Source: Cladosporium halotolerans (Eukaryota). Taken from it: a stretch of 64,000 bases of DNA. Where the stretch lies: assembly GCF_011745625.1 (NCBI RefSeq), contig NW_027191501.1, positions 1-64,000 of the forward strand. Direction: 5' to 3'. Below the pieces are notes generated by a model. The model was not told where the DNA came from and made no database searches. It worked only from the letters and a program-made list of their open reading frames with translations. Shown here piece by piece: positions 1 through 64,000 of the stretch (the stretch's first letter is position 1; every line of letters begins with the position of its first letter). The position numbers were made by a program, and so were the translations under genes.

Positions 1-44
1 TTTGTTTGTTGTGATCGGGGATGTTTTTTGCTGACGGGTTGCAG

Positions 45-173
45 ATTGTGAAGGTGGGGAAGCGGAGCGCGGTGTTGAGGGGGGTTTTGAGGAGGGAGAG
101 GGATGGGGAGATTGTGAGTATTAGCGAGCATGTGAAGAGTGATGTTGGTGGGGGTGGGATGGCGAAGTTGTGA
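45..173 (+). CDS. 3' terminal exon of a probable hotdog-fold (PaaI/ACOT13-like) thioesterase with a peroxisomal PTS1; the gene starts before the window
   Basis: Branch CTGAC (31-35) and acceptor CAG (42-44) precede an open frame IVKVGKRSAVLRGVLRRERDGEIVSISEHVKSDVGGGGMAKL*. This resembles the C-terminal strands of PaaI-type thioesterases and ends in AKL. Confidence 0.6.
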   Translation: MVKVGKRSAVLRGVLRRERDGEIVSISEHVKSDVGGGGMAKL

Positions 174-738
174 GGTTGGGGATTTGTGATTATATGGTTG
201 ATATCCGGGGGGGGCATATACAGTACTAGTCTTATACATTCTGAAGGGCACATTAGCAGTGTGTGGCACAACAAAACGAACTGTCGAATGCTTAACTCGC
301 GAGCCTCTGGCTTTATCCTCAATGCGTTACAACGAGAAGCAAAAGCTGGGTGAGTGAGCTGAAACCAGAATATAAGAGTCGATGGTGGCTGGAGTTGGTT
401 ACTCATGTACAGTTTCAAGCACATTATCCATTGACTATAGCTACTAGCAGCCCCACCAGCACAATACGCCGCCCTTGTAGCATCAAAGTAACCTCTATTA
501 CCACGCACGACAACAAGTGTATGTCCAGCGAATGTATAGAAGCAGCCCCGAATAAGTAGGTTAAACAGCAAAAGAAGAAAACACTCGCTAAACGCGACAA
601 GGGGAAAGAAGCTTAAGTGGTAGTAAAAAGTGTTGCATGCATTCGTCGTCTCAATCTGCTTGTGCTCTTTTTCTAATTGAAATGTGTGTTTTTACGGCCG
701 TGAAAAGAAGGGAAACAAACTAGTCAACAACGCATTGT

Positions 739-2190
739 CTAAGCGGCACCAGCGCTCGCAGGCGGCTCGACGACCTTGGTGACCTGCGCGCCGGCGCGCA
801 CGATGCGGTTGCCCTGGGCGTCCTTGACGATGGTCGTGTCCTTGTTCTCGGCGTGGGCGCGCTTCCAGATCTCGACCTCCATGCCGCCGCGGATGACGCC
901 GACACGCATGGTGGAGAGCAGGTTGTGGGCGGCGTTGGAGTGGTAGTAGACGCCGCCGTTAAACATGGCAGTGGCGTCCTTGCCGAGACCGGAGCGGATC
1001 ATGGCCTTTCCACCGGGGTGGTCGTTGATGAAGTCGGTGACGTCGTGGACGACGCCGGCGACGGCGATCAGGCCGCGGCCGTTCTTGGCCTGGTCGACGT
1101 AGTCATCCCACTCCATGACGGGGAGCTGCTCGAGGGGAACGCCCCAGTCGAGCTTGGCGCGCTTCTGGTCGAGCTTCTTCTGCTGCTGCTGGAGGCGGCC
1201 CTTCTCGATCTCGTTGGCGCGGAACTGCTTGAGGTCGTAGGCGAGACCCATCTGCTTCCAGGCCCAGATGGACCACTTGGTGGGGTCGTACTGGTGCCAC
1301 TCGATGGCGTTGCGGTAGTCGGAGGGGAACTCGTGGTGGAAGTTGTGGTAGCCCTCACCGAGAGTGACAAGAGCGGTGATGACGTGGTCACGGGGGCTGT
1401 TGCGGTCGTCGAAAGGTTGGTCGCCGAGCCAGTGAGCCAGAGAGTTGACGCAGAAAGTGGCCTGCTGGACGAAGAAGATGCGGAGGATACCAGCGTAGAC
1501 GAAGCCGCCGAGCCAGTCACCCCAGCCGAGGCCGGCAACGAGAGTGGGGAAGATAAGACCCATGAAGAGAACGACCTTGAGGTAGTGCTTGTGCTGCCAG
1601 ACAACAACGGCGTCATCGTTCAGGTCGGAGATGTCGGTGCGGCCAATGCGCTTGGGGTTCTGCTTCATGAGCATCCAGCCGAAGTGAGAGTACAGGAGAC
1701 CCTTCCTGACGCTGTAGGGGTCCTTGTCGGTGTCGGTGTAGCGGTGGTGGGCGCGGTGGTCGCGGGCCCACCATCTGATGGAGCCCTCAACGGCGCCGCC
1801 GCCAACGGCAGCCAGGAAGATCTGGAGCGGGAGTCTCGCAGAGTATGAAGTGTGCGCCCAAAGACGGTGGTATCCGGCAGTGATGCCGAGACCGGTCGCG
1901 AAGTAGTACGCGATGGACCAAACGGCAGTCTTGAGGTACAGAGGAGTCCACCAGGCGGTGACGAGGCCGGCCATGGGGATGCCAACAATGAGGATGACAT
2001 TGAGCCAGTTGACGTGCTTGTACCAGTTCTTCTTGGTCATGGGCGTCTCGGTGATGTGCGGCTTCTTCGGGTCGTACTTTGCATTTCTGACAGGCTCTTG
2101 CGGCGCCGGCTTGGAGGCAGCGGAGGGCTGGCTGGAGAGGTAAGCCGGGTCGACGGCGGGCATGCCAGAGGTGGGTTGGTGAGAAGGCAT
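739..2190 (-). CDS. OLE1: Delta-9 acyl-CoA desaturase with C-terminal cytochrome b5 domain, 483 aa, intronless
   Basis: His boxes HRLWAH, HRAHH and HNFHH, plus the cytochrome b5 HPGG motif. Start taken at ATG 2190 (AAAATG context); the longer ORF-track extension starts at a non-ATG codon. Confidence 0.97.
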
Positions 2191-4730
2191 TTTGGGAGGG
2201 CGAGCGAGCGGTGTCGCGGAGAATGGGCTCCTCGGTGAAATCGGTCGTGGGCAGACGGGCGAGCTAGGCTGCCGGATAGGTCTGCTGCGGTAGGCTCTCG
2301 AGCAAACGAGAGTCTGGGGTGGGCGTGAGAGGGAGGAGATGCACCCAGGCGAGGAGAGATACCCGTAGGTGGGCGAGAGAGAAAGAGGAGAGTAGGGGCG
2401 GTGGAGGTGGGCGAGGAAGAGGGTGGCAAGGCGTGGCAGGAGTTTTGTATGCGGTTGCGTGGGTGGAAAGTGCTTCGGTGTGGGGAAGCGAATTCTCCCG
2501 CAGCTCAACCAGTTGAGGCCGTAGAACCCTGGGCCGGCGAGTGAGCGCGGGCGGCGATTGGGCGGGCGGCGCGGCGGGCAGCTGTCTGGCCAAGTGTCGC
2601 CGCTGTCGCGTGCGGGCGGTGTGTCGCCCGTCGAATATTCCACCGCGCCGGCGCAAAGGATCTTCACCACGCTCGGCCCTCGCCACCACGCCGCGCAGGA
2701 GTCACTGCGCCATGACACGCAATTGCCCGGGATACACACTGCCTACGGACGTTGCGTGCTGCTGACCGGCCTCACGTCCGCGGTGAATGGCACTCGATGC
2801 AGTGCATCCATCATCCATCTTGCATCTCGCCGGTGGCCGGCAGTGGTCTATAGCGCTCGTACGACAGGCCATGCACGGTCCGGCGGCTTACAGCAGGAAT
2901 AAACAACAATGGTGCACGTCTCCTGCAGGTCCCGCACCGCGGCAGAATCGCCCTGTGGCACTGCCGGCCACCTATAGCGTGTACCAAGTACCCTACCGAG
3001 CCTACTGGCGCTGGCCCTATAGGTGCAGTCTGTTTCATCGTGTCACCACCTGGCTCACCCCATCGCCGGCTCACTGTCCCGTACCTCGCTCAATTATCTG
3101 ATCTACATCAATGCGGAAAGCTGGATCAATCAGACTCCAGGGTCGCCCGCAGTCTCGAAGCATCTTCGCAGCTCGACCAGACCCTGACTTCAAGCCGGCA
3201 TGCGGGCTTGACAGTCCATAGCCGAGCAGGCCGCCTAGCGAGGTTCTGCCAGCGGCCGTAGCAAAGCCGCAGCCCACGTTCGACAGGCTCGCATCGCTCT
3301 CGCAACCCCTCACGATCAGGCAGTAACATATCATTACTCCTCCAGTCCAGAATCACGCGTTCCAGTCAGCCCCAACGCATCCAGGAAGCTCTGCCACCCG
3401 CGTGCGAGCAGCCGGGCAGCTGTTTCCCAACGTCACATCCGCGTGGAGGACCCGACCAATCACAGCGAGGCCAGATCTCGCTGCCCTGCGTCTTACGGCC
3501 GCTCTCCTGCGGCGCTCTGCCCGCCGCGCCCGCCCTCTCTCCACGATCTGGACGGTGGGCGCCGTCTTTAGAGTTGGGGCGCACGTCGCCTCAGCCCGCT
3601 CGCGCTGCGTGTGTGGCTTGGCGCGCTGACCATTGGTGAACTTGGGTCTATCTGTCGGCCTGGGTGTTCAGGTTGCGTTATCACGATGGCTTTCACATGT
3701 CTTCACGCAACGAGCTCGCGTCGTTCGTTGAGCTGTATGAGTGAAGCTTGACAACACAACCCCTCGCATTTCTGATGACAGCTCGCGTACAAGGACCCAT
3801 CGTCTCGCAGTTCGTGTTCCGCTGAGACCCGCCCATGCCGCTTGAAAGACTCGTCATCGATCAAGCTCGAGAATCGCGAGGGCAGAAGTGTCAACGAGAC
3901 ACCGTCAGGATGGCATGATATTTTCGTCGAAAACATGTGATACTCCTCGCCGGTTTTCGTGAGCTCAACCATGCTCGCAGCATTGTGATGATCGACGACC
4001 GTAGCAGACATTGCACTTTGTTGAAGTCCTGTTGTCTGAGTCCGTTGCATTCTTGATAATAACTAGGGAAAAAAAAATAAAAACACAAAATACGAACGAC
4101 TTACGTTCGTATCTCAAAGCCTTACAACCTTATGAGGTCTCGACTGAGCGGAAACAATTTTCCCTCGAGAACAATTTCATCTGGGCTTGCAAATCTCGTC
4201 TCGTCTCAATCATCAAAAAGCAGCATTCAGAGCGCTGAGTGAATGGCATCCCGGTCGCGCGCGTAGCCAAAGATCCCACATTTCCTCAATCTGCCGCTCT
4301 CTGCACGAGCATCCAAATACCGGTCGCTAGATCAATTTCTCAAATATTCCGCCACTAAATGACCATCAATTATCTCCCTCCGCTGAAGAAAGCTTCAATC
4401 CCCTTGCATCGCATGCCGATCTCGCCCGGCTCACAGCGGGCTCTCCGAGGCTGTGCAACCTCGCCGCCCTCTCACGAACCCCTCACGTCATCGCACCAAC
4501 ATCCAACCTTGAAGTTCGCCTCGCGCGCGCGCGCGGAATCGAAGCTACCCGCACTGACAAACCCGCCACGAAACCGCATTAAAAATTACTGTCTGCGCTG
4601 CCTCCCCAAAACTGTCTCCAGAAATTACATCCAAACCGCATCGCAACCCCCAACCTGCAATTGAACGCCCGGAGCCCTCAGCACCAACCATCCACCACCA
4701 AGCCAGCAACGCGGAATCTTACAAAACAAG

Positions 4731-4949
4731 ATGTCCTCCCCCTCCCAGCAAGACTCCTCGACTTCCGCGCGCTTCATGCGCGGCGCCGGCCAGGTCAACG
4801 ACCCGGAGCACAAGCTGTGGGGCCCCGCGCGCTGGGTCGTGCAGATGGTGCAGTACCTCGTCGCGCTCATCGTGCTGACCATCGCGGAGGGGTTCAAGGC
4901 GGTGGTTAGTGGGAAGAGCCCGCAGCATAGGAGGAAAAGGGGGGATTGA
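4731..4949 (+). CDS. Small (72 aa) hypothetical single-pass membrane protein
   Basis: ATG in CAAGATG context, C/G-ending codon bias like neighbouring genes, hydrophobic segment WVVQMVQYLVALIVLTIA and a basic tail. Confidence 0.55.
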   Translation: MSSPSQQDSSTSARFMRGAGQVNDPEHKLWGPARWVVQMVQYLVALIVLTIAEGFKAVVSGKSPQHRRKRGD

Positions 4950-5687
4950 TGGGTGCGGACGGTTTCACGAATTACGAATGGCAATGCGCATGGAACGGAG
5001 TTATGGGATTGGGGATGGGGCTATTGAATAGGATTGCATGCTGGGATTAGTGGCGGATGATGCTACCTCTGGTCTGGTTTCGGAAAGTCGACACCGACCG
5101 AGGGATTCGCGCGTTTGGACGGGTTCGGTTCTCCAAGCGACTTGCATTCCAATTCGGACGCTCTCGAATGTCGCAACACGCCACTGAACGCTCTGAAAAC
5201 CGCAACCGTCCTATCGTCGGGCACCAGATCTAGAATCCACCAAAGCCAAGTGAACACCCGATTCCGGTCAGAAAAGCTGGGATCATGTGGTCCTTTTTCG
5301 TCGGACAAGAAAAGTTATTCTGCAGCGGCTCTGGTGATTGAAAGTCGATGGCGGATAATCGTAATCGCTTGGAGCATGGATGGTCGAGGAACTTCCGGAG
5401 CTATCTTGACATGCGAGATACCGATGTAGACAGATTCGCAAAACAGAGCGGAATTTTTGTCTACGCTTTACATCTGCCCCCATGCCGGTGCTGTGTACCA
5501 CGAGAAGGCTTGTCCATGGGGATGAAGCATGGCTTCTGCCTTTGTTGGGAGCTGCGAGCATCTGGCAGTGGGCGTTAGCACGTCGAAGACCAGCAGCTCG
5601 AATGCAATCTTACTCACCTGTGTCCATCGCCAGATCTCATGATGGTGTTCAGTCCTCGTGAAGACTATCAATCGTACAACTCGTAGC

Positions 5688-6152
5688 TCACGATTTCTTG
5701 CTCCTGCTCGCCCTGACCAAGTTGCCATCCCTCCCCTCCACGTCGTCAAGCACGACGATACGCTCATCGTCTTTAACGCTGTTCTGCGCGAGCATTTTGC
5801 GCTTCTTGTTCGCGCCAACAGCGGCTTGTTGCTCTTTAGCCTGAGCTTCTTCTTCAGACCATTTCTGGCGGATGGCGTCTTCGGCTGGGTTCTCGAGCGA
5901 GTGGAAGCTGGCGTGGTGGCCGCAGCCGTCACATTCGAAACTTGAAGCGGCCTTGTATGAGAATGTTAGATAGCGCGAGAGGAATGAGAGCAATTTGGGC
6001 ATTGGCGGTTTTCTTACTTTAACGGGATGCAACATGAAGCGTAGGCAGGGGCATGCAGGCGAGACAAGTGAGGTCTTGTGGTTGCAACGTCCTCGCGGTG
6101 GCGTGTAGTTCATGGCCGCCCAGACGCTGTTCTTGAGCATTGCAGACGACAT
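5688..6152 (-). CDS. Hypothetical Cys/His-rich (putative Zn-binding) protein, ~132 aa; exons 6152-6018 and 5951-5688
   Basis: Intron GTAAGA...CTAAC...AAG (6017-5952). Spliced motif CNH...CPC..F...CDGCGHHASFH, followed by a charged helix and KKRK. Confidence 0.75.
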   Translation of the reverse strand: MSSAMLKNSVWAAMNYTPPRGRCNHKTSLVSPACPCLRFMLHPVKVRKPPMPKLLSFLSRYLTFSYKAASSFECDGCGHHASFHSLENPAEDAIRQKWSEEEAQAKEQQAAVGANKKRKMLAQNSVKDDERIVVLDDVEGRDGNLVRASRSKKS

Positions 6153-6521
6153 GTTGAGCCTTGCTTTCTTGAAGGATGAATGAAGTGACGCTAAAGGGAG
6201 CGGGAAGACATGATTGCTATCAAAACAAGCATTTTGCGAATTGCATCTCGCGCGACAAGGCAAGGTGGATGCCCTGAGAGGTGAATGCAAACACCAGCCA
6301 GCGTTTGACCGCGGCCTCCAATCTCGAAGTCCGCGTTCTGGCTCTCGGCTTTCGAACTTCCACTCTTGAATCCAGCAACTAAGCTCACACCCAACCTGCA
6401 CTTCAACCCACACCACCTCCAGCGCCGCACCCTCCTTTCCACGAAGCGCTGCAAAGCAGTCGCCTAAGCCCAACGAACCCACCGACACGACCGACGCACA
6501 CACGCGTCCCCGTCCGCAACC

Positions 6522-7206
6522 ATGCCCAAGTTCTTCTGCGACTACTGCGATGTATACCTCACGCACGACTCGATGAGCGTGCGCAAGGCGCACAACACCG
6601 GCCGCAACCACCTGCGCAACGTCGTCGACTACTACCAGCAGATCGGGCACGAAAAGGCGCAGAGCGTCATCGATAACATCACGAACTCTTACGCCGCCGA
6701 GGGCCAGTCCGCGAACAACCCCATGCTGAACGTCGCGCCGCCGGGTTTTGGCCCGCCGGCGGGCATGATGCCGCCTGCTGGCTTGCCGCCGGGCTTCCCT
6801 GCGCCGCCTGGGGGTTTCCCGCCTGGATTTCCCGCCGGTATGTGTTGAAAGATTGGGAGGGAATGCGTACGAGAGCTCGCGAGACTGACGCTGTGCCAGG
6901 CTTGCCTCCGCTCCCTCAAAGCCTTCCGCCCGGATTCGCGCCGCCGCCCGGCATGCCCAGCTTTCCACAAGGTGTGTGATCAGACAGACTCGATTCACAG
7001 AGTTCTCCTTCTAACGCAATCCAGGCATGCCCGCCGGACTGCCCCCGCTACCCCAAAGCCTCCCTCCCGGATTCCCTCCGCCTGGAGGCGCGCCCTCTGG
7101 CTCCCCGCCTGCTGGCCTGCCTTTCCCTCCTCCTGGCATGGGTGGACCGCCTGGTGCCCCGCCTGGAGGTCCGCCCGGCATGCCGCCGTACCAAGGAAGG
7201 AGGTAG
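6522..7206 (+). CDS. YHC1: U1 snRNP protein C, 189 aa; exons 6522-6837, 6900-6971, 7025-7206
   Basis: N-terminal matrin-type zinc finger [30 protein letters not shown] and Pro/Gly-rich tail. Two canonical introns keep the frame. Confidence 0.95.
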
Positions 7207-8024
7207 AATGAAAGATGCGAGGGGAGATGATCAAAGATACACTATTGGATTAGAGGACTATCCACAAACGGCAGGAGGCTGAAGAGTCTCAAGGCCACGC
7301 GGGCCAGGAAAAAGCGACGCAGGGCTCACACTTTGCAGAACGCTGCAACCTGCTTAGAGCTTCATGCAACGGATGCTCATACGGGGCTTGTGGGGAGGAC
7401 AGCGGAGAAGTAAGAAGGAACGGAGATAGTGGAGGTGGTACAAACCCTCCAAATTGCCAGATTGAGGACTGAATACCACGAGAGCAGTCTGTGGGCAAAT
7501 GTCGCTTGGTCCATGCTGCAGACTGGTTCGATAGATCTGGAACGATTCAGAGACGGAACGAATAAACTTCAAATCATGCTGCCCTCTTTTTTTTTTCTCA
7601 GTGGCACTTCTCACCCAGCTATGAGGGCAACGACATGCAACTCACACTTTGACATTAAACTGTGCTAGCGAGGATTTGGCATCATACTAGAGAATGGACA
7701 ATCGGCGAGTGGCCGATGGAGTTCACATGAGCCATATGATAGATTTTTTTCCGGAGCCATGCCATAATATCGAGCATTGGATTTATCATGGATAACTAGG
7801 CAGGGCCTTGCGACATCTCGAGTTTATCAGGTACCTGACCTACAGCAAGACGAGAACCAGGCACTAAGGCATGCAAGCGTCAGGTTCAGGCTCGCCAGGC
7901 CAGTCCAAGCGGGGACGCTGCGAAGTCTTGGCGGCTCACTGGACGAAAATACCACTTTCTTGCGGCTTCACGGACCAGAATTCTTTCCCTCACCCGCGGT
8001 CACATATCAGGAACATCTTCAGTT

Positions 8025-8087
8025 GTAAGTGCATGCCGCGCGCAATCTTGGAGACTGAAACACATATACTGACAATTTTGCGCACAG
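8025..8087 (+). other. Probable 5'-UTR intron of the RACK1 gene
   Basis: GTAAGT donor at 8025, CTGAC branch at 8069 and CAG acceptor at 8085-8087, 18 nt before the ATG at 8106. Confidence 0.65.
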
Positions 8088-8105
8088 TCTTCCTAATTCA
8101 TCACA

Positions 8106-9288
8106 ATGGCTGAGCAGCTCGTCCTCCGCGGCACCCTTGAGGGCCACTCCGGCTGGGTCACTTCCCTTGCCACCTCTCTCGAGAAGTAAGAGCATGCAGC
8201 GAATAGGAATTACAAGCGCGGCGACTAACAGCGCGATAGCCCGAACATGCTTCTGTCCGGTTCCCGTGACAAGTCCCTCATCATCTGGAACCTGACCCGT
8301 GATGAGACCTCCTACGGCTACCCCAAGCGCTCTCTCCACGGCCACTCCCACATCGTCTCCGACTGTGTGATCTCCTCCGACGGCGCCTACGCTCTGTCCT
8401 CCTCCTGGGACAAGACCCTCCGCCTGTGGGAGCTCTCCACCGGCCAGACCACCCGCCGCTTCGTCGGCCACAACAACGACGTCCTGTCCGTCAGCTTCTC
8501 CGCCGACAACCGTCAGATCGTCTCTGGCTCCCGTGACCGCACCATCAAGCTGTGGAACACCCTCGGTGACTGCAAGTACACCATCACCGACAAGGGCCAC
8601 ACCGAGTGGGTCTCCTGCGTTCGCTTCTCCCCGAACCCCCAGAACCCCGTCATCGTCTCCGCTGGCTGGGACAAGTTCGTCAAGGTCAGTACATTATCTT
8701 CTATTGCTTCCGCTCATATGATGTCTATCAAAAGTATTTGCTACTTCAGAGCCTTCGGGCCATGAGACACATTTCGCCTTCATCGGCGCACTGATACCAG
8801 TGGCGATTTGCACATTTTACATTCCGTCGGATCTTTAAGAATCCTGACTAACACCTTCATAGGTCTGGGAGCTCGCCACCTGCCGCATCCAGACTGACCA
8901 CATCGGTCACACCGGCTACATCAACACCGTCACCATCTCCCCCGATGGCTCTCTCTGCGCCTCCGGTGGCAAGGACGGTACCACCATGCTCTGGGACCTG
9001 AACGAGTCCAAGCACCTGTACTCTCTCACCGCCGGTGACGAGATCCACGCCCTCGTCTTCTCCCCCAACCGCTACTGGCTCTGCGCCGCCACCTCCAGCT
9101 CCATCATCGTCTTCGACCTTGAGAAGAAGAGCAAGGTCGACGAGCTCAAGCCCGAGTACGTCGAGGTCGGCAAGAAGGCCCGCGAGCCCGAGTGTATCTC
9201 CCTCGCCTGGTCCGCCGACGGCCAGACCCTGTTCGCCGGTTACACCGACAACAAGATCCGCGCCTGGGGTGTCATGAGCCGCGCTTAA
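8106..9288 (+). CDS. ASC1: RACK1 / G-beta-like WD40 40S ribosomal protein (Cpc2/Asc1), 316 aa; exons 8106-8185, 8240-8684, 8863-9288
   Basis: [24 protein letters not shown]... followed by seven WD repeats. The spliced length of 316 aa is typical for RACK1. Confidence 0.97.
8713..8798 (+). ncRNA. snR24: Intronic box C/D snoRNA, U24/snR24 family
   Basis: Inside the 178-nt intron 8685-8862: box C ATGATGT (8718), guide AGTATTTGCTACT, D' CAGA, GCC-TTCG-GGC hairpin, C' ATGAGAC and box D CTGA (8791-8794). The guide complements the LSU rRNA segment AGUAGCAAAUA. Yeast snR24 sits in the ASC1 intron. Confidence 0.85.
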
Positions 9289-9705
9289 GCGTGTGCAGCA
9301 AACACTGCATGATGTGATGGATCCAGAAAATGGGGAAACGAGGTGATGATACGGCACGATGATGCGCAATACGAGGGTCGATGGGTTTGCGAGCAGTAGG
9401 CTGGACGTAGAGACTTCCGATGAAAGGTTGTAGCGGTGCACGTGCTCACGTTCGTTCATGAGTAGTCTCACGAAATGTTTCAGTCTTCATACTCTTCCCT
9501 TCGCGTTGTCAGTGACAAGTAACTTGTCGCGCCCAGCCCTGTCGAGATCAACAAAGTGACGGCCTCCTTCCTCGCCGATCGTCCAAGATCACTATGCATT
9601 GGCCCAGGAAAACACAATTGTCCGAAAGCCAAAGTCACGTCACTCTAGGCAGCGTTCACGGTTGTATCATGAAAGTACTTGGCCATGCGTGTCTCTATTC
9701 AACCA

Positions 9706-11116
9706 TTATATACGCTCGCCCTCCAGGATGCTCTTCGCCTCAGCAGACTTCCACCAACTCACGCCATCCTTGCCAGGGTACTCGAACTTGTCCATGCTGT
9801 CAGGCTTCATCTCAACACTGTAGCCAGCCTCCGTGGGGGTGGTGTAGTAGCCGTCCTTGATCACACTGGGGTGGAAGAAGTGCTCGTGCAGGTGGTCGAC
9901 GTACTCCAGCACCGACAGCTTGCCGGACACGACGACGTAATCGATGGTCGACAGATGCTGCGTGTACTCGGGCAGACCGACGCCGCCGGAGTGGGGGACG
10001 ATAGGGACGCCGAACTTCTTCGCGATGAGCAGGATGGCGAGGACCTCGTTGACGCCGCCGACGCGGCAGGCGTCGATCTGGCAGACGTCAATGGCGCCCT
10101 GCGCGATCAGCTGCTTGAAAATCACGCGGTTCTGGCACATCTCGCCCGTCGCGACGCCAATGTTGTGCTCCTTCAGCGCCTCGCGGATCGCCTTGTGCCC
10201 GAAGACGTCGTCCGGCGACGTCGGCTCCTCGATGAACCACGGCTTGAACTCCGCCAGCTGCTTCATGTACTCGATCGCCTCGGGCACGGACCAGACCTGG
10301 TTGGCGTCGACCATGAGGATGTTGCCCTTGTCGTAGCCGATGACGTCGCGGGCGATGGCGAGGCGGCGGCGGTCGGCCTCGACGCTCGTGCCGACCTTCA
10401 GCTTGAAGTGCCGGTAGCCCTTGGCCAGCGTCTCCTGCAACAGACCCTTCATCTTGTCCTCGCCGTAGCCCAGCCAGCCCGCGCTCGTCGTGTACGCGGG
10501 CACGGCGCGGTTCTGCTCCGCCTCCTTGATGCGCTGGGCTTTGCCGGCTTCTTCCTTCTTGAGCATCTCGATCGCCTCCTCAGGCGTGATGGCGTCGGTG
10601 ATGTAGCGGAAGTCGATGCACTTGACGAACTCCTCGGGGCTCATCTCGGCGACGATGCGCCAGACGGGCTTGCCGAGGGTCTTGGCCCAGAGGTCCCAGA
10701 TGGCGTTGACGACGGCGCCGAGGGCAAGGTGGATGACGCCCTTCTCGGGGCCGATCCAGCGCAGCTGCGAGTCGGAGACGAGGTAGCGCCAGGTCTTGCC
10801 CCAGTCGGAGACGAGGTCTTCGAGCTTCTTGCCCTTTATTCTGTCCGCGAGGAGGGAGATCGCTTGGCAGACAATCTCGTTGCCGCGGCCGATGGTGAAA
10901 GTCATGCCGTGGCCAGAGTGCTCGCTGTCGGTGTGGAGGATACAGTATGCTGAGGAGTAGTCGCCGGCTGCGTTCATGGCATCGCTGCCGGTCTTGTCGA
11001 GGGAGGTCTGCGAATTGGGTTAGTCACTCGTCTGTTGTTTGAAGTGCTGGAGTACAATTGGGAGTCCTTACAGGAAACCGCACATCTCTTGTGCTAGAGT
11101 CTGTGATCGTCACCAT
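9706..11116 (-). CDS. lgd1: L-galactonate dehydratase (enolase superfamily, ENOSF1-like), 448 aa; exons 11116-11072 and 11007-9706
   Basis: N-terminus MVTITDSSTRDVRFPTSLDKTGSDAMN, with FKLKVG, MVDANQ, FIEEP, ATGEM and PHSGG motifs, matching the fungal D-galacturonate pathway GaaB/LGD1 type. Confidence 0.9.
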
Positions 11117-11509
11117 GTTTGCGGTATTGTGATTTTACTTCTAGGCAGTTGTCAGAAAGTTGGACTGAACGAAACCTCTCGCCTTGTGGGCCTGACTGCC
11201 TTTAAGAGGGAGTAAGAGTCAGGAAAAGACCGCAACGGATAAAATACAAACCTACACCAGACCGGATAACAAGGCAAATGCCGGTGCGCTTTCTCCCATT
11301 AGCATCACGGTGGCTCGATAGTTCGTCACCCAGGCAAGCCGAGAGGGGCTCTCTGTGCCCCACGGAGAACATCCCACCTGGACAACCCGCAGTTTTAGTG
11401 GGTTCAGGGCATGATGCGGCCAATGGCATGGGTCGAAGTCAAGCTTCTGCACGCAATAAGCGGCAGGCCGAAAGAGGGTAGGCCGAAACCACGTGCGTTG
11501 TGAGGCTCT

Positions 11510-11518
11510 ATTGGTGGA
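11510..11518 (-). promoter_or_regulatory. GARE (galacturonic-acid-responsive element, TCCNCCAAT) upstream of lgd1
   Basis: Minus strand reads TCCACCAAT, about 395 bp upstream of the lgd1 ATG. It is an exact match to the GaaR-regulon consensus. Confidence 0.6.
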
Positions 11519-12634
11519 AGATTGATACTGCGCGGTAGGGCTCAGCGAATTCCTGAGGGGACCAGACTGCGGCGTCTGAACGCAAACGCCGACGGATTGA
11601 TATATCGCGAAGCATCTACGTCTCCCAACGTATTTGATGGTGACGGTCATCTTCTTCGGAAACACGAGCCTCTAGATCTGGCGAGAACGCACGAGTGTAG
11701 AAGGCAACTTTGGGTTTCTCGACGGTTTCGCAAGGACACCTCCGCGACAATTCCAGACGCAAAAGACGAGCACAAGGTCTAGATCGCGAACAGCATATCT
11801 CTGAGGCCGGTCAATTGCTTGTTGTCTAAAAATCACTGCAGGCACATGCGGATGGCGTGAGGTGTTAATCCAGCGCGAACAGCGGAGGTTGCACCATCAC
11901 ATATCCAAGTGAACTGGTCTCGGTAAGACGAAGGAAGTACCGATTACAACCCATCACACGCCAGAAGAGCCAGGCAAATTTCGTTGAGGCGTAAGCTGTC
12001 CAGCTGTACACGCTTGTTCTATGCGGAAACCATGCCTTGCCCAATGCCAGGACCGAAGGCGAAGCAATGGTGGTAAACACGAATATTTCTTACGGGGGAC
12101 GATCACGCGACTAAAACGTGGGCTCATGGTGAAACAATGAAGACACGAACACAGTAGCAGGGCCCGTGAGAACGTCGGCAAACAGAAGCATCCGCAAAGA
12201 TTGCGCGAGATGGGCGTCGACACAACGCACCTCTCAAACACCCTGGGTGCCAACAATGTCGACGGCCAAACCATGGTCGTGTTTCGAGATGTTGATCTCG
12301 CAGGAAGTACAAGATCTAGACAGTAGACGTGCTTGTGTATCCACGAACAGTACCCGAGATGGCAATATCTGAGGTCCCGGTCCATAAATCACAGCGACGC
12401 CCTGCAAGACCTGCAACAGTGAGATGGCCTTACGGCTGACAGGTGCTTCCGTGCTGGGGAATATGGGGAGGGGATATTGGCAATCAAGCATCGTCATCCG
12501 CGTAAGAGCGTCAGACTCAGCGACACCTAGTGTGGGGAGAAGGCAATGTATTGGTATCTCTACTCAACCGTAGCCGACCCTCCATGGCCAGCTCAAACTC
12601 GCCATAACGCCAGACATCATATGTAGAAAGGCGC

Positions 12635-13193
12635 TTAGTTGCGGCCGCGGCCAAGGCCATCGCCGAAGCGGCGGGGGCGCTCGGCAACCTGCTGCTGCTG
12701 GACGGCGATGACGTTGACGGGGATGCTGTCGAACTGCAAGGGTTGTCAGATATTGCTTCTCTTAGCTGCATTGGGGTGCAACATACGCCCATGGACTTGA
12801 GAAGGTCCTTGGTCTCCTGGTCGACGTCGAGCATGCCGCTCTCGCTGTTCTGGGTGAAGTCGAGAGCAGACACCTCGGGGACGTACTGGTCCTTGCGCTC
12901 ACGCTCCTCCTCCTGAAGCTTGAAGGAGATACCGCGGACGGGACCACGCTGGATACGCTTCATCAGGTGGGTGGTGTAGCCGGCAATCTGGAGGATGGAA
13001 ATTAGCCGGTGTTTCCCTCTTTTGCGAGATATGCAGCAAAGCATACCTTGTTGCGCAGGCGCTTGGAGGAGATCACAGCAATCTCATCGCAAATGCGCTT
13101 GTTGGTCTCGAAGTCGAGAGTGAGGCGCGGGTAGTAGCGCTCGATGACGACCTTGGCCGACTTCTTGACCGTCTTAGTCCTGACGCGACCCAT
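12635..13193 (-). CDS. RPS17: 40S ribosomal protein S17 (eS17), 148 aa; exons 13193-13047, 12987-12787, 12733-12635
   Basis: [21 protein letters not shown]...[46 protein letters not shown], with two canonical introns. Confidence 0.97.
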
Positions 13194-13714
13194 TTTGGCA
13201 GATGTCCGCTGTGGGTTAGTAGAGGAGGTGGGTGGTGGTGATTTGCGTGAAGTCGGTGGTAAGCAGCCCTTGGAGATGTGCGACCTCGATTCAAACTTCG
13301 CGACTCGCCAAGACTCAGAAATCGGGGAGCGCACAGCTGGGTTGTCGCCTCAGGCAACAACTGCTCATCACGTGACATTGACTCCGGGAGCATGTGATGC
13401 GGCTTGCTCCCGTCCAGCTCAGAACGCCCACTACTCGTACGCGTCGACATCAACTTGATGATATGGCTTTTTCGAGGATGGAAAGTGCTCATATCACAAT
13501 GCGGTATCTGTCCCATTCGAAGGAAATCGTTCTCGTTATTCGCAACTATTAAGTATCACCGAGGTAGGCCTTCAAGAATAAAGCTCCTGATAATGCTTAC
13601 CAGGAGGTTAAATGCATCAAGAGTTTTAAAAATAGGGAATGTGGGAGAAATGTCTAAAAACTTCATCTATCTGTCAGTAACCCATTAGGACTTCCTTGAG
13701 GAAAGATCACCACG

Positions 13715-14392
13715 ATGTATCTCCCTGTCGAAATCTGTTGGCTCATTCTGGAGCAAGTAGACCTTGACATTCACGTTCGCAAGCATTACATTCTTCCCTA
13801 TCTGCTTGCAAAAACCGCCTCTGAGACTCAGGAGGCGCTCGACTTCCTGCCAGCTTATGAGCGTATCGCCTTCTACACCATCCTACCATATTGCGCGATC
13901 AACAGCGCCTTCCGCGCAGCGGCATTCAAGATCCTCCCGATGAAAACCCTCCTTGCGCAATCTCGACAACAATACCTTCGCGGGGAGACAAGTCGTTTCA
14001 CAGGAGTTACTACCATCAGCAGGCGCGTCGTCCTCCAATTGTGCCCCGACCCAATCGACATGCTCAATCTCGAGCCCAACGCTTTTCAAACCACCGACTT
14101 GGCTGGACTGAAATGGGACATCCGCGAGGCCTCGCTCGACTTCAATACCTACGCACAAGTCGAAAAGCACGTATCTGACACTCGGCGTAATTGGGAGCCA
14201 TTACTCAAGAGCATTTGCTGTCGAAACCAACGACCGAGGTGTGGTGGGCTTGATATATTGGTGGGATTGCCGCACGCGAACGACTTGCTGAAGGCGCAGG
14301 GTAGGTCTGCTGCGGAATCTGTGGCTAGGCGAGTGAGGCTCCTTAAAGGAGCCAATAAAGGATTTGGGGTGCGCACCAGGATCTTTGATTAG
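13715..14392 (+). CDS. Split-F-box-like family protein, copy 1 (225 aa, intronless)
   Basis: LPVEICWLILEQV ... LPAYERIAFYTILPYCAINSAFRAAA blocks are shared with four other ORFs in the window. Confidence 0.75.
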   Translation: MYLPVEICWLILEQVDLDIHVRKHYILPYLLAKTASETQEALDFLPAYERIAFYTILPYCAINSAFRAAAFKILPMKTLLAQSRQQYLRGETSRFTGVTTISRRVVLQLCPDPIDMLNLEPNAFQTTDLAGLKWDIREASLDFNTYAQVEKHVSDTRRNWEPLLKSICCRNQRPRCGGLDILVGLPHANDLLKAQGRSAAESVARRVRLLKGANKGFGVRTRIFD

Positions 14393-14512
14393 CGTGAGAG
14401 GCGAGAGTTTGGTTGATTAGTTTGAAGGGATTATAATTGGATGACAAATTGTTGTGATTTTGACCACAATACCCAAACGCTTAAGGCATTTAGGCAATCG
14501 ATCCCTATCTTC

Positions 14513-15481
14513 CTACTCGTTCTCAAACTTCAATCCTCCCTCCTGTCTCACAGCACCGTAGATGCCGGCAATGTCGCCCTTGCTCCCCATGTGTTTCTGG
14601 ACCATCTCCAGATGCCCATCCGCGACCTCCACAGCCTTCATCTTCGCGCCCGATGATTCTGCAAGCGACAGAGCGTGTCTAGCATCTTTCCTAGCCAGAT
14701 CAACATTGAACAGCGGTTCGTCACGCTTGTAGTAGTCGCCTTGCCTCATGCGGGTGCTGTAGGCAGTGTATGGACCAGGGAACATCGTCTCAATGAATTG
14801 GTGAAGGTTGTCCGAGCCAAGTCCGCTCTTCTCGGCCAAGGTGTGGCCTTCGGAGAGAGTCTCGACCATGTTGAGGATGAAGGTGTTGCCGATGATCTTC
14901 AGTCTGGTGGCGGTGCCGTGCGGCTGGTCCGAGAAGTCGATCTCTGCGCGTCCCATCACGCCTTTGCAGAAAGGCTTGACTCTTGCAACTTGGGCTGCTG
15001 GGCCTGCAAGAACGCAGACCAGTTGGCCATTGTCTGCCATTGCGGGTGCGCCGAAGACAGGGCAGGCCACGAACTCTGCGCCAGCATTGTTGATCGTCTC
15101 TGCCAGCTTGTTGCTGGTGTCGGGGTGAATGGTAGAGCAGTCGACGAACAGCTTGCCTTTTGCGTCTGGCGACTTCAGAGCAGTGTCGATGGTATCAGTG
15201 ATGGCTTTGTCATCTCCAACGCAGGTGAAGATGATGTCGGCCTGGGAGACGGCATCTTCGATTGAGGTGACGACCTTGGTCTTACCAGATGGCAGCGTTG
15301 AGGCCAGCTTCTCGGCTCGAGCAGTCGTCCGGTTATAGATAGCGAGAGGAGCGGCATAAGATCCCTTTTCAACGAGGTTCTTGACCATGCCACGGCCCAT
15401 GTTGCCCAGTCCGACCCAGGCCAGGCGAGGGCTGTTGCCGCTGGAGCCGCCAACGCCCAAAGTCTGCTTGATTGAGTCCAT
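14513..15481 (-). CDS. Beta-hydroxyacid dehydrogenase (3-hydroxyisobutyrate/6PGD NAD-binding family), 322 aa
   Basis: Rossmann motif GLGNMGRGM, VDCSTI, ACPVFGAP and catalytic Lys in LKIIGN. Confidence 0.9.
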   Translation of the reverse strand: MDSIKQTLGVGGSSGNSPRLAWVGLGNMGRGMVKNLVEKGSYAAPLAIYNRTTARAEKLASTLPSGKTKVVTSIEDAVSQADIIFTCVGDDKAITDTIDTALKSPDAKGKLFVDCSTIHPDTSNKLAETINNAGAEFVACPVFGAPAMADNGQLVCVLAGPAAQVARVKPFCKGVMGRAEIDFSDQPHGTATRLKIIGNTFILNMVETLSEGHTLAEKSGLGSDNLHQFIETMFPGPYTAYSTRMRQGDYYKRDEPLFNVDLARKDARHALSLAESSGAKMKAVEVADGHLEMVQKHMGSKGDIAGIYGAVRQEGGLKFENE

Positions 15482-16193
15482 CTTGAACGGATTGAGTCAA
15501 GCTGATGTTTAACACGATGGTTCCTCCAAAGATCGCTTGCTCTCTGCAGTGTAGGAAAACCGTGGAGATAAACTCGTAGATGCGAGGTCTAGTTTGAGTG
15601 TGTGTAGCTCACGGAACAGAGAAGAAGGTCAACGCAACTCCGACACAGCTATGTCCGGACGCGTTCTGGTTCAAAGCACGTCTTGGAAGACCTGGATGTT
15701 GCCACGGCTCTTGATGAGCTTGCGAGTGAGCTACATGTATGTAAGCAGAGCGATGCCGCTTGCCCGAGTCACCGTCTACGAGATGACGTGTTGAAAGCGA
15801 AGTCGGCGGTATCGTACATCAACGATCACGACAGGGTTCCGAGTTTCCCGAGCGAGGCAGGAAAATGTACGCTGTACCGGGAACAAATAGCCCACATCAG
15901 CTACGAAAGATGTTTGACGATAGAAAGCTAAAGGTGTTTGTCAGCTAGTTTACGAGACTTGAAACTATGAACGCGAACTTGTTCGACTGTTGTCACATTC
16001 AGGGCATTGTGGGAATGAAATCGTAATACAGCAACAATTTGAATTTAAGAGAGACGATTCCGGAGCCACAGAATTCATGCGAACCACCTTTGAACGCAAC
16101 AGTAGGGTGTACATCACGTTGGTGTAGCCCCAACCCTAACCCTATCATCGATGCGCCTTCGCACGTGATCGTCCCTCAGTGCGGAAGCATAGC

Positions 16194-16203
16194 CGCGTCG
16201 CGT
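16194..16203. promoter_or_regulatory. Possible tandem MCB-like element (CGCGTCGCGT) upstream of SMC2
   Basis: Double CGCG motif about 130 bp upstream of a cell-cycle gene. The motif is short and the genome is GC-rich. Confidence 0.3.
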
Positions 16204-16333
16204 CAGGTCGCGCTTACCAGAACAGGCAAAACGTTGACTTTCTGTTTACTCGCGCTGCGCTGGCTGTCAAGACGAGACAACTTCCCGCAACACTTCGGCG
16301 CCGTCGGCCACATACTAACAACCAGCAGCGACC

Positions 16334-19300
16334 ATGCGGATCACTGAGTTGATCATCGACGGCTTCAAGTCGTACGCCGTCCGCACGGTCATCTCCCACT
16401 GGGATCCCACTTTCAACGCGATCACCGGTCTGAACGGTTCCGGCAAGTCGAACATCCTCGATGCGATCTGCTTCTGCTTGGGAATCGGACGCTTCGAGCT
16501 TCTGCGCGCGAGCGGAGGCGCGAGCGACCTCATCTACAAGCGTGGCCAGGCTGGTATCACCAAGGCCTCTGTCACGCTGGTTTTCGACAACAGCGACAAA
16601 CCCAAGTCGCCGATCGGCTTCGAGGACTATGCGTCCATCAGCGTCACCCGCCAGATCGTCCTGGGCGGAACGAGCAAATACTTGATCAATGGACACCGCG
16701 CGCAGCAGCAGACCGTGCAGAATCTGTTCCAAAGCGTGCAGCTCAATATCAACAACCCGAATTTCCTGATCATGCAGGGTCGCATCACGAAGGTGCTCAA
16801 CATGAAGAGCACGGAAATTCTGGGCATGGTTGAGGAGGCAGCAGGCACACGCATGTTCGAGGACAGGAGGGAAAAGGCCTTCAAAACAATGGCGAAGAAG
16901 CAGGCTAAAGTTGAGGAGCTGGAGGGTCTCTTGCGCGAGGAGATTGAGCCTAAGCTGGAGAAACTGCGCAACGAAAAGCGCACATTTTTGGAGTTTCAGA
17001 GCACCCAGAGCGATCTCGAGCGTTTGACAAGATTAGTTGTCGCGTACGACTACGTCAAATCGAAGCAGAAGCTGCAGCAGAGTGCTTCTGACCTGACTGC
17101 AAAGAAGGAGCGCGCAGATTCGATTGAGGAGAATGCAGAAAAGCTGAAACGCGAGATTGGTGTTCTGGAGGAAGACATGGAGAAGGTTCGTGAGGCACGA
17201 GACAAGGAACTGCGCAAAGGAGGCAAATTCGCCAAGTTGGAGGAGTCCGTCAAGACTCATTCGCACGAGCTCGTACGTCTGGCAACTGTGTTGGATCTGA
17301 AAAAGGCCTCCATGGCCGAAGAACAGGAACGTTTGAAGAAGGCCCAGGCGACGGTCCACGATCTTGAAAAGCAGCTGAAGCAGAAAGCCGAGGCACATGA
17401 ACAACTGCAGCAGCAGTATGCGACAGCAAACAAGGATTTGGATGAGCAGAAGACTGAAGTCGAGAAGAAAGAAGAGCTTCTACAGACTCTGCAGACCGGT
17501 ATTTCCTCCAATGCTGGGTCGGACGGTGGCTACGCTGGCCAGTTGTCCGCAGCACGAGATGGCGCGAGCAAGGCTGGCACCGAGATTGAGCAGTCTAAGC
17601 TCAAGATCTCCCATCTGGAATCACGCATCAAAGAGGACGAGCCGCGCGCAAAGAAGGCAGAGAAGGAGAACACTGGTCTCCTTTCCGACCTGGAAGTTCT
17701 GCGAAAACAGGCTGGTCAGCTGGAGAAAGAGCTCCAAAAGCTAGGGTTCGAGCCGGGACGTGAAGAGCAGCAGCAGGCCGAAAGAACAACGATCGAGAAG
17801 CGCATTCGTGTTCTCCAAGCTGATGCCGAAGCGATGCGACGAAAGGTTGCTGGCTTGGATTTCTCTTACTCAGATCCATCTCCCAACTTCGACCGGAGAC
17901 GAGTCAAGGGTCTTGTTGCTCAGCTTTTTAACCTCCCAGCTGACAAGGCCGAGGCTGGCACTGCGCTTGAGATCTGCGCTGGCGGCCGTCTTTATAACGT
18001 CGTTGTCGACTCTGCAGAGACCGGTACCCAACTTCTCCAAAACGGCAAGTTGAGGCGTCGTGTGACTATCGTTCCTCTTGACAAGATCTCCGCGTCTAGG
18101 GCACCTGCCGACAGAGTCAACGCTGCGCAGAAGCTGGCTCCCGGCAGAGTCCACCTGGCACTGACTCTGATCGGCTACGATCACGAAGTTGAGAAGGCTA
18201 TGGAGTTCGTCTTCGGCAACACTTTGATCTGTGCCGACGCCTCGACCGCCAAGACCGTCACATTCAACCCAAATGTCCGCCTGAAGAGTGTGACTGTCGA
18301 AGGTGACGTCTACGATCCTAGTGGCACTCTCTCTGGTGGCTCAGCTGCTCAGGGAAGCGGCGTTCTCCTCACGCTACAGAAGCTCAACGCCATCACCGAG
18401 GAGCTGGAGCGCGAAGAGCAGAAGCTGGCATCTCTCGAGCGACTGATGGCGAAGGAGGCACAGAAGATGAAGTCTGCCAGGCAAATCAAGCAAGACCTCG
18501 ACCTGAAGGCCCACGAAATCTCGTTGGCCGAGGGTCAAATTGCGTCCAATTCGTCAAGCAGTATTATTGCTTCGGTCAAGGAGATGAAAGAGACTGTCGC
18601 GGCCCTGAAGATCAACATCCAGGAGGCGAAGAAGCGTCAATCTGAGGCGGAGGCGGAAGTCAAGAAGATCGAGAAGGACATGAAGGACTTCTCGGCCAAC
18701 AAGACGGGGAAGCTCGACCAGCTGCAGAAAGAGGTAGAGAAGCTGAAGAAGTCGTTGTCAAGCGCACAAGGAAGCATCAAGCCTTTGCAACAGCAGATGA
18801 GAGATGCGGGCGTTGATAGCGAACAAACCGGAAGCGATCTCTCAGCCGCCCAGGAAGAGCTTCAAGACTCCAAGACGACGCTTGACGGCCACGCAAGTGA
18901 GCTGCAAGGCCTTGAATCGGAGGGAAGGAAGGTGAGGGCATCTCACGATGAGGCACAAGCGTCCCTCAACGACGAGCGCGCAAAGCTCTCTGGCTTCGAC
19001 GATGAGCTTGCTGATCTCGAACGTGCTTCCAAGCGCAAAGCGCAGCAGATCTCTGACGAGAAGCTGGAGGCTCAGAAGTTGGGCCATGCCATTGACAATT
19101 TCTCCAAGGCGCAGCAAGCTGCTCAGTTGACATTGTCGACCATGGAGAAAGAGCACGATTGGATCCACGAAGCCGCCACTTCTTTCGGCAAACCGGGAAC
19201 GCCTTATGACTTCTCCGGAGCCAACATGGGCGAAGCCAAGTCGAACTTGAAGACTGTCACAGAGCGCTTCCAAGGCATGAAGAAGAAGATCAACCCTGCT

Positions 19301-19935
19301 GTCATGGCCACCATTGACTCTGTCGAGAAGAAGGAGGCTAGCCTCAAGCAGATGATGCGTACCGTCATCAAGGATAAGAAGAAGATCGAGGAGACGATCG
19401 AGAGCTTGGACGACTACAAGCGCGAGGCTCTGCACAAGACGTGGTCAAAGGTCAACGAAGACTTCGGCCTTATCTTCAACGACCTTTTGCCTGGCAACAC
19501 CGCGAAGCTCGACCCGCCTGAAGGCAAGGAAATCAGCGATGGTCTCGAGGTCAAGGTCTGCTTGGGGAAGGTCTGGAAGCAGTCGCTCACTGAGCTTTCT
19601 GGTGGTCAACGGTAAGTCACACCCTCGTTCCCCAAGTGTTCCTAAAACTTCAAGCTAACATCACTTCCAGCTCCCTCATCGCTCTCTCCCTCATCCTCTC
19701 CCTCCTCCAGTACTCCCCCGCGCCAATGTACATCCTCGACGAAGTCGACGCAGCGCTCGACCTCTCGCACACGCAGAACATCGGCCGCCTGATCCGCACG
19801 CGCTTCCGGGGCAGCCAGTTCATCGTCGTCAGTTTGAAGGATGGCATGTTCACGAACGCGAACCGCATTTTCAGGACGAGGTTCATGGACGGCACGAGTG
19901 TTGTCCAGGCGCTCACCCCGGCGGATATGAAGTAA
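16334..19935 (+). CDS. SMC2: Condensin subunit SMC2, 1180 aa; exons 16334-19611 and 19671-19935
   Basis: Walker [10 protein letters not shown], coiled coils and hinge, LSGGQR signature, Walker [12 protein letters not shown]. One GTAAGT...CTAAC...CAG intron. Confidence 0.97.
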
Positions 19936-20437
19936 TGAGAAAATCGAGATGGATGTAATGATGGACGCGGCATGTTTGGGCGTTTCTGGATGGCTGGGTG
20001 CAGAGATACCTCTTGGCTTGGGCATATGGGGGGTTTGGATTGTTTTTTCGTATTTCTTTGTTTTGTCAATAATTTATCCGATTTGGCATGTGTCTTTTCT
20101 TAAATTCATGTTTCAACATGATTAGAGTCACGAGTTCTTCAAGACTTGGTGCACCAAGGGATTTGCTAGTTCAGGTCTGATTTTGTAATCCTGTCGCAGT
20201 GCTGCTGCGTAATAACAACCTTCCATTGCATGTCCGACTCAATCGAACCATACTCGAAACCGTCAACTCCAACTCTCGCAATTCTCCCACCCGAACAAAG
20301 AGCCCAGCACGTCCGAACAACCTCCCAGCTCAACCACGAGCCACAGCAAACCCTCCCCTGCCCGGACGTCCACTCCCCTCCTCCAACATCACTCCAAGCC
20401 CCGAAACCCTCCACTAATCACCACAATAATCCCCTCC

Positions 20438-21292
20438 TCACTCCCAAATCCCCACAACGCCCCAAACCCCCATCTCCCTCCAAACCCCCTCCACAACCCC
20501 CTTCATCTCCTCCGCCCCCTCCCACGCGACCCCCTCCAACCCCTCCTCCGGCGCCCCCGCCAGCAACTCCACCCTCCGCACCGTCAGCAGCAGATCGCAC
20601 CGCGCCCCGTCCAGCAGCCGCGCCCGGTGCGCGCCCCACATGCGCGCGAGCGCCGCCAGCCGCACGCCCCAGCGGCTGCCGCGGTGGTGTCCGGCGAACG
20701 TCGGGCTGGCTACTAGGGATTCGTAGGTCGGCTGCGGGTAGAGCTCGAGCGTGAGGCGGGTCGGGCGCCGGTTTTGCGTCGGGGCCATGAGGAGGAGGAG
20801 GGAGGGGGCGTAGGTTTGCTGCTGCTGCGATTGGGGTTGGGTGGCGAGCCGGGGCGTGCTGGCGAGGCGGCGGGTGGGTGTGAGGAAGGTCTTGCGCAGC
20901 AGCGGGATGCTTGTTAGCGGCGGCGAGCAGGTGCGGAGCAGGACGGCGGAGAGGAAGGCTTGTTTTGCGGCGCGCCGGGTTTGGCGGTCGATGGCGTAGT
21001 AGGGGAGGATGGCTTTCCAGGCTGCGAACTCGAGGTCGGGCAGGCGGGCGGCTTGCGAGAGTTCGGTCGCGGGGCCTTGCTCGAAGACGGCGGCGACGAA
21101 GCAGGCGATGTAGGCGGGGCGGGCGGTGTGGTTTTCGTGGGTGAGGGATTCGAAGATTTGGATCCAGAGTTCGAGGGGGAGGCGGCGGGGTGGGGGTTTG
21201 ATGGTGGTGCGTTGGGTGAGTGTTTGTTGATATTGCGGTTGGAGTGGTGGGAAGTTGTCTTGGAGAGAGAGGTTCTGCATTAGTTGGTCCAT
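20438..21292 (-). CDS. Split-F-box-like family protein, copy 2 (~284 aa, intronless)
   Basis: LPLELWIQIFESL ... LPDLEFAAWKAILPYYAIDRQTRRAA and a C-terminal VWREMGVWGVVGIWE block similar to the paralogs. Start chosen at MDQLMQ. Confidence 0.75.
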   Translation of the reverse strand: MDQLMQNLSLQDNFPPLQPQYQQTLTQRTTIKPPPRRLPLELWIQIFESLTHENHTARPAYIACFVAAVFEQGPATELSQAARLPDLEFAAWKAILPYYAIDRQTRRAAKQAFLSAVLLRTCSPPLTSIPLLRKTFLTPTRRLASTPRLATQPQSQQQQTYAPSLLLLMAPTQNRRPTRLTLELYPQPTYESLVASPTFAGHHRGSRWGVRLAALARMWGAHRARLLDGARCDLLLTVRRVELLAGAPEEGLEGVAWEGAEEMKGVVEGVWREMGVWGVVGIWE

Positions 21293-21641
21293 GTTGAAGA
21301 TGATGGCGGCGGTGCGGAGGAGATGAGATGTTGGATGGCTTGTTGTGTTGTTGGGTTGCAGCTGGCGGAGGGTGTTTGACGTTGCGCGCGAAAAGGAAGG
21401 CCGGCGTTGTCGGCGACGGGTCTTCACTGCAATCTGTCCGTGGGAAAGTGAAAGGGGTATGAGCGGCAAATATGTGAATTCTCGAGTCGGCTGTTATCTT
21501 CCGTGCAAACACCAAGCTCCCACTCCCACTTATTTCTTCACGGAACGTGTCGTGCTACCATCCGCTCTAAACCCTCACAACCAGACCACACCACGGAGAG
21601 AACTCCACACCATCTCCCGTCCCCAGCCATCCGCCTCTCCC

Positions 21642-23597
21642 CTAATCAGGCTTCGCCTTATCCGCCCAACTCGGCACAACCCCCCTGCAAACCCGCACAT
21701 ACTCCTCCCACCTGGTCCTATCCTCCACGACGCCCTCGCCCGTCCAAAACATCGTCCACCCGCTCCCCGGAATCGTCCAGCTCCCACTAGCCCGCTCAAA
21801 ATACCACTTGTTAACCGGATTGTCCACCCTGCTTCGCCAGCAGACTCCATGAGGAAAGCACGTGCGCGCCATGGCCTGGAAGACGATGTCCGCGACGCCC
21901 GCGGAGCCCTGGGATGTCTGGGCGACGGCGAACTTGTCGAGGTAGGGGACGGGATTGGCGGAGCCGGGGGGTTGCTCCCAGGTGAGGATTGCGCCGCCCT
22001 CGTAGTCGCCGGCTATGATGAGGCCGGCGGTGCGGCCGGCGATGCGGGAGAGGTAGTGGTCGACGTCGAGCTTGCGGCGGAAGGAGTCTTCGATGAGGGC
22101 GACGAGGCGGGGGAGGTTGATGCGGGGGTCGGTGCGAAGGTTGAGTGGGCTGGGCGTGTTGGGTGCGGGCGCGGGCCAGCCGATCCAGCGGTCCGCGGAG
22201 GGGATGATCGTGAGCGGCATGCCTTTTTTAACGAGGGTGGCGGTGGGACGGGAGGGGGATGGAGAGGTGTCGGGGGAGGGCAGGCGGGCGAGAGGCAGGG
22301 AGGAAGAGACCAGGGGTTTGTTGGTGAGAAGGTTGTGGATTAGGGTGTTTTTTTGCTGGCGCGTGCCGGTACGGATGGGCTCGCCTTGGGTGCGGCCGCG
22401 GGAGGAGATGGCGGCTTCTTCGGGCGTGATGATGAGGGCAGAGGAGGCGGAGGGCAGCATTGCGAGGCATTGGCGGGTAATGTCAAGGTTGGCGTGGTGT
22501 TGGCGGTATTGTGCTGCGGGGTTGCCGGTGTTGCCGTTTAGGAGTTCTTTGCTGATGGAGTCGAATTCTTGCTCCAGGTTGATGAAGATGTGGGCGCCGT
22601 CTCCGCGGTCCTTGCTAGGGATTCCGCCGACTGGATCGAGCATGATGATGCGATCCAGGGATACCGGGTCGGGATATTCTGCGTGGCTGCCAACTTCAGG
22701 CGAAGCGCCTTGGCCTGACAGCTGGGCAGTCAGGGCTCGCATGACCTCGGCGAGATTTGTTGAGGTCAAGTGTCCAGAGTTGGAATAAGCAAGGGTAGGG
22801 ACGATGGTGACTGCACCTCGCTTGAGCGGGTGCAGCAGAAGCTGAGGCATCGACACAATTGCACCAGTCCCGCCCAAGGAGTCAGCCATGTCCGCACAGC
22901 TCATGGCGTCTGGCACGAAACGTGCACCCTCAGGACTATGGTTGGAAATAGCCTTGACCAAGCGATCGCCTTGTTCGGTGAGCATGTCCCTCCTAGCGTG
23001 CAGGTCCTGGTGATGCACATCGCCCAGATCTACGCAGTCAATGGCGAGCAAAATGCGCATGTCCAAGCGGACGAGCTGGGACAGTGTGGCGGCCAGTCCG
23101 TCCAGAAGGCCATCGTCCAGACTCTCAGGTGACCGCAGTGATGCCAATGCAGTGTGCATAGGCTTAGGCTTGTTGGCAACCTTCTCCGGAACGAGCTCTC
23201 TGGTGAACTGAGGAGTGTCTGCTATTGACCTCGCTGGAGCATAGAGTCCGCCCAAGTTGACGCCCATCCGATCGACGCGGTCCTGATCACGGCGGTGTCG
23301 GGCATTTCGTTCGTCCTGTGGCGATGGTCTCGCAGGTGCTGGCTTCGGTTCCTTGAATCGAGACAGATACTGCTTTGCGTCTCGCTTGGTGGCGTTGGCA
23401 GTCAAGACGTGCATGAACAAGTCTCTGGACACGCGGGGATCCTCGTCCACGCGGGCGGCGGGCGGCTTGCCATTGCTGCGAGGACCAGCGGCGTTGCCAA
23501 ATTGGCGGGATGATTCGTAGGCGGTGAGGCCGGCGACGGTCTTCTTAAGTGCCCCGAACGCGCTTGCCTTTCCAGACGCCAACATAGAGGTAGTCAT
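21642..23597 (-). CDS. ARG2: Mitochondrial amino-acid N-acetyltransferase (N-acetylglutamate synthase), 651 aa
   Basis: ATKRDAKQYL, IIMLDPVGGIP, HIFINLEQEF, LIHNLLTNKP and C-terminal GNAT/DUF619 motifs YLDKFAV, WRSRVDNPVNKWYFERASG. Confidence 0.93.
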   Translation of the reverse strand: MTTSMLASGKASAFGALKKTVAGLTAYESSRQFGNAAGPRSNGKPPAARVDEDPRVSRDLFMHVLTANATKRDAKQYLSRFKEPKPAPARPSPQDERNARHRRDQDRVDRMGVNLGGLYAPARSIADTPQFTRELVPEKVANKPKPMHTALASLRSPESLDDGLLDGLAATLSQLVRLDMRILLAIDCVDLGDVHHQDLHARRDMLTEQGDRLVKAISNHSPEGARFVPDAMSCADMADSLGGTGAIVSMPQLLLHPLKRGAVTIVPTLAYSNSGHLTSTNLAEVMRALTAQLSGQGASPEVGSHAEYPDPVSLDRIIMLDPVGGIPSKDRGDGAHIFINLEQEFDSISKELLNGNTGNPAAQYRQHHANLDITRQCLAMLPSASSALIITPEEAAISSRGRTQGEPIRTGTRQQKNTLIHNLLTNKPLVSSSLPLARLPSPDTSPSPSRPTATLVKKGMPLTIIPSADRWIGWPAPAPNTPSPLNLRTDPRINLPRLVALIEDSFRRKLDVDHYLSRIAGRTAGLIIAGDYEGGAILTWEQPPGSANPVPYLDKFAVAQTSQGSAGVADIVFQAMARTCFPHGVCWRSRVDNPVNKWYFERASGSWTIPGSGWTMFWTGEGVVEDRTRWEEYVRVCRGVVPSWADKAKPD

Positions 23598-23604
23598 TTT
23601 CCAT
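23545..23604 (-). promoter_or_regulatory. Out-of-frame uORF overlapping the NAG synthase start (MENDYLYVGVWKGKRVRGT*), arginine-attenuator-like
   Basis: ATG at 23604 (GGCATGG), 7 nt upstream of the main ATG at 23597, ends at TAA 23547-23545. The ORF is read directly; its function is inferred. Confidence 0.5.
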
Positions 23605-23674
23605 GCCTAGAGCGCGGGCGGATTCTCGTGGGTGAGTGGTGAAGTGAAGACAGAGCGAGGCGCCTCAGGAAGCC

Positions 23675-23680
23675 GAGTCA
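23675..23680 (-). promoter_or_regulatory. Possible Cpc1/Gcn4 site (TGACTC) in the ARG2-CYS4 divergent promoter
   Basis: TGACTC core about 80 bp upstream of an amino-acid biosynthesis gene. Confidence 0.35.
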
Positions 23681-24343
23681 CGCTAGGTGCAAAGAAACGC
23701 GGTGCACGGCGCAGGATGAGCCATTAATGCCCAGGGTCGGTGAGGGCGGGCGAGCGGTGCTGCAGACGACGCTGCGTGATTTTATCAGGGCGGTTAGTCA
23801 GAAGTCAGAGGCAGAGCAGAAACACTGCAGGGCTATGGAGGTGCGAATGCTGTATAAGGTACCTTCGGCGTCAGGCGCAAGCAGTAAACGCGGCTTGCAT
23901 GAGCGATAACTCGATAGGTGACACATCTTTGCGTGGGAATGCGACGCCTATCAATCGCCGGCATCGGCGGAGACGGCAACAAGGCCGTTTTGTGTCGCGC
24001 GCATCGGCCAGTCGCCCGTCTCTGCCCTACGCAGCCATCGTTATATAAAGAAACGGCGCTCCCGCAGATCTCACGGCGTCTCGAGTCCCACGCCTCGCTG
24101 CCTTCGGCCTAATAACCTCCATCAGAGTCTGAGGGCAGAAAATGCTGCTGCTTAGGCCGGGCGTGTTTTGCTTCGGCTAGTGCCGGCTGCCCTGACCAGA
24201 GACGCCGAATGGCGAGACAAAGCGCCGACAGCACGAATTCTCATGCCACCCAGGTAGGACCTCATCCCACTTCTGCCCTGCCCTCCCCTCCCCTCCTCTG
24301 CCCCTCCACACTCCCAGTCACACATCCGCAAACACCTCCCACC

Positions 24344-25078
24344 ATGTCCCACCTCTCGTCGCGCGCCCCGCGCCAGCCGCCGGCGGTCATGGACAGCATC
24401 CTGGAGAACATCGGCCAAACGCCTCTGGTCCGCCTAAACCGCATCCCGGAGTCGCTGGGCGTCGACTGCAAAATCTACGCCAAGTGCGAGTTCTTCAACG
24501 CCGGCGGCTCCGTCAAGGACCGCATCGCCCTGCGCATGGTCGAAGCCGCCGAGAAGGAGGGCCGCATCCGGCCCGGACACAGCGTGCTGATCGAGCCCAC
24601 GAGCGGCAACACGGGCATTGGCCTCGCCCTCGTCGGCGCCGTCAAGGGCTACCGCACCATCATCACCCTGCCGGAGAAGATGAGCAGCGAGAAGGTCTCC
24701 GTCCTGAAAGCCCTGGGCGCCGAGATCATCCGCACGCCGACCAGCGCCGCCTGGGACGCCCCGGAGAGCCACATTGGCGTCGCGCGCCGGCTGGAGAAGG
24801 AGATTCCCGGCGGCGTCATCCTGGACCAGTACGCGAACCCGAACAACCCGCTCGCGCACGAGATGGGAACCGCGGAGGAGATCTGCGAGCAAGTGTCGAA
24901 GGTCGAGGGCAAGTTCGCGGCGCTCGTGGCTGGCGCCGGCACCGGCGGCACCATCACTGGCCTCTCGCGCGGCATCCGCAAGCACCACGGAAAGGACGTC
25001 AAGATCGTCGCCGCAGACCCCATGGGCTCAATCCTGGCCGTGCCCGCCAGCCTGAACGACGAGGGCAAGGACAAGCCG

Positions 25079-25113
<35 letters not shown>

Positions 25114-26011
25114 GGACGTGCTGGCGCAGAACGAAGTCGACACGTGGTACAAGACCAACGACGTCGACAGCTTCTACTGGGCGCGCCGGCTGATCCGCGA
25201 GGAGGGCCTGCTGTGCGGCGGCTCCGCGGGTTCCGCCATGAGCGCCTGCGTGCAGGCCATCAAGGGCCTGAACCTCGGCAAGGGCGACGCGATCGTCGTC
25301 ATCCTCCCCGACAGCATCCGCTCGTACCTCTCCAAGTTCGTCGACGACGACTGGCTCGCCGCCAACGACCTCCTCCCGCCTTCTCCCCCTCTCACCGCCC
25401 CCGTCACCCCGGACCTGCAGCCCGCCGACGCCGCGGGCCAGGAGAAGAAACTCGCCGCCCCCAACGGCCACACCCCCACCAAGCAGCCCAAGAAGGGCGA
25501 CTACGCCAACCACACCGTGTCCGACCTGCGCCTCAAACCCATCCAGACAATCCCCCTCACGGCCTCCGTCGACGACGCCGTCGAGCTCATGCGCGACAAA
25601 GGCTTCGACCAGATCCCCGTCACGTCCTCGAAATCCACCCGCCTCGTCGGCATGGTCACGCTGGGCAACTGCCTGTCGTACCTCTCGTCCGGCCGCGTGC
25701 AGGTCTCCTCGCCCGTGTCCGAGGTCATGTTCAGCTTCTCGAAGCTCGACGAGGTCAAGCCGCTGGAGAAGTTCCCGGCGCTGACGGAGGGCGACGAGAG
25801 CAAGAGGCAGTTCGTCGAGGTCACGATGCGCACGCCGCTGGAGGTGCTGGCGCGGTTTTTCGAGTGGAATGCCGCGGCGGTCATCACGGAGAGGGACAGC
25901 GAGGGGGCGGGCGCGGGCGTTGGGGGTTTGAGGGCGGTCGCGGTTGCGACGAAGGTCGATTTGTTGACTTGGTTGGTTAGGCAGGGGAGGCTGCAGAGTG
26001 CGCAGAAGTAG
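24344..26011 (+). CDS. CYS4: Cystathionine beta-synthase, 555 aa, intronless
   Basis: PLP Lys motif NAGGSVKDRIA, EPTSGNTG, GAGTGGT and a C-terminal CBS domain pair (GFDQIPV). Confidence 0.96.
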
Positions 26012-26454
26012 AGGCTGTCGATGGTGGTGGGGTTTACGTTGGGTAATGAGCCAAGAGCAGCGCAGGGCATTCACGAGCATGGCGTTTTTTTCTTTTGTTT
26101 TTCATGGGTGGATGGGTAGGTATTGCATATGTGCATTTGGGGCGGAGGGCTCTCAACAACCCCTCCCTGGTCTGGGAATCCGTATAGACACGTTGATAGA
26201 TTTATTTTTTCTCCAGATTGCATCGAATCGAAAGTGGTCTGAGCGCAAAGCAAAGCGGATCTTACACTTCACTTCACTGCGCCCCGCTTCTTGGGTCTCA
26301 CGTGACTGGGCGCACAGACGCAGGCGGTGAAGCGGTGCCTGCCTCGCTGCCTGGCTTCCCGGTATCAGGTGTCCTGGATCACAGCTCTTGACTTCACAGT
26401 CCTTCTCTAGGCAAACTCCGATCTCTGCGCAACTATTCCCATTGCCAAATCATC

Positions 26455-27297
26455 ATGGGCGCCATGCCATCTGCGCCACAAATGCCGGGAGAGAGGCGGG
26501 CTGTCCCTCAATCCGGTCAGTCATCCATGCAGGACACCAAGAAAGACCTTCCCATCGAGCTCTGGATGCAGATCCTAGACATCGTCGCTGCGATTCCGGA
26601 TTCTCGCCTTCTCACTCGCCCTCACGTCGTCCTGGAGTACGAGGAGCACCTCACGACCATAGACCTCGGCTTCCGCGCTTCTAACACCGGCGAGCAAACT
26701 GATCATTACATCAAAACAGCGAAGGCTGAGCTCGGAGCAGCGATGATCATCCAGCGCCTCGAAAGGCGCTCCTGGCTCCTCACCCGTGCCTACTACCAGA
26801 TCAATACCCGCATCCGCGCCGCCGCCGTCAAGGTGCGCCTCTCGGGCCGCCTGCTGACCGCCAGCCGTCGGTTCATCTACACCGTCGACCACCAGCGCCG
26901 CGTGCGTCCCCGTTCCGTGGACCTAGCAAGCTGCTCCAAAACCGTCCCGCGCATGCCGCCATGTACGGTCTTCGAGCTCCCGCCCTGGCCTCTCAGCAGA
27001 AGCCGCGACGAGTACTTCAGGTCGTTCCGCCTGCTGTTTAAGTTTCTCGAGCCGTATGGCATCGACAACCGCAAGACGCTGCCGCCCTTCATAGGCACCG
27101 AGGTAGGCGAGGCTCTTTTCTTTCAGAGCGACGTCAAAATCTTGGTCCCTGGCATGCATTGGGAGGACTACCCCGGAGGGTGTCCGAGAGCCTACCGCGT
27201 CGCTCTTGCCTGCGATGTTGCGAGGATGCTTCGCGAGCTCTGGACTAGGCATGGAACGAGGTTTGCATGTGAGCACTGCACGGTCGAAGTGATCTAG
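26455..27297 (+). CDS. Split-F-box-like family protein, copy 3 (280 aa)
   Basis: LPIELWMQILDIV ... LERRSWLLTRAYYQINTRIRAAAVKVRLSGRLL. Confidence 0.8.
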   Translation: MGAMPSAPQMPGERRAVPQSGQSSMQDTKKDLPIELWMQILDIVAAIPDSRLLTRPHVVLEYEEHLTTIDLGFRASNTGEQTDHYIKTAKAELGAAMIIQRLERRSWLLTRAYYQINTRIRAAAVKVRLSGRLLTASRRFIYTVDHQRRVRPRSVDLASCSKTVPRMPPCTVFELPPWPLSRSRDEYFRSFRLLFKFLEPYGIDNRKTLPPFIGTEVGEALFFQSDVKILVPGMHWEDYPGGCPRAYRVALACDVARMLRELWTRHGTRFACEHCTVEVI

Positions 27298-27824
27298 GTC
27301 TGTGCAGTGCGATGAGCTGGAGGCTCATCATGTACCCTGCGGTAACCCCGCCGGCAGCGACATTGCGCGAAGGAGGCTTTTCTTTCATTTGGCTTGATAA
27401 GCAGGCAGTTGGCAACAGCTTCTGGGATGCAGGGTTTTTGCTGCAGGGAACTGTATTCGCAGCAGTATAGTAGTGTTGATAGCTTTATTGAGACCCGAGC
27501 TGAGCGAAAAGCAATGTTCATGCGCGCGGCGACGCAATCTGCTCTATGTATGCAGGGTCTTTCGCGGCTGAGGGCATCTTAAATTCCAGTCTCTAGGAAC
27601 CTTGAGTATCGTTCCTTTCGGAATCCAACCAAAAGCATCGTCGACACCCAGTCTACGTTCTGCTCAGACACAACACCGCCGTCGACTGCACTCGCAACTC
27701 CACCACGGCAATCGCAAAAAAATCACTGATTTTACCAACTACATCATTTATCGACAAACTCCGACGTCTCTGCAAACGCAGCCTGTCGATCATTTGGAAC
27801 GACGCCTCCGAGATCCCCTGCCAC

Positions 27825-28568
27825 ATGGACTTCCCGGTCGAGATCTGGATGCGCGTCTTCGAACTACTGGAGCCTGACGACTACATGGTGATCAGACACC
27901 GCGAACGTATGCTCAACAAGTACAACGAGGTTTTCGACGAGCATGACCGCCTCACCGCTGCAGAGGTGATGGGCAACGATCGTGAGGCGGCGGAAGTCGA
28001 AATGAATGCGGCCGGCGAGCTACCGATTTTCGAACGGCGCGCCTGGATACGTACCAGGATCTTTTACGAGATCAACCGCAACAGTCGGGCAGCGGCGCTC
28101 AAGAGTCGCCTGTCGTGGCGCCTGTTGAACAACTCCTGGAATCCACTTCAACTGACGCTCCAACCGGACTCGTTGCCCGACTCGCCGGTACTGACCAACA
28201 ATTGGACTCGAGACAGCAGCAGGCTTCGATCGTACGCGGTGATCGCGCTTGGTTCTTTCCTGGTCTTGGAGGAGCTCGAGCGCCAATTTTCCGAACCCGT
28301 CAATTATTTCCAGTACTTGATCGACCCTGGGAGCCACGGCGAAAAGTTCTGTTGTGTGGATACCACATCCAAACAGACCTACCCGCTCCGTGATATTCTC
28401 TTGGAGAGTGAGCATGTGGTAATCTTGTCGCCTTGCCGAGCTTCGGATGAAGGGGATTACCACCCGCACTGGTATCAACTATACGTCGTCGGGCTTATGA
28501 AAGGCGCGGTGAGGCAATTTTGGGCGGAGAAGGGGATTCGGTATCGGACTGTGGAGCTCTGGGAGTGA
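27825..28568 (+). CDS. Split-F-box-like family protein, copy 4 (247 aa)
   Basis: FPVEIWMRVFELL ... LPIFERRAWIRTRIFYEINRNSRAAALKSRLSWRLL ... VRQFWAEKG. Confidence 0.8.
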   Translation: MDFPVEIWMRVFELLEPDDYMVIRHRERMLNKYNEVFDEHDRLTAAEVMGNDREAAEVEMNAAGELPIFERRAWIRTRIFYEINRNSRAAALKSRLSWRLLNNSWNPLQLTLQPDSLPDSPVLTNNWTRDSSRLRSYAVIALGSFLVLEELERQFSEPVNYFQYLIDPGSHGEKFCCVDTTSKQTYPLRDILLESEHVVILSPCRASDEGDYHPHWYQLYVVGLMKGAVRQFWAEKGIRYRTVELWE

Positions 28569-29071
28569 AGCGTACACTCTGTCATGGATGGCGAGAATGA
28601 TGTGTGCGCTTGGTTGTGAGCATCTCTAAGCCCTGTGGCTGGTAGAGGGATTTGGCGAACGGAGCAGACTGCAATGTGAGGGACGGCGAGAGGGCTTGAG
28701 CTATGAAGTGGGAGAAATGGATCGATTGCCTACAGTCGCTCCCCCATCGGGACTACTGACAATGAGGAGCGAATACGGATGTCGAGAATGGTGTGCACGT
28801 TCTATAGACTATCAACATTAGAAGAAAAGTTGATTTCAGTTCACGCAGACGTGCACGGTCAGAGAAACTAATCTCGCTTTGCCTAAAGCCGTATTGGATT
28901 CCGAACCATTGAAGTCAGCGCTTTTCACCGTGTCTTCCTCCTTCCTTCCGCGAGTCACATGACGTCGACCGACGGCCTCACTCAACATCAGCTTCGTCAA
29001 TCACTACCTCGATTTTACCAACAACATCACAACCTGGTTTTAACAGTAACAATACGAGCTGCCGCACCGCA

Positions 29072-29842
29072 ATGCTCGCCAAAATGGATTTGCCAGTCGA
29101 GATCTGGATGTGCGTCTTCGAGTTACTGGAGCCTGACGACTACATGGTGGTGCGCGCTGAAGTCCTCTTGGAGTACATAAAAGTACACAACGAAGAGCAG
29201 ACACACGACGAGTGCATGATCCCAGCTGTCGAGAAAAAAGCGATGAGCAAGCTGCCAGCCTTCGAGCAGCGCACCTGGGTGAAGACCAGAGTTTACTATG
29301 CGATCAGTCAAAACAGCCGCGCTGCTGCTGTGAAGATGCGGCTGTCGAAACGCTTGCTGTTGAGCTCGTGGCGCGAATGGGATCTGTTCCTACACCCGAT
29401 GGACGAAGGCATGCACAAACGTGCCCTGAAAAACATGCCTACTCGAACCATCAACAGACTCCGCTCGTACGTTGCCATCCAACTCACTCACAAGTCGGCC
29501 AAGATGGACCTTCAGCAGGAGCTGAGAGGTTTCCCCGAGTACTTTACCAGGTACATAGACCCTGGCGCTTATAGCTTTCGACGGTCTCGCTGGACCATGT
29601 GGGAACCAAAGGCCCAAAAGTATGCATTCGTCGACCTTCTCATGGAAAGCGAGCACATTGTGCTTCTAGCACCTGAAGCACCCCCTAGGAACGAAAACGC
29701 GGATTGGTTCCCTCTGCGTCTCGCAACTCTCGCACAGGAAGTGGTGAGGCAGTTCTGGGCCGACAAAGGATTTCAAAATCGGACCGTCGAGGTCTTCGAT
29801 AATGTCACTGTGCCAGACGACTTTGACTATGCTTCTGAGTAA
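29072..29842 (+). CDS. Split-F-box-like family protein, copy 5 (256 aa; alternative start at 29084)
   Basis: LPVEIWMCVFELL ... LPAFEQRTWVKTRVYYAISQNSRAAAVKMRLSKRLL ... VRQFWADKG. Confidence 0.8.
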   Translation: MLAKMDLPVEIWMCVFELLEPDDYMVVRAEVLLEYIKVHNEEQTHDECMIPAVEKKAMSKLPAFEQRTWVKTRVYYAISQNSRAAAVKMRLSKRLLLSSWREWDLFLHPMDEGMHKRALKNMPTRTINRLRSYVAIQLTHKSAKMDLQQELRGFPEYFTRYIDPGAYSFRRSRWTMWEPKAQKYAFVDLLMESEHIVLLAPEAPPRNENADWFPLRLATLAQEVVRQFWADKGFQNRTVEVFDNVTVPDDFDYASE

Positions 29843-30151
29843 GGCTCCAAAGAATAAAGTCTGAGCAGAAGGAAACAACGTCAACGATTGCATCTGATAC
29901 TTGCGCCCTTCAGCAAGGCGATCATGGATGCTGGCGAGCAGCACAGATCGTTCGCCTTCGCTCGCCAGCGGGACAGCATGGGCGGATGACTTGAGAAGAA
30001 ACCGGAGGTGGGGACAAACTCTGCAATGCGTGCTTTTCGCTCGATGGAAAATGAATTGAGTGGGATGAGCCCCGAGGCGGATAGATAGGCGTGCCGAGAA
30101 GGGCTTTGCTGCAGTAAGTCTAGATACCAAGCTCCACAAACCGATTGCCTT

Positions 30152-30848
30152 TCACTGTGCCTTCTTCCCACGAACCACCTGACGTTGGCCTACAGCCTCA
30201 TTGAGCCTGCCGAGCATGTCTACCGCCATGAATACAGCTGCGATGAAAGTTAGCTCACTGACTCTGAGAGGCCGGGGTATGCATAGAGAGCAAAACATAC
30301 ACAAAGCCAGATACGGCACATAAAGCTTCCCCAGCTCGATCTTCTGCGCGCTCTGGAACTCGCTCCAGCTGAGATAGTCCGCAATGCATGTAGCCGTCGT
30401 GACAGCGGTTTGAACAGCGTACACTAGCAGGTGGACTGGCACTTTCGGGTCGTCTGTGAAGTCATCGTCAATATCTGATCAGCTCCTCCGGCATGAATGG
30501 GCACGTACTCCTAATCAACGCCCCAATAGCCCAGAAAGACAGCGGGACGTGGTAGATCAACTCCATGTACATGTACATGTTGAACCACGCAGGTGGCTGC
30601 GTGAAGAAGCGGTCCGCGTACGTCGTAATGTACCATTCTCGGAGCGTGGTGATGAACTGTGGCTTGTAGGCCGCTGGATATAGAGGTGCGAGGTCCACGC
30701 CTTTGGTAGTAGGTTAGTAATCTGGAGGGCTGTTGCGCTCGGAGAGACGCGTCAATGACTTACAGAACAGGACGGGGACGTGTATGATGAAGAAAACCAA
30801 GTATAGGAGGTCGCGTTTCCGCGAGAAGATGCTTGTTGGGTTCGCCAT
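30152..30848 (-). CDS. EXPERA-domain (TMEM97/sigma-2-like) ER membrane protein, 171 aa; exons 30848-30764, 30700-30509, 30453-30301, 30237-30152
   Basis: RKRDLLYLVFFIIH..VDL.PLYP, Y.DRFF..PPAWF..Y...ELIYH.P, four hydrophobic helices and a C-terminal KKAQ ER-retrieval motif. Three introns keep the frame. Confidence 0.85.
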
Positions 30849-31352
30849 CGTGTTGATCCTCTTCAAAATATGATCTTCGCACGAGACTTCAATGTTCTAG
30901 AGTGGCGTTTGTGTTCGAGCAATGCGACCAGCAAAAAGGGATGGCTTCACGGCGGCCTGAGGTTGGCTTCAGGGTTGGCTTCATCGGCCTGAGGATCTGC
31001 GTTCAGCCGCTAGCGCCCGAGGGCAGCTCAAGCGCTGTGATTGGTTGGTGAGGGTGCATATGCTCACCTACTCGAGACATCTTTCTAGTACTCCATGTAG
31101 CGCTCAAATAATTTGCACAGTCTTTTTCTATACGTTTAATGAAGTCAAAGGTAGTCGATGGCAACGCCTTGTTCAATAGATTTGGTATTATGAGAGTGAA
31201 TTAACGGCTTGAAGCCATACCGAAAGTCACCACCAAAAGCTTCATTGTGCAGTCTATCTTGCCGCCAGTTAATATCCTCCTTTGAAAAGCGAAAGGCATG
31301 ACCTTCCGGGGCCTGGCATTTCCAAGACAGGGATGAAGGCAACCTCCCCTTT

Positions 31353-31871
31353 TCAGACACCGTCCACTTTGTAAGACATATTCGTAATCCCAGCCGCAGC
31401 GTAATTGGAACACCCGGCGACCGGGCGCTCTCGAAGAATGGACGCAGGAGGCATTATGACCATCGGATCGCCACTGCAATCGTCGGAGTTGAAGAAAGCC
31501 AAGTCTATCGTGGCGGATATGTCAGTAAGAAGTAGGTCCTCTTTTAAAGGGAGCCGAAGAGTTCACTAACACTGGTCGGGGCCGTCCTCGTCCTCTGGAC
31601 GGACCATGAGCGACTGGTCATGACCCCAGTCGTAGAGGTCGTATTTCTGGAACATTAAGATGTCAGGGCTTGAATTGAAGTTTTAGATGGCTATTCTACA
31701 GCGTACCATACAGCCATGAGAATCAACCCTCTCAGGGAACACCAGTATCTCCGTGTCCGACACTCTGCTGCCGGTGATGGTGCACTTATCGCCGAGCCAG
31801 ATGTGGAAGCGAAACGCACTCGCAGTGGTAGCCGAAGAAAAGAAGGCAGCCAAAAGCCTAAAAGCATGCAT
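31353..31871 (-). CDS. Small secreted Cys-containing protein (candidate effector), 130 aa; exons 31871-31707, 31646-31571, 31504-31353
   Basis: Signal-peptide-like MHAFRLLAAFFSSATTASA. Introns GTACGC..CTGAC..CAG and GTTAGT..CTGAC..TAG join into one frame with 4 Cys. Confidence 0.75.
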
Positions 31872-32121
31872 GATTCAATATGCAAAGGAACGTTTTGGAA
31901 CCGTTCTGCGGGCCGCCTCGATGCGAACGTGTTTGCGGATGGTGAAGATCGGCGCGCAGGCGGGCAAGCTGGAGGTAAATGTAGGCGACCGATCAATTTC
32001 GATGGGGCGGCAGTTTGCATTCTTCATGACGGCATGAGCTGCCAGGATCGGTGCCGGCTGTCTGGTATACCTCCTGTCATCGTTCCGGCGGTGGGACACC
32101 GCGCTTCGAAGAGCCGCGGTG

Positions 32122-33462
32122 TTACAGTGTTCTTCTCGTTCGGGCTGGGCGGGGGTTCTCCGAATCTTGCTGCCCATCCCTTTCGGGCTTGCCCGGCCGC
32201 TTTCGCTTCTTCTGCTTGACTTGAGGCTTCTTGGCGGGCGCATGAGTCTTGGGCTCGGTCTTGCGCAGGCCTAGACGCTTGTCTGCTTCGTTGTAGCCAT
32301 AGTGGGAAACATCGACTTTCTCGTACCATGCGCGGTCCAGAGCCTTGCAAGTACTAAGCAAGCGCTTGCGTAGCTTTTTGAACTCAATATGCCGCTCAGG
32401 GATAGTTTCTGCCTTTTTCTCCAGATCATCGAATGGATCGGCTGCCAAATTCAGAATCTCGATGTGCGCAATATTCAAATCGTGGAAGTGGCCCCGGATG
32501 CGCGCACTCGCAAAGGCCTGGATTGTTGCGTCAAGCTCTGACACCGGATCTTTCGGCCGGGCGGACGGCGCTGAGCGCTCGCAGCCCTGTCCAAGTTGCG
32601 TAAATTCCTGTTGATCAGTCTCTGTCGTGAAATCGATCACTTCATCTCCGGTCAGGTCAACCATGACTTTCTTGCGTCCTCCCTGCGCGGCAGGATTGGA
32701 CTCAGGAGTGATCGGCGGTGTCATCATACTGCCAATCCCTCGATTTACATTCTTTGTCGAAGCGAGAGCTTCCAGCCCCTTCCTGAAATCATCGACGAAC
32801 GGCCTGAGAGCCCTGAAATACCTCCGAAAGGCCTCGTAATCCTTGACCTCCGCGTTGCTCCTGACAAGCTCCTCAACTGTGATAGCAATATCCTTCCACA
32901 CACCAGTATGGCCAGGAAACGTGATGCTGAACTTCCCGCCCCTTTCTCCAGCATTCAAGTTCCGGATTCTGCGTATCGGGTCGGTAAGAAAAGCCGTCAT
33001 GTGCATGCGAGAGAGCTCGCCGGGCTGGATGTACTTGTTTTCATGGATGACATCTTTCTTGATGCGGAAGCCTGCCCAGACATCTGCAGTGGTCATTTGG
33101 CGCTCGTTGGGATCGTTGGGCAGGATGATTGTGATGCGGATAGTCAAAGAGCGGAGGCGGTGGTCCGGTGGTATGCGATCGACGAAGGCGAATAGCACGT
33201 CTTGGACGGCGCAGACGGATACTGGGTCGTTGCCGGTGGAGATGTCGATTTCCAGGTCTCTCGTCATTTCCAAGGGGTCTAGGAAAGAGCTCTCGGCGAT
33301 GCCGTCTAGATAGAGCGTGTTTGCTGGGCGAGGGTTGCCGTTAACGATCTGGCGAAAGCTCAACCAGGCTCTCGAACCTTTGTCGCTCCAGCCACCGATA
33401 GATGCTTTGTATGAATGTGCTCTGTCGTTCAGCGCGTCTTGGACGCTGATTTGGTGAGCCAT
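32122..33462 (-). CDS. Hypothetical protein (446 aa) with a basic NLS-like C-terminus and SIM-like motifs
   Basis: Long ORF with AAAATGG start context and a TATA-like TTTATAA about 90 bp upstream. No family recognised. Confidence 0.7.
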   Translation of the reverse strand: MAHQISVQDALNDRAHSYKASIGGWSDKGSRAWLSFRQIVNGNPRPANTLYLDGIAESSFLDPLEMTRDLEIDISTGNDPVSVCAVQDVLFAFVDRIPPDHRLRSLTIRITIILPNDPNERQMTTADVWAGFRIKKDVIHENKYIQPGELSRMHMTAFLTDPIRRIRNLNAGERGGKFSITFPGHTGVWKDIAITVEELVRSNAEVKDYEAFRRYFRALRPFVDDFRKGLEALASTKNVNRGIGSMMTPPITPESNPAAQGGRKKVMVDLTGDEVIDFTTETDQQEFTQLGQGCERSAPSARPKDPVSELDATIQAFASARIRGHFHDLNIAHIEILNLAADPFDDLEKKAETIPERHIEFKKLRKRLLSTCKALDRAWYEKVDVSHYGYNEADKRLGLRKTEPKTHAPAKKPQVKQKKRKRPGKPERDGQQDSENPRPARTRRTL

Positions 33463-33687
33463 TTTGAGCGTCGTAATTCCTGGGACTTCTGGCGTCGTTT
33501 GACCAACCGGTGAGAGGCGGCTCTCTCTTCACGACATCGACCAAGATGCGCTTATAAAGCGGTACCATCTTTGTGAAGTGTTGCGCGCGCGCCGCGCGGC
33601 CGTTCAAATTCACTTTCGCCACGAAGCTGTGAAGCTGGCCGTCGCGACCACTTTGTCTTCCTTATTGGAGCAAGCGACGCTCGACAT

Positions 33688-35001
33688 TCACTCAGACATG
33701 TCTTCCGTGGGCTCAAGCCCCAGGTCGCCGGCGTCCAGAGCACTCCTACCGTCCGCTTTCACTTTGCTCAGAAGCTCCTTTGCGCGTGACCGCTCTGCAG
33801 CAGCCTTTTCGCGATATTGCGCGACTCGGACGCGATCTTGATAATCGCTTGGGGTGGATTCTCTGTCAATAGCTTCGGGGCCACTTCCACTGCGAGGGCG
33901 GGTACCGCTCGAAGCTAAAGACACGTAGAGGTCGGAGAGCCAGATTCCCATCATGCCTCGCAGGTGCAACAGTGGCTCGCTGATGTCGTAAGGTGGGCTC
34001 AGCAGTAGCTGATCGAGGCGGTCTTTGATTGGCATGATGTCTTCGATCTCGCGAATTGTGAGATCTTGGTCATTGGAAGAAGGTGATGGCGAGTCGCTGC
34101 GGTCACTCGCGTCGTCGCTTGCGATGCTGTGAGGCGACGATCTACGGTTCCTGGAGGCTTCGTCTCGCAGGTGTTTGTAGCGAGCCTGGACTTCGTACAC
34201 CCAGACGTTGAACAGCGCTGGATAGAATACTCTGGCATTGACCGTGTGCTGTGTGTGAGGCGTGTAGGGGTACTGCAAGATCAGGCGCTCATAATACTCC
34301 CGCGCGAGCTTAAAGCCTTCGTCAGAAACCTGAGTCTCCCAGTGATTCGGCTCTGCAATGCCTTCAACGTCTTGTGATAGCAATGATTCATCATCTTCTG
34401 CTCGCCTTGCAGCCTGAGCAGCTGCCTCGTTGCGTCTGCTTTGCTCGCGCCTCATGAGAATCTCAGCGCCGATACCCCATCGTCCATGCTGCCTAACATC
34501 GATGCCGAGTCCACCGACCTCAGTGCGTGCCAGCAAGCCCCATGCTCGAGACGCACGCTCCCAATCTCCCTTGAGCATGCATCGATGTAAGATGGCAGCG
34601 AGATTGTCCAGGTGCCTGCGTTTCAAGGACGTCGACTCATCCTCAGCTGCCTTCTTCGGGACATACAGAGGCGGTTTCACCGCTGCAAGCTCCTCTTCAG
34701 ACGACCTTTTCGGGCGCTCTGCAGATTTGACAGGGGCGTGAGGGAATGGGTGGCGCGGCAAAGGCTGCTCGCGCGAAAGGCCAGCTACGTGGAAAGGATC
34801 AGTCTTGTTCACGGGAGCAGAGGTTAGGGCTTTTTTGGGCGTCGAGGCATCGGAATCGGAAGATTGGTCTGACGACGAAGCGTCGCTGTCCGTCTCGTCG
34901 TTTTCTTCCCGCTTGCGCTTCCTGGCCTCGCGCTTCTGCTCGCGTGCGAGAAGAGGCTGCTTGCTTTTCGTCGGCCTGTAGGGCGGCGCAAACGTGGGCA
35001 T
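33688..35001 (-). CDS. RRN11: RNA polymerase I core factor subunit Rrn11-like, ~437 aa
   Basis: HLDNLAAILHRCMLKGDWERASRAWGLL...IDVR..GRWGIGAEIL and EYYERLILQYP resemble the fungal Rrn11 family. First ATG is at 35001. Confidence 0.75.
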   Translation of the reverse strand: MPTFAPPYRPTKSKQPLLAREQKREARKRKREENDETDSDASSSDQSSDSDASTPKKALTSAPVNKTDPFHVAGLSREQPLPRHPFPHAPVKSAERPKRSSEEELAAVKPPLYVPKKAAEDESTSLKRRHLDNLAAILHRCMLKGDWERASRAWGLLARTEVGGLGIDVRQHGRWGIGAEILMRREQSRRNEAAAQAARRAEDDESLLSQDVEGIAEPNHWETQVSDEGFKLAREYYERLILQYPYTPHTQHTVNARVFYPALFNVWVYEVQARYKHLRDEASRNRRSSPHSIASDDASDRSDSPSPSSNDQDLTIREIEDIMPIKDRLDQLLLSPPYDISEPLLHLRGMMGIWLSDLYVSLASSGTRPRSGSGPEAIDRESTPSDYQDRVRVAQYREKAAAERSRAKELLSKVKADGRSALDAGDLGLEPTEDMSE

Positions 35002-36356
35002 GGTGCCGGGTTGAAACAATCAGGTGTCAGGCGGAGACAGGCCACGGGAGGCGATTGCCATGTATTAAGGCGCGGATAATCCTGTTATGCCTTGGTTGCG
35101 TTTCATGTGCTGCAGCGACCGGCAAACGACAGGCTTACGGTGGCGTGCGGTGACTTGGAAGCTCCTTGCAACACCTGAGCCCCACCATGTGTGGTGTTTG
35201 ATCTCAGGTTGTCTGGCCCTACGCCCTCATGTTGTGTTGGCTCCGGTAATATGTGAAGCCGAAGGAGCGCTGAAAATAGCGATCGCTTGTATAAGGCAGC
35301 TGTCTCGAGTGAACCCTAAGAAAATCGGCGCTACCACGCGACACGTCCAATCACCGAACCCCGAGAGGCGATCTGCGACTGGGGCCCTCAGAAGTAGCAA
35401 TAATCTTCTCGGGTCAAACGGGGAATTCGAGGTGTCAAAGCTGCTGCAGAGATGCACATGAAACGCAGGCGGACTCATTTGGCAACGACTGCCTGCTTAC
35501 GAGATAAGGTACCTTGCTGAAAGCTGGTTTGCTAATCTCAATTCGTTCGATTGACTTCACGTGGACCAGTTGGAATTAATGGATGTCAGGAGAATCTGAC
35601 TGCTGACGCCTCACGAGGTCTGTTCAGAGCCAGTGATACCCGGGTGGGGATTGTGACTTCCTAGGCAGAAGAGGTGGGAGTTTGCATGGTACACGGCTAT
35701 TGTACTTTGTCATTGCTAGACTATGTATTTAATTAACAACATCGAAAACTCCGATTCAACACAGCAATCAATCTGTGAGATGCCCGGCACCACCGCCTTC
35801 CGGGCAGTTCTGAGACAGCGTCAGCACGCAGGGCCGAGGCCGTCAAAACGGCCGATTAGCGGCCTGAGGTATGACTGCATAGCGTACAACGGCCGCCCAC
35901 GCCGTCACCCAGCCGGGCGGCGCGCGCGCTCAACTAAGGTAACGGAACTGACTGTGAGGCCTTGCGCGGGTGATCACGACTACCGACTCCGTGGTACGGC
36001 ACGCCTGCTGCCAACAACGTCCTTGCCTACCTACCTCTTCCTCTCTCCGCCCTCCTCCATCCACCTTCCGCCGTCTCACCTTAGTCACCTGTGCTCTCGT
36101 TACCTTCGCCAGCGACTCGACACGCCGCCGCCCACGCGCCCGCATGCACAGCTGACCGGTCTACCTGCGCCCAAGCCTATCACTACACCCTCACCACCCA
36201 CCGCCCTCGCTATTCTCAGCCTTCCGCATACTTCACTTCTGCCGCCCGCCCTTCGTTCATAACCATCTGCTGCGACTCCGATCCGCGGCGGCCAAGAGGA
36301 GGTTACGATTCTGAGGCGGATATACCGCGAGGACATGCAGTGACCGGCCAACGGAC

Positions 36357-38785
36357 ATGGGTCAGGGCGCTTCACAGCCTCTCCGGGGCGACAACCAGGC
36401 TCCCGCGCCCGCTGCAAATAACACCAGCAGCCCTCAGCGCCGAAGACATTCCTCATTTGGAAACCTCCTCCGCTCACAGGAGCCGCAGAGGAGCAACGAA
36501 GATGACGACAATCTGCTGAGCGGACCGCCTCGGCGGCGGATGCCTATACGCTCTGGTAGCACTAACAGGCTCTCGCGCTTATTGAATCCATCCGCCATGA
36601 CTCCTCCCAGTGACGCGGGTCCGTCACGGCGCTCTACACTACAGAGGTCGCGCACTACAATATCCAACTTGTTTCGCAGAGACGATGCTGCGCCTGCCGA
36701 CAGCCGCCCGCCGACTTCGAGGAGCGTGCTCCACGACCGAGCGTCCTACGTACAAAACCCGCCGGTTAATGACGAAGACGCCGAATACCTTGCCCCGAGA
36801 CTTCCATCGCTCGACCGTAGCTCTACCTTTGAACAAGACCTGTTTGATTCTGAGCAAGGAAATGAGCAACCGCCGAGATCATCAGGCTCACATCGCCTGC
36901 CTAATATGCGCTTTAATGCCCTACGCCCAGACCGACCGTTCAGACACATCACATCCTCACTCAGGCGGCGGAGATCGCCTCCGCCACACGCTCTCCGACG
37001 GCCCGCTGGTGGGGAGGATCAAGCGACAATGCTGAGCCGACTGTTGAGTGTAGCTGCTGCTGCAACTGCCGCCACTCTTATGGGCGACGATCACCACGCT
37101 CTTAGTGAAGCCCGAGGGTTGACCGGAGGCACGGGTATTGGCGAAGTTGGTGGGAACGGCGAAGACGGCAGTTTCGACGGATTCTTGAGGGCGCTTCAGA
37201 ACGGAAGAATTGCATCGGCTTTGAGGCAAGGAGGCGAGTCCCAGGAAAATGGAGAAGGAGGTCAGTCTGGGCCCTTGAACTTCTTCCGGATGTTCCGATT
37301 TGGAGCTTCGGGGGCGACCTCAGGACCAGAAAATCAAGAGCGCCCCGGTTCGCAGGGTGAAGGATCCAACAACTCGGATCATCGCATGGTGCCCATCATC
37401 ATCGTTGGCATCCGCTCAATATCGCCGAACTCGAACTCTGCAGCAGGCGGAGTCGACGAGCTGCCGCCGTTCATTGATGCTCTTGGCCACTTTCCTTCAC
37501 CTCTACCGGCACACGCGCTTGGCGCACATGGCCATGACAGTATTGATTCCATCCTTCGCCCGCCGCAAAATGGTACGAGTTTCCGACACAGGAGGCGAGC
37601 CAGCATGGGCGGCCTTGGCATGGGACGCAGCCGGATCAACGACAGATATGACGACCAGCGAGACCATCGCTCACCTGACCGGCGACGCGAAAGGCCTTGG
37701 AGCGTTGCTAGCTCCAGCTCAAATGCCGAACCAAGACCGCCACCCGCAACGCCAGCCTCACCAAGCCCTGAGCTCAGCCGTATCTCTAGTAGAAATACCA
37801 CACCGTCTCACTCACGACCCGCGTCATTTGTCGCAAATAGCATCCGCGACTTTGCCTCAGATTCGCGCCGCAACAGCGCCTTGCACCGCTCCACCACGAG
37901 CCCACTATCAAGTCACACAGAAGAAAGCGGATCGCTTCATTCCACCCGATCGAGCGACAATCTGCTTGCCCAGTCCCGTGACTCAGAGCCATACCGCGGT
38001 CACCGCCGATCGGACACCGCACCAAACATTCATTACCCTCGGTTTGCGTCGGGTCATCCCCGCCGCAACGGCGTAGTCGAGCCTGACAACCTACCTTCGC
38101 TGTCACGGTCGTCCTCTGGTAACGCAACAGATGGCAATGCGAGCGCCAATAATGAGGAACGTAACAGCGACAGTCGCAGCTGGATCATCTACGTTCTTGG
38201 CGGTTCTTACCCAGAGAATCATCCCATCCTTACGACACCAAGTCTGTTCACAGAGAACCCAACCTACGAAGACATGATGCTACTCTCGACCTTACTGGGG
38301 CCCGCTAAAGCACCAGTGGCAAGCGAGGACGATGTCCAGTCTGCTGGTGGCCTCTATGAGATCGTTGTAGTGGAGTCACCCCCGGAGCAAGAGAATGTTA
38401 CCATTGTCACTCCCGAACGTCTCATGGCAGTCGTCAACCCTGAGACCAAGGGCGAAAACGATCCGGAAAGAGTTTCCCTCGAACTCGGACATCGCTGCCT
38501 TGTCTGTCTTTGTGACTTCGAAGTCAAGGAGACGGCGCGTCGACTTGCAAAGTGTGGCCACCTGTTCCACAAGGAGTGCATCGATCATGTAAGTGCGATA
38601 CAAATCTTTCAGCCTGTCGTAAATAGCTAACAACTCTCCAGTGGCTCACACAAGGCCGGAACTCGTGCCCACTCTGTCGTGGACAAGGTGTCAACGAAAA
38701 GGACAAAGCGGCGTCGTCAGAGACGGACAGCCCAGAAGACGTATCGCCGGCATCCCCGCCAGCGCCCGAGGCGACCGCGGTGTGA
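36357..38785 (+). CDS. RING-H2 E3 ubiquitin ligase with a probable N-myristoylation site, 791 aa; exons 36357-38588 and 38642-38785
   Basis: MGQGAS start and spliced RING CLVC...CGHLFHKECIDHWLTQGRNSCPLC. Also SRSWIIYVLGGSYPENHPIL and PTYEDMMLLS blocks. Confidence 0.9.
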
Positions 38786-39402
38786 GATGTCCGTTCGCGG
38801 TACCACACTATTCACTATACCACTGCCCCCGAATACTTCTCTTTATAATATTTCGAGCGTTGCCGGCTTTGCCCGGCTTTCTTTCCTACTATCACTTGGC
38901 GTTCTAGGCACAATCGCCCATTTGTGCCGGGCTGGGCAGATTGAGCTGGGGTCGGTATGTCAATATGGGGACATTAGCGAGCGTGGGCTGGAACGGGATG
39001 AATTGACGACCACCATTTCTACTATTTGTGCTCGCCAGTGCGAGCGCTTGAAGGGGATCGCAAGAGGGGCAGACGTAGCGTGTTTTCGGCGGTTCCCCCC
39101 AGAAAGGACATTCGCGTGATCCAATAACAATGATTCTGGTCTCCCCCTCACTAGAAGTACCTCCATTGGACTTTCCACTCACGCCATATCTCATCGACCC
39201 TGACGTTGTGAAGTAGATCTGCATGGCGACGGGTGTACCCGAGGCTGCATGGCGCTATCGATAGCACCCTGCTTGGCAAAAAAGTTCGCCAGAGCAGAGC
39301 GGGTGATTGCGCATTTTCAGGTTCGCCGCCTCTTTGGCCCTCTCCACTCCGCCTTCACATCCCTCCCACCCGGTGTTACACTCCCCCCACAACACCGCAA
39401 AG

Positions 39403-41370
39403 ATGAAGACGACATGGAAGGATATCGCGCCGGTGCCGACGTCGCAGGAGTTCCTGGACATCGTCCTGTCGCGCACCCAGCGCCGCCTGCCGACGCAGAT
39501 TCGCTCTGGCTTCCAGATCACCCGTATCAGAGCCTTCTACATGCGCAAGGTCAAATACACCGCAGAGACTTTCGGAGAGAAGCTGTCTGCCATCCTGGAC
39601 GGCTTCCCTAGACTCGCCGACATCCACCCATTCCACAAGGATCTGCTGAACACCCTTTACGATGCCGACCACTTCCGCATTGCGCTGGGCCAGTGCAACA
39701 CGGCGAAGAGCTTGATCGAGACGGTGGCCAGAGATTACGTGCGTCTGATCAAGTACGGCCAGAGCTTGTTCCAGTGCAAGCAGCTCAAGCGCGCCGCGCT
39801 CGGTCGCATGGCCACCATCTGCAAGAGGCTGAAGGACCCTCTCCTCTACCTGGACCAGGTCAGGCAGCACTTGGGCCGTCTGCCGTCTATCGACCCGAAC
39901 ACCCGCACCCTCCTCATCTGCGGCTACCCCAACGTCGGCAAGTCTTCTTTCCTGAAGAACATCTCCCGCGCGGACGTGGACGTGCAGCCGTACGCCTTCA
40001 CCACGAAGAGTCTGTTCGTGGGCCACTTCGACTACAAGATGCTGCGTTTCCAGGCCATCGACACCCCCGGTATCCTGGACCACCCGCTTGAAGAGATGAA
40101 CACTATTGAGATGCAGTCCATCACCGCCATTGCGCATTTGAGGAGTGCGATCTGCTACTTCATGGATTTGAGCGAGCAGTGCGGCTACAGCGTGCACGCG
40201 CAGATGGCGCTGTTCCGCAGCATCAAGCCGCTTTTCGCCAACAAGCTTGTCTTCATTGTTGTCAACAAGATTGACGTGACTAGGCCTGAGGATCTGGATG
40301 AGGCTACCCAGCTCGAGCTGAAGGAGCTGCTGAACATGGGCAATGTGGAGCTGCTGCAGACTTCTTGCGCGACCACCGAGGGTCTCATGAACGTCAGGAA
40401 CGCCGTCTGCGACCGCCTGCTGGCTGAGAGGAACGCCGCGAAGCTGAAGGCCGGTACCAACGCTTCTGGCGAGGTCACTGGCCGTCTCGGCGATGTCCTG
40501 AAGAGAATTCACGTTGCGCAGCCGATCGGCGGCGTCACTCGCGAGACTTACATTCCCGACGCCGTCAAGGACAAGATCAAGTACGACAAGGACGACCCCA
40601 ACCGCCCCAAGCTTATGCGCGATATCGAGGAGGAAGAGGGCGGCGCTGGCGTGTTCAACATCAACTTGCGCGACAAGTACCTGCTGGAGAACGACGAGTG
40701 GAAGAACGACCGCATCCCGGAGTACTTCGAGGGCAAGAATGTCTACGACTTCATCGACCCGGACATCGACGCCAAGCTTGCCGCTCTCGAAGAGGAGGAG
40801 TCGCGTCTTGCGGAGGAGGGCTACTACGACGACGAGGAAGAGGAGGAGCTCGAGGACGCGGACGAGGCCGACATCAAATACAAGGCCGACCTGATCCGCG
40901 AGAAGAGGCAGTTGATCAGGAACGAGAACAAGATGCGCAAGTCCCTCAAGAACAAGGCCATCATCCCCAGAAACAAGAAGAATGTCGACCTCAACACAAT
41001 GCAGGCCGGCCTCGAGAACGCCGGCTACGACACCTCCGCCATCGAGGAGCGCGCCCGCAACGCCTCCAGGCCCTCCAGGCCCCGCAGCCGCGCCGCCACC
41101 GAGGACAGCGCCATGGACGTCGACTCCACCCCTCAAGAGCGCCTGCGCAGCAAGTCTCGCGTCCAGTCGAGATCCGCTGCTTCCAACCGCAACGCCACCG
41201 GTATCACCGACGGCAAGGCGCAGGAGAAGGCCGCCAAGCTGGCCAAGCTTGTCCAGCGCCAGCGTAACCGCATGGCCAGGCAGGGTGATGCCGACCACAG
41301 GGAGACCGCCAGTAAGGCTAAGTGGCTGCTTGCTGGCAAGCGTGGTATGGGCAGCACCAGGAGTCGTTAA
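39403..41370 (+). CDS. NOG1: Nucleolar GTP-binding protein 1, 655 aa
   Basis: [16 protein letters not shown]1 [17 protein letters not shown]3 DTPG, G4 NKID and C-terminal GKRGMG. Confidence 0.97.
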
Positions 41371-42004
41371 GACATTTCGCTCCGTCCTGGTGTGGATTTG
41401 TGCCGGATTAGGTTGCCTTACGAGAGCTGCTAAGTGATTTTTCTAAAACTCAGCGTGCATGGCGTTTTGGACGGCGTTTTGGCGGAGTCTTGACACGAAT
41501 GATTGAACGGGTTGCTGGCTCGGGATCGAGAGCCTTGAAAGTCTACATAGATTGCAATGTAATTTTCTCTTGACTGCATGCCATTGTTCGCTCCGTCAAT
41601 CAATTTTGCACGACCGAATATCATAATTCGGAGTCCTTTTCGCACCTGTCGTCAGCGACAAATCTTTGGGTTTTGGAATTGCATTTCGGAGCCAGGCCCA
41701 CGGCCCACCGCCTCCGAAACAATGATGTAACAGTCGAGGCCCTGCCAGACTTTCCATCATCATGAAGTGTCGTCACATGAAATTGATACCACTAAAGCCT
41801 CCGTTCCCTCCGATTCGAATGGTGACTTGAAATTGTCATTACTCACAGCCCAGTGTAAGTGGACCTTTATAAGTTAAGTACTTCTGTCCCTGGTGTCACC
41901 CTCTCACGACATCATTCCTTCTCCTGCGGTGTTGCAATCTTCAGCGTTCCTTTTCACCATATACCCAATTGTTCCCTGACCAATTATCCATTCCCGCCTT
42001 CACC

Positions 42005-42817
42005 ATGTCTTGCGGAAAGAGATACAAGATCATGGACTTCAACTGCGCCCTCATCACCGGCGGCGCCGGCGGCATCGGCCGCGCCATGGCCGAATACTTT
42101 CAATCGAAGGGCAAAAAAGTCATCATCGCCGGCCGCACCGAGTCCAAGCTCCAAACCGCCTCGCAAGAACTGGGCAACGTCCCCTACTACGTGCTCGACA
42201 CGGGCGACACATCGGCCATCCCGCCCTTCGTCGCGCAGATCACGCAAGACCACCCGGACCTCGACTGCCTGGTCAACAACGCCGGCGTGCAGCGGCCCCT
42301 GGACGTCAACACCATGAGCGTCGACGAGTTCCTGCCCAAAGCAGACCAGGAGCTGCGCACCAACATCTTCGGCCCCATGCACCTCGCCATCCACCTGCTG
42401 CCGCACCTCAAAGCGCACTCCGCGGGCGGCACGGGCGCCGTCATCCTGAACGTGTCGTCTGTGCTCGGCCTCAACCCCACCAGCATCATCAACCCCGTGT
42501 ACAACGGCAGCAAGGCCTACATCCACTTCTGGACGATGAACCTGCGCACGCAGCTGGAGAAGGACAAGACGGACGTGCGGGTCGTCGAGGTCGTGCCGCC
42601 GAGCGTGGGCACGGACTTGCACCGTGAGCGGGAGAACCCGGACGATAATAAGAAGGAGAAGGGCGCGAGTGCGTTGACTGTTGAGGAGTTTATGAAGGAG
42701 GTTGCGGAGCAGTTGGAGAAGGACGAGGATGTGATTAGTGCGGGGCCCGGAAAGGAGTTGGTGGAGAAGTGGTATGGGGCGTTTGGGGAGGCGTATAAGC
42801 AGGCTGAGGCGAAGTAG
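42005..42817 (+). CDS. Short-chain dehydrogenase/reductase (DltE-like), ~270 aa
   Basis: TGGAGGIG, NNAG, NVSS and catalytic YNGSK. Confidence 0.9.
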   Translation: MSCGKRYKIMDFNCALITGGAGGIGRAMAEYFQSKGKKVIIAGRTESKLQTASQELGNVPYYVLDTGDTSAIPPFVAQITQDHPDLDCLVNNAGVQRPLDVNTMSVDEFLPKADQELRTNIFGPMHLAIHLLPHLKAHSAGGTGAVILNVSSVLGLNPTSIINPVYNGSKAYIHFWTMNLRTQLEKDKTDVRVVEVVPPSVGTDLHRERENPDDNKKEKGASALTVEEFMKEVAEQLEKDEDVISAGPGKELVEKWYGAFGEAYKQAEAK

Positions 42818-42997
42818 AGGTTGGACGGAAAGCGATTATGCAATGGATGATAGATGATTGAATATGATTAATGGTTATGCCCTCTAAGGAGATTTGCTCT
42901 GAATTTCATTCGATGTTGGATTGCGAGATGGATACTTCGCTACAGACTGGATCGTGACGGTCGCTATTGTTGGGTGGGAGATTCGTCGAGAGAACAA

Positions 42998-44415
42998 TCA
43001 TCTTTTTGTGGAGGTCACGCCTCTTGAGTGTCTCGCGACAGCTTTCCGTGCCTCGTTCGGCACATCATACTCGCTCAATTCCCGATCATACTTGGTGAAC
43101 AAGCCGATTTTCACTACGTTGATGTTAGCGCTGCGTTCTACCATTTCAGCAGACCGAGGCAAAGGTACCGCTTATCCAAATGAAGAAGTACATCACCATT
43201 TCTTGCACGACTCCCATATCATGCTTCATCGCACCTCGCTTCTGAGCCTCCTTTCGGATCCACCTTAGTCGTGGTATACGCATGTCGGAGTAGAGCTTCG
43301 TTGCGGTTTGCCATCCGTCTCGTCCTTGAGCTTGATATTCGGCCAGCAGCATGGCTAGAATCTCGCAGTCCTCTAGAGCCATACTCGCGCCTTGGCCGCT
43401 GCCTTTTGTTGTCAGTGCTTCAGCCTCTCTCAAGCCGGGCTAGGGTGCTTACTCGGTTGCAGAGCGTGAGCAGCATCTCCGACAAGCACGCATCCACCTC
43501 GTTCCCATGTCGGTAAGTCGGGAGTTGTGAACGTTGGATAGACGTTATCGATCTCAACATCCTCCATGATGCGCCTTACCGTATTATTCTTCCAGTCCCG
43601 GTGTCGCTGCCAGAGTTGGCTTTTGGCGTCTTCACGATCAATGTTCCGCCAGTTCGTTGGACATTCGGCGAGCGAGTACGTAGCCACCACGCGGCCACAT
43701 CCCCATGCTTGCGAAAATCGACACCGTTCGACGAGCTGTAGCCATAGCCAAAGAATCCGTTAGCGCCAAAAACAATGTTCATCTCGCCATCACCCACACC
43801 ATTGAGCTTATCAGCAGACACAAAGCCACCCACGCCCGTGAGTCCCGCATACTCAGGCTCAAGCTCTTTCTCCAGTACCGCGTTCCTTACCCGACTCCAA
43901 ATCCCATCACATCCGATCACCAACTCAGCCCGAACCTCGCTCCCATCCGCAAACCTAACAGCACACCCATCCAACCCAGTCCGCACATCAACAGCCTTCC
44001 TCCCACTCTCCACAACCCCATTAGGCACTCTGCGCCTCAAACACCTCCAAAACGCCTCCCTCCCAACCAACACCCCACCACCACTCTCCTGAACCTGCGT
44101 CTCACCCAACACCCAGCCCCTCGCATTGCTCATCCGCCACCGCCCCATCCAATGCCCCGTCTTTAGGACCTCTTCTTCCAGCTCCGGGTCCAGACGGCGC
44201 AGTACGCGCAGGCCGACGGGCGAGAAGCCGAGGGCGCCGCCGATGAGGGAGGCGTTGGAGGTTTGGAGGTCAGTGAGTTTTGTCGGGGATGAGGTGGTTG
44301 TGGTAGGGCGGGCTTCGTAGATTTTGACGGAGTGGGTTGTGGTGAGATTGAGTCTGTGCAGCCACAGGTAGAAGGAGAGGCCGGAGATACCGCTGCCGAT
44401 TATGGCGATTTGCAT
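42998..44415 (-). pseudogene. FAD-dependent monooxygenase (salicylate hydroxylase-like) with a 1-bp frameshift near 43684 (pseudogene or assembly error); exons 44415-43453, 43402-43169, 43113-42998
   Basis: GSGISG, IGCDG and LVGDAAHALQPSSGQGASMALED motifs. Exon 1 is 963 nt where 964 is needed; TGG TGG [T]CT ACG TAC would restore WWSTY. Confidence 0.8.
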
Positions 44416-44813
44416 GGTTATCGTTGGATGATTCGGGGTGACTTGGGTGTATTTGTCCTGCGATCTCAGATTTCATCGGCTTACGACAGACTCTCCAGCA
44501 ACGCGCGATGTTTGATGAAGCTCGACTTGGACCGTCCTTCGATGTTCTATAGCTGATGATCGAACGAACAAGAAATCGTTGGCCAACTTGTGTCAATGCT
44601 TCAGCGTGAGTTGATGAGGGCCTATTATTATACGTTCAATTCATCAAGCTTTCGGCGAAAGCTTCTTTGCGGTTGCCTCGCAGTGCGTGAGGTTGGCTGG
44701 TTGTCACTGCGAATGCGCAAAGCGGGGCTGAATCATCACCTGATGTTTGTCGCATTCTCGGATTTTTTACTTTGGACGGATCTTCAGGCCCAGCGCGCAT
44801 TAGTGATGTTAGC

Positions 44814-44840
44814 GAGAGAGAGAGAGAACACGAGAGAGAG
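44814..44840. repeat. Short interrupted (GA)n microsatellite
   Basis: GAGAGAGAGAGAGA ACAC GAGAGAGAG. Confidence 0.6.
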
Positions 44841-45019
44841 TCTGCTCTTCAGTGCACTTGTTATGCTGGCTAGACCTGCCCTCACTTCTGGGAACTGAAC
44901 AACGAGCAGAGATGAGAGATGATGTAAATGTCTTTTGCATTGCCACCGTACTGCTACGACGGTGAATCAACATTTTCTCCACGAGCGATCTGGTCTCGTA
45001 TCGTGGGTTTGTTTGAAGA

Positions 45020-45808
45020 TCACATGATAGTACAAGACGGCTCCTCAGATCTGCCACTTCGTGATGTCGTGGTCATAGCCGCAGTCTTCGCTATGTCTTC
45101 AAAGACCTCTCTGCAAAGCTGCGATGTTGTCAGTCCTGGTCGTTGTTCCTCGAGAATACATAGCATGCATACCTCGCCAGTCTCAGCGCTACATTCGCAA
45201 TATCGATCGCAGCGCATCTCCTGCGCTATTCGAAGCGCTTCCTGTGGATACACAAAAGTCCGGCTATGGAGCGGCTGTTGATCGTCTGATGCCGCTCCAC
45301 CTTCGGCGGCGGGTCTTACAGATCCGCCGTAATCTTCTTTCGTTCGAACGTCCCGCTTGAGTCCCAGCAGAATGACGGGCAATAGCTCATTGTAGTTGAA
45401 GTGCTTCTCGACGAGGGTCTTCCAGTGCGTGTGTACGCTTTTCAGAGATTCCGGGCTTGCGATGGAGTAGCAAAGAATCACGACCGCTGGTCTAAGCAGG
45501 GTGTAGTTCTGAGGAGATGCTGTATCGTAGAACTCGAATCGATATGGCCTATTGTACATGCGAATGTTGAAAGGAAATGGCTGGTCCAGATCGCGTAAGA
45601 CCGGTAGAGGTCCTTTGGTGGAGTGGCCACCAGTGCCCAAGGTCAAGCGGCTGCGAGACGCTCAGTATTACAGTACAGACAAGGGGAGCCATTCAAATAG
45701 CGTCTAGACTGCAGGCAGAACATACGATAGGAATGTCGACTTGCCTACTTCGGCGTCACCAAGGAGTAGGATGGGGACCTCGGGCGGGTCGATGTTCGAG
45801 TCTGCCAT
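45020..45808 (-). CDS. Atypical Rho-like small GTPase, 219 aa; exons 45808-45726, 45650-45173, 45118-45020
   Basis: G1 GDAEVGKS, G3 DTASP, G4 GLKRD, G5 ECSA and CAAX CTIM. Confidence 0.85.
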
Positions 45809-46367
45809 TGTAGGAGGGGAGGCGCCTTCGGTCCCTCAAACACAGTCTGTGTAATGCATGGTATATCGCACCACAGGCCAGTGCCGCAGGTGTCACGGCC
45901 ACGTGCAGGCTTCGAGGGGTTTGATAAGGATAAGGCGCGGCTGCCGGCGTCTGCGTCGCTTACGTGCATGTGAATGCGCCTGAGGCGCCCTTGTCCGCTT
46001 GCCGCGCCTCGCCGGCCTTTCCCTTCCCCGCGATTTGCTCACTGCGCTCGGGCCACTGGCGGGAAAAAGGTGACGACCCAATGTTCAAGATTCTCTGGCT
46101 GCTATGCCTGCGTATTCCAATATGACCAACCACCACTCGGCCCCGCCAACCTCACCACACGACTCTTCGTCGACCGCTCCGGCAACAATCAGAGCCCGGC
46201 GCTTGGCCGTTCTCCTGCTCCCGCCCTAGCCAGTTCCCTACCAGACGAAGTGGAGCAGTCTCTGAGCAAAAGCGATCGACTTCCAGCAAGCTCTGCCTGA
46301 TTGATCAACTTGCTCGGCCAACACCTCCCTTCCACACGAACACCTCTCCCTAGACCAGACTATCAGA

Positions 46368-47738
46368 ATGGTCCGCAACCTCGTCGTCTTCGGAGGCTCC
46401 TCCCACCCTCAGCTCACCGAGAACATTTGCACCCACCTCGGCATCCCGGCCTCCAACATCGTGCTTAACAAGTTCGCCAATGGAGAGACCAGGGTTGAGA
46501 TCGGAGACAGTGTGCGCGATAAGGACGTTTACATTGTACAATCCGGCGGCGGAAAGGTCAATGATCACCTGATGGAGCTCCTCATCACTTTGAGCGCATG
46601 CAAGACCGCGAGCGCAAGGCGAGTCACTGCTGTCCTGCCTCTCTTCCCTTACTCGAGGCAAAGTGACCTGCCCTACAACAAGGTCGGCGCGCCTTTGGCG
46701 AGAATGCCTGCCAAGCTTGATGGCGACCAAGACTACACTTTCAACTCGAGGCCTGCGAGCCCCTACCCCGGCGGCCCGGAGAGCCAGGGCGTGAACAATG
46801 GCAACGGCGCAAGCTCTCTCCAGAGGAAACTCAACGGCCTATCTCTGTCGAAGAAGTCGGGTCCGCGGCGCAAGGATACACTGGATAGCGTCCAGTCTGA
46901 CACCGGCTCCGCCGAGTCCTACTTCGAGGGCGAGACGCCGAATGGCGCCTCCGCAACGAGCAACCCGCAGCCCGCAGCCCCGCCTCAGATGTCTGTTCAG
47001 AAGGGCTACAAGCAATGGGTTGCCCAGGCTGGTACCCTTGTTGCTGACCTCTTGACTTGCGCTGGCGCAGACCATGTCATCACAATGGATCTTCACGACC
47101 CTCAATACCAGGGTTTCTTCGACATACCTGTCGATAACCTCTACGGCAGACACATGCTGAAGAAGTACATTCAGCAGCAGATCATTCCCAAGCACGGCGG
47201 GCCTGATAACTGCGTCATCGTGAGTCCGGATGCTGGCGGCGCAAAGCGCGCGACGAACATCGCAGACGCCTTGAACACGGACTTCGCTCTTATTCACAAG
47301 GTAAGCATGCAGATTTGTAGCACATAGTCTGAGTCTTGTCAATCTGACATTACATAGGAGCGCCGCCCTACCCAGGTCTCTGACCGCCAGAATGCCACCA
47401 TGCTGCTCGTCGGCGAAGTGCGCAACCGCACAGCTATCCTTGTCGACGACCTGGCTGACACCTCCAACACGATCACCCGTGCCGCGAAGCTCCTCAAGAA
47501 GGAGGGCGCGCACACCGTCTACGCCCTGGTGACCCACGGCGTTTTCTCAGGTGACGCCGTCGAGCGCATCAACGCCAGCGCTCTCGACAAGGTCATCACG
47601 ACCAACTCTGTGCCTCAAGAGGAGCACCTCCGGGGCTGCCCGAAGCTCGAGGTTCTCGAGATCGGCAACGTCTTCGCCGAGGCCATCCGCAGAGTCCACC
47701 ACGGTGAGAGCATCAGCGTGCTCTTCCAGTACGATTAG
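46368..47738 (+). CDS. PRS5: Ribose-phosphate pyrophosphokinase, Prs5-type with a non-homologous insertion, 437 aa; exons 46368-47300 and 47358-47738
   Basis: FANGETRV, PYSRQ followed by a long S/G-rich insert, QAGTLVADLLTCAGADHVITMDLHDPQYQGFF, SPDAGG and LVDDLADT. Confidence 0.9.
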
Positions 47739-48301
47739 AGGGGTTTTCCACGGCTATAATGGCGGTAACGAAGTAAGGCTGAATTCTCGCATTACTACAC
47801 GGCGTTCGATGTTGGGAGGTGCCTGGTTTTGCTTTTGCTTTTCTGCCCTATAAACAATACGCTCCCGCGAGCTGCGCGAATCGCGCCGGGAGTCACAAGT
47901 AGCATGACATCGAGTCTGTCACGAACAGCAAGCGATAGAATAATCTTTCAGCATACTTTATCAAAATAGCAGCACAGAACACCAAGACCCAAGAGATGTA
48001 GGGCCGTAATATGCGCTCATAGGTCGTCGCGGGTCGAGTGAGTTCAATGGTGCTTTTGCCTGGATAACAAGGTGGATTCATTTCTAACCTTGAGCTGCAT
48101 GCGGCAATCTAAACGCTCAAGTTCACACGCGTTGTGAAGAAGAACAACATCATTAGCAAGAGCATTCGAGTCAGCTATTCTGCCAAAGAACCACGACTTG
48201 ATTCCCTGCATTCATCGCAGACCGCCTACGGCACTCGCCGCCCCACATCCCGGCCATCTCCAACATTTCCCCCCACGCCTCTGCCCTGGGGGAGCGGCTC
48301 C

Positions 48302-48310
48302 TCCACCAAA
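48302..48310 (+). promoter_or_regulatory. GARE-like core (TCCACCAAA) upstream of the GH53 galactanase
   Basis: CCNCCAA core about 270 bp upstream of the ATG, with CreA-type SYGGRG sites nearby (e.g. CTGGGG at 48286). Confidence 0.35.
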
Positions 48311-48576
48311 CCGCTCCGCAAGACGGCTCGAGATCAGTCGTTAGGCTTTGTTGTCTATGGGAAAACAATATAGAGCCTAAAGGCATTCTTTCTCCGACTG
48401 GTGGATTCATCAATCGCATATATTAGCCCATGTAGGGCTTTAGGTCTTTGTTTTTGGGCCTCGGATATTGCATCTTGAAGGAAGCGGTCCTGCTCTCCCA
48501 CGTGGACAGTATATAAATCATTATGTAGCTCTTGCAGATCCATGGTAGGCTCTCAGAGATCTCCAAGTCGTTCGCC

Positions 48577-49815
48577 ATGGTCCACCTCACATCTCTCACT
48601 TCGGCGGCGATCCTGTCGCTAGCTTCTCTCGCGGCTTCCGCGCCGAGCAACAAGAAGCCTTTCTTCTACAATGGCTTCGACCTTTCTTCCTTGAAGATCA
48701 TTGAAGACGGCGGTGCAGTGTTCAAGGACACTGCTCGCGGGAATGCCACAAGGCCCGTCGAGGATATCCTCGGCGACGCCGGCATGAACACCGTCCGCTT
48801 GCGCCTCTGGGTCGATCCAACCGTTCCTTACGATGGCGGCTACTACGAGACCTACGACTTGGACTACACGCTCGGGCTCGCGAAGCGTTTCTCAGAAAAG
48901 GGCTACAAGATCTACCTCGACTACCGTAAGCTTCCCCAAAACAAACCACCTACCCCACAGCCCAACCCACTCTCTAACCACCCCTTCCACGCAGACTTCA
49001 GCGACTACTGGGCGGACCCGCAAAAACAATGGCAGCCCGCCGCCTGGCCCACGACCCTCAAACCCCTCTCCTCCCGCCTGCGCTCCTACGTCTCCTCAAC
49101 CATGCAGGCCTTCGACGCCGCCGGCGTCGACCTAGCCCTCGTCAGCCTCGGCAACGAAATCCGCAACGGCATGGTGTGGCCGCTCGGCCGCGTCAGCGTC
49201 GACGTCGAGCCGCGCTCAGCCCGCACAGCGAACTTCACGGGCCTCGCAACACTCTACTCCGCCGCGCGCGAGGGCGTGCGCGACGCTGTCAAGGCCGGCG
49301 TGCAGGCACCCGAGGTCATGATCCACATCGACAACGGGTGGAACTTGACGACGCAGAGGCGATGGTTCGAGGCGCTGACGGCGACGGGGAAGGTGAAGAC
49401 GAAGGACTGGGATGTGATCGGGCTGAGTTTCTATCCGTTTTACGGGACGGGGGCGACGCTGGCGAATCTGAGGGAGGCGATGGGCTGGTTGGCGAGGAAG
49501 TATGGGAAGCCGATTCACGTTGTCGAGACGGATTGGCCGGCGATCTGCGAGGGGGAGAGCGCGCCGGTGTTGAGTGAGCCGGGGATTGAGGCGTCGGTTG
49601 AGGGGCAGTTGGAGTGGGGGAGGGAGGTTGTGAGGGCTGTTAAGGAGGTGCCGAAGGGTTTGGGTAGGGGTGTGAATTATTGGGAGCCGGCTTGGCTGAA
49701 CAATACTGGGCTTGGGTCGGCGTGTCAGGATGCTATCTTGTTTGAGGCTGATTGGAGTAACTGGCCGGAGGTGACTGCTTATTCGAGGGAGAGCGTGAAC
49801 CTGTTCGATGTGTGA
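48577..49815 (+). CDS. Secreted GH53 endo-beta-1,4-galactanase, 389 aa; exons 48577-48925 and 48995-49815
   Basis: Signal peptide, GMNTVRLRLWV, LDYHFSDYWADPQKQ, acid/base GNE, nucleophile VVETDWP and YWEPAW. Confidence 0.93.
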   Translation: MVHLTSLTSAAILSLASLAASAPSNKKPFFYNGFDLSSLKIIEDGGAVFKDTARGNATRPVEDILGDAGMNTVRLRLWVDPTVPYDGGYYETYDLDYTLGLAKRFSEKGYKIYLDYRKLPQNKPPTPQPNPLSNHPFHADFSDYWADPQKQWQPAAWPTTLKPLSSRLRSYVSSTMQAFDAAGVDLALVSLGNEIRNGMVWPLGRVSVDVEPRSARTANFTGLATLYSAAREGVRDAVKAGVQAPEVMIHIDNGWNLTTQRRWFEALTATGKVKTKDWDVIGLSFYPFYGTGATLANLREAMGWLARKYGKPIHVVETDWPAICEGESAPVLSEPGIEASVEGQLEWGREVVRAVKEVPKGLGRGVNYWEPAWLNNTGLGSACQDAILFEADWSNWPEVTAYSRESVNLFDV

Positions 49816-50321
49816 GGCAAGAGTTGATGTTCAGCGTGTTGCTGGCTGAGAAATCAACAAGAAATAGAGTGATTACAAGCTTCCAGAATCACCTACCAGC
49901 CTGCAAAGCTTTCAGGTCCATTTGTGCATCAGACCTTATTAGAGAGCATCGGTCAGGACGGCAAGATATAGAGGTAATATTTGCAGCCTGGCATTGGGAG
50001 GCAGCTCTCTTCGAGAGTCATCAGCAAAGGCAGAGAGTCCTTATTTCTATAGTAACTCATGATGAAATTAGATTTTTAATTTTTGATTCTGGTATAATGA
50101 AGTTTTCGGTCTGATGTTCTCAGGTTGTTGTGGAGCGAACACGAGAAGATGAGGTGAATCCTGAAGTCCTGAGGCCAGAAAGCGAATCGGGCAAAAAGCC
50201 GGGGTGATCTCTGGTCCACCCAAGACGCCTCACTTTCGTGCGTCTCATGTAGCGGCCACTATTCCCATTTAGATATCGTTTTCTCTCGGTAGGAAAAGAC
50301 TCAAGGTTTTGAGCAGCAATC

Positions 50322-51826
50322 ATGGACGACGAAGATGATGCCCCGCCCATGCTGGTGTCCGCCGATGGCACCGACGCAGTGGACGCCAGCTTGAGCGGCG
50401 AAATGGAAGACATGAATGTCACGAAAGTACCGATTTCTATCATTACAGGTCAGTGAAAATATCTCATCGTTTGCAAGTACTATCGGAGAGATTCGATCCT
50501 AAAGACCTGCTCGTTGCGAGCCTTCGATTTCCACGCATTTTGTTTCCATACCCCACCTCATATTACCAGTCCATCCCCGGCAGGCCTCAAAATCGTTTTA
50601 TAGCAGAAAGACCGAATTTAGTTTTAGCCGTACGCATCTTTCACAGTATTGACATTCTATCTAGGCTACCTCGGAGCCGGCAAATCCACCCTCCTCAACT
50701 ACATCCTCACGGCGCGCCACGGCAAGAAAATCGCCGTCATCCTAAACGGTCAGTCCCTAAGAACCCCAAGCGAACCCGAGCCCACCACCACAAACCAGAA
50801 ACAAAAACCAACCCCCACGCAACCAAAAAGAAACCCAATCTAACATTCCCCCCCTCCCCAGAATTCGGCAACACCACCTCCCTCGAGCAAAAGCCCCTGA
50901 CCGTCTCCTCCGCCGACTCCAGCCTCGCGACGGAGTGGCTCGACCTCGCCAACGGCTGCATCTGCTGCAGCGTCAAGGACGCCGGCGTCAACGCGCTCGA
51001 GTCCCTGATGGCCCGCCGCGGCGCCTTCGACTACATCCTGCTCGAGACGACGGGGCTCGCGGACCCGGGCAACATCGCGCCCGTCTTCTGGGTCGACGAA
51101 GGGCTCGGGAGCTCGATCTACCTCGACGGCATCGTGGCGGTCGTCGACGCCGGGGGGCTGGGGAGGGAGCTGGACGAGCCGGTGGGCGAGGAGGCGGTGG
51201 AGCACGAGGGCCACGGGGGGAAGGCGCTGTCCGTCGCGCACCTGCAGATTTCGCACGCGGACGTCGTGATCGTCAACAAGGCGGATCTGGTCTCTGAGGC
51301 GCAGCTGGCGGCGGTGGTGGCGCGGGTGCGCGCGATCAATTCGCTCGCGAGCGTGCGGGTCACGACGCGGGGGCGCGTGGATGCGCTGGAGGGGTCGGTG
51401 CTGGATTTGCACGCGTACGATCGCGTGCGGAGGGAGGATTTGGATTTCGCGGCCAAGGGGCACAGTCATCTTGATAAGGCGATTGGGACGGCGACGGTGC
51501 GGTTTGGGGTGCTGGGGGAGGGGGGGATGGGGGCGCTGGATGCGTGGTTGAGGCGTGTGCTTTGGGAGTCGAAGGTGCCGGGGTTTGAGGGGGCGGTGGG
51601 GTGGGAGGTGCACAGGGCTAAGGGGAGGGTGAGGTTGGAGGGTGGGCGGGTGAAGATGTTGCAGGGCGTGAGGGAGATTTTTGAGTTGATTGATGGGGTT
51701 GATGTGGATGGTGGTAGTGGAGAGGAGGAACAGGGCGGGAGAATTGTTTTCATTGGGCGCAATATTAGCGGCGAGACTGCCGAAGCGTTCCAGAAGAGCT
51801 TGGATACTGCCCTTGCGGGTGTGTAG
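50322..51826 (+). CDS. ZNG1: COG0523/CobW zinc-regulated GTPase metallochaperone, 391 aa; exons 50322-50448, 50665-50748, 50862-51826
   Basis: N-terminal DDAPPMLV motif, [29 protein letters not shown] and NKAD. Confidence 0.9.
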
Positions 51827-51956
51827 GACGGTTTGCGAGCGCAAATAGAAGGGAGTGACCCATGAGTCTGGGAACTTGCTTGATGAAGGCATGCATTAAT
51901 TGAGCGCATCAAGCCTTGATAGTGCTCATTAAGATATTTTTTGCCCTCTCATCGAT

Positions 51957-53634
51957 TCATCGAACATTATCCCGATGAAACACAACCATCATCCCCTGAT
52001 CCCCCACCCCAACCAGCCACTTCCCATCCGGGCTCCAACTCATCTGCGACGAAGCGAAATAGCTGCGGTAATTCGGCAGGCTCGTCGCAGGCGTCTTCGA
52101 ATAATGCGGCTGCAGCGGCGTCATAGGATCCTCAGTCGCAGAGCGAACGCCCGGGACGCCCAGCGAAGCGTCGGGGGTGGCGGAGGTGGACATGTTGGAG
52201 TCGTTGTTCGTAAGGGCTGAGCATAAATGTTAGCAATTACATTGAGATCAGATCAGTCGAAGAAGATGAAGGGCATACCGCTGGCGCCGTCACTGGCCAC
52301 GCTGGCGTCCCTCTTAAGACCACCAAGCCGACCGAGTCCCTCAGCATTGACGCCGTTTTTGGCTGCTTTCTTCCGCCCACCTTTCGGTTTCTTGAAAACA
52401 CCTTCGCCTTCCTCGCACCTCTGCAAGTCCCAGAAAAGGAACTTAGCCTGCTCGTTACCCATGACCAAGATCGGGCGCATGCCGGGCTCATGTAGCAGAC
52501 CAAACCGCAAATAGAATCGCGAAGTGTGCTTCGAATCGAGCGTGAGGAGTCGCTCGAAACCGCGAGAGGACTCCGAGTGAGGGAAGGCGGAGCGGGTGTA
52601 CAGGCCAGGGTACGGGATGGGAGGCTGGAGGGGATGAGGCATTTCGGCGTCGAAGCCGTCGATTCTCCATATCAGGATCTCGTTTTCTTTCAGGTCCTTG
52701 TCGCCCCCGTCGCCGTCGCCGCGGGCGGCGCGCGAGATGATGCTGTCGCCGTACCATTTGACACAGTCGACGAAGTTGGTGTGGATCTCCTGCGAGATGA
52801 AGCATGGGTAGGGGATTACCCTTGGCTCGACGTCGTTGGTGGGCAAAGAGTCAAGTTCGGAGAGCGGTGGGATCGCCCAGAGAGCGATTGCGGTGTCCAT
52901 GGCGCCGGTGAGCAGCCATCGCCCGTTCGGATGGAAGTCCAGGGCCAGGAGAGGCTGCTTGTGGCCTTGACCGCTTAGAATAGCTCTGCATGGCTGATTC
53001 TGGTGAGCAGGGCTTAGGTTCCAGATACGGACGGAGTAGTCTTCAGAGGCCGAAGCGAGGATGTAAGGCGATAGCGGCGATATCTGCAGGTCGTTGATTG
53101 CCCTTCCGTGACCGGGGAGTGTCTGAACGGGCTCATCTTGATCGATGTCGAAGACGAATATCGTTCGTGGGCTGCTGCCAGCAGCACATATCAACGGCGT
53201 GCCTTCTGCACTTACAGTCCAGCAAAGGCTGTTCAAGCAGACTGACTCATCGAGATGCCACCACTTCAAGATATCGTAGGATGCTGGGGGACCTTGTTTG
53301 ATGGCGCAGACAATCAACTAGGCAGACCGATTAGTGTCGGGTCTGGTAATCAGGTGGCGGAATGCGTACATCTCTGCCTCCGGTGAATGCGAAGATAGGC
53401 TCATCGTCTTCGACCGGCCAGGGCCAGAACTTGACATCGAACAGTGTGGATTCTACGCGATGTCAATTTACTGCGCTCCCCACGCACCGTGCATCTTACT
53501 GACCAGCGAGCTCATGCCCCTGCTATAGTACGACGTAAGTAATGGAGCCAATGACTTGCAAGGAACCCACGATCGATGCTCACCGCTCTTGCGCACAGTA
53601 CTAACGACGGAAATATGTCGGCGTTGGCCGGCAT
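51957..53634 (-). CDS. eed: Polycomb PRC2 WD40 subunit EED/ESC, 483 aa; exons 53634-53584, 53522-53504, 53452-53370, 53317-52279, 52216-51957
   Basis: LFDVKFWP, GHGRAINDL..SP, ASASEDYSVRIWN, DFHPNGRWLLTGAMD, EIHTNFVDCVKWYGD.IISRA and FYLRFGL match fungal EED. The 5' microexon model is less certain. Confidence 0.85.
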
Positions 53635-56431
53635 TATTGCAACAGAAGGACGTGGATGTATGTGAGGTCAAACCCTCAGCCCACGTGACCCTTCAAACCC
53701 CCACCGCCTGACACCAATCCCACATCAACAACAAGCGAAAGCAGGCTAAGTCTAGGCTCGCCCGGCCCGCCGCCTCAACGGTCGCCTCTGCGGCAGCTGA
53801 CGGCCGTTGCAGTACAGTATGCTGAAGCGACGAGGTTCCAGGCACTAGCGAAGGAAGAGCTCGCGGTCGCAGGCCCGCGACAAGGGTTGCTTGCGGGCAA
53901 TACGAGGTTCGCCGGCACCGACTACTGCTCGCGGGACGCCAGCCTAAATTTCGCAAACAGGCCGAAGCAGCCCTCCTTCCTTCCTTCGGCTGTCCTGCGC
54001 AGGCTGCAGGTCGGCGCGAAAGCTTCTCGGCTAGCGGCAGGCGGCGGGTGCGCTCCGAGTGGGCCGGTGTGGGAGTCGTTGTCAGACGGTCGTGGGCGAG
54101 GGCTGGCGCGGCATGCGAATAATCGACGATGGCCTGGCTCGATGCGCGCGATGGGGTCCGGGGCTTGTCGACGCAGGCTGCTGGCGATGCTCGGCGCTCG
54201 TCGGAGTCGCGGGCGCAGCAGGCTGGAACGAGCCGGATGGTGAAAGCCTCGACTGCAGCGCGAGTAATGGCGGGCGAGGCGCGAGTGGAGCATGAGATGT
54301 AGTCAGGACAGAGAGGCCTCGCTAGAGTCGCTAAGAGCGCTGCTATGCCGGAAGCGGTAGTTGCGAGGGGACGGTGGCACAGTGAGTATCATGTCAGCCA
54401 CGCTGGTGGCCGAGAGCGCGTGGGAGCAGCGGGCGGGCGTCTCTGGTGCAGGAGAATCTCCCGACAGGACACATTGCATGCGCACGGGGGTGACGGCCTG
54501 GCCTTCACACACCGCGCGTTTGCTTTGTAGGACGATGACATGAGACGGCAAGGCGCGGTTATTCTTACTTTACCCGACTCTCGGGACGCGCGTGAATCCT
54601 AGCATACAGGCCGTGAAGACGCGGGGCTCCGTTGAGACCTGTCACAACGGTCATTTGATGAGAAGGCGCACAGGCACGCAGGACGCTCGCGCTGTGTCTG
54701 CAGTCAGAATGCCCTGCGCAAAGCCTACAGACAGCCCTATATCCCACGCCAGGCAACGGCGCAGGCGGAAGGAGACTTCCGCAGGACCGGCATGAGAACG
54801 CGGCGTGGGTTGATGGTTTGCAAGCAGGCAAGCAGACAAGCGGGCTGGTGGAGGCTGCATGCGGGTGGAACGCCGGCTCTTCGTCAGCAGGAGGGCGCTG
54901 TTCGAGCGAGTAGCAACAGAAATCACTCATCGCGGACGAGTGCGCATGCTAGCGTGGGGAGAAAACATGGGCAGAAACTCTGCAATTCGAGGAGGGGAGC
55001 GGTCATTGGCAGAAGCGTGGGCGGACGCCACCAGGATGTCTCATGCAGGGATGGTATTTCTGCAGCGGCGCGGCGTGGGCATGGCGCATACCAGTGTTGC
55101 TAATTACCTGGGATCATTCGACCTACAGTCTGTATTGATGTCCGCGGATTCACCAAACACACACGATGCACCCACCTGGCAGTGCCATACATGCATGGAG
55201 CAACAGCGAGGATGATTGCGCGGGTGAGCAGCGGTGCAGCAACGGTGCTATACCGGCGAACGGCTGGTCAATGGCGCTTTGGCGTTTGCGGGGAGAGCCA
55301 CCTGGCACGGCGTGTCGCTCCGCGTGCGTGGCTCGCGCAGGCCTTGCCGATGCCGACTCCCACCCCGATGACGCTGGCCGCTCGCCGTCGGTCTGCCGCT
55401 CGTCCTGTGCTGTGCTGTGCTGCTTGGCTGAGACGCGCTCCGTGCCTGTGAAGAAGAAGACCCTCTCCAAGCCTCGTCCTCACGGACCTACCCACGCCGC
55501 GCACCACCAGCAGGCGTCGATAGTTGCGACACCGCCGAGAGCGCAGCCGCAACTACATATACCGGACGACCTACAGTATACAGCCTAACTCCAAGCCTAA
55601 GCGTGCAGTGCCGGCCCGCAGCCTCCGCCTACCTATTTTCGATGCAAGGTCAAGACGCCGATTCTCAAACCTGCCCGCGACCCACCCGCCGCCGGCCGTG
55701 GCCCTCGCACAGCGCCGCCATCGCGTGAGACTTCAATTTTCTGCAATCGTGACGTACCGCTACCCTTGCTGCTGACTTCTGCGACCCGCCACCGTGCAGC
55801 GCCGGGCCTCGCGCGCCTCGTTGGCGGCACGGAGCCTGCACCCTGCGCCGCGACTGTCCTGCCCGCCCTCATTGGCCCACCTTGCGCCCGCCTTGGGACC
55901 GCCAGCAAGACACCACGCTTCGCAACCCTCTGTGTCTTCATCCCTCCCACGAAGCCCCAGCTGCGCCGCTCTCCTGGACTCGAGCCTCCTCGCCGACCCA
56001 GCCCCGCTGAACCTGGACCCATCCCCGGTCGAAGCATTTCGCCCTGTCGCCACCCGCCTCCGGCCCGTGGAACCACCATCGCCTCATCCAGACTGCTTCT
56101 CGCCAGCATAACCGAGCACGAGTTCGTCGCGCTGCACCCGCTCCAGCACCACTCCACGCACATCCCCCTCACGAGATAAGAGGCGGACGTTTGGCAGCCA
56201 GTGGCTCTTTTAGGACCTCTCAGGCTCGCCCAATCCACCGAAGCAGAGTACTCGAGCAAGACACACTACACTTGGTGTTCAGACGCCAATCGAGGTTGCA
56301 AGATTGTTTAGAGGAGACATAAGAGGCTCGAAGCCACAAGTCAGACCTGCGCTTGTGGCCTTGCCCATTAGTCGGTACATTGTTCGATGCTCACGCTCGA
56401 CATCTAAGACTCGTCCGTCCAACAGCCCATA

Positions 56432-58142
56432 ATGGAGACGACGTTTATCTCGATTCATGGTGAGCACTCGCATGCGCATCTCCACCCTGACGCCGGCCAA
56501 TGCTGACCAGGTGACCAGACTTGACGCCCGAGGCGCACATCTTGTATTCTTCAGACTCCGTGATCGACATCCTTGGCTACACTCCAGATGAAATCGTCAA
56601 TCGTTCTGCGTGGGAGTTCTTCTCCAAGGATGAGCTCCCCGAGGCACAGGAGTTTCACCGCAAGCGCGTCACCATGGACAAGGCGGCCGTGCTGGCCTAC
56701 TGCAATGTCATGAGCAAATCCGGCGACTGGATCAATTGCGAATGTTGTTTCACCATCGTCTACGACGTGATGATCGTCTGTACCTCTATCTACCAGCGCG
56801 GTGGCAAAGCACAAGGTACGTCTCACGTCAAGCAGGCACGACCGGCTTCAAGCTGACGCTCCCATCAGGCCGCGCGCTTGCAGCGCCCATTGTCAGACGC
56901 ATATTTTCTGCTTCGCCCAAGGACCCGAGATACCACATGTTGTCGCACATCTCCGCCAAATTCACACAGCCTTCAAAGGCTCAACTGCACGAGCCTCGAG
57001 CAGCGCTTTTCCTGAATCGCTTCACCCGCACACTGACCATCATGTACGCCACGAGCGCGCTGGAGGAGGTCATTGGCATTCCAGCCGCTGCCATGCGCGG
57101 TCGAAGTTTCTACTACTGTATTGCAGAGAACTGCTTGCAGGATTCTATCAAATGTATTGAGAACGCAAAGGGCAACGACTCGATCGCCTATCTTCGGTTC
57201 TGGTTCCGAGACCCTCGAACAGACGATCCCGCACCGGCTCCCGACGCCGACAGCGACGACGAGATGACTACGGAAATGAGTGAAGATATGAGCGAAGGTG
57301 GCGTTCAGCTTCGCAGTCAAGGAGGCATATCTTCCAGGAGTACGCAATCGTCGGCACTGGAGTCTTCTGACAGCATGGACGTTGACACTGACACAAGCGC
57401 GCCAAACCCAGGGGATCCCAATTCGCGCACTTCTTCTGGAGACAGCGGAAACGAGAACGAGACGCACGAGGCCATCTTTGGTGAATCGAGAGAATCCCGG
57501 TCGTCCGCGTCTTCGATCCCTTCGTCACCGGAGACTCCTCGCACCGCACCCACTCGTGCTACGAATGATCCCATCGAGCTCGAAGCCGTCATCTCCTGCA
57601 CCTCGGACGGTCTGGTCGTCTGTCTCCGCAAAGCCCGCCCTGCAGTTCCTCGCCAGACCCAGCCCGCGACCAGACCAGTCCACGAACCCGGCATGTTCGC
57701 AGCTCCTTGGGCAAGCCAGCCTGTACTCCCGCCTCTCGAAGTGCGAGCCGGCAGTGGCGGTCTCGGAACAAGCTTCGCGCCCTCGCTCGGTCCCATGGGC
57801 GCAAGGCACGACTCCGCCTCGCCGCCCCGTGCTCACAGTGTCGACCACCACGACTTCATGTCCGCTATCCGCGACCAGGCAGTCTTCGCTTGGGCGCTCA
57901 CGGGCATCAACGGCGCCCTTGGCGACTTCGCCAAGGGAAAGCCGCGCGGCGATGCTACTCCTGCGGATGGCTTTGCGGTTTGGGCGAACGACGCGTCGCA
58001 GGCATCGGGCAATCTCGAGTCACGACAGGATGTCGGCCTTGCATCGAATGAGGAAAGGCGGGCTGCTACTCAGATGTTTGGCGATCCTGGTCTGGGCAGG
58101 AACAATGGTGGCAGCAACGGTAATGGAGCTGCTGCGAGGTGA
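56432..58142 (+). CDS. Fungal PAS-domain protein, 532 aa; exons 56432-56459, 56519-56815, 56869-58142
   Basis: METTFISIHDLTPEAHILYSSDSVIDILGYTPDEIVNRS PAS fold, a second PAS-like block (LNRFTRTLTIMYAT) and ELEAVISCTSDGLVV. Confidence 0.85.
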
Positions 58143-58799
58143 TGAATCAGGGTCTGGCGTCACAATACTTGCGATGGCACGGTCTCCGCCATGCTCTGGA
58201 CCTCCCGCCCACTCCCATGCCTAATCGATCCTCCGCTGCTTCGCCCCACCGACAGTGGTCACAGCCTCAAGTGGACGACAGCAGCACCACCCAACCTCCC
58301 GCACCGACCACGGCAACACCACCACACCCCCGCCGTGCTCGCCTCCGAATCTCAATGAAACTTGACGAACAATAATGACAACGGCAAATGAAAGGGAAAA
58401 AAATTTTGGGTCAGGCAAAGCGAGCAGCGAAATTTTCGGCACGGCGTACACTTACTTTGATATCCCTCAAAACCCCGACGAAGGCCTTCCGCGGATGAAC
58501 AGCAAGTCACGGGTTCCGACCCGTTCTCCATCCGCTCAAGTCTTTCGCCTCATGCGGGTGTTGCTTTCCAGTCTCTATTCTATCTTTCTCAGCGAGAGGC
58601 GCGAATCCGCCAATGAAGTCCTTTCGATATCCGTTTCCTGCTTCTTTCGGGATGTTGCTTTTAGTCCTCCTCGCCCGCGTATGCATTCGAAAACCCGGCG
58701 TCCCTCCCCAGCCTTCCTTCCATAGCTAGCTTTTGTAACCCAACGCCTCCATCTTTTCCCAGCCCAACCCATCACATCCCACCCCGCCCATCATCTCCC

Positions 58800-59341
58800 T
58801 CAATCCCGCATGAAAATCCCCTCCTCCCCAACCCTCGCCATAAACTCCACCCGCCTCTCACAAACCCTCCACGCCCCGCTCGCGCCCGCCGTCTCCGCTC
58901 CAACACCCGGCACCAGCACCAGCTCGTCGACGTACTTCCCGTACGCCGTGCATGTGTACCCTTCCCACTGTCCTTTGCCGAAGTGCACGCCGGAGAAGTA
59001 CGTCGTCGCGGAGGCGCGCGTGGGCGGGTCGGAGGGGGCGAGCGCGATGTGCTGCGTTGTGAGGGCGTGCTGGGATGTGATGGCGTGCAGGCTGCGGTCG
59101 AGCTAGGTCAGCGCGGGTTTTTTGTTTTGGGGGGGGGAGGGGAGGGGGGAACGCACCGGCCGGCGATGACGCGCTGCACGGTTTCGAGGCCGTGCATTTC
59201 GCCGCCGGGGAAGGGGTAGGAGGCGCGGACGTCGGGGGTGAAGACTTGCGAGAGCTGGTTGAGGTCTTTGGTGTCGAGGGCGAGGCAGTAGAGGGCGAGG
59301 AGGTTGCGGATTGCGAGGGTGTCGTGGGGGTTGGGTGGCAT
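58800..59341 (-). CDS. SnoaL/NTF2-like (BaiE-type) domain protein, 158 aa; exons 59341-59157 and 59091-58800
   Basis: IRNLLALYCLALDTKD....VFTPD, SQHAL, GKYVDEL and WRVCERRV. Confidence 0.85.
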
Positions 59342-59374
59342 TTTGGGAGGATTTTTGGGAGGATTTTTGGGAGG
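59340..59374. repeat. Three tandem copies of a ~12-bp unit (ATTTTTGGGAGG) abutting the SnoaL start codon
   Basis: ATTTTGGGAGG ATTTTTGGGAGG ATTTTTGGGAGG. Confidence 0.7.
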
Positions 59375-60108
59375 GAAGCGGTGGGCTGCGGTGGGGGAGT
59401 TGGATGGGGTGAGTGAGAAGTCTTTTGCTGTAATTATATGGGGTCTATTGAGGCTTATATAGTGGTGGAATCGGCGTTGGGTTTTCGGTGGTGAGGAGCC
59501 GAAGTTGGAGGTGAGGTGGTGAGGTGGGGTGCGGTGAGAGGTCGATTCTCAGGAATGGGTGTGGAATCGCTTGGTGTCTATTCTTAGAGAGAAACTCAGT
59601 CGTCGCGAAACATGATATTCAGCTTGATTCCTCCAGTCAGTCTGATCGTGTAAATTATCCGACATCCATGTTTGAGAGCGCAGGTCGTCCACAGGACAGC
59701 ACTCGCTAATAATCCTAACGTTACTCGACTTCCCCATCTCGAATCTGACATCACGGCGTTTCAGGGTCTGGGGTAGTCGCGGTTGCTAGGGTAAACAGTC
59801 GACTTCAGCCTCCCGCTTTTTGGCCCCAGCCACTCCAACCACCTCGAAGGCGAAGGCCGCGCAGCCCTCCGAAAATCGATTATTGGGGTGTTGGCTCGGC
59901 CCTACCGTCCTTCGCATCCACACGAAAATCCTGCTTCACCATTCTTGCAATTACACAACGCAAAACACCTCGCTCAAATCCACCGAATCCAAGCCAGATC
60001 CACGGCAAGCCGAACGCCAACGGCTCCGCTTGAACATCTGCACTACCAGACGATTGTGCTGAGGCTTCGGCCTTCAGTACCTTGAGTGCAGTCTCGAACA
60101 CATCCACG

Positions 60109-61440
60109 ATGGCGCCCGTACCGCACGCTCTCGCTTTTCTCTTTAGCCGCTCACAAGATGCTGGCGAGCAATCCGTCTCGGACCTGGCGGTATCTTCTCT
60201 CGAACTCGACTCTCGCTCGACATCGCCATCCTCATCATTAGAGAATATCTTGCCGCGCTCCAACGATGTCTCCTCTCAGCCTATGTCGCCCATGGCGGTC
60301 CAAGACCTTGCCAAACGCACCGTCAGCCTCCACGCCCGTGACGACGTGAGCGGAAAGTACCAGCCCGGTGCTGGCAGCAAATCTGCGGACCAATTCAGCG
60401 GACCTGGCTTCCTCGTACTATTCGCCCTGATCGGCACTGGCATGGTCATTGCTACGATTTGGTTCTTCTTCTGGGCTAAGAACGGAGGCTTCAAATTCGG
60501 CCAAGACGACTGGGACGACTACAAATCCACTGTCCTCCGCCGCAAGGGCCCCGATGGCAAAACGCTCAGTAACGCCACCAAGTCTACTAAGCTCGGCGGA
60601 GGAAGTGTCGTGCACGGTCAAGACTACATGCGCGAGAAGTCTATGGCGTCGACCGTGGTCGGCCGCGACAAGAAGGGCCGGAAGGGTATCAAAGCGAAGC
60701 GTGGTTTTGCGAAGACGCACAGTGTCTGGGGCGACGACGATTACATGACCGAGTCCTGGGGCACCGCGACCGTCACCGACGGCATGACCGAGGTCGGCAC
60801 CGAGTACACCGGCGACACGCACAGCAAGCGCTACCGCGACCGCGACATCCACCAGTACAAGCGCGAGAAGCCCGCGCGCGTGGGCGGCATCAACCGCGTC
60901 GCCGACGGCAGCCACTACGACCACACGAACTCCGAGCGCAGCGATGCCTACACCGACACCTCCTCCAACACCCACCGCCACGAGCGCAAGGAGCGCTCGA
61001 CGAGAGACCACGTGCGCTCCGCGCACGAAGACGCCGAGCGCCGCGCCAAGATCGAAGCGCACAAGATGGAGAAGCGGTGGAAGCGCGAGGCCGAAGAGGC
61101 CGTTGCCGCCATCGCGCGAGAGAACGGCGAGGCGCCGCCCAAGAGGAGCTCGGCGCCGTCGTCCAAGCCCGGAGCCCACAAGCAGCGTCGCGACTCGAGG
61201 TCTAGCAGCCCCAAGAAGCGCGACTTCTCGTACCAGAAGGGTGCCGGCAGCGAGACGCTCAGCACCTCATACACGGCTTCGAACTCTGGCCGGACTGCCA
61301 GCTACTACGACGCATACCGCCCGAAGAACGCGGACGGCTACTCTTCGGACGCCGGCAGCAGGAGGCCCAGGCAGAGCTCGCCGAAGAAGGGCGGGCGCAG
61401 CGCTGGCTACAGGCGCGGTGCGGACAGCGACTTGGATTAG
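60109..61440 (+). CDS. Hypothetical single-pass membrane protein, ~443 aa
   Basis: TM helix FLVLFALIGTGMVIATIWFFFW, then KNGGF...DWDDYKSTVLRRKGPDGKTLSNATKST and EKPARVGGIN, with strong coding bias. Confidence 0.8.
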   Translation: MAPVPHALAFLFSRSQDAGEQSVSDLAVSSLELDSRSTSPSSSLENILPRSNDVSSQPMSPMAVQDLAKRTVSLHARDDVSGKYQPGAGSKSADQFSGPGFLVLFALIGTGMVIATIWFFFWAKNGGFKFGQDDWDDYKSTVLRRKGPDGKTLSNATKSTKLGGGSVVHGQDYMREKSMASTVVGRDKKGRKGIKAKRGFAKTHSVWGDDDYMTESWGTATVTDGMTEVGTEYTGDTHSKRYRDRDIHQYKREKPARVGGINRVADGSHYDHTNSERSDAYTDTSSNTHRHERKERSTRDHVRSAHEDAERRAKIEAHKMEKRWKREAEEAVAAIARENGEAPPKRSSAPSSKPGAHKQRRDSRSSSPKKRDFSYQKGAGSETLSTSYTASNSGRTASYYDAYRPKNADGYSSDAGSRRPRQSSPKKGGRSAGYRRGADSDLD

Positions 61441-61847
61441 ATGCGATGAGTCGTTTGTGATACTTTTGAAACGATCGATTGATGATGCGACAACGGGTTA
61501 GCGATATGGGAAATTCGTGGGAAGGCGTTTCTTTTCTGGGACAAAATTGAACACAACAAATCAGCAGCATGGCGAACTTCACTCTTTCTGACCAGTCGGA
61601 GTCAATGCGTTTGTTTAGCGATGGAATTGTAGCGTCGGCTAGGAACCACGGGATCACGGGACTTGTAGATAGCTGGTCACAGAATGAGCATAAGAATTCA
61701 ACGATCATCTTCAAACCAGGCGTTTTGGTACATTGTATTCGCTCCGGTCACAATCGACCCATTCCTTCAACGCCTCAAAACGAGCACCTACACAATCACA
61801 GGTGGGCCAATTAATCGGGCTTCACGTATCAATACAAACCGTCTATC

Positions 61848-64000
61848 CTACACCTCAACATCCTCCCCAGCAACCTCCTCATACCCCCCACCGCGATACC
61901 TCATCCCGCCCCTCGGCACCTCATACATACTCGTATAATCCACCCTCTGCCCACCCAACAACGCAACACCACTCTCCTTCCGCCCAAACGCCGGCCCATC
62001 GCCCCAGAAATCCTGACAATTCCTCAGCACGCCCCTCGTGAACGGGTTCCGCCGCTTCCGCTGCGTCTCGCGCTTTTTGGAGCCGTAAAACGCCAGCTGG
62101 AAAAACACATCGAGGCCCAGCATTTTCGTCCACGACGAGACACAGCTTTCCTTCTGCTTGCGGCCGTGGCCGGGGGCAGCGGGGTCGGGCCCGGCGCCGG
62201 ACGCCGTGATGGAGGCCGTGTCGGGGCTGACGGAGCCCGTCGCGACGGCCGTCATGAGCGGGCCCATGTCGGTGTTGCCGCGCATGCTTTCGTAAGTTGT
62301 GAGGGCGCGCGCGATCTGCACGAAGTGCACGAAGAGGAGCATGAAGGTCCAGGTGAGCTGCAGGCTGCCCCAGGCGTTGGTGACGAGGGTGAGGGGGTCT
62401 TTGGTCCAGTGGGCGCAGAGGTCGGGGCTGAGGATTTCGCAGTGTAGGGCGCTGGGAGGGGGTGGGGGGAGTTGGATGATGTCTGGGGGAGGTTAGTCGC
62501 TGGCGATGGAGTTTTAAGGGTCTGGTAGTATGGGTGGACGTACATGCGTATGTAAGCTGGATCAGTAGTCCGATGCCGATGATGAGGCTGATCACGTAGA
62601 GGAGGAAGTGCTTGTGGTTGTTTACGCCGATGCAAGCGTCTACCCATGGACAGTGGCTGGGAGATGTTAGTTACCGGCCCGCTGATGGAAGGTTTCCCAT
62701 GCTTACTGGTCTTGCCTCGCAACGCATCGCCCACAACGCCGGCAATGCTTGCTCCGTAAAGGTTTCCGTATCATACAGGGCCCGCAGAAATGCTTCTCGT
62801 TGTACACGTTATGTTCGAGCAATTCATCAATCGTCTTCTTCGTCTGCCCACGGCTGCTGCTCTTGGGAATGTAGCCCGGGTCGCCAGTCATGGTCATGAA
62901 GTAGAAGTAAGTGGTTAGGCCGTAAAACGTCGCGAATGCAATGTTGAGAAAGAAGTTAGTGTACAAAGTATCTGTTTGCAAATTGTCAGCGTCGCTAGCC
63001 AATCATTTTGAGAGTGTTGGCTTACTAGGAAGGATGCGGAAAGCCCATCGGACACCGACCCAGAATAAAGTCCCAGCGAAGATGCCGGCCAGGAATGGAG
63101 TATGCTGCATGGATTTCATATCGTTCGGCGCCCAACGGAAGAGCTTCTGAACGAGGTGATTCAGTACGTATCCTAGGATAAGCACACAAGGTATTGAGAT
63201 CCACACGAGCATGTATGCCAGCATGTGGAGCTGAATGCCACCGAGGATGAATGGCCAAAAGAAGAAGAACCGGCTGAAGAACCACTTCTTGTCTTTGATG
63301 AACGGCACAGGGAATGCGATTGGTTGTCCGGATTGATCGTAACCAGATTCAAACAATGCTTTCCGCCACTGACGCTCCGATTTCATCTTGGAAGCAGTCA
63401 TGGCAGGTGTGTCACCGTCAGTCTCGCCAGGCTGCGGTTTACTCCTTGCGAAACGATCGCTGCCGTAGTCGACCAGCTTTTGTATGCAGGGATAGCTACC
63501 CTTGACAAGAGCCCAGTGCAGCGCGGTGAATCCCATGTCGTCTTGCGCATGAACGTCAGCGCCCCAGCGCAGGAGTAGATCAACACAAGATGGGAAGCCT
63601 TTGTACGCCGCCCACATTAAGCCCGTGTGACCTTGCACATCCGGGACGTCAACGGGGATGTCTGGCTGGTGGAGCAAGAGTATGAGCTGCAAGACGTTGC
63701 CGTCGAGCACCGCAGAATGAAGCAGATTGTACCCTTGGTCGTCCTGCGTCAAGGGGTCGGCACCATGCGCTAGCAGCAGCTGTATAATTTGGAGATGACA
63801 TTTTTTGCTGGCCCAAAGTACGGGTGTGGCCTCAGCATCGCCTCCTTTCGCGTTGACATCGGCTCCGGACTGGATGAGAAAGTGACAAAGCGCATGGTGG
63901 CCATTAATAGCAGCCCACTACAGATTCCATACATCAGTATTCTACCCTCATCTCTTGCCCGGAGATCTCCTCCACGTACATGTAGCGCGGTGATGCCCTG
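61848..64000 (-). CDS. AKR1: Ankyrin-repeat DHHC palmitoyltransferase Akr1, 5' end outside the window; exons >64000-63980, 63917-63026, 62971-62707, 62656-62544, 62482-61848
   Basis: Ankyrin repeats ([14 protein letters not shown]), TM helices, Cys-rich domain [21 protein letters not shown] and a TTYE motif. Confidence 0.93.

Follow-up and report, generated by a model that had tools for sequence, protein, structure and literature searches.

A fast-diverging fungal protein family with a partly F-box-like N-terminus in Cladosporium halotolerans

Across the 64,000-nucleotide stretch of Cladosporium halotolerans DNA analysed here (hereafter "the window"), five intronless open reading frames (ORFs) belong to a protein family that is undescribed, fast-diverging, and restricted to fungi. 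These ORFs are real genes, expressed or expressible, for soluble proteins, and the five-gene family is probably missing from annotation. The interpretation we put forward, with a probability of roughly 0.4, is that of an unnamed fungal family in which an F-box-like N-terminal motif is joined to an unrecognised alpha/beta domain, and whose members would dock as adaptors.

Coding status and kinship of the five copies

An earlier note on this DNA had proposed five intronless ORFs scattered among housekeeping genes, and all five are present, encoding proteins of 225-284 aa. Copy 1 (13715-14392, + strand, 225 aa), the most divergent, lies between S17e and HIBDH-like (NAD_binding_2) genes, copy 2 (20438-21292, - strand, 284 aa) between SMC and N-acetylglutamate synthase genes, the latter identified by its NAT domain, and copy 3 (26455-27297, + strand, 280 aa) downstream of a cystathionine beta-synthase-like gene (PALP and CBS domains). 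Copy 4 (27825-28568, + strand, 247 aa) is the tandem partner of copy 5 (29072-29842, + strand, 256 aa), the copy used for the structure model. The proposed neighbours were all identified, and a two-exon EXPERA/TMEM97-like gene (30155-30713, - strand) also borders the family, in agreement with the TMEM97 assignment made earlier. No sixth copy or remnant was found in the window. Long antisense ORFs are numerous in the window by chance, and a proline-rich ORF on the opposite strand overlaps copy 2.

In each of the five copies, the annotated frame is the only one of the three sense frames with a positive codon log-odds, the remaining two being negative. Each copy also has an open-frame orthologue that keeps both frame and length at 89-95% identity (copy 1, P0005, 95%; copy 2, P0004, 92%; copy 3, P0009, 95%; copy 4, P0003, 91%; copy 5, P0001 and P0002, 95% and 89%). 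An RNA-derived contig from X2 (29039-29950) spans the whole copy 5 ORF with no splice joint, and X3 RNA-derived contigs cover part of the ORF in copy 3 (26539-26923, depth 3.5) and copy 4 (28473-28828, depth 5.9). No splicing was seen where RNA contigs cover the genes, as expected from the intronless claim; RNA-derived contigs of both X2 and X3 carry the spliced SMC intron (joint 19610/19670, GT..AG). Copy 1 lies under contigs at 13620-15856 (X3) and 13835-15648 (X2), and its own expression is ambiguous because the same contigs also take in its convergent neighbour. Copy 2 had no RNA cover in X3 and none in X2 over 20371-20937, X2 giving only a bin mean of 6.9 beside a contig whose start lies upstream of the ORF; this absence is not evidence of silence, nor is the RNA run X22, which covers housekeeping neighbours only, evidence that the copies are silent.

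The chance antisense ORFs of the window, and the proline-rich one over copy 2, would suit a reading of the five as spurious ORFs or mobile-element remnants in GC-rich fungal DNA. This reading is barely credible, however, in view of protein-level conservation over 80 clusters, a frame-specific codon bias, orthologues that retain frame and length, and RNA contigs over several copies. A repeat search around the copies revealed neither flanking repeats nor transposon-like flanks, and X4 DNA contigs of a related organism are collinear over copies 1-3 and their housekeeping neighbours.

Alignment of the five proteins displays every shared element that had been described, except that copy 1 lacks the C-terminal W. 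Block 1 (in copies 1 to 5, LPVEICWLILEQV, LPLELWIQIFESL, LPIELWMQILDIV, FPVEIWMRVFELL, and LPVEIWMCVFELL) is followed by a spacer of ~29-53 aa, then by block 2, LP.FE..AW..TR.YYAI...R.AA, and by a C-terminal W...G....V pattern. In copy 5, block 1 is encoded at 29090-29128 (+), where alignments, Pfam, and a model helix coincide, and the block 2 region (LPAFEQRTW..YYAISQNSRAAAVK) at 29228-29392 (+). The corresponding positions in copies 1-4 are 13721-13759 (+), 21143-21181 (-), 26548-26586 (+), and 27831-27869 (+) for block 1, and 13823-13987 (+), 20903-21067 (-), 26725-26889 (+), and 27996-28160 (+) for the block 2 region.

Pairwise similarity is uneven: at a database size of 5 million residues, BLASTP gave 4e-50 for copies 4 and 5 (40% identity over the full length), about 1e-11 to 1e-13 for copy 3 with copies 4 and 5, 1e-3 to 3e-3 for copy 2 with copies 4 and 5, and 5e-3 for copies 1 and 5. 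A profile built from 49 outside relatives, with the window copies excluded, was run on the window, represented by 935 six-frame pieces, and matched all five copies (E 1.5e-16 to 7e-50: copy 2, 6.9e-50; copy 5, 5.8e-47; copy 4, 1.7e-43; copy 3, 1.7e-33; copy 1, 1.5e-16) and nothing else, the next best piece having an E of 0.41, with the caveat that these relatives were originally retrieved with a profile containing the window copies. Copy 1 was matched by the family profile over its N-terminal ~90 residues only. These comparisons indicate that the similarity among the five ORFs exceeds chance and that the copies are paralogues, as had been proposed.

Spread and divergence of the family

A profile search of 1.84 billion proteins placed 80 representative clusters in the family at E<=1e-3, of which 63 remained at E<=1e-10 and 11 at E<=1e-30. 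This is thus a small family, and its members are short, at about 200-380 aa. No match carries a name in the sources searched, and none of the paper titles listed in searches on 2EXR and on F-box expansions in Dothideomycetes deals with the family.

In a phylogenetic tree, copies 1, 3, 4, and 5 fall together with P0011 in a 10-row clade (SH-aLRT 95), with the caveat that the long branches of copies 1 and 3 may join falsely, and this clade is confined to the source organism and its closest relatives. Copy 2 lies outside it, grouped with P0012, P0013, P0017, P0026, and others, and a metagenome locus (L004) encodes a protein with 40% identity to copy 2 over 258 aa. A metagenome scan with a 13-sequence alignment yielded five short loci, and the housekeeping genes that flank the copies in the window were present on none of these. 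The tree indicates that copies 1, 3, 4, and 5 are products of duplication in this lineage and that copy 2 belongs to an older and wider subfamily; therefore not all five represent a local expansion. The lineage-specific expansion suggested earlier is thus retained for four copies and withdrawn for copy 2.

Sequence change is unevenly distributed along the proteins. Between orthologues of copies 1-4, the N-terminal module differs at 13 of 370 positions and the C-terminal domain at 49 of 594; the differences of copy 5 show no concentration in the C-terminal domain. Overall, the orthologue comparisons indicate faster change in the C-terminal domain than in the N-terminal module.

The N-terminal module and its likeness to known domains

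Among the 54 family members scanned against Pfam, likeness of the N-terminal ~25 residues to F-box helix 1 recurs at a rate above chance. At E<=1, F-box-like (PF12937) was matched by eight members, F-box (PF00646) by three, and any other family by at most two. All five window copies carry the helix 1 motif LP.E[IL]...[IL]...L, which forms helix 9-17 in the model of copy 5. Copy 5 matches the Pfam F-box with E 0.042, residues 6-28 aligning to profile positions 3-25 of 43, and P0080 matches F-box-like with E 0.0044 (17.2 bits vs. a cut-off of 24.3). Matches are confined to the first half of the F-box profile, both available ranges (copy 5 and P0080) covering profile positions 2/3-25. None of the 82 proteins scanned (the 54 members and 28 further representatives) reached the F-box or F-box-like gathering score; the best values below threshold were 14.2 bits vs. 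20.5 for copy 5, and E 0.0095 and 0.038 among the 54 members. The F-box assignment made earlier is thus only partly supported: recurrent sub-threshold matches suggest that the family N-terminus is F-box-like, with block 1 resembling helix 1, but no member attains the Pfam threshold.

F-box clusters also account for 22 of 30 Atlas language-model feature neighbours, a weak lead, since a recognition value of 2180 does not reach the 2300 mark and the 111 shared features fall short of the 170 typical of true family matches. The family profile, compared with 177,635 distinct solved-structure sequences, gave four weak matches at E<=10, all at chance level and none of them an F-box protein; the best was an acetyltransferase (3jvn_A, E 0.036).

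Many F-box families of fungi, plants, and nematodes combine an N-terminal F-box with a variable C-terminal domain and have expanded within a lineage. The present family shares the variable C-terminal domain and the lineage expansion, and its N-terminal LP.E[IL]...[IV]F..L.P.D motif resembles the F-box, the Skp1-binding module of SCF adaptors, over profile positions 2/3-25. It differs in matching half of the domain only, always below threshold, in lacking the canonical second-helix motif at the expected place, for which block 2 provides no detectable replacement, and in consisting of short proteins whose C-terminal part has no Pfam match in the five window copies.

Conservation in the family is highest in block 2, where L61, E65, Y76, R83, and A86 are nearly invariant in 54 sequences. 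This block had been read as the second half of a genuine F-box interrupted by a hypervariable insert, with helix 1 supplied by block 1 and the V[SC]K.W-type helices 2 and 3 by block 2, the two reassembling for Skp1 binding. The alignment of block 1 to F-box profile positions 3-25 and the peak of conservation at block 2 are consistent with such an arrangement, and 'AINRNSRAAA' in block 2 looks, by eye, loosely like a second F-box helix with a 'VSKRWRALA' type of consensus. However, block 2 scanned alone against Pfam yielded no F-box or F-box-like match for any of the five copies even at E<=10, no member reaches threshold, and the sequence profile finds no solved F-box chain. Moreover, the copy 5 model already has helices at 29-41 and 47-59, variable in sequence and without Pfam match, directly after helix 1 where F-box helices 2 and 3 belong, whereas the block 2 region forms helices 63-77 and 80-88. 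The split arrangement is accordingly considered highly unlikely, and block 2 would instead be a family-specific structural element, not a displaced second F-box half.

Another candidate relationship, compatible with the adaptor explanation, is that the family is a diverged offshoot of fungal 2EXR (PF20150), which we consider unlikely. 2EXR is a fungal, F-box-like N-terminal module of ~90 residues and unknown function, with two spaced E.R motifs. The present family is likewise fungal and uncharacterised, with two conserved N-terminal blocks around a variable stretch, and E-x-R occurs in block 2 of copies 3, 4, and 5 (ERR, ERR, and EQR). One protein, P0057, aligns over residues 2-80 to 2EXR profile positions 6-76 of 94 (E 0.041), spanning both blocks. 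It was, however, the only match among 28 proteins, with 15.4 bits vs. a cut-off of 24.8, and a single match at E 0.04 is at chance level because 82 proteins were scanned. 2EXR was undetected in the other 81, its gathering score was reached by no protein scanned, and the 20 families listed at E<=1 for the 54 members do not include it; in addition, the R of the first 2EXR motif is replaced by W in block 1. None of the papers listed in a literature search was on 2EXR by title.

Structure model and proposed role

The AlphaFold (AF2) model of copy 5 reached a pLDDT of 84.7 and a pTM of 0.81; an initial run on 13 sequences reached a pLDDT of only 54.1 and was set aside. The model unites, with high whole-chain confidence, an N-terminal 'LPVE[IL]W..[IV]FE.L.PD' helix like the first F-box helix and its loop, a variable helical spacer, the strongly conserved helix pair 'LP.FE.RAW..TR.YYAINR.SRAAA', and a divergent alpha/beta domain ending in 'W...G...G.V.V'. 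This C-terminal domain (29366-29842, + strand, ~residues 99-256 of copy 5) belongs to no recognised family, and in it strands 103-106, 133-139, 195-199, and 238-242 alternate with helices. It has no Pfam match in the five copies and no usable Atlas match (residues 98-256), and the best structural Z is 5.0, which agrees with the earlier description of an unrecognised ~150-aa domain.

Foldseek found no match among solved structures at E<=1e-3, and the best VIA-align hit in a wide search and a second look was a designed binder with Z 5.0, where 7-8 is the usual chance level quoted by VIA-align and helical bundles become meaningful at ~13. No F-box chain was among the structural matches listed; whole-model searches are dominated by residues 22-256, and this absence is not counted against an F-box because the N-terminus was barely tested there. 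Residues 28-102 align to helical bundles (8rb3_A, 6r22_A, 3g26_A, and 4x3x_A; Z 4.2-4.6, rmsd 2.5-3.4 Å, 62-72 residues), a likeness at fold level only to the small C-terminal bundles of retroviral/Arc/PNMA capsids. Kinship with these was rejected, as the arrangement is common, Z lies far below ~13, and sequence identity is 3-8%.

The whole-chain pTM of 0.81 and the weak structural matches spanning residues 20-253 are more in keeping with one compact unit than with a free F-box module. This raises a serious possibility, if somewhat short of even odds, that each protein is one compact domain, new or unrecognised in fold and unconnected with SCF ubiquitin ligases, its LP.EIW helix being a structural element with a convergent or vestigial likeness to F-box helix 1 and its function lying elsewhere, as an enzyme, binding protein, or allorecognition factor. 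The sub-chance structural Z and empty Foldseek search are in line with such a fold, as are the failure of every member to pass Pfam thresholds and the nearly invariant charged residues E10, R28, E65, and R83, which lie outside F-box needs. The recurrent, position-specific sub-threshold F-box matches and the Atlas neighbours are, however, hard to ascribe to chance alone, and the 'L.PDD' loop after helix 1 follows the F-box-like consensus.

Under the adaptor explanation, the N-terminal helix would be an F-box-derived docking element, the proteins would serve as small substrate or partner adaptors that attach by their N-terminal module to Skp1/SCF or a similar partner, and the variable C-terminal domain may recognise fast-changing targets. 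An SCF adaptor role is plausible as a hypothesis; no Skp1 gene was found in the window. A bolder scenario, which we judge quite improbable, would combine an undescribed compact fold, made of an F-box helix-1 relic, the 'FERRAW...YYAINRNSRAAA' helix pair, and the fast-evolving alpha/beta domain, with a role in non-self or foreign-protein recognition, the family multiplying among housekeeping genes of one fungal lineage as an innate defence or allorecognition system, SCF-linked or SCF-independent.

Either way the gain is modest, in that a five-gene family has been placed and delimited. If its members do not dock on Skp1, they form a confidently modelled family with no clear solved-structure neighbour and no name in the sources reached, which makes them worthwhile candidates for structure determination and for curation as a family. 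If they do, they would represent a new and very small class of SCF adaptors in fungi, combining an atypical F-box with a recognition domain that is itself new, whose recent expansion in one lineage would offer a handle on the targets of fast-evolving adaptors.

Five paralogous genes and their genomic setting

The five ORFs that an earlier note had singled out were all recovered at the positions it assigned them: 13715-14392 (+; copy 1), 20438-21292 (-; copy 2), 26455-27297 (+; copy 3), 27825-28568 (+; copy 4), and 29072-29842 (+; copy 5). They belong to a real, unnamed, fungus-restricted family of paralogous proteins, which start with a stretch resembling F-box helix 1 and further combine a conserved, family-specific pair of helices with an unrecognised alpha/beta domain. 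The shared blocks previously described are visible in a MAFFT alignment of the five copies, i.e. an N-terminal [LF]P[VIL]E[IL][WC] helix motif (block 1), a spacer of ~29-53 residues, a second motif LP.FE..AW..TR.YYAI...R.AA (block 2), and a C-terminal W...G....V pattern, partial in copy 1. Pairwise BLASTP similarity ranged from 4e-50 between copies 4 and 5 (40% identical along their entire length) down to 5e-3 between copies 1 and 5. As a less circular test, a profile of 49 members from elsewhere, with the window copies omitted, was compared to 935 six-frame pieces of the window and matched copies 2 (6.9e-50), 5 (5.8e-47), 4 (1.7e-43), 3 (1.7e-33), and 1 (1.5e-16, N-terminal ~90 residues only), although these members had originally been found using a profile that itself contained the window copies, so that the independence of the test is incomplete. 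The next best piece reached an E-value of 0.41, and no sixth copy or remnant was found within the window.

Several lines of evidence bear on whether these ORFs are genes. With six housekeeping ORFs of the window as training set, codon log-odds were above zero for the annotated frame (0.19-0.45) and below zero for both other sense frames in all five copies; the housekeeping genes follow the same pattern at higher values (0.43-1.14). Public assemblies also contain open-frame orthologues of every copy, the same or almost the same in length (95, 92, 95, 91, and 95/89% identity for copies 1 to 5, respectively). Contigs from two sequencing runs of one study (X2 and X3) are RNA-derived, since in both, a GT..AG intron of 59 nt located towards the 3' end of SMC (19611-19669) has been removed by splicing (joint 19610/19670). 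Contig depths, which as means from this single study indicate the presence of RNA rather than its level, were 7.9 for an X2 contig covering all of copy 5 with one 1-nt gap and no splice joint (29039-29950), 25 for X3 contig 29244-30000, 3.5 for copy 3 (X3, 26539-26923), 5.9 for the end of copy 4 (X3, 28473-28828), and 70-90 for housekeeping neighbours. The contigs over copy 1 (13620-15856 in X3, 13835-15648 in X2) also cover the convergent dehydrogenase gene, hence its own transcription is inseparable.

The gene neighbourhood was likewise as the earlier note had it, comprising S17e, a HIBDH-like dehydrogenase, SMC, N-acetylglutamate synthase, a PALP+CBS enzyme, and, as right-hand neighbour, a two-exon EXPERA/TMEM97-like gene (30155-30713, -; Pfam EBP at E 2e-10 and 6.5e-8). 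Elsewhere in the window, three long ORFs of 446-502 aa (32122-33462, -; 56634-58139, +; 60034-61437, +) matched no Pfam family at E<=1e-4 and may be further lineage-specific genes. Opposite the 3' half of copy 2, the other strand carries a proline-rich 174-aa ORF (20230-20754, +), which is probably not a gene but a consequence of GC-rich sequence.

Distribution and divergence of the family

Among 1.84 billion representative proteins searched exhaustively with HMMER, 80 matched at E<=1e-3, 63 at E<=1e-10, and 11 at E<=1e-30. These range from 61 to 382 aa, so that no long fused forms occur among them. Word-indexed searches of 5.8 billion proteins returned 8 matches each. No name or accession was attached to any HMMER or word-search match or to 16 members from 10 clusters, and family matches come only from run assemblies, ENA, and JGI; among paper titles on 2EXR or on F-box expansions in Dothideomycetes, nothing on the family was found. 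A metagenome scan added five short loci, none with the window's neighbours, including one (L004) whose protein shares 40% identity with copy 2 across 258 aa.

The family is partly expanded in this lineage. In a quick maximum-likelihood analysis of 44 rows, the local expansion proposed earlier holds for copies 1, 3, 4, and 5, which together with their orthologues and protein P0011 form a 10-row clade restricted to this organism's lineage (SH-aLRT 95; the tree program warned that copies 1 and 3 are on long branches and may join falsely), but not for copy 2, which is placed in a wider subfamily. A further paralogue, the sixth, is represented by P0011, which occurs in relatives, shares 37% identity with copy 4, and lacks an equivalent in the window. 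In a relative, it probably lies close to the counterparts of copies 4 and 5: the contig carrying its 90%-cluster mate P0086 and the longest one recorded for these orthologues both measure 366,639 bases.

Within the family, the C-terminal domain diverges faster than the N-terminal module: for copies 1-4, protein differences between orthologues affect 13 of 370 N-terminal positions vs. 49 of 594 C-terminal ones, whereas orthologues of copy 5 show no such contrast (6/92 vs. 5/158 and 14/92 vs. 14/158). Compared with the window, collinear DNA contigs from a related organism (X4) carry 171 differences over 13494-20380 (~2.5%), 58 over 20497-22300 (~3.2%), and 97 along with 23 gaps over 22294-27778. 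Divergence is locally concentrated in the stretch including copies 4 and 5 (27780-29977), whose flanks differ by ~2.5-3%: spacing is similar, yet identity reaches >=90% in patches only (27780-27862, 29067-29278, and 29632-29797), so that these two copies diverge much faster than their surroundings. Their 5' ends form an 83-nt direct repeat with 83% identity (27808-27890 and 29067-29149), within which only 6 of the first 66 coding bases differ, while the whole proteins are only 40% identical; this suggests either strong constraint on the N-terminal motif or gene conversion.

Predicted structure and resemblance to the F-box

An AlphaFold2 model of copy 5 based on 54 sequences was confident, with a mean pLDDT of 84.7 and a pTM of 0.81 (pLDDT of 54.1 with 13 sequences). 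Six predicted helices (9-17, 29-41, 47-59, 63-77, 80-88, and 91-97) are followed by a domain of alternating strands and helices (strands 103-106, 133-139, 195-199, and 238-242). Foldseek returned no match to this model at E<=1e-3. Across 48,161 representative chains, the best VIA-align hit was a designed binder (Z 5.0, residues 110-251), while residues 28-102 resembled small capsid-type helical bundles (Z 4.2-4.6); all these values are below the tool's quoted chance level, and a second look agreed. These searches scarcely covered residues 1-21 and hence do not speak against an F-box.

The earlier note had interpreted these proteins as Skp1-binding adaptors in which a variable insert splits an F-box between blocks 1 and 2. 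Some likeness to the F-box is detectable at the protein start: copy 5 matched Pfam F-box (E 0.042; its residues 6-28 align with positions 3-25 of the 43-position profile), P0080, from a set of 28 further representatives, matched F-box-like at E 0.0044 (positions 2-25 of 47), and among 54 members at E<=1, F-box-like was matched by 8, F-box by 3, and every other family by at most 2. In the ESM Atlas, F-box clusters also accounted for 22 of the 30 neighbours by feature, a lead that the tool's own measures (recognition 2180; 111 features shared) rate as weak. However, the Pfam F-box or F-box-like gathering score was reached by none of the 54 members, which include the five copies, and none of the 28 further representatives, and matches with printed ranges cover only the first half of the profile. 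Block 2 segments alone gave F-box matches in 0 of 5 cases at E<=10, and comparison of the family profile to 177,635 distinct solved-structure sequences yielded no F-box chain at E<=10. In the model, helices 29-41 and 47-59 directly follow helix 1 and hence occupy the sequence place expected for F-box helices 2 and 3, with block 2 forming later helices. A split F-box as such is very unlikely. P0057 showed a weak match to the fungal 2EXR family across both blocks (E 0.041), which, with 82 proteins scanned, is at chance level and at most a lead.

We favor, with a probability of roughly 40%, a reading in which the N-terminal module would be a putative F-box-derived docking element and these proteins small adaptors. 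With about the same likelihood, the resemblance to an F-box would be a vestige and the protein a compact unit serving a different function: the high pTM (0.81) of the copy 5 model and the weak structural matches across residues 20-253 fit a single compact unit. Orphan families that are confined to one lineage and begin like an F-box are common among filamentous fungi. For a specialist, the family described here would be unsurprising; it represents a gain in annotation, and a candidate target for structure work and Skp1 tests.

Follow-up and report, generated by a model that had tools for sequence, protein, structure and literature searches.

The closest described counterpart of the element analysed here is the fungal arginine attenuator peptide (AAP), encoded in a uORF (upstream open reading frame). 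It is a main model of how a nascent chain, jointly with a small molecule, stops the ribosome, and it is, to our knowledge, the only established arginine-sensing nascent peptide in eukaryotes, where it acts on CPA1 / arg-2. Its core motif is DY[LI]SDH[LI]W[KR], and its C-terminus is dispensable. N-acetylglutamate synthase (NAGS) is otherwise known as a feedback-inhibited enzyme. Published work on the AAP describes a peptide of 24 residues in which Asp-12 contacts uL4 and the substitution D12N abolishes the response (PMC7038982), and in which Trp-19 is important (PMC3299997).

Other ligand-responsive uORFs and arrest peptides include the AdoMetDC uORFs, which respond to polyamines, CGS1, which responds to AdoMet, and uORF2 of hCMV gp48. 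According to PMC7038982, nascent peptides of this kind act in cis to control an enzyme that belongs to the pathway whose product they sense. The uORF on NAGS described below shares with them the conservation of its peptide at the amino acid level, and an action in cis that we infer for it. It differs in having no sequence similarity to them, and for NAGS both the stalling and the ligand are putative. Overlapping uORFs and close AUG pairs form a further group. In the two-AUG leader of TYMV the spacing is 7 nt, equal to that between the upstream ATG (uATG) and the NAGS start. Like the TYMV leader and uORF2 of ATF4 (PMC11058473), the NAGS uORF has an out-of-frame uAUG and ends inside the main ORF. 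In all of them the main ORF relies, or at NAGS would rely, on ribosomes that bypass the first AUG. The effect of those overlapping uORFs is peptide-independent, whereas no other feature of the NAGS uORF is as conserved as its peptide. The literature searched yielded no account of a fungal NAGS gene with a uORF.

A short reading frame overlapping the NAGS start

The window, a stretch of 64,000 nucleotides from Cladosporium halotolerans (contig NW_027191501.1), carries on its minus strand an intronless NAGS gene of the ARG2 / arg-14 type at 21642..23597. The encoded protein has 651 aa and matches the Pfam family NAT (PF04768) with an E-value of 2.9e-41; its closest named relative, at 83% identity, is from Cladosporium fusiforme. 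The main start codon lies at 23595..23597, and a second Met codon of the enzyme frame is found at 23585. A TAG in the NAGS frame at 23607..23609, three codons upstream of the main ATG, rules out a longer N-terminus.

An ATG on the same strand at 23602..23604, 7 nt upstream of the NAGS ATG, opens a 19-codon ORF, MENDYLYVGVWKGKRVRGT, which with its stop codon TAA (23545..23547) covers 23545..23604. NAGS is in the +1 frame relative to this uORF, so that the two frames overlap out of register: the main start codon sits within uORF codons 3-4 (AAT G), and both candidate starts, 23597 and 23585, fall inside the uORF. The original prediction had described exactly this arrangement, on which the sequence, the ORF list and the translation agree. 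The conserved core of the peptide comprises codons 2-14 at 23563..23601 and reads ENDYLYV[GNS][VI]WKG[KN] across relatives. Codon 17, an Arg codon, lies at 23554..23556 (alignment columns 49-51). Asp-4 and Trp-11 are seven residues apart in a short peptide that places D4 just three residues from the N-terminus. The C-terminal half of the peptide is basic (WKGKRVR).

Conservation and selection on the short frame

The comparison set consisted of 14 metagenome loci in which the NAGS 5' end is covered and NAGS is 53-80% identical to that of the window; they give 12 distinct sequences, the window included. The same uORF is present in 14/14 loci as an AUG-initiated ORF that overlaps the main start at an equal position, the arrangement expected of a conserved-peptide uORF (CPuORF). 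The original prediction had named conservation of the uATG and of the D/Y/W codons in relatives as its first check, and the outcome is much stronger than expected, with D4, Y5 and W11 invariant in 12/12 sequences. Residues M1-V8, W11-G13 and R17 as a whole do not vary in any of the 12. Length is 19 codons in 11 of them and 17 in one (L014). The position of the stop codon is kept while its identity varies among TAA, TAG and TGA, and the last two residues are variable.

Both AUGs are conserved, ATGGAAAATGA being invariant in 12/12 sequences, in keeping with an overlapping uORF whose out-of-frame uAUG opens a frame that ends inside the main ORF. The uATG has a purine at -3 and G at +4 throughout the 12, and in 11 it is the first ATG of its own frame after the preceding stop; only L026 has an in-frame upstream Met, more than 300 nt upstream of the uATG. 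The uORF codon AAT, in which the NAGS AUG begins, is invariant although other uORF codons ending in Y vary. From the equivalent of the ATG at 23597 the main NAGS frame is open for 651-683 aa in 11/12 sequences, and in the remaining one (L008) it runs off its contig.

In the aligned loci, DNA conservation starts precisely at the uATG. Ungapped identity is 0.90 over uORF nt 1-42, as against 0.30 in the region -60..-1 and 0.36 downstream, in the next 60 nt of the presequence. Within uORF codons 2-14, variable columns number 2, 1 and 9 of 13 at codon positions 1, 2 and 3, respectively (9/13 at third positions versus 3/26 at positions 1 and 2 combined; Fisher p = 5e-4). Read in the uORF frame, these codons give a pN/pS of 0.07, and the same DNA read in the NAGS frame gives 1.49; over codons 2-19 the uORF-frame value is 0.22. 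Those wobble bases of the NAGS frame that form the first bases of the uORF codons for D4, Y5, L6, Y7, V8, W11, K12, G13 and K14 are invariant in 12/12 sequences, while second bases of the NAGS frame vary, with enzyme residues T/I, M/T, L/W, S/F/Y and S/N at the sites concerned. Trp has a single codon and NAGS residues G9-K10 are likewise invariant, so that the W-K-G block may in part be kept for the sake of both frames. As judged by substitution pattern, the alignment shows purifying selection on the uORF frame and not on the presequence frame, and on the amino acids of the uORF rather than on nucleotides alone. The reservation that came with the original prediction, that the overlapping mitochondrial presequence frame might explain the uORF sequence, is removed by this pattern.

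The codon-position data already contradict an untranslated uORF whose conservation would stem from the mitochondrial presequence, from some element in the DNA or RNA, or from a gene on the opposite strand. Such an explanation could appeal to the NAGS-frame N-terminus M-x-[TA]-[ST]-x-W-A, which recurs in other classes at greater depth; within the clade, however, it has to contend with the pN/pS of 1.49 in the NAGS frame, with variation at the second codon positions of that frame, and with the low identity of the presequence immediately downstream. A conserved RNA structure was rejected, the consensus having only 8 weak pairs at -5.3 kcal/mol, and the antisense frame shows no sign of selection: in the sole open one the variable sites fall on the first codon position. 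We regard this alternative as extremely improbable. The third-position variation, the pN/pS of 0.07 and the lack of an RNA fold or antisense explanation together indicate that the uORF is very probably translated, as a CPuORF. The alignments show its peptide to be strongly constrained in one fungal order-level clade.

Two further candidate readings of the region were set aside on inspection. The third sense frame contains stop codons. As for an alternative first exon that splices to NAGS, inspection by eye shows neither a GT donor conserved after codons 13-19 nor an alignable acceptor region downstream.

Strong selection at the peptide level would also suit a stable 19-residue micropeptide with a function in trans, whether on NAGS/NAGK, in mitochondria or elsewhere, the overlap serving only to couple expression of the two products; the basic C-terminal half could be read in the same way. 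The strict position relative to the NAGS AUG in 12/12 sequences and the variable last two residues suit an action in cis better, and the peptide has no homologue in Pfam or PDB, so that we consider a role in trans very unlikely.

The Arg codons at positions 15 and 17 could instead make the uORF a sensor of arginine hunger, in which scarce Arg-tRNA would cause a pause, the following scanning subunit would queue close to the NAGS AUG, and more NAGS would be made; or else the peptide could be fused to NAGS by a +1 frameshift where the uORF stops. R17 is unchanged despite synonymous changes (at the first position in 1/12 sequences and at the third in 1/12), and by arithmetic a ribosome pausing with its P site on codon 14 would be about 30 nt from the NAGS AUG. 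Residue 15, however, is Cys in place of Arg in 2/12 sequences. The frameshift version fits the +1 relation of the NAGS frame to the uORF, but its shift site is not conserved, the last sense codon being ACT, CCT, TCT or AAT, and it would leave the conserved NAGS AUG unneeded. Neither version accounts for the conservation of residues 2-14, and we judge the two together highly improbable. A peptide-dependent action of the uORF in cis is what we consider more likely than not.

Comparison with the arginine attenuator peptide

The NAGS uORF and the AAP uORF are both short (19 versus 24-25 codons), both lie on a gene of arginine synthesis and both encode a conserved peptide. As the original prediction had pointed out for D-Y-L-x3-V-W-K, the spacing of seven between Asp and Trp is the same, D4-W11 corresponding to Asp-12 to Trp-19, and in the uORF this pair is invariant in 12/12 sequences. 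Each peptide also has Y-L after the Asp, a basic residue after the Trp and a variable C-terminal tail, and at termination the conserved block would occupy the same part of the exit tunnel. Against the AAP motif quoted in the original prediction, the uORF peptide matches 5 of 9 positions (D, Y, L, W and K), with V a conservative replacement for L/I. The central S-D-H, whose absence had been flagged from the start, is replaced by Y-V-G in 12/12 sequences. By composition, the probability that a random 19-residue peptide agrees with this motif at five or more of its nine positions is about 1e-3, a figure obtained post hoc. Every orthologous uORF, in the window as in 13 distinct loci, has the pattern DY[LI]x3[LIV]W[KR], which is found nowhere else in the 1,035,590 six-frame codons of the window and related loci, where 0.05 occurrences are expected. 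Its recurrence is beyond chance.

The differences are several. The AAP is encoded on the gene for carbamoyl-phosphate synthetase's small subunit (CPA1 / arg-2) and its uORF ends upstream of the main start; the host here is NAGS, and the uORF overlaps the main AUG out of frame. D4 stands 15 residues and W11 8 residues before the C-terminus, as against 12 and 5 for their counterparts in the 24-residue AAP, which shifts the geometry by three residues unless the stall occurs at codon 16. The AAP is described as conserved in many fungi (PMC11550727), whereas the NAGS uORF is restricted to one order-level clade. Six uORF peptides (from the window, L001, L002, L011, L012 and L017), each brought to 20 aa by adding the codon that naturally precedes it, hit 0 Pfam families at E-values up to 10, in a scan whose HMMER filters drop most matches above E of about 0.1 and which was run without a true AAP as positive control. 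A PDB sequence search with the uORF peptide returned 0 matching chains. Membership in the AAP family is not supported, given the Pfam result, the absent SDH, the different gene, the overlap with the main start and the confinement to one clade.

The missing AAP profile match leaves room for a peptide-dependent arrest or attenuator uORF that is constitutive or answers to another signal, such as ornithine, citrulline, glutamate, polyamines or the general state of translation, its resemblance to the AAP being coincidental. All of the conservation evidence fits such a uORF equally well, and a conserved Trp together with an acidic residue is common to several arrest peptides, as in TnaC (W12/D16) and the AAP (D12/W19) (PMC3299997). 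The pathway context and the five matched AAP positions weakly favour arginine instead, and nothing points to another ligand. We hold this reading to be unlikely, while giving it real weight.

Range of the peptide, a more widespread upstream AUG and a candidate mechanism

Compatibility with the same uORF peptide can be read from NAGS protein sequences as well, where it indicates compatibility only. Of 120 orthologue N-termini, 40 are fully compatible, and 11 further orthologues that start at Met-5 are compatible over the overlapped part; among these are named Cladosporium, Hortaea, Friedmanniomyces, Cercospora, Pseudocercospora, Zasmidium and Septoria. Some N-termini from Mycosphaerellaceae are incompatible with the full peptide, namely those of Lecanosticta (P0037), Zymoseptoria (P0071) and, partly, Fulvia (P0048).

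The pair of start codons has a wider distribution than the peptide. ATG-N4-ATG occurs at the presumptive NAGS start in 46/66 loci, namely the 14 of Capnodiales type and 32 more distant ones, which include Aureobasidium-like and Lecanoromycetes-like loci; L029 shows the pair as well. Five other clades have an out-of-frame uATG 7 nt ahead of the start, but the peptides encoded there are unrelated and lack the third-position bias. The AAP-like residues are confined to one clade, and the unrelated peptides at the same-position uATG elsewhere indicate that in its ancestral role the uAUG was not dependent on this peptide.

This distribution is also what would be expected of a sequence-independent decoy start, at which the uAUG diverts ribosomes so that NAGS is kept low or made dependent on start-codon stringency or eIF2 status, and the peptide has no role. 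Closely spaced AUGs are said to share ribosomes, an observation attributed to Matsuda and Dreher in 2006. In the Capnodiales-type clade, however, a decoy fails to explain the pN/pS of 0.07, the invariant wobble bases of the NAGS frame, the kept length and the invariant R17, and we consider a decoy distinctly unlikely.

A peptide that arrests its own ribosome could work as follows. Scanning ribosomes would reach the uAUG first, in its strong context of purine at -3 and G at +4, and initiation there would preclude NAGS synthesis, so that the enzyme would be made only by ribosomes that bypass the uAUG and initiate 7 nt further on. When the ribosome reaches the end of the uORF, core residues 2-14, which are 5-17 residues away from the C-terminus, would be in the upper part of the exit tunnel and in its constriction, and the peptide would most likely arrest the ribosome there. 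With the arrest on codons ~16-19, the ribosome would stand 40-55 nt inside the NAGS ORF and would block both scanning ribosomes and those begun at the NAGS AUG. The most likely effector would be arginine, the end product of the pathway, since NAGS is the first enzyme of arginine synthesis and D-Y-L, W-K and the D-to-W spacing match positions important in the AAP. High arginine would then lower synthesis of the first enzyme, in parallel to the AAP on CPA1/arg-2. Taken as a whole, this chain, from cis-acting arrest peptide to arginine as ligand, is the explanation that we favour among those considered, though we rate it as somewhat less likely than not. The shortness of the peptide and the nearness of D4 to its N-terminus speak against it, as do the shifted geometry and the missing S-D-H.

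A bolder and more doubtful reading is that the uORF encodes a second arginine-sensing arrest peptide, one that evolved independently in the lineage of Capnodiales, Mycosphaerellales and Cladosporiales, was derived from an older peptide-independent uAUG and converged on the Asp...Trp-basic signature of the AAP. The overlap with the main start would in that event put the arrested ribosome inside the NAGS coding region, blocking scanning and elongating ribosomes alike, an arrangement not described for the AAP. If this were true, a second, non-homologous peptide sharing only the Asp/Trp signature would reveal the features needed for arginine sensing in the tunnel, and a translational control point would be added at NAGS. 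Even with a ligand other than arginine, the locus is a clear natural example of dual coding, with the constraint on the short frame rather than on the enzyme frame, and it illustrates how an old decoy AUG may acquire a peptide function. The clade holds important crop pathogens and extremotolerant black fungi, in which arginine supply matters, and its gene models should annotate the NAGS uORF.

GCN4-type sites (TGACTC) upstream occur in only 4/12 sequences, at differing distances, and are not a conserved feature. Contigs from 4/4 runs, one per run, whose RNA nature is a guess and which may derive from DNA, span position 23604, at 23075-23859, 23464-23722, 23000-24075 and 23555-23781; the upstream ends of these four contigs, whichever the material, differ from one another.

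An upstream frame across the NAGS start

The uORF encodes MENDYLYVGVWKGKRVRGT and runs on the minus strand from an ATG at 23604 to a stop codon at 23547-23545. The strand here has TAG GC ATG GAA AAT GAC TAC CTC TAT GTT GGC GTC TGG AAA GGC AAG CGC GTT CGG GGC ACT TAA. The ATG at 23597, 7 nt downstream and in the +1 frame, begins an uninterrupted ORF of 651 codons (21642-23597, minus strand) with the NAT domain of N-acetylglutamate synthase (NAGS; PF04768, E 2.9e-41), the first enzyme of arginine synthesis. A Cladosporium fusiforme protein shares 83% identity with the encoded enzyme, and annotated mitochondrial amino-acid acetyltransferases from many Capnodiales-type Dothideomycetes share 53-60%. 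A TAG in the NAGS frame three codons upstream of the ATG excludes a longer N-terminus, and the next in-frame Met codon, 23585, likewise lies within the uORF. The original prediction, a 19-codon uORF with this ATG, stop and 7-nt offset that encloses both NAGS Met codons, was right in every detail. Among four mapped runs, the sole difference within the uORF is a plus-strand G>A at 23549 in one run, giving T19I at its variable last residue; the conserved core is variant-free, in runs with 4 to 34 differences from the window across the mapped stretch.

Forty NAGS proteins were aligned, and the alignment was used to scan metagenome contigs. The scan patterns, VPYLDKFA and NPVNKWY, belong to the C-terminal catalytic part, so the scan is blind to the uORF. 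It returned 470 pattern matches, 415 of them confirmed relatives. The best 80 of the 415 were kept, and 68 were left after removal of 12 loci without the gene's 5' part (match beginning past residue 60). Fourteen of the 68 match NAGS from residue 1 at 53-80% identity. All 14 have the uORF at the same place, with D4, Y5 and W11 retained, and so bear out the expected conservation of the uATG and the D, Y and W codons in related fungi; the motif is absent from the other 54 of these best-scoring loci, all at no more than 51% NAGS identity. Together with the window, the 14 loci give 12 distinct uORF sequences.

The core D-Y-L-Y-V-G-V-W-K-G-K is fully compatible with the N-termini of 40 of 120 orthologues, judged in the overlapping frame from protein sequences, in which wobble bases are invisible, so that a match means compatibility and not proof. 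Another 11, beginning at Met-5, are compatible over the overlapped part, V-G-V-W-K-G-K. The compatible named genera include Cladosporium, Hortaea, Meristemomyces, Saxophila, Salinomyces, Zasmidium, Pseudocercospora, Elasticomyces, Friedmanniomyces, Recurvomyces, Septoria and Cercospora. The remaining 69 contain many N-termini from truncated gene models or from other clades. Within the Mycosphaerellaceae, a few appear to have diverged from the peptide: Lecanosticta (P0037), Zymoseptoria (P0071) and, in part, Fulvia (P0048).

The reading frame under selection

The uORF alignment is gap-free, and the string ATGGAAAATGA is invariant in all 12 distinct sequences. Ungapped identity is 0.90 over uORF nt 1-42, 0.67 over nt 43-60 and 0.36 over the 60 nt of NAGS presequence that follow; the 60 nt ahead of the uATG cannot be aligned (mean 0.30). 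Across uORF codons 2-14, the variable columns at codon positions 1, 2 and 3 number 2, 1 and 9, of 13 each (Fisher test of position 3 versus positions 1+2, p = 5e-4). Since each third position of the uORF is a second position of NAGS, the enzyme N-terminus varies (T/I, M/T, L/W, S/F/Y and S/N) while the uORF peptide stays constant. Core pN/pS is 0.07 in the uORF frame (codons 2-14) versus 1.49 in the NAGS frame of the same DNA (NAGS codons 2-12). The NAGS wobble bases that form the first base of the D4, Y5, L6, Y7, V8, W11, K12, G13 and K14 codons never vary. Variable uORF residues are 9, 10, 14, 15, 16, 18 and 19; R17 is retained despite synonymous changes. Eleven of the 12 sequences have a uORF of 19 codons, with stop codons of differing identity. 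Both starts are preserved, since the AAT codon with the NAGS AUG never changes, and the uAUG context, likewise in all 12, is a purine at -3 with G at +4.

This pattern of substitution points to a translated uORF whose peptide is held by strong purifying selection, which provides evolutionary evidence that the uAUG lies within the mRNA. Contigs from four runs span the uAUG, from material that may be DNA; that the uORF escapes translation altogether is scarcely credible beside the constancy of its peptide. Comparative analysis has shown a conserved-peptide uORF, translated on the evidence of its selection pattern, whose strong-context AUG precedes, and competes with, that of NAGS. A decoy uAUG that works independently of the peptide, a reading at odds with the low uORF-frame pN/pS, is rather improbable. 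Sensing of hunger at Arg codons, for which R17 would be apt, or a +1 frameshift into the NAGS frame, would not call for an invariant core and is very improbable.

A conserved RNA fold was rejected, as RNAalifold gives only 8 weak pairs. Also rejected were the third sense frame, which contains stop codons, and an antisense gene, the single open antisense frame having variable sites at its first codon position. In the NAGS frame, S/T-x-W-A recurs between classes, where the differences fall on third positions of NAGS codons; within the Capnodiales-type clade it is the uORF frame, not the NAGS frame, that is constrained. These few sequences suggest that the constrained frame at the NAGS N-terminus has switched over time.

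Resemblance to the arginine attenuator peptide

The arginine attenuator peptide (AAP), encoded by a uORF of N. crassa arg-2 and S. cerevisiae CPA1, has the core motif DY[LI]SDH[LI]W[KR] within a minimal domain. The NAGS uORF had been proposed as AAP-like and arginine-sensing. By membership tests it is no AAP: a Pfam scan of six uORF peptides at E up to 10, run without an AAP positive control, matched no family, and a PDB chain search with the peptide found no match. The central S-D-H is missing, the host gene differs, and the overlap of the uORF with the main start is an arrangement unlike that of the AAP. What stands of the proposed likeness is D, Y, L, W and K, five of nine motif positions, with V in place of L/I as a conservative change, a notable resemblance in sequence; a random 19-mer would reach this with a probability of about 1e-3 by composition, a post hoc figure. 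The shared residues include counterparts of Asp-12 and Trp-19 of the AAP. Asp-12 is described as touching uL4 at the tunnel constriction, with D12N abolishing the arginine response (PMC7038982), and Trp-19 as important and located near the U2609 equivalent (PMC3299997). Counted back from the C-terminus, D4 and W11 lie at distances of 15 and 8 residues, compared with 12 and 5 in the 24-residue AAP, a similar but shifted geometry.

The uORF peptide probably acts in cis, from within the exit tunnel. A micropeptide acting in trans would also be conserved, but the strict link of the uORF to the position of the NAGS AUG suits a cis role better, and this reading is quite improbable. The cis-acting peptide would arrest the ribosome near the uORF end, 40-55 nt inside the NAGS ORF, with arginine as effector; this whole chain is a tentative reading that falls somewhat short of probable. 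Arrest by the peptide with another ligand, or none, would fit the same conservation and the lack of a Pfam match, though less readily a gene of arginine synthesis, and is unlikely. Full-text searches of freely available papers turned up no account of a uORF on the NAGS of fungi. Both the host gene and the overlapping layout would be new for a conserved-peptide uORF of this possibly ligand-sensing kind.

Upstream ATGs in distant fungi and the NAGS promoter region

Distant loci (39-51% NAGS identity) again have an out-of-frame ATG 7 nt before the presumptive NAGS start (L018, L021, L023, L024/25, L027/68, L030, L031, L033, L035-L042, L044, L045/47, L050, L060/75, L066, L070, L072, L073, L074/76, L077/78 and, likewise, L029). 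The ATG-N4-ATG pair occurs in 46 of the 66 loci with enough upstream sequence among the best 80 of 415, namely 14 of Capnodiales type and 32 others, and in several cases independent gene models begin at its second ATG (P0089, P0093, P0101, P0102). The distant lineages are Aureobasidium-like, with one group's N-terminus matching named Aureobasidium proteins; Lecanoromycetes-like, with L035 and relatives closest to, for example, Lasallia and Usnea; and unnamed. Their uORFs, of 5 to about 36 codons, start M-[NKRH]-[NH]-[DE] and are otherwise unrelated to one another and to MENDYLYV. Five distant clades of 3-4 sequences each show no uORF-frame codon bias, with variable columns spread evenly over the three positions. 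We infer an ancient origin within Pezizomycotina for the overlapping decoy uAUG on NAGS, with the peptide becoming functional later, in the Capnodiales-type lineage.

The other 20 of the 66 loci lack the pair, and some, such as L046, L049, L051 and L057/L059, have instead an out-of-frame ATG 16 nt before the presumptive start. Three of these encode similar peptides, MSPRA[ND]G.S.SH.SSCEVVQEA..., and may represent a second conserved type of overlapping uORF on NAGS. In the clade of L066, L070, L072 and L074/L076 the uORF likewise has 19 codons, and its stop lies 2 nt ahead of a GTGAGT resembling a 5' splice site for exon 1; if so used, the stop would fall just before the exon junction.

Upstream of the uATG by about 100-110 nt, at window 23703-23714 (minus strand), is CTGCGCCGTGCA, preceded by a CAAT-like element. 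It is common to all six distinct Cladosporium-like sequences (window, L006, L008, L026, L001, L002), in which the surrounding leader or promoter has diverged, and was not found in the -120..-1 region of more distant loci; a role as promoter or regulatory element is possible. A half site of GCN4/CPC1 type, TGACTC, precedes the uATG by 76 nt (23675-23680, minus strand), with similar sites at -47, -40 and -107 in L001, L002 and L015, in only 4 of the 12 sequences. NAGS shares an intergenic region of 611 nt with a divergent neighbour (24209-26011, plus strand) that encodes a cystathionine beta-synthase-like protein of 600 residues, in which a PLP-dependent enzyme domain is combined with a CBS domain.
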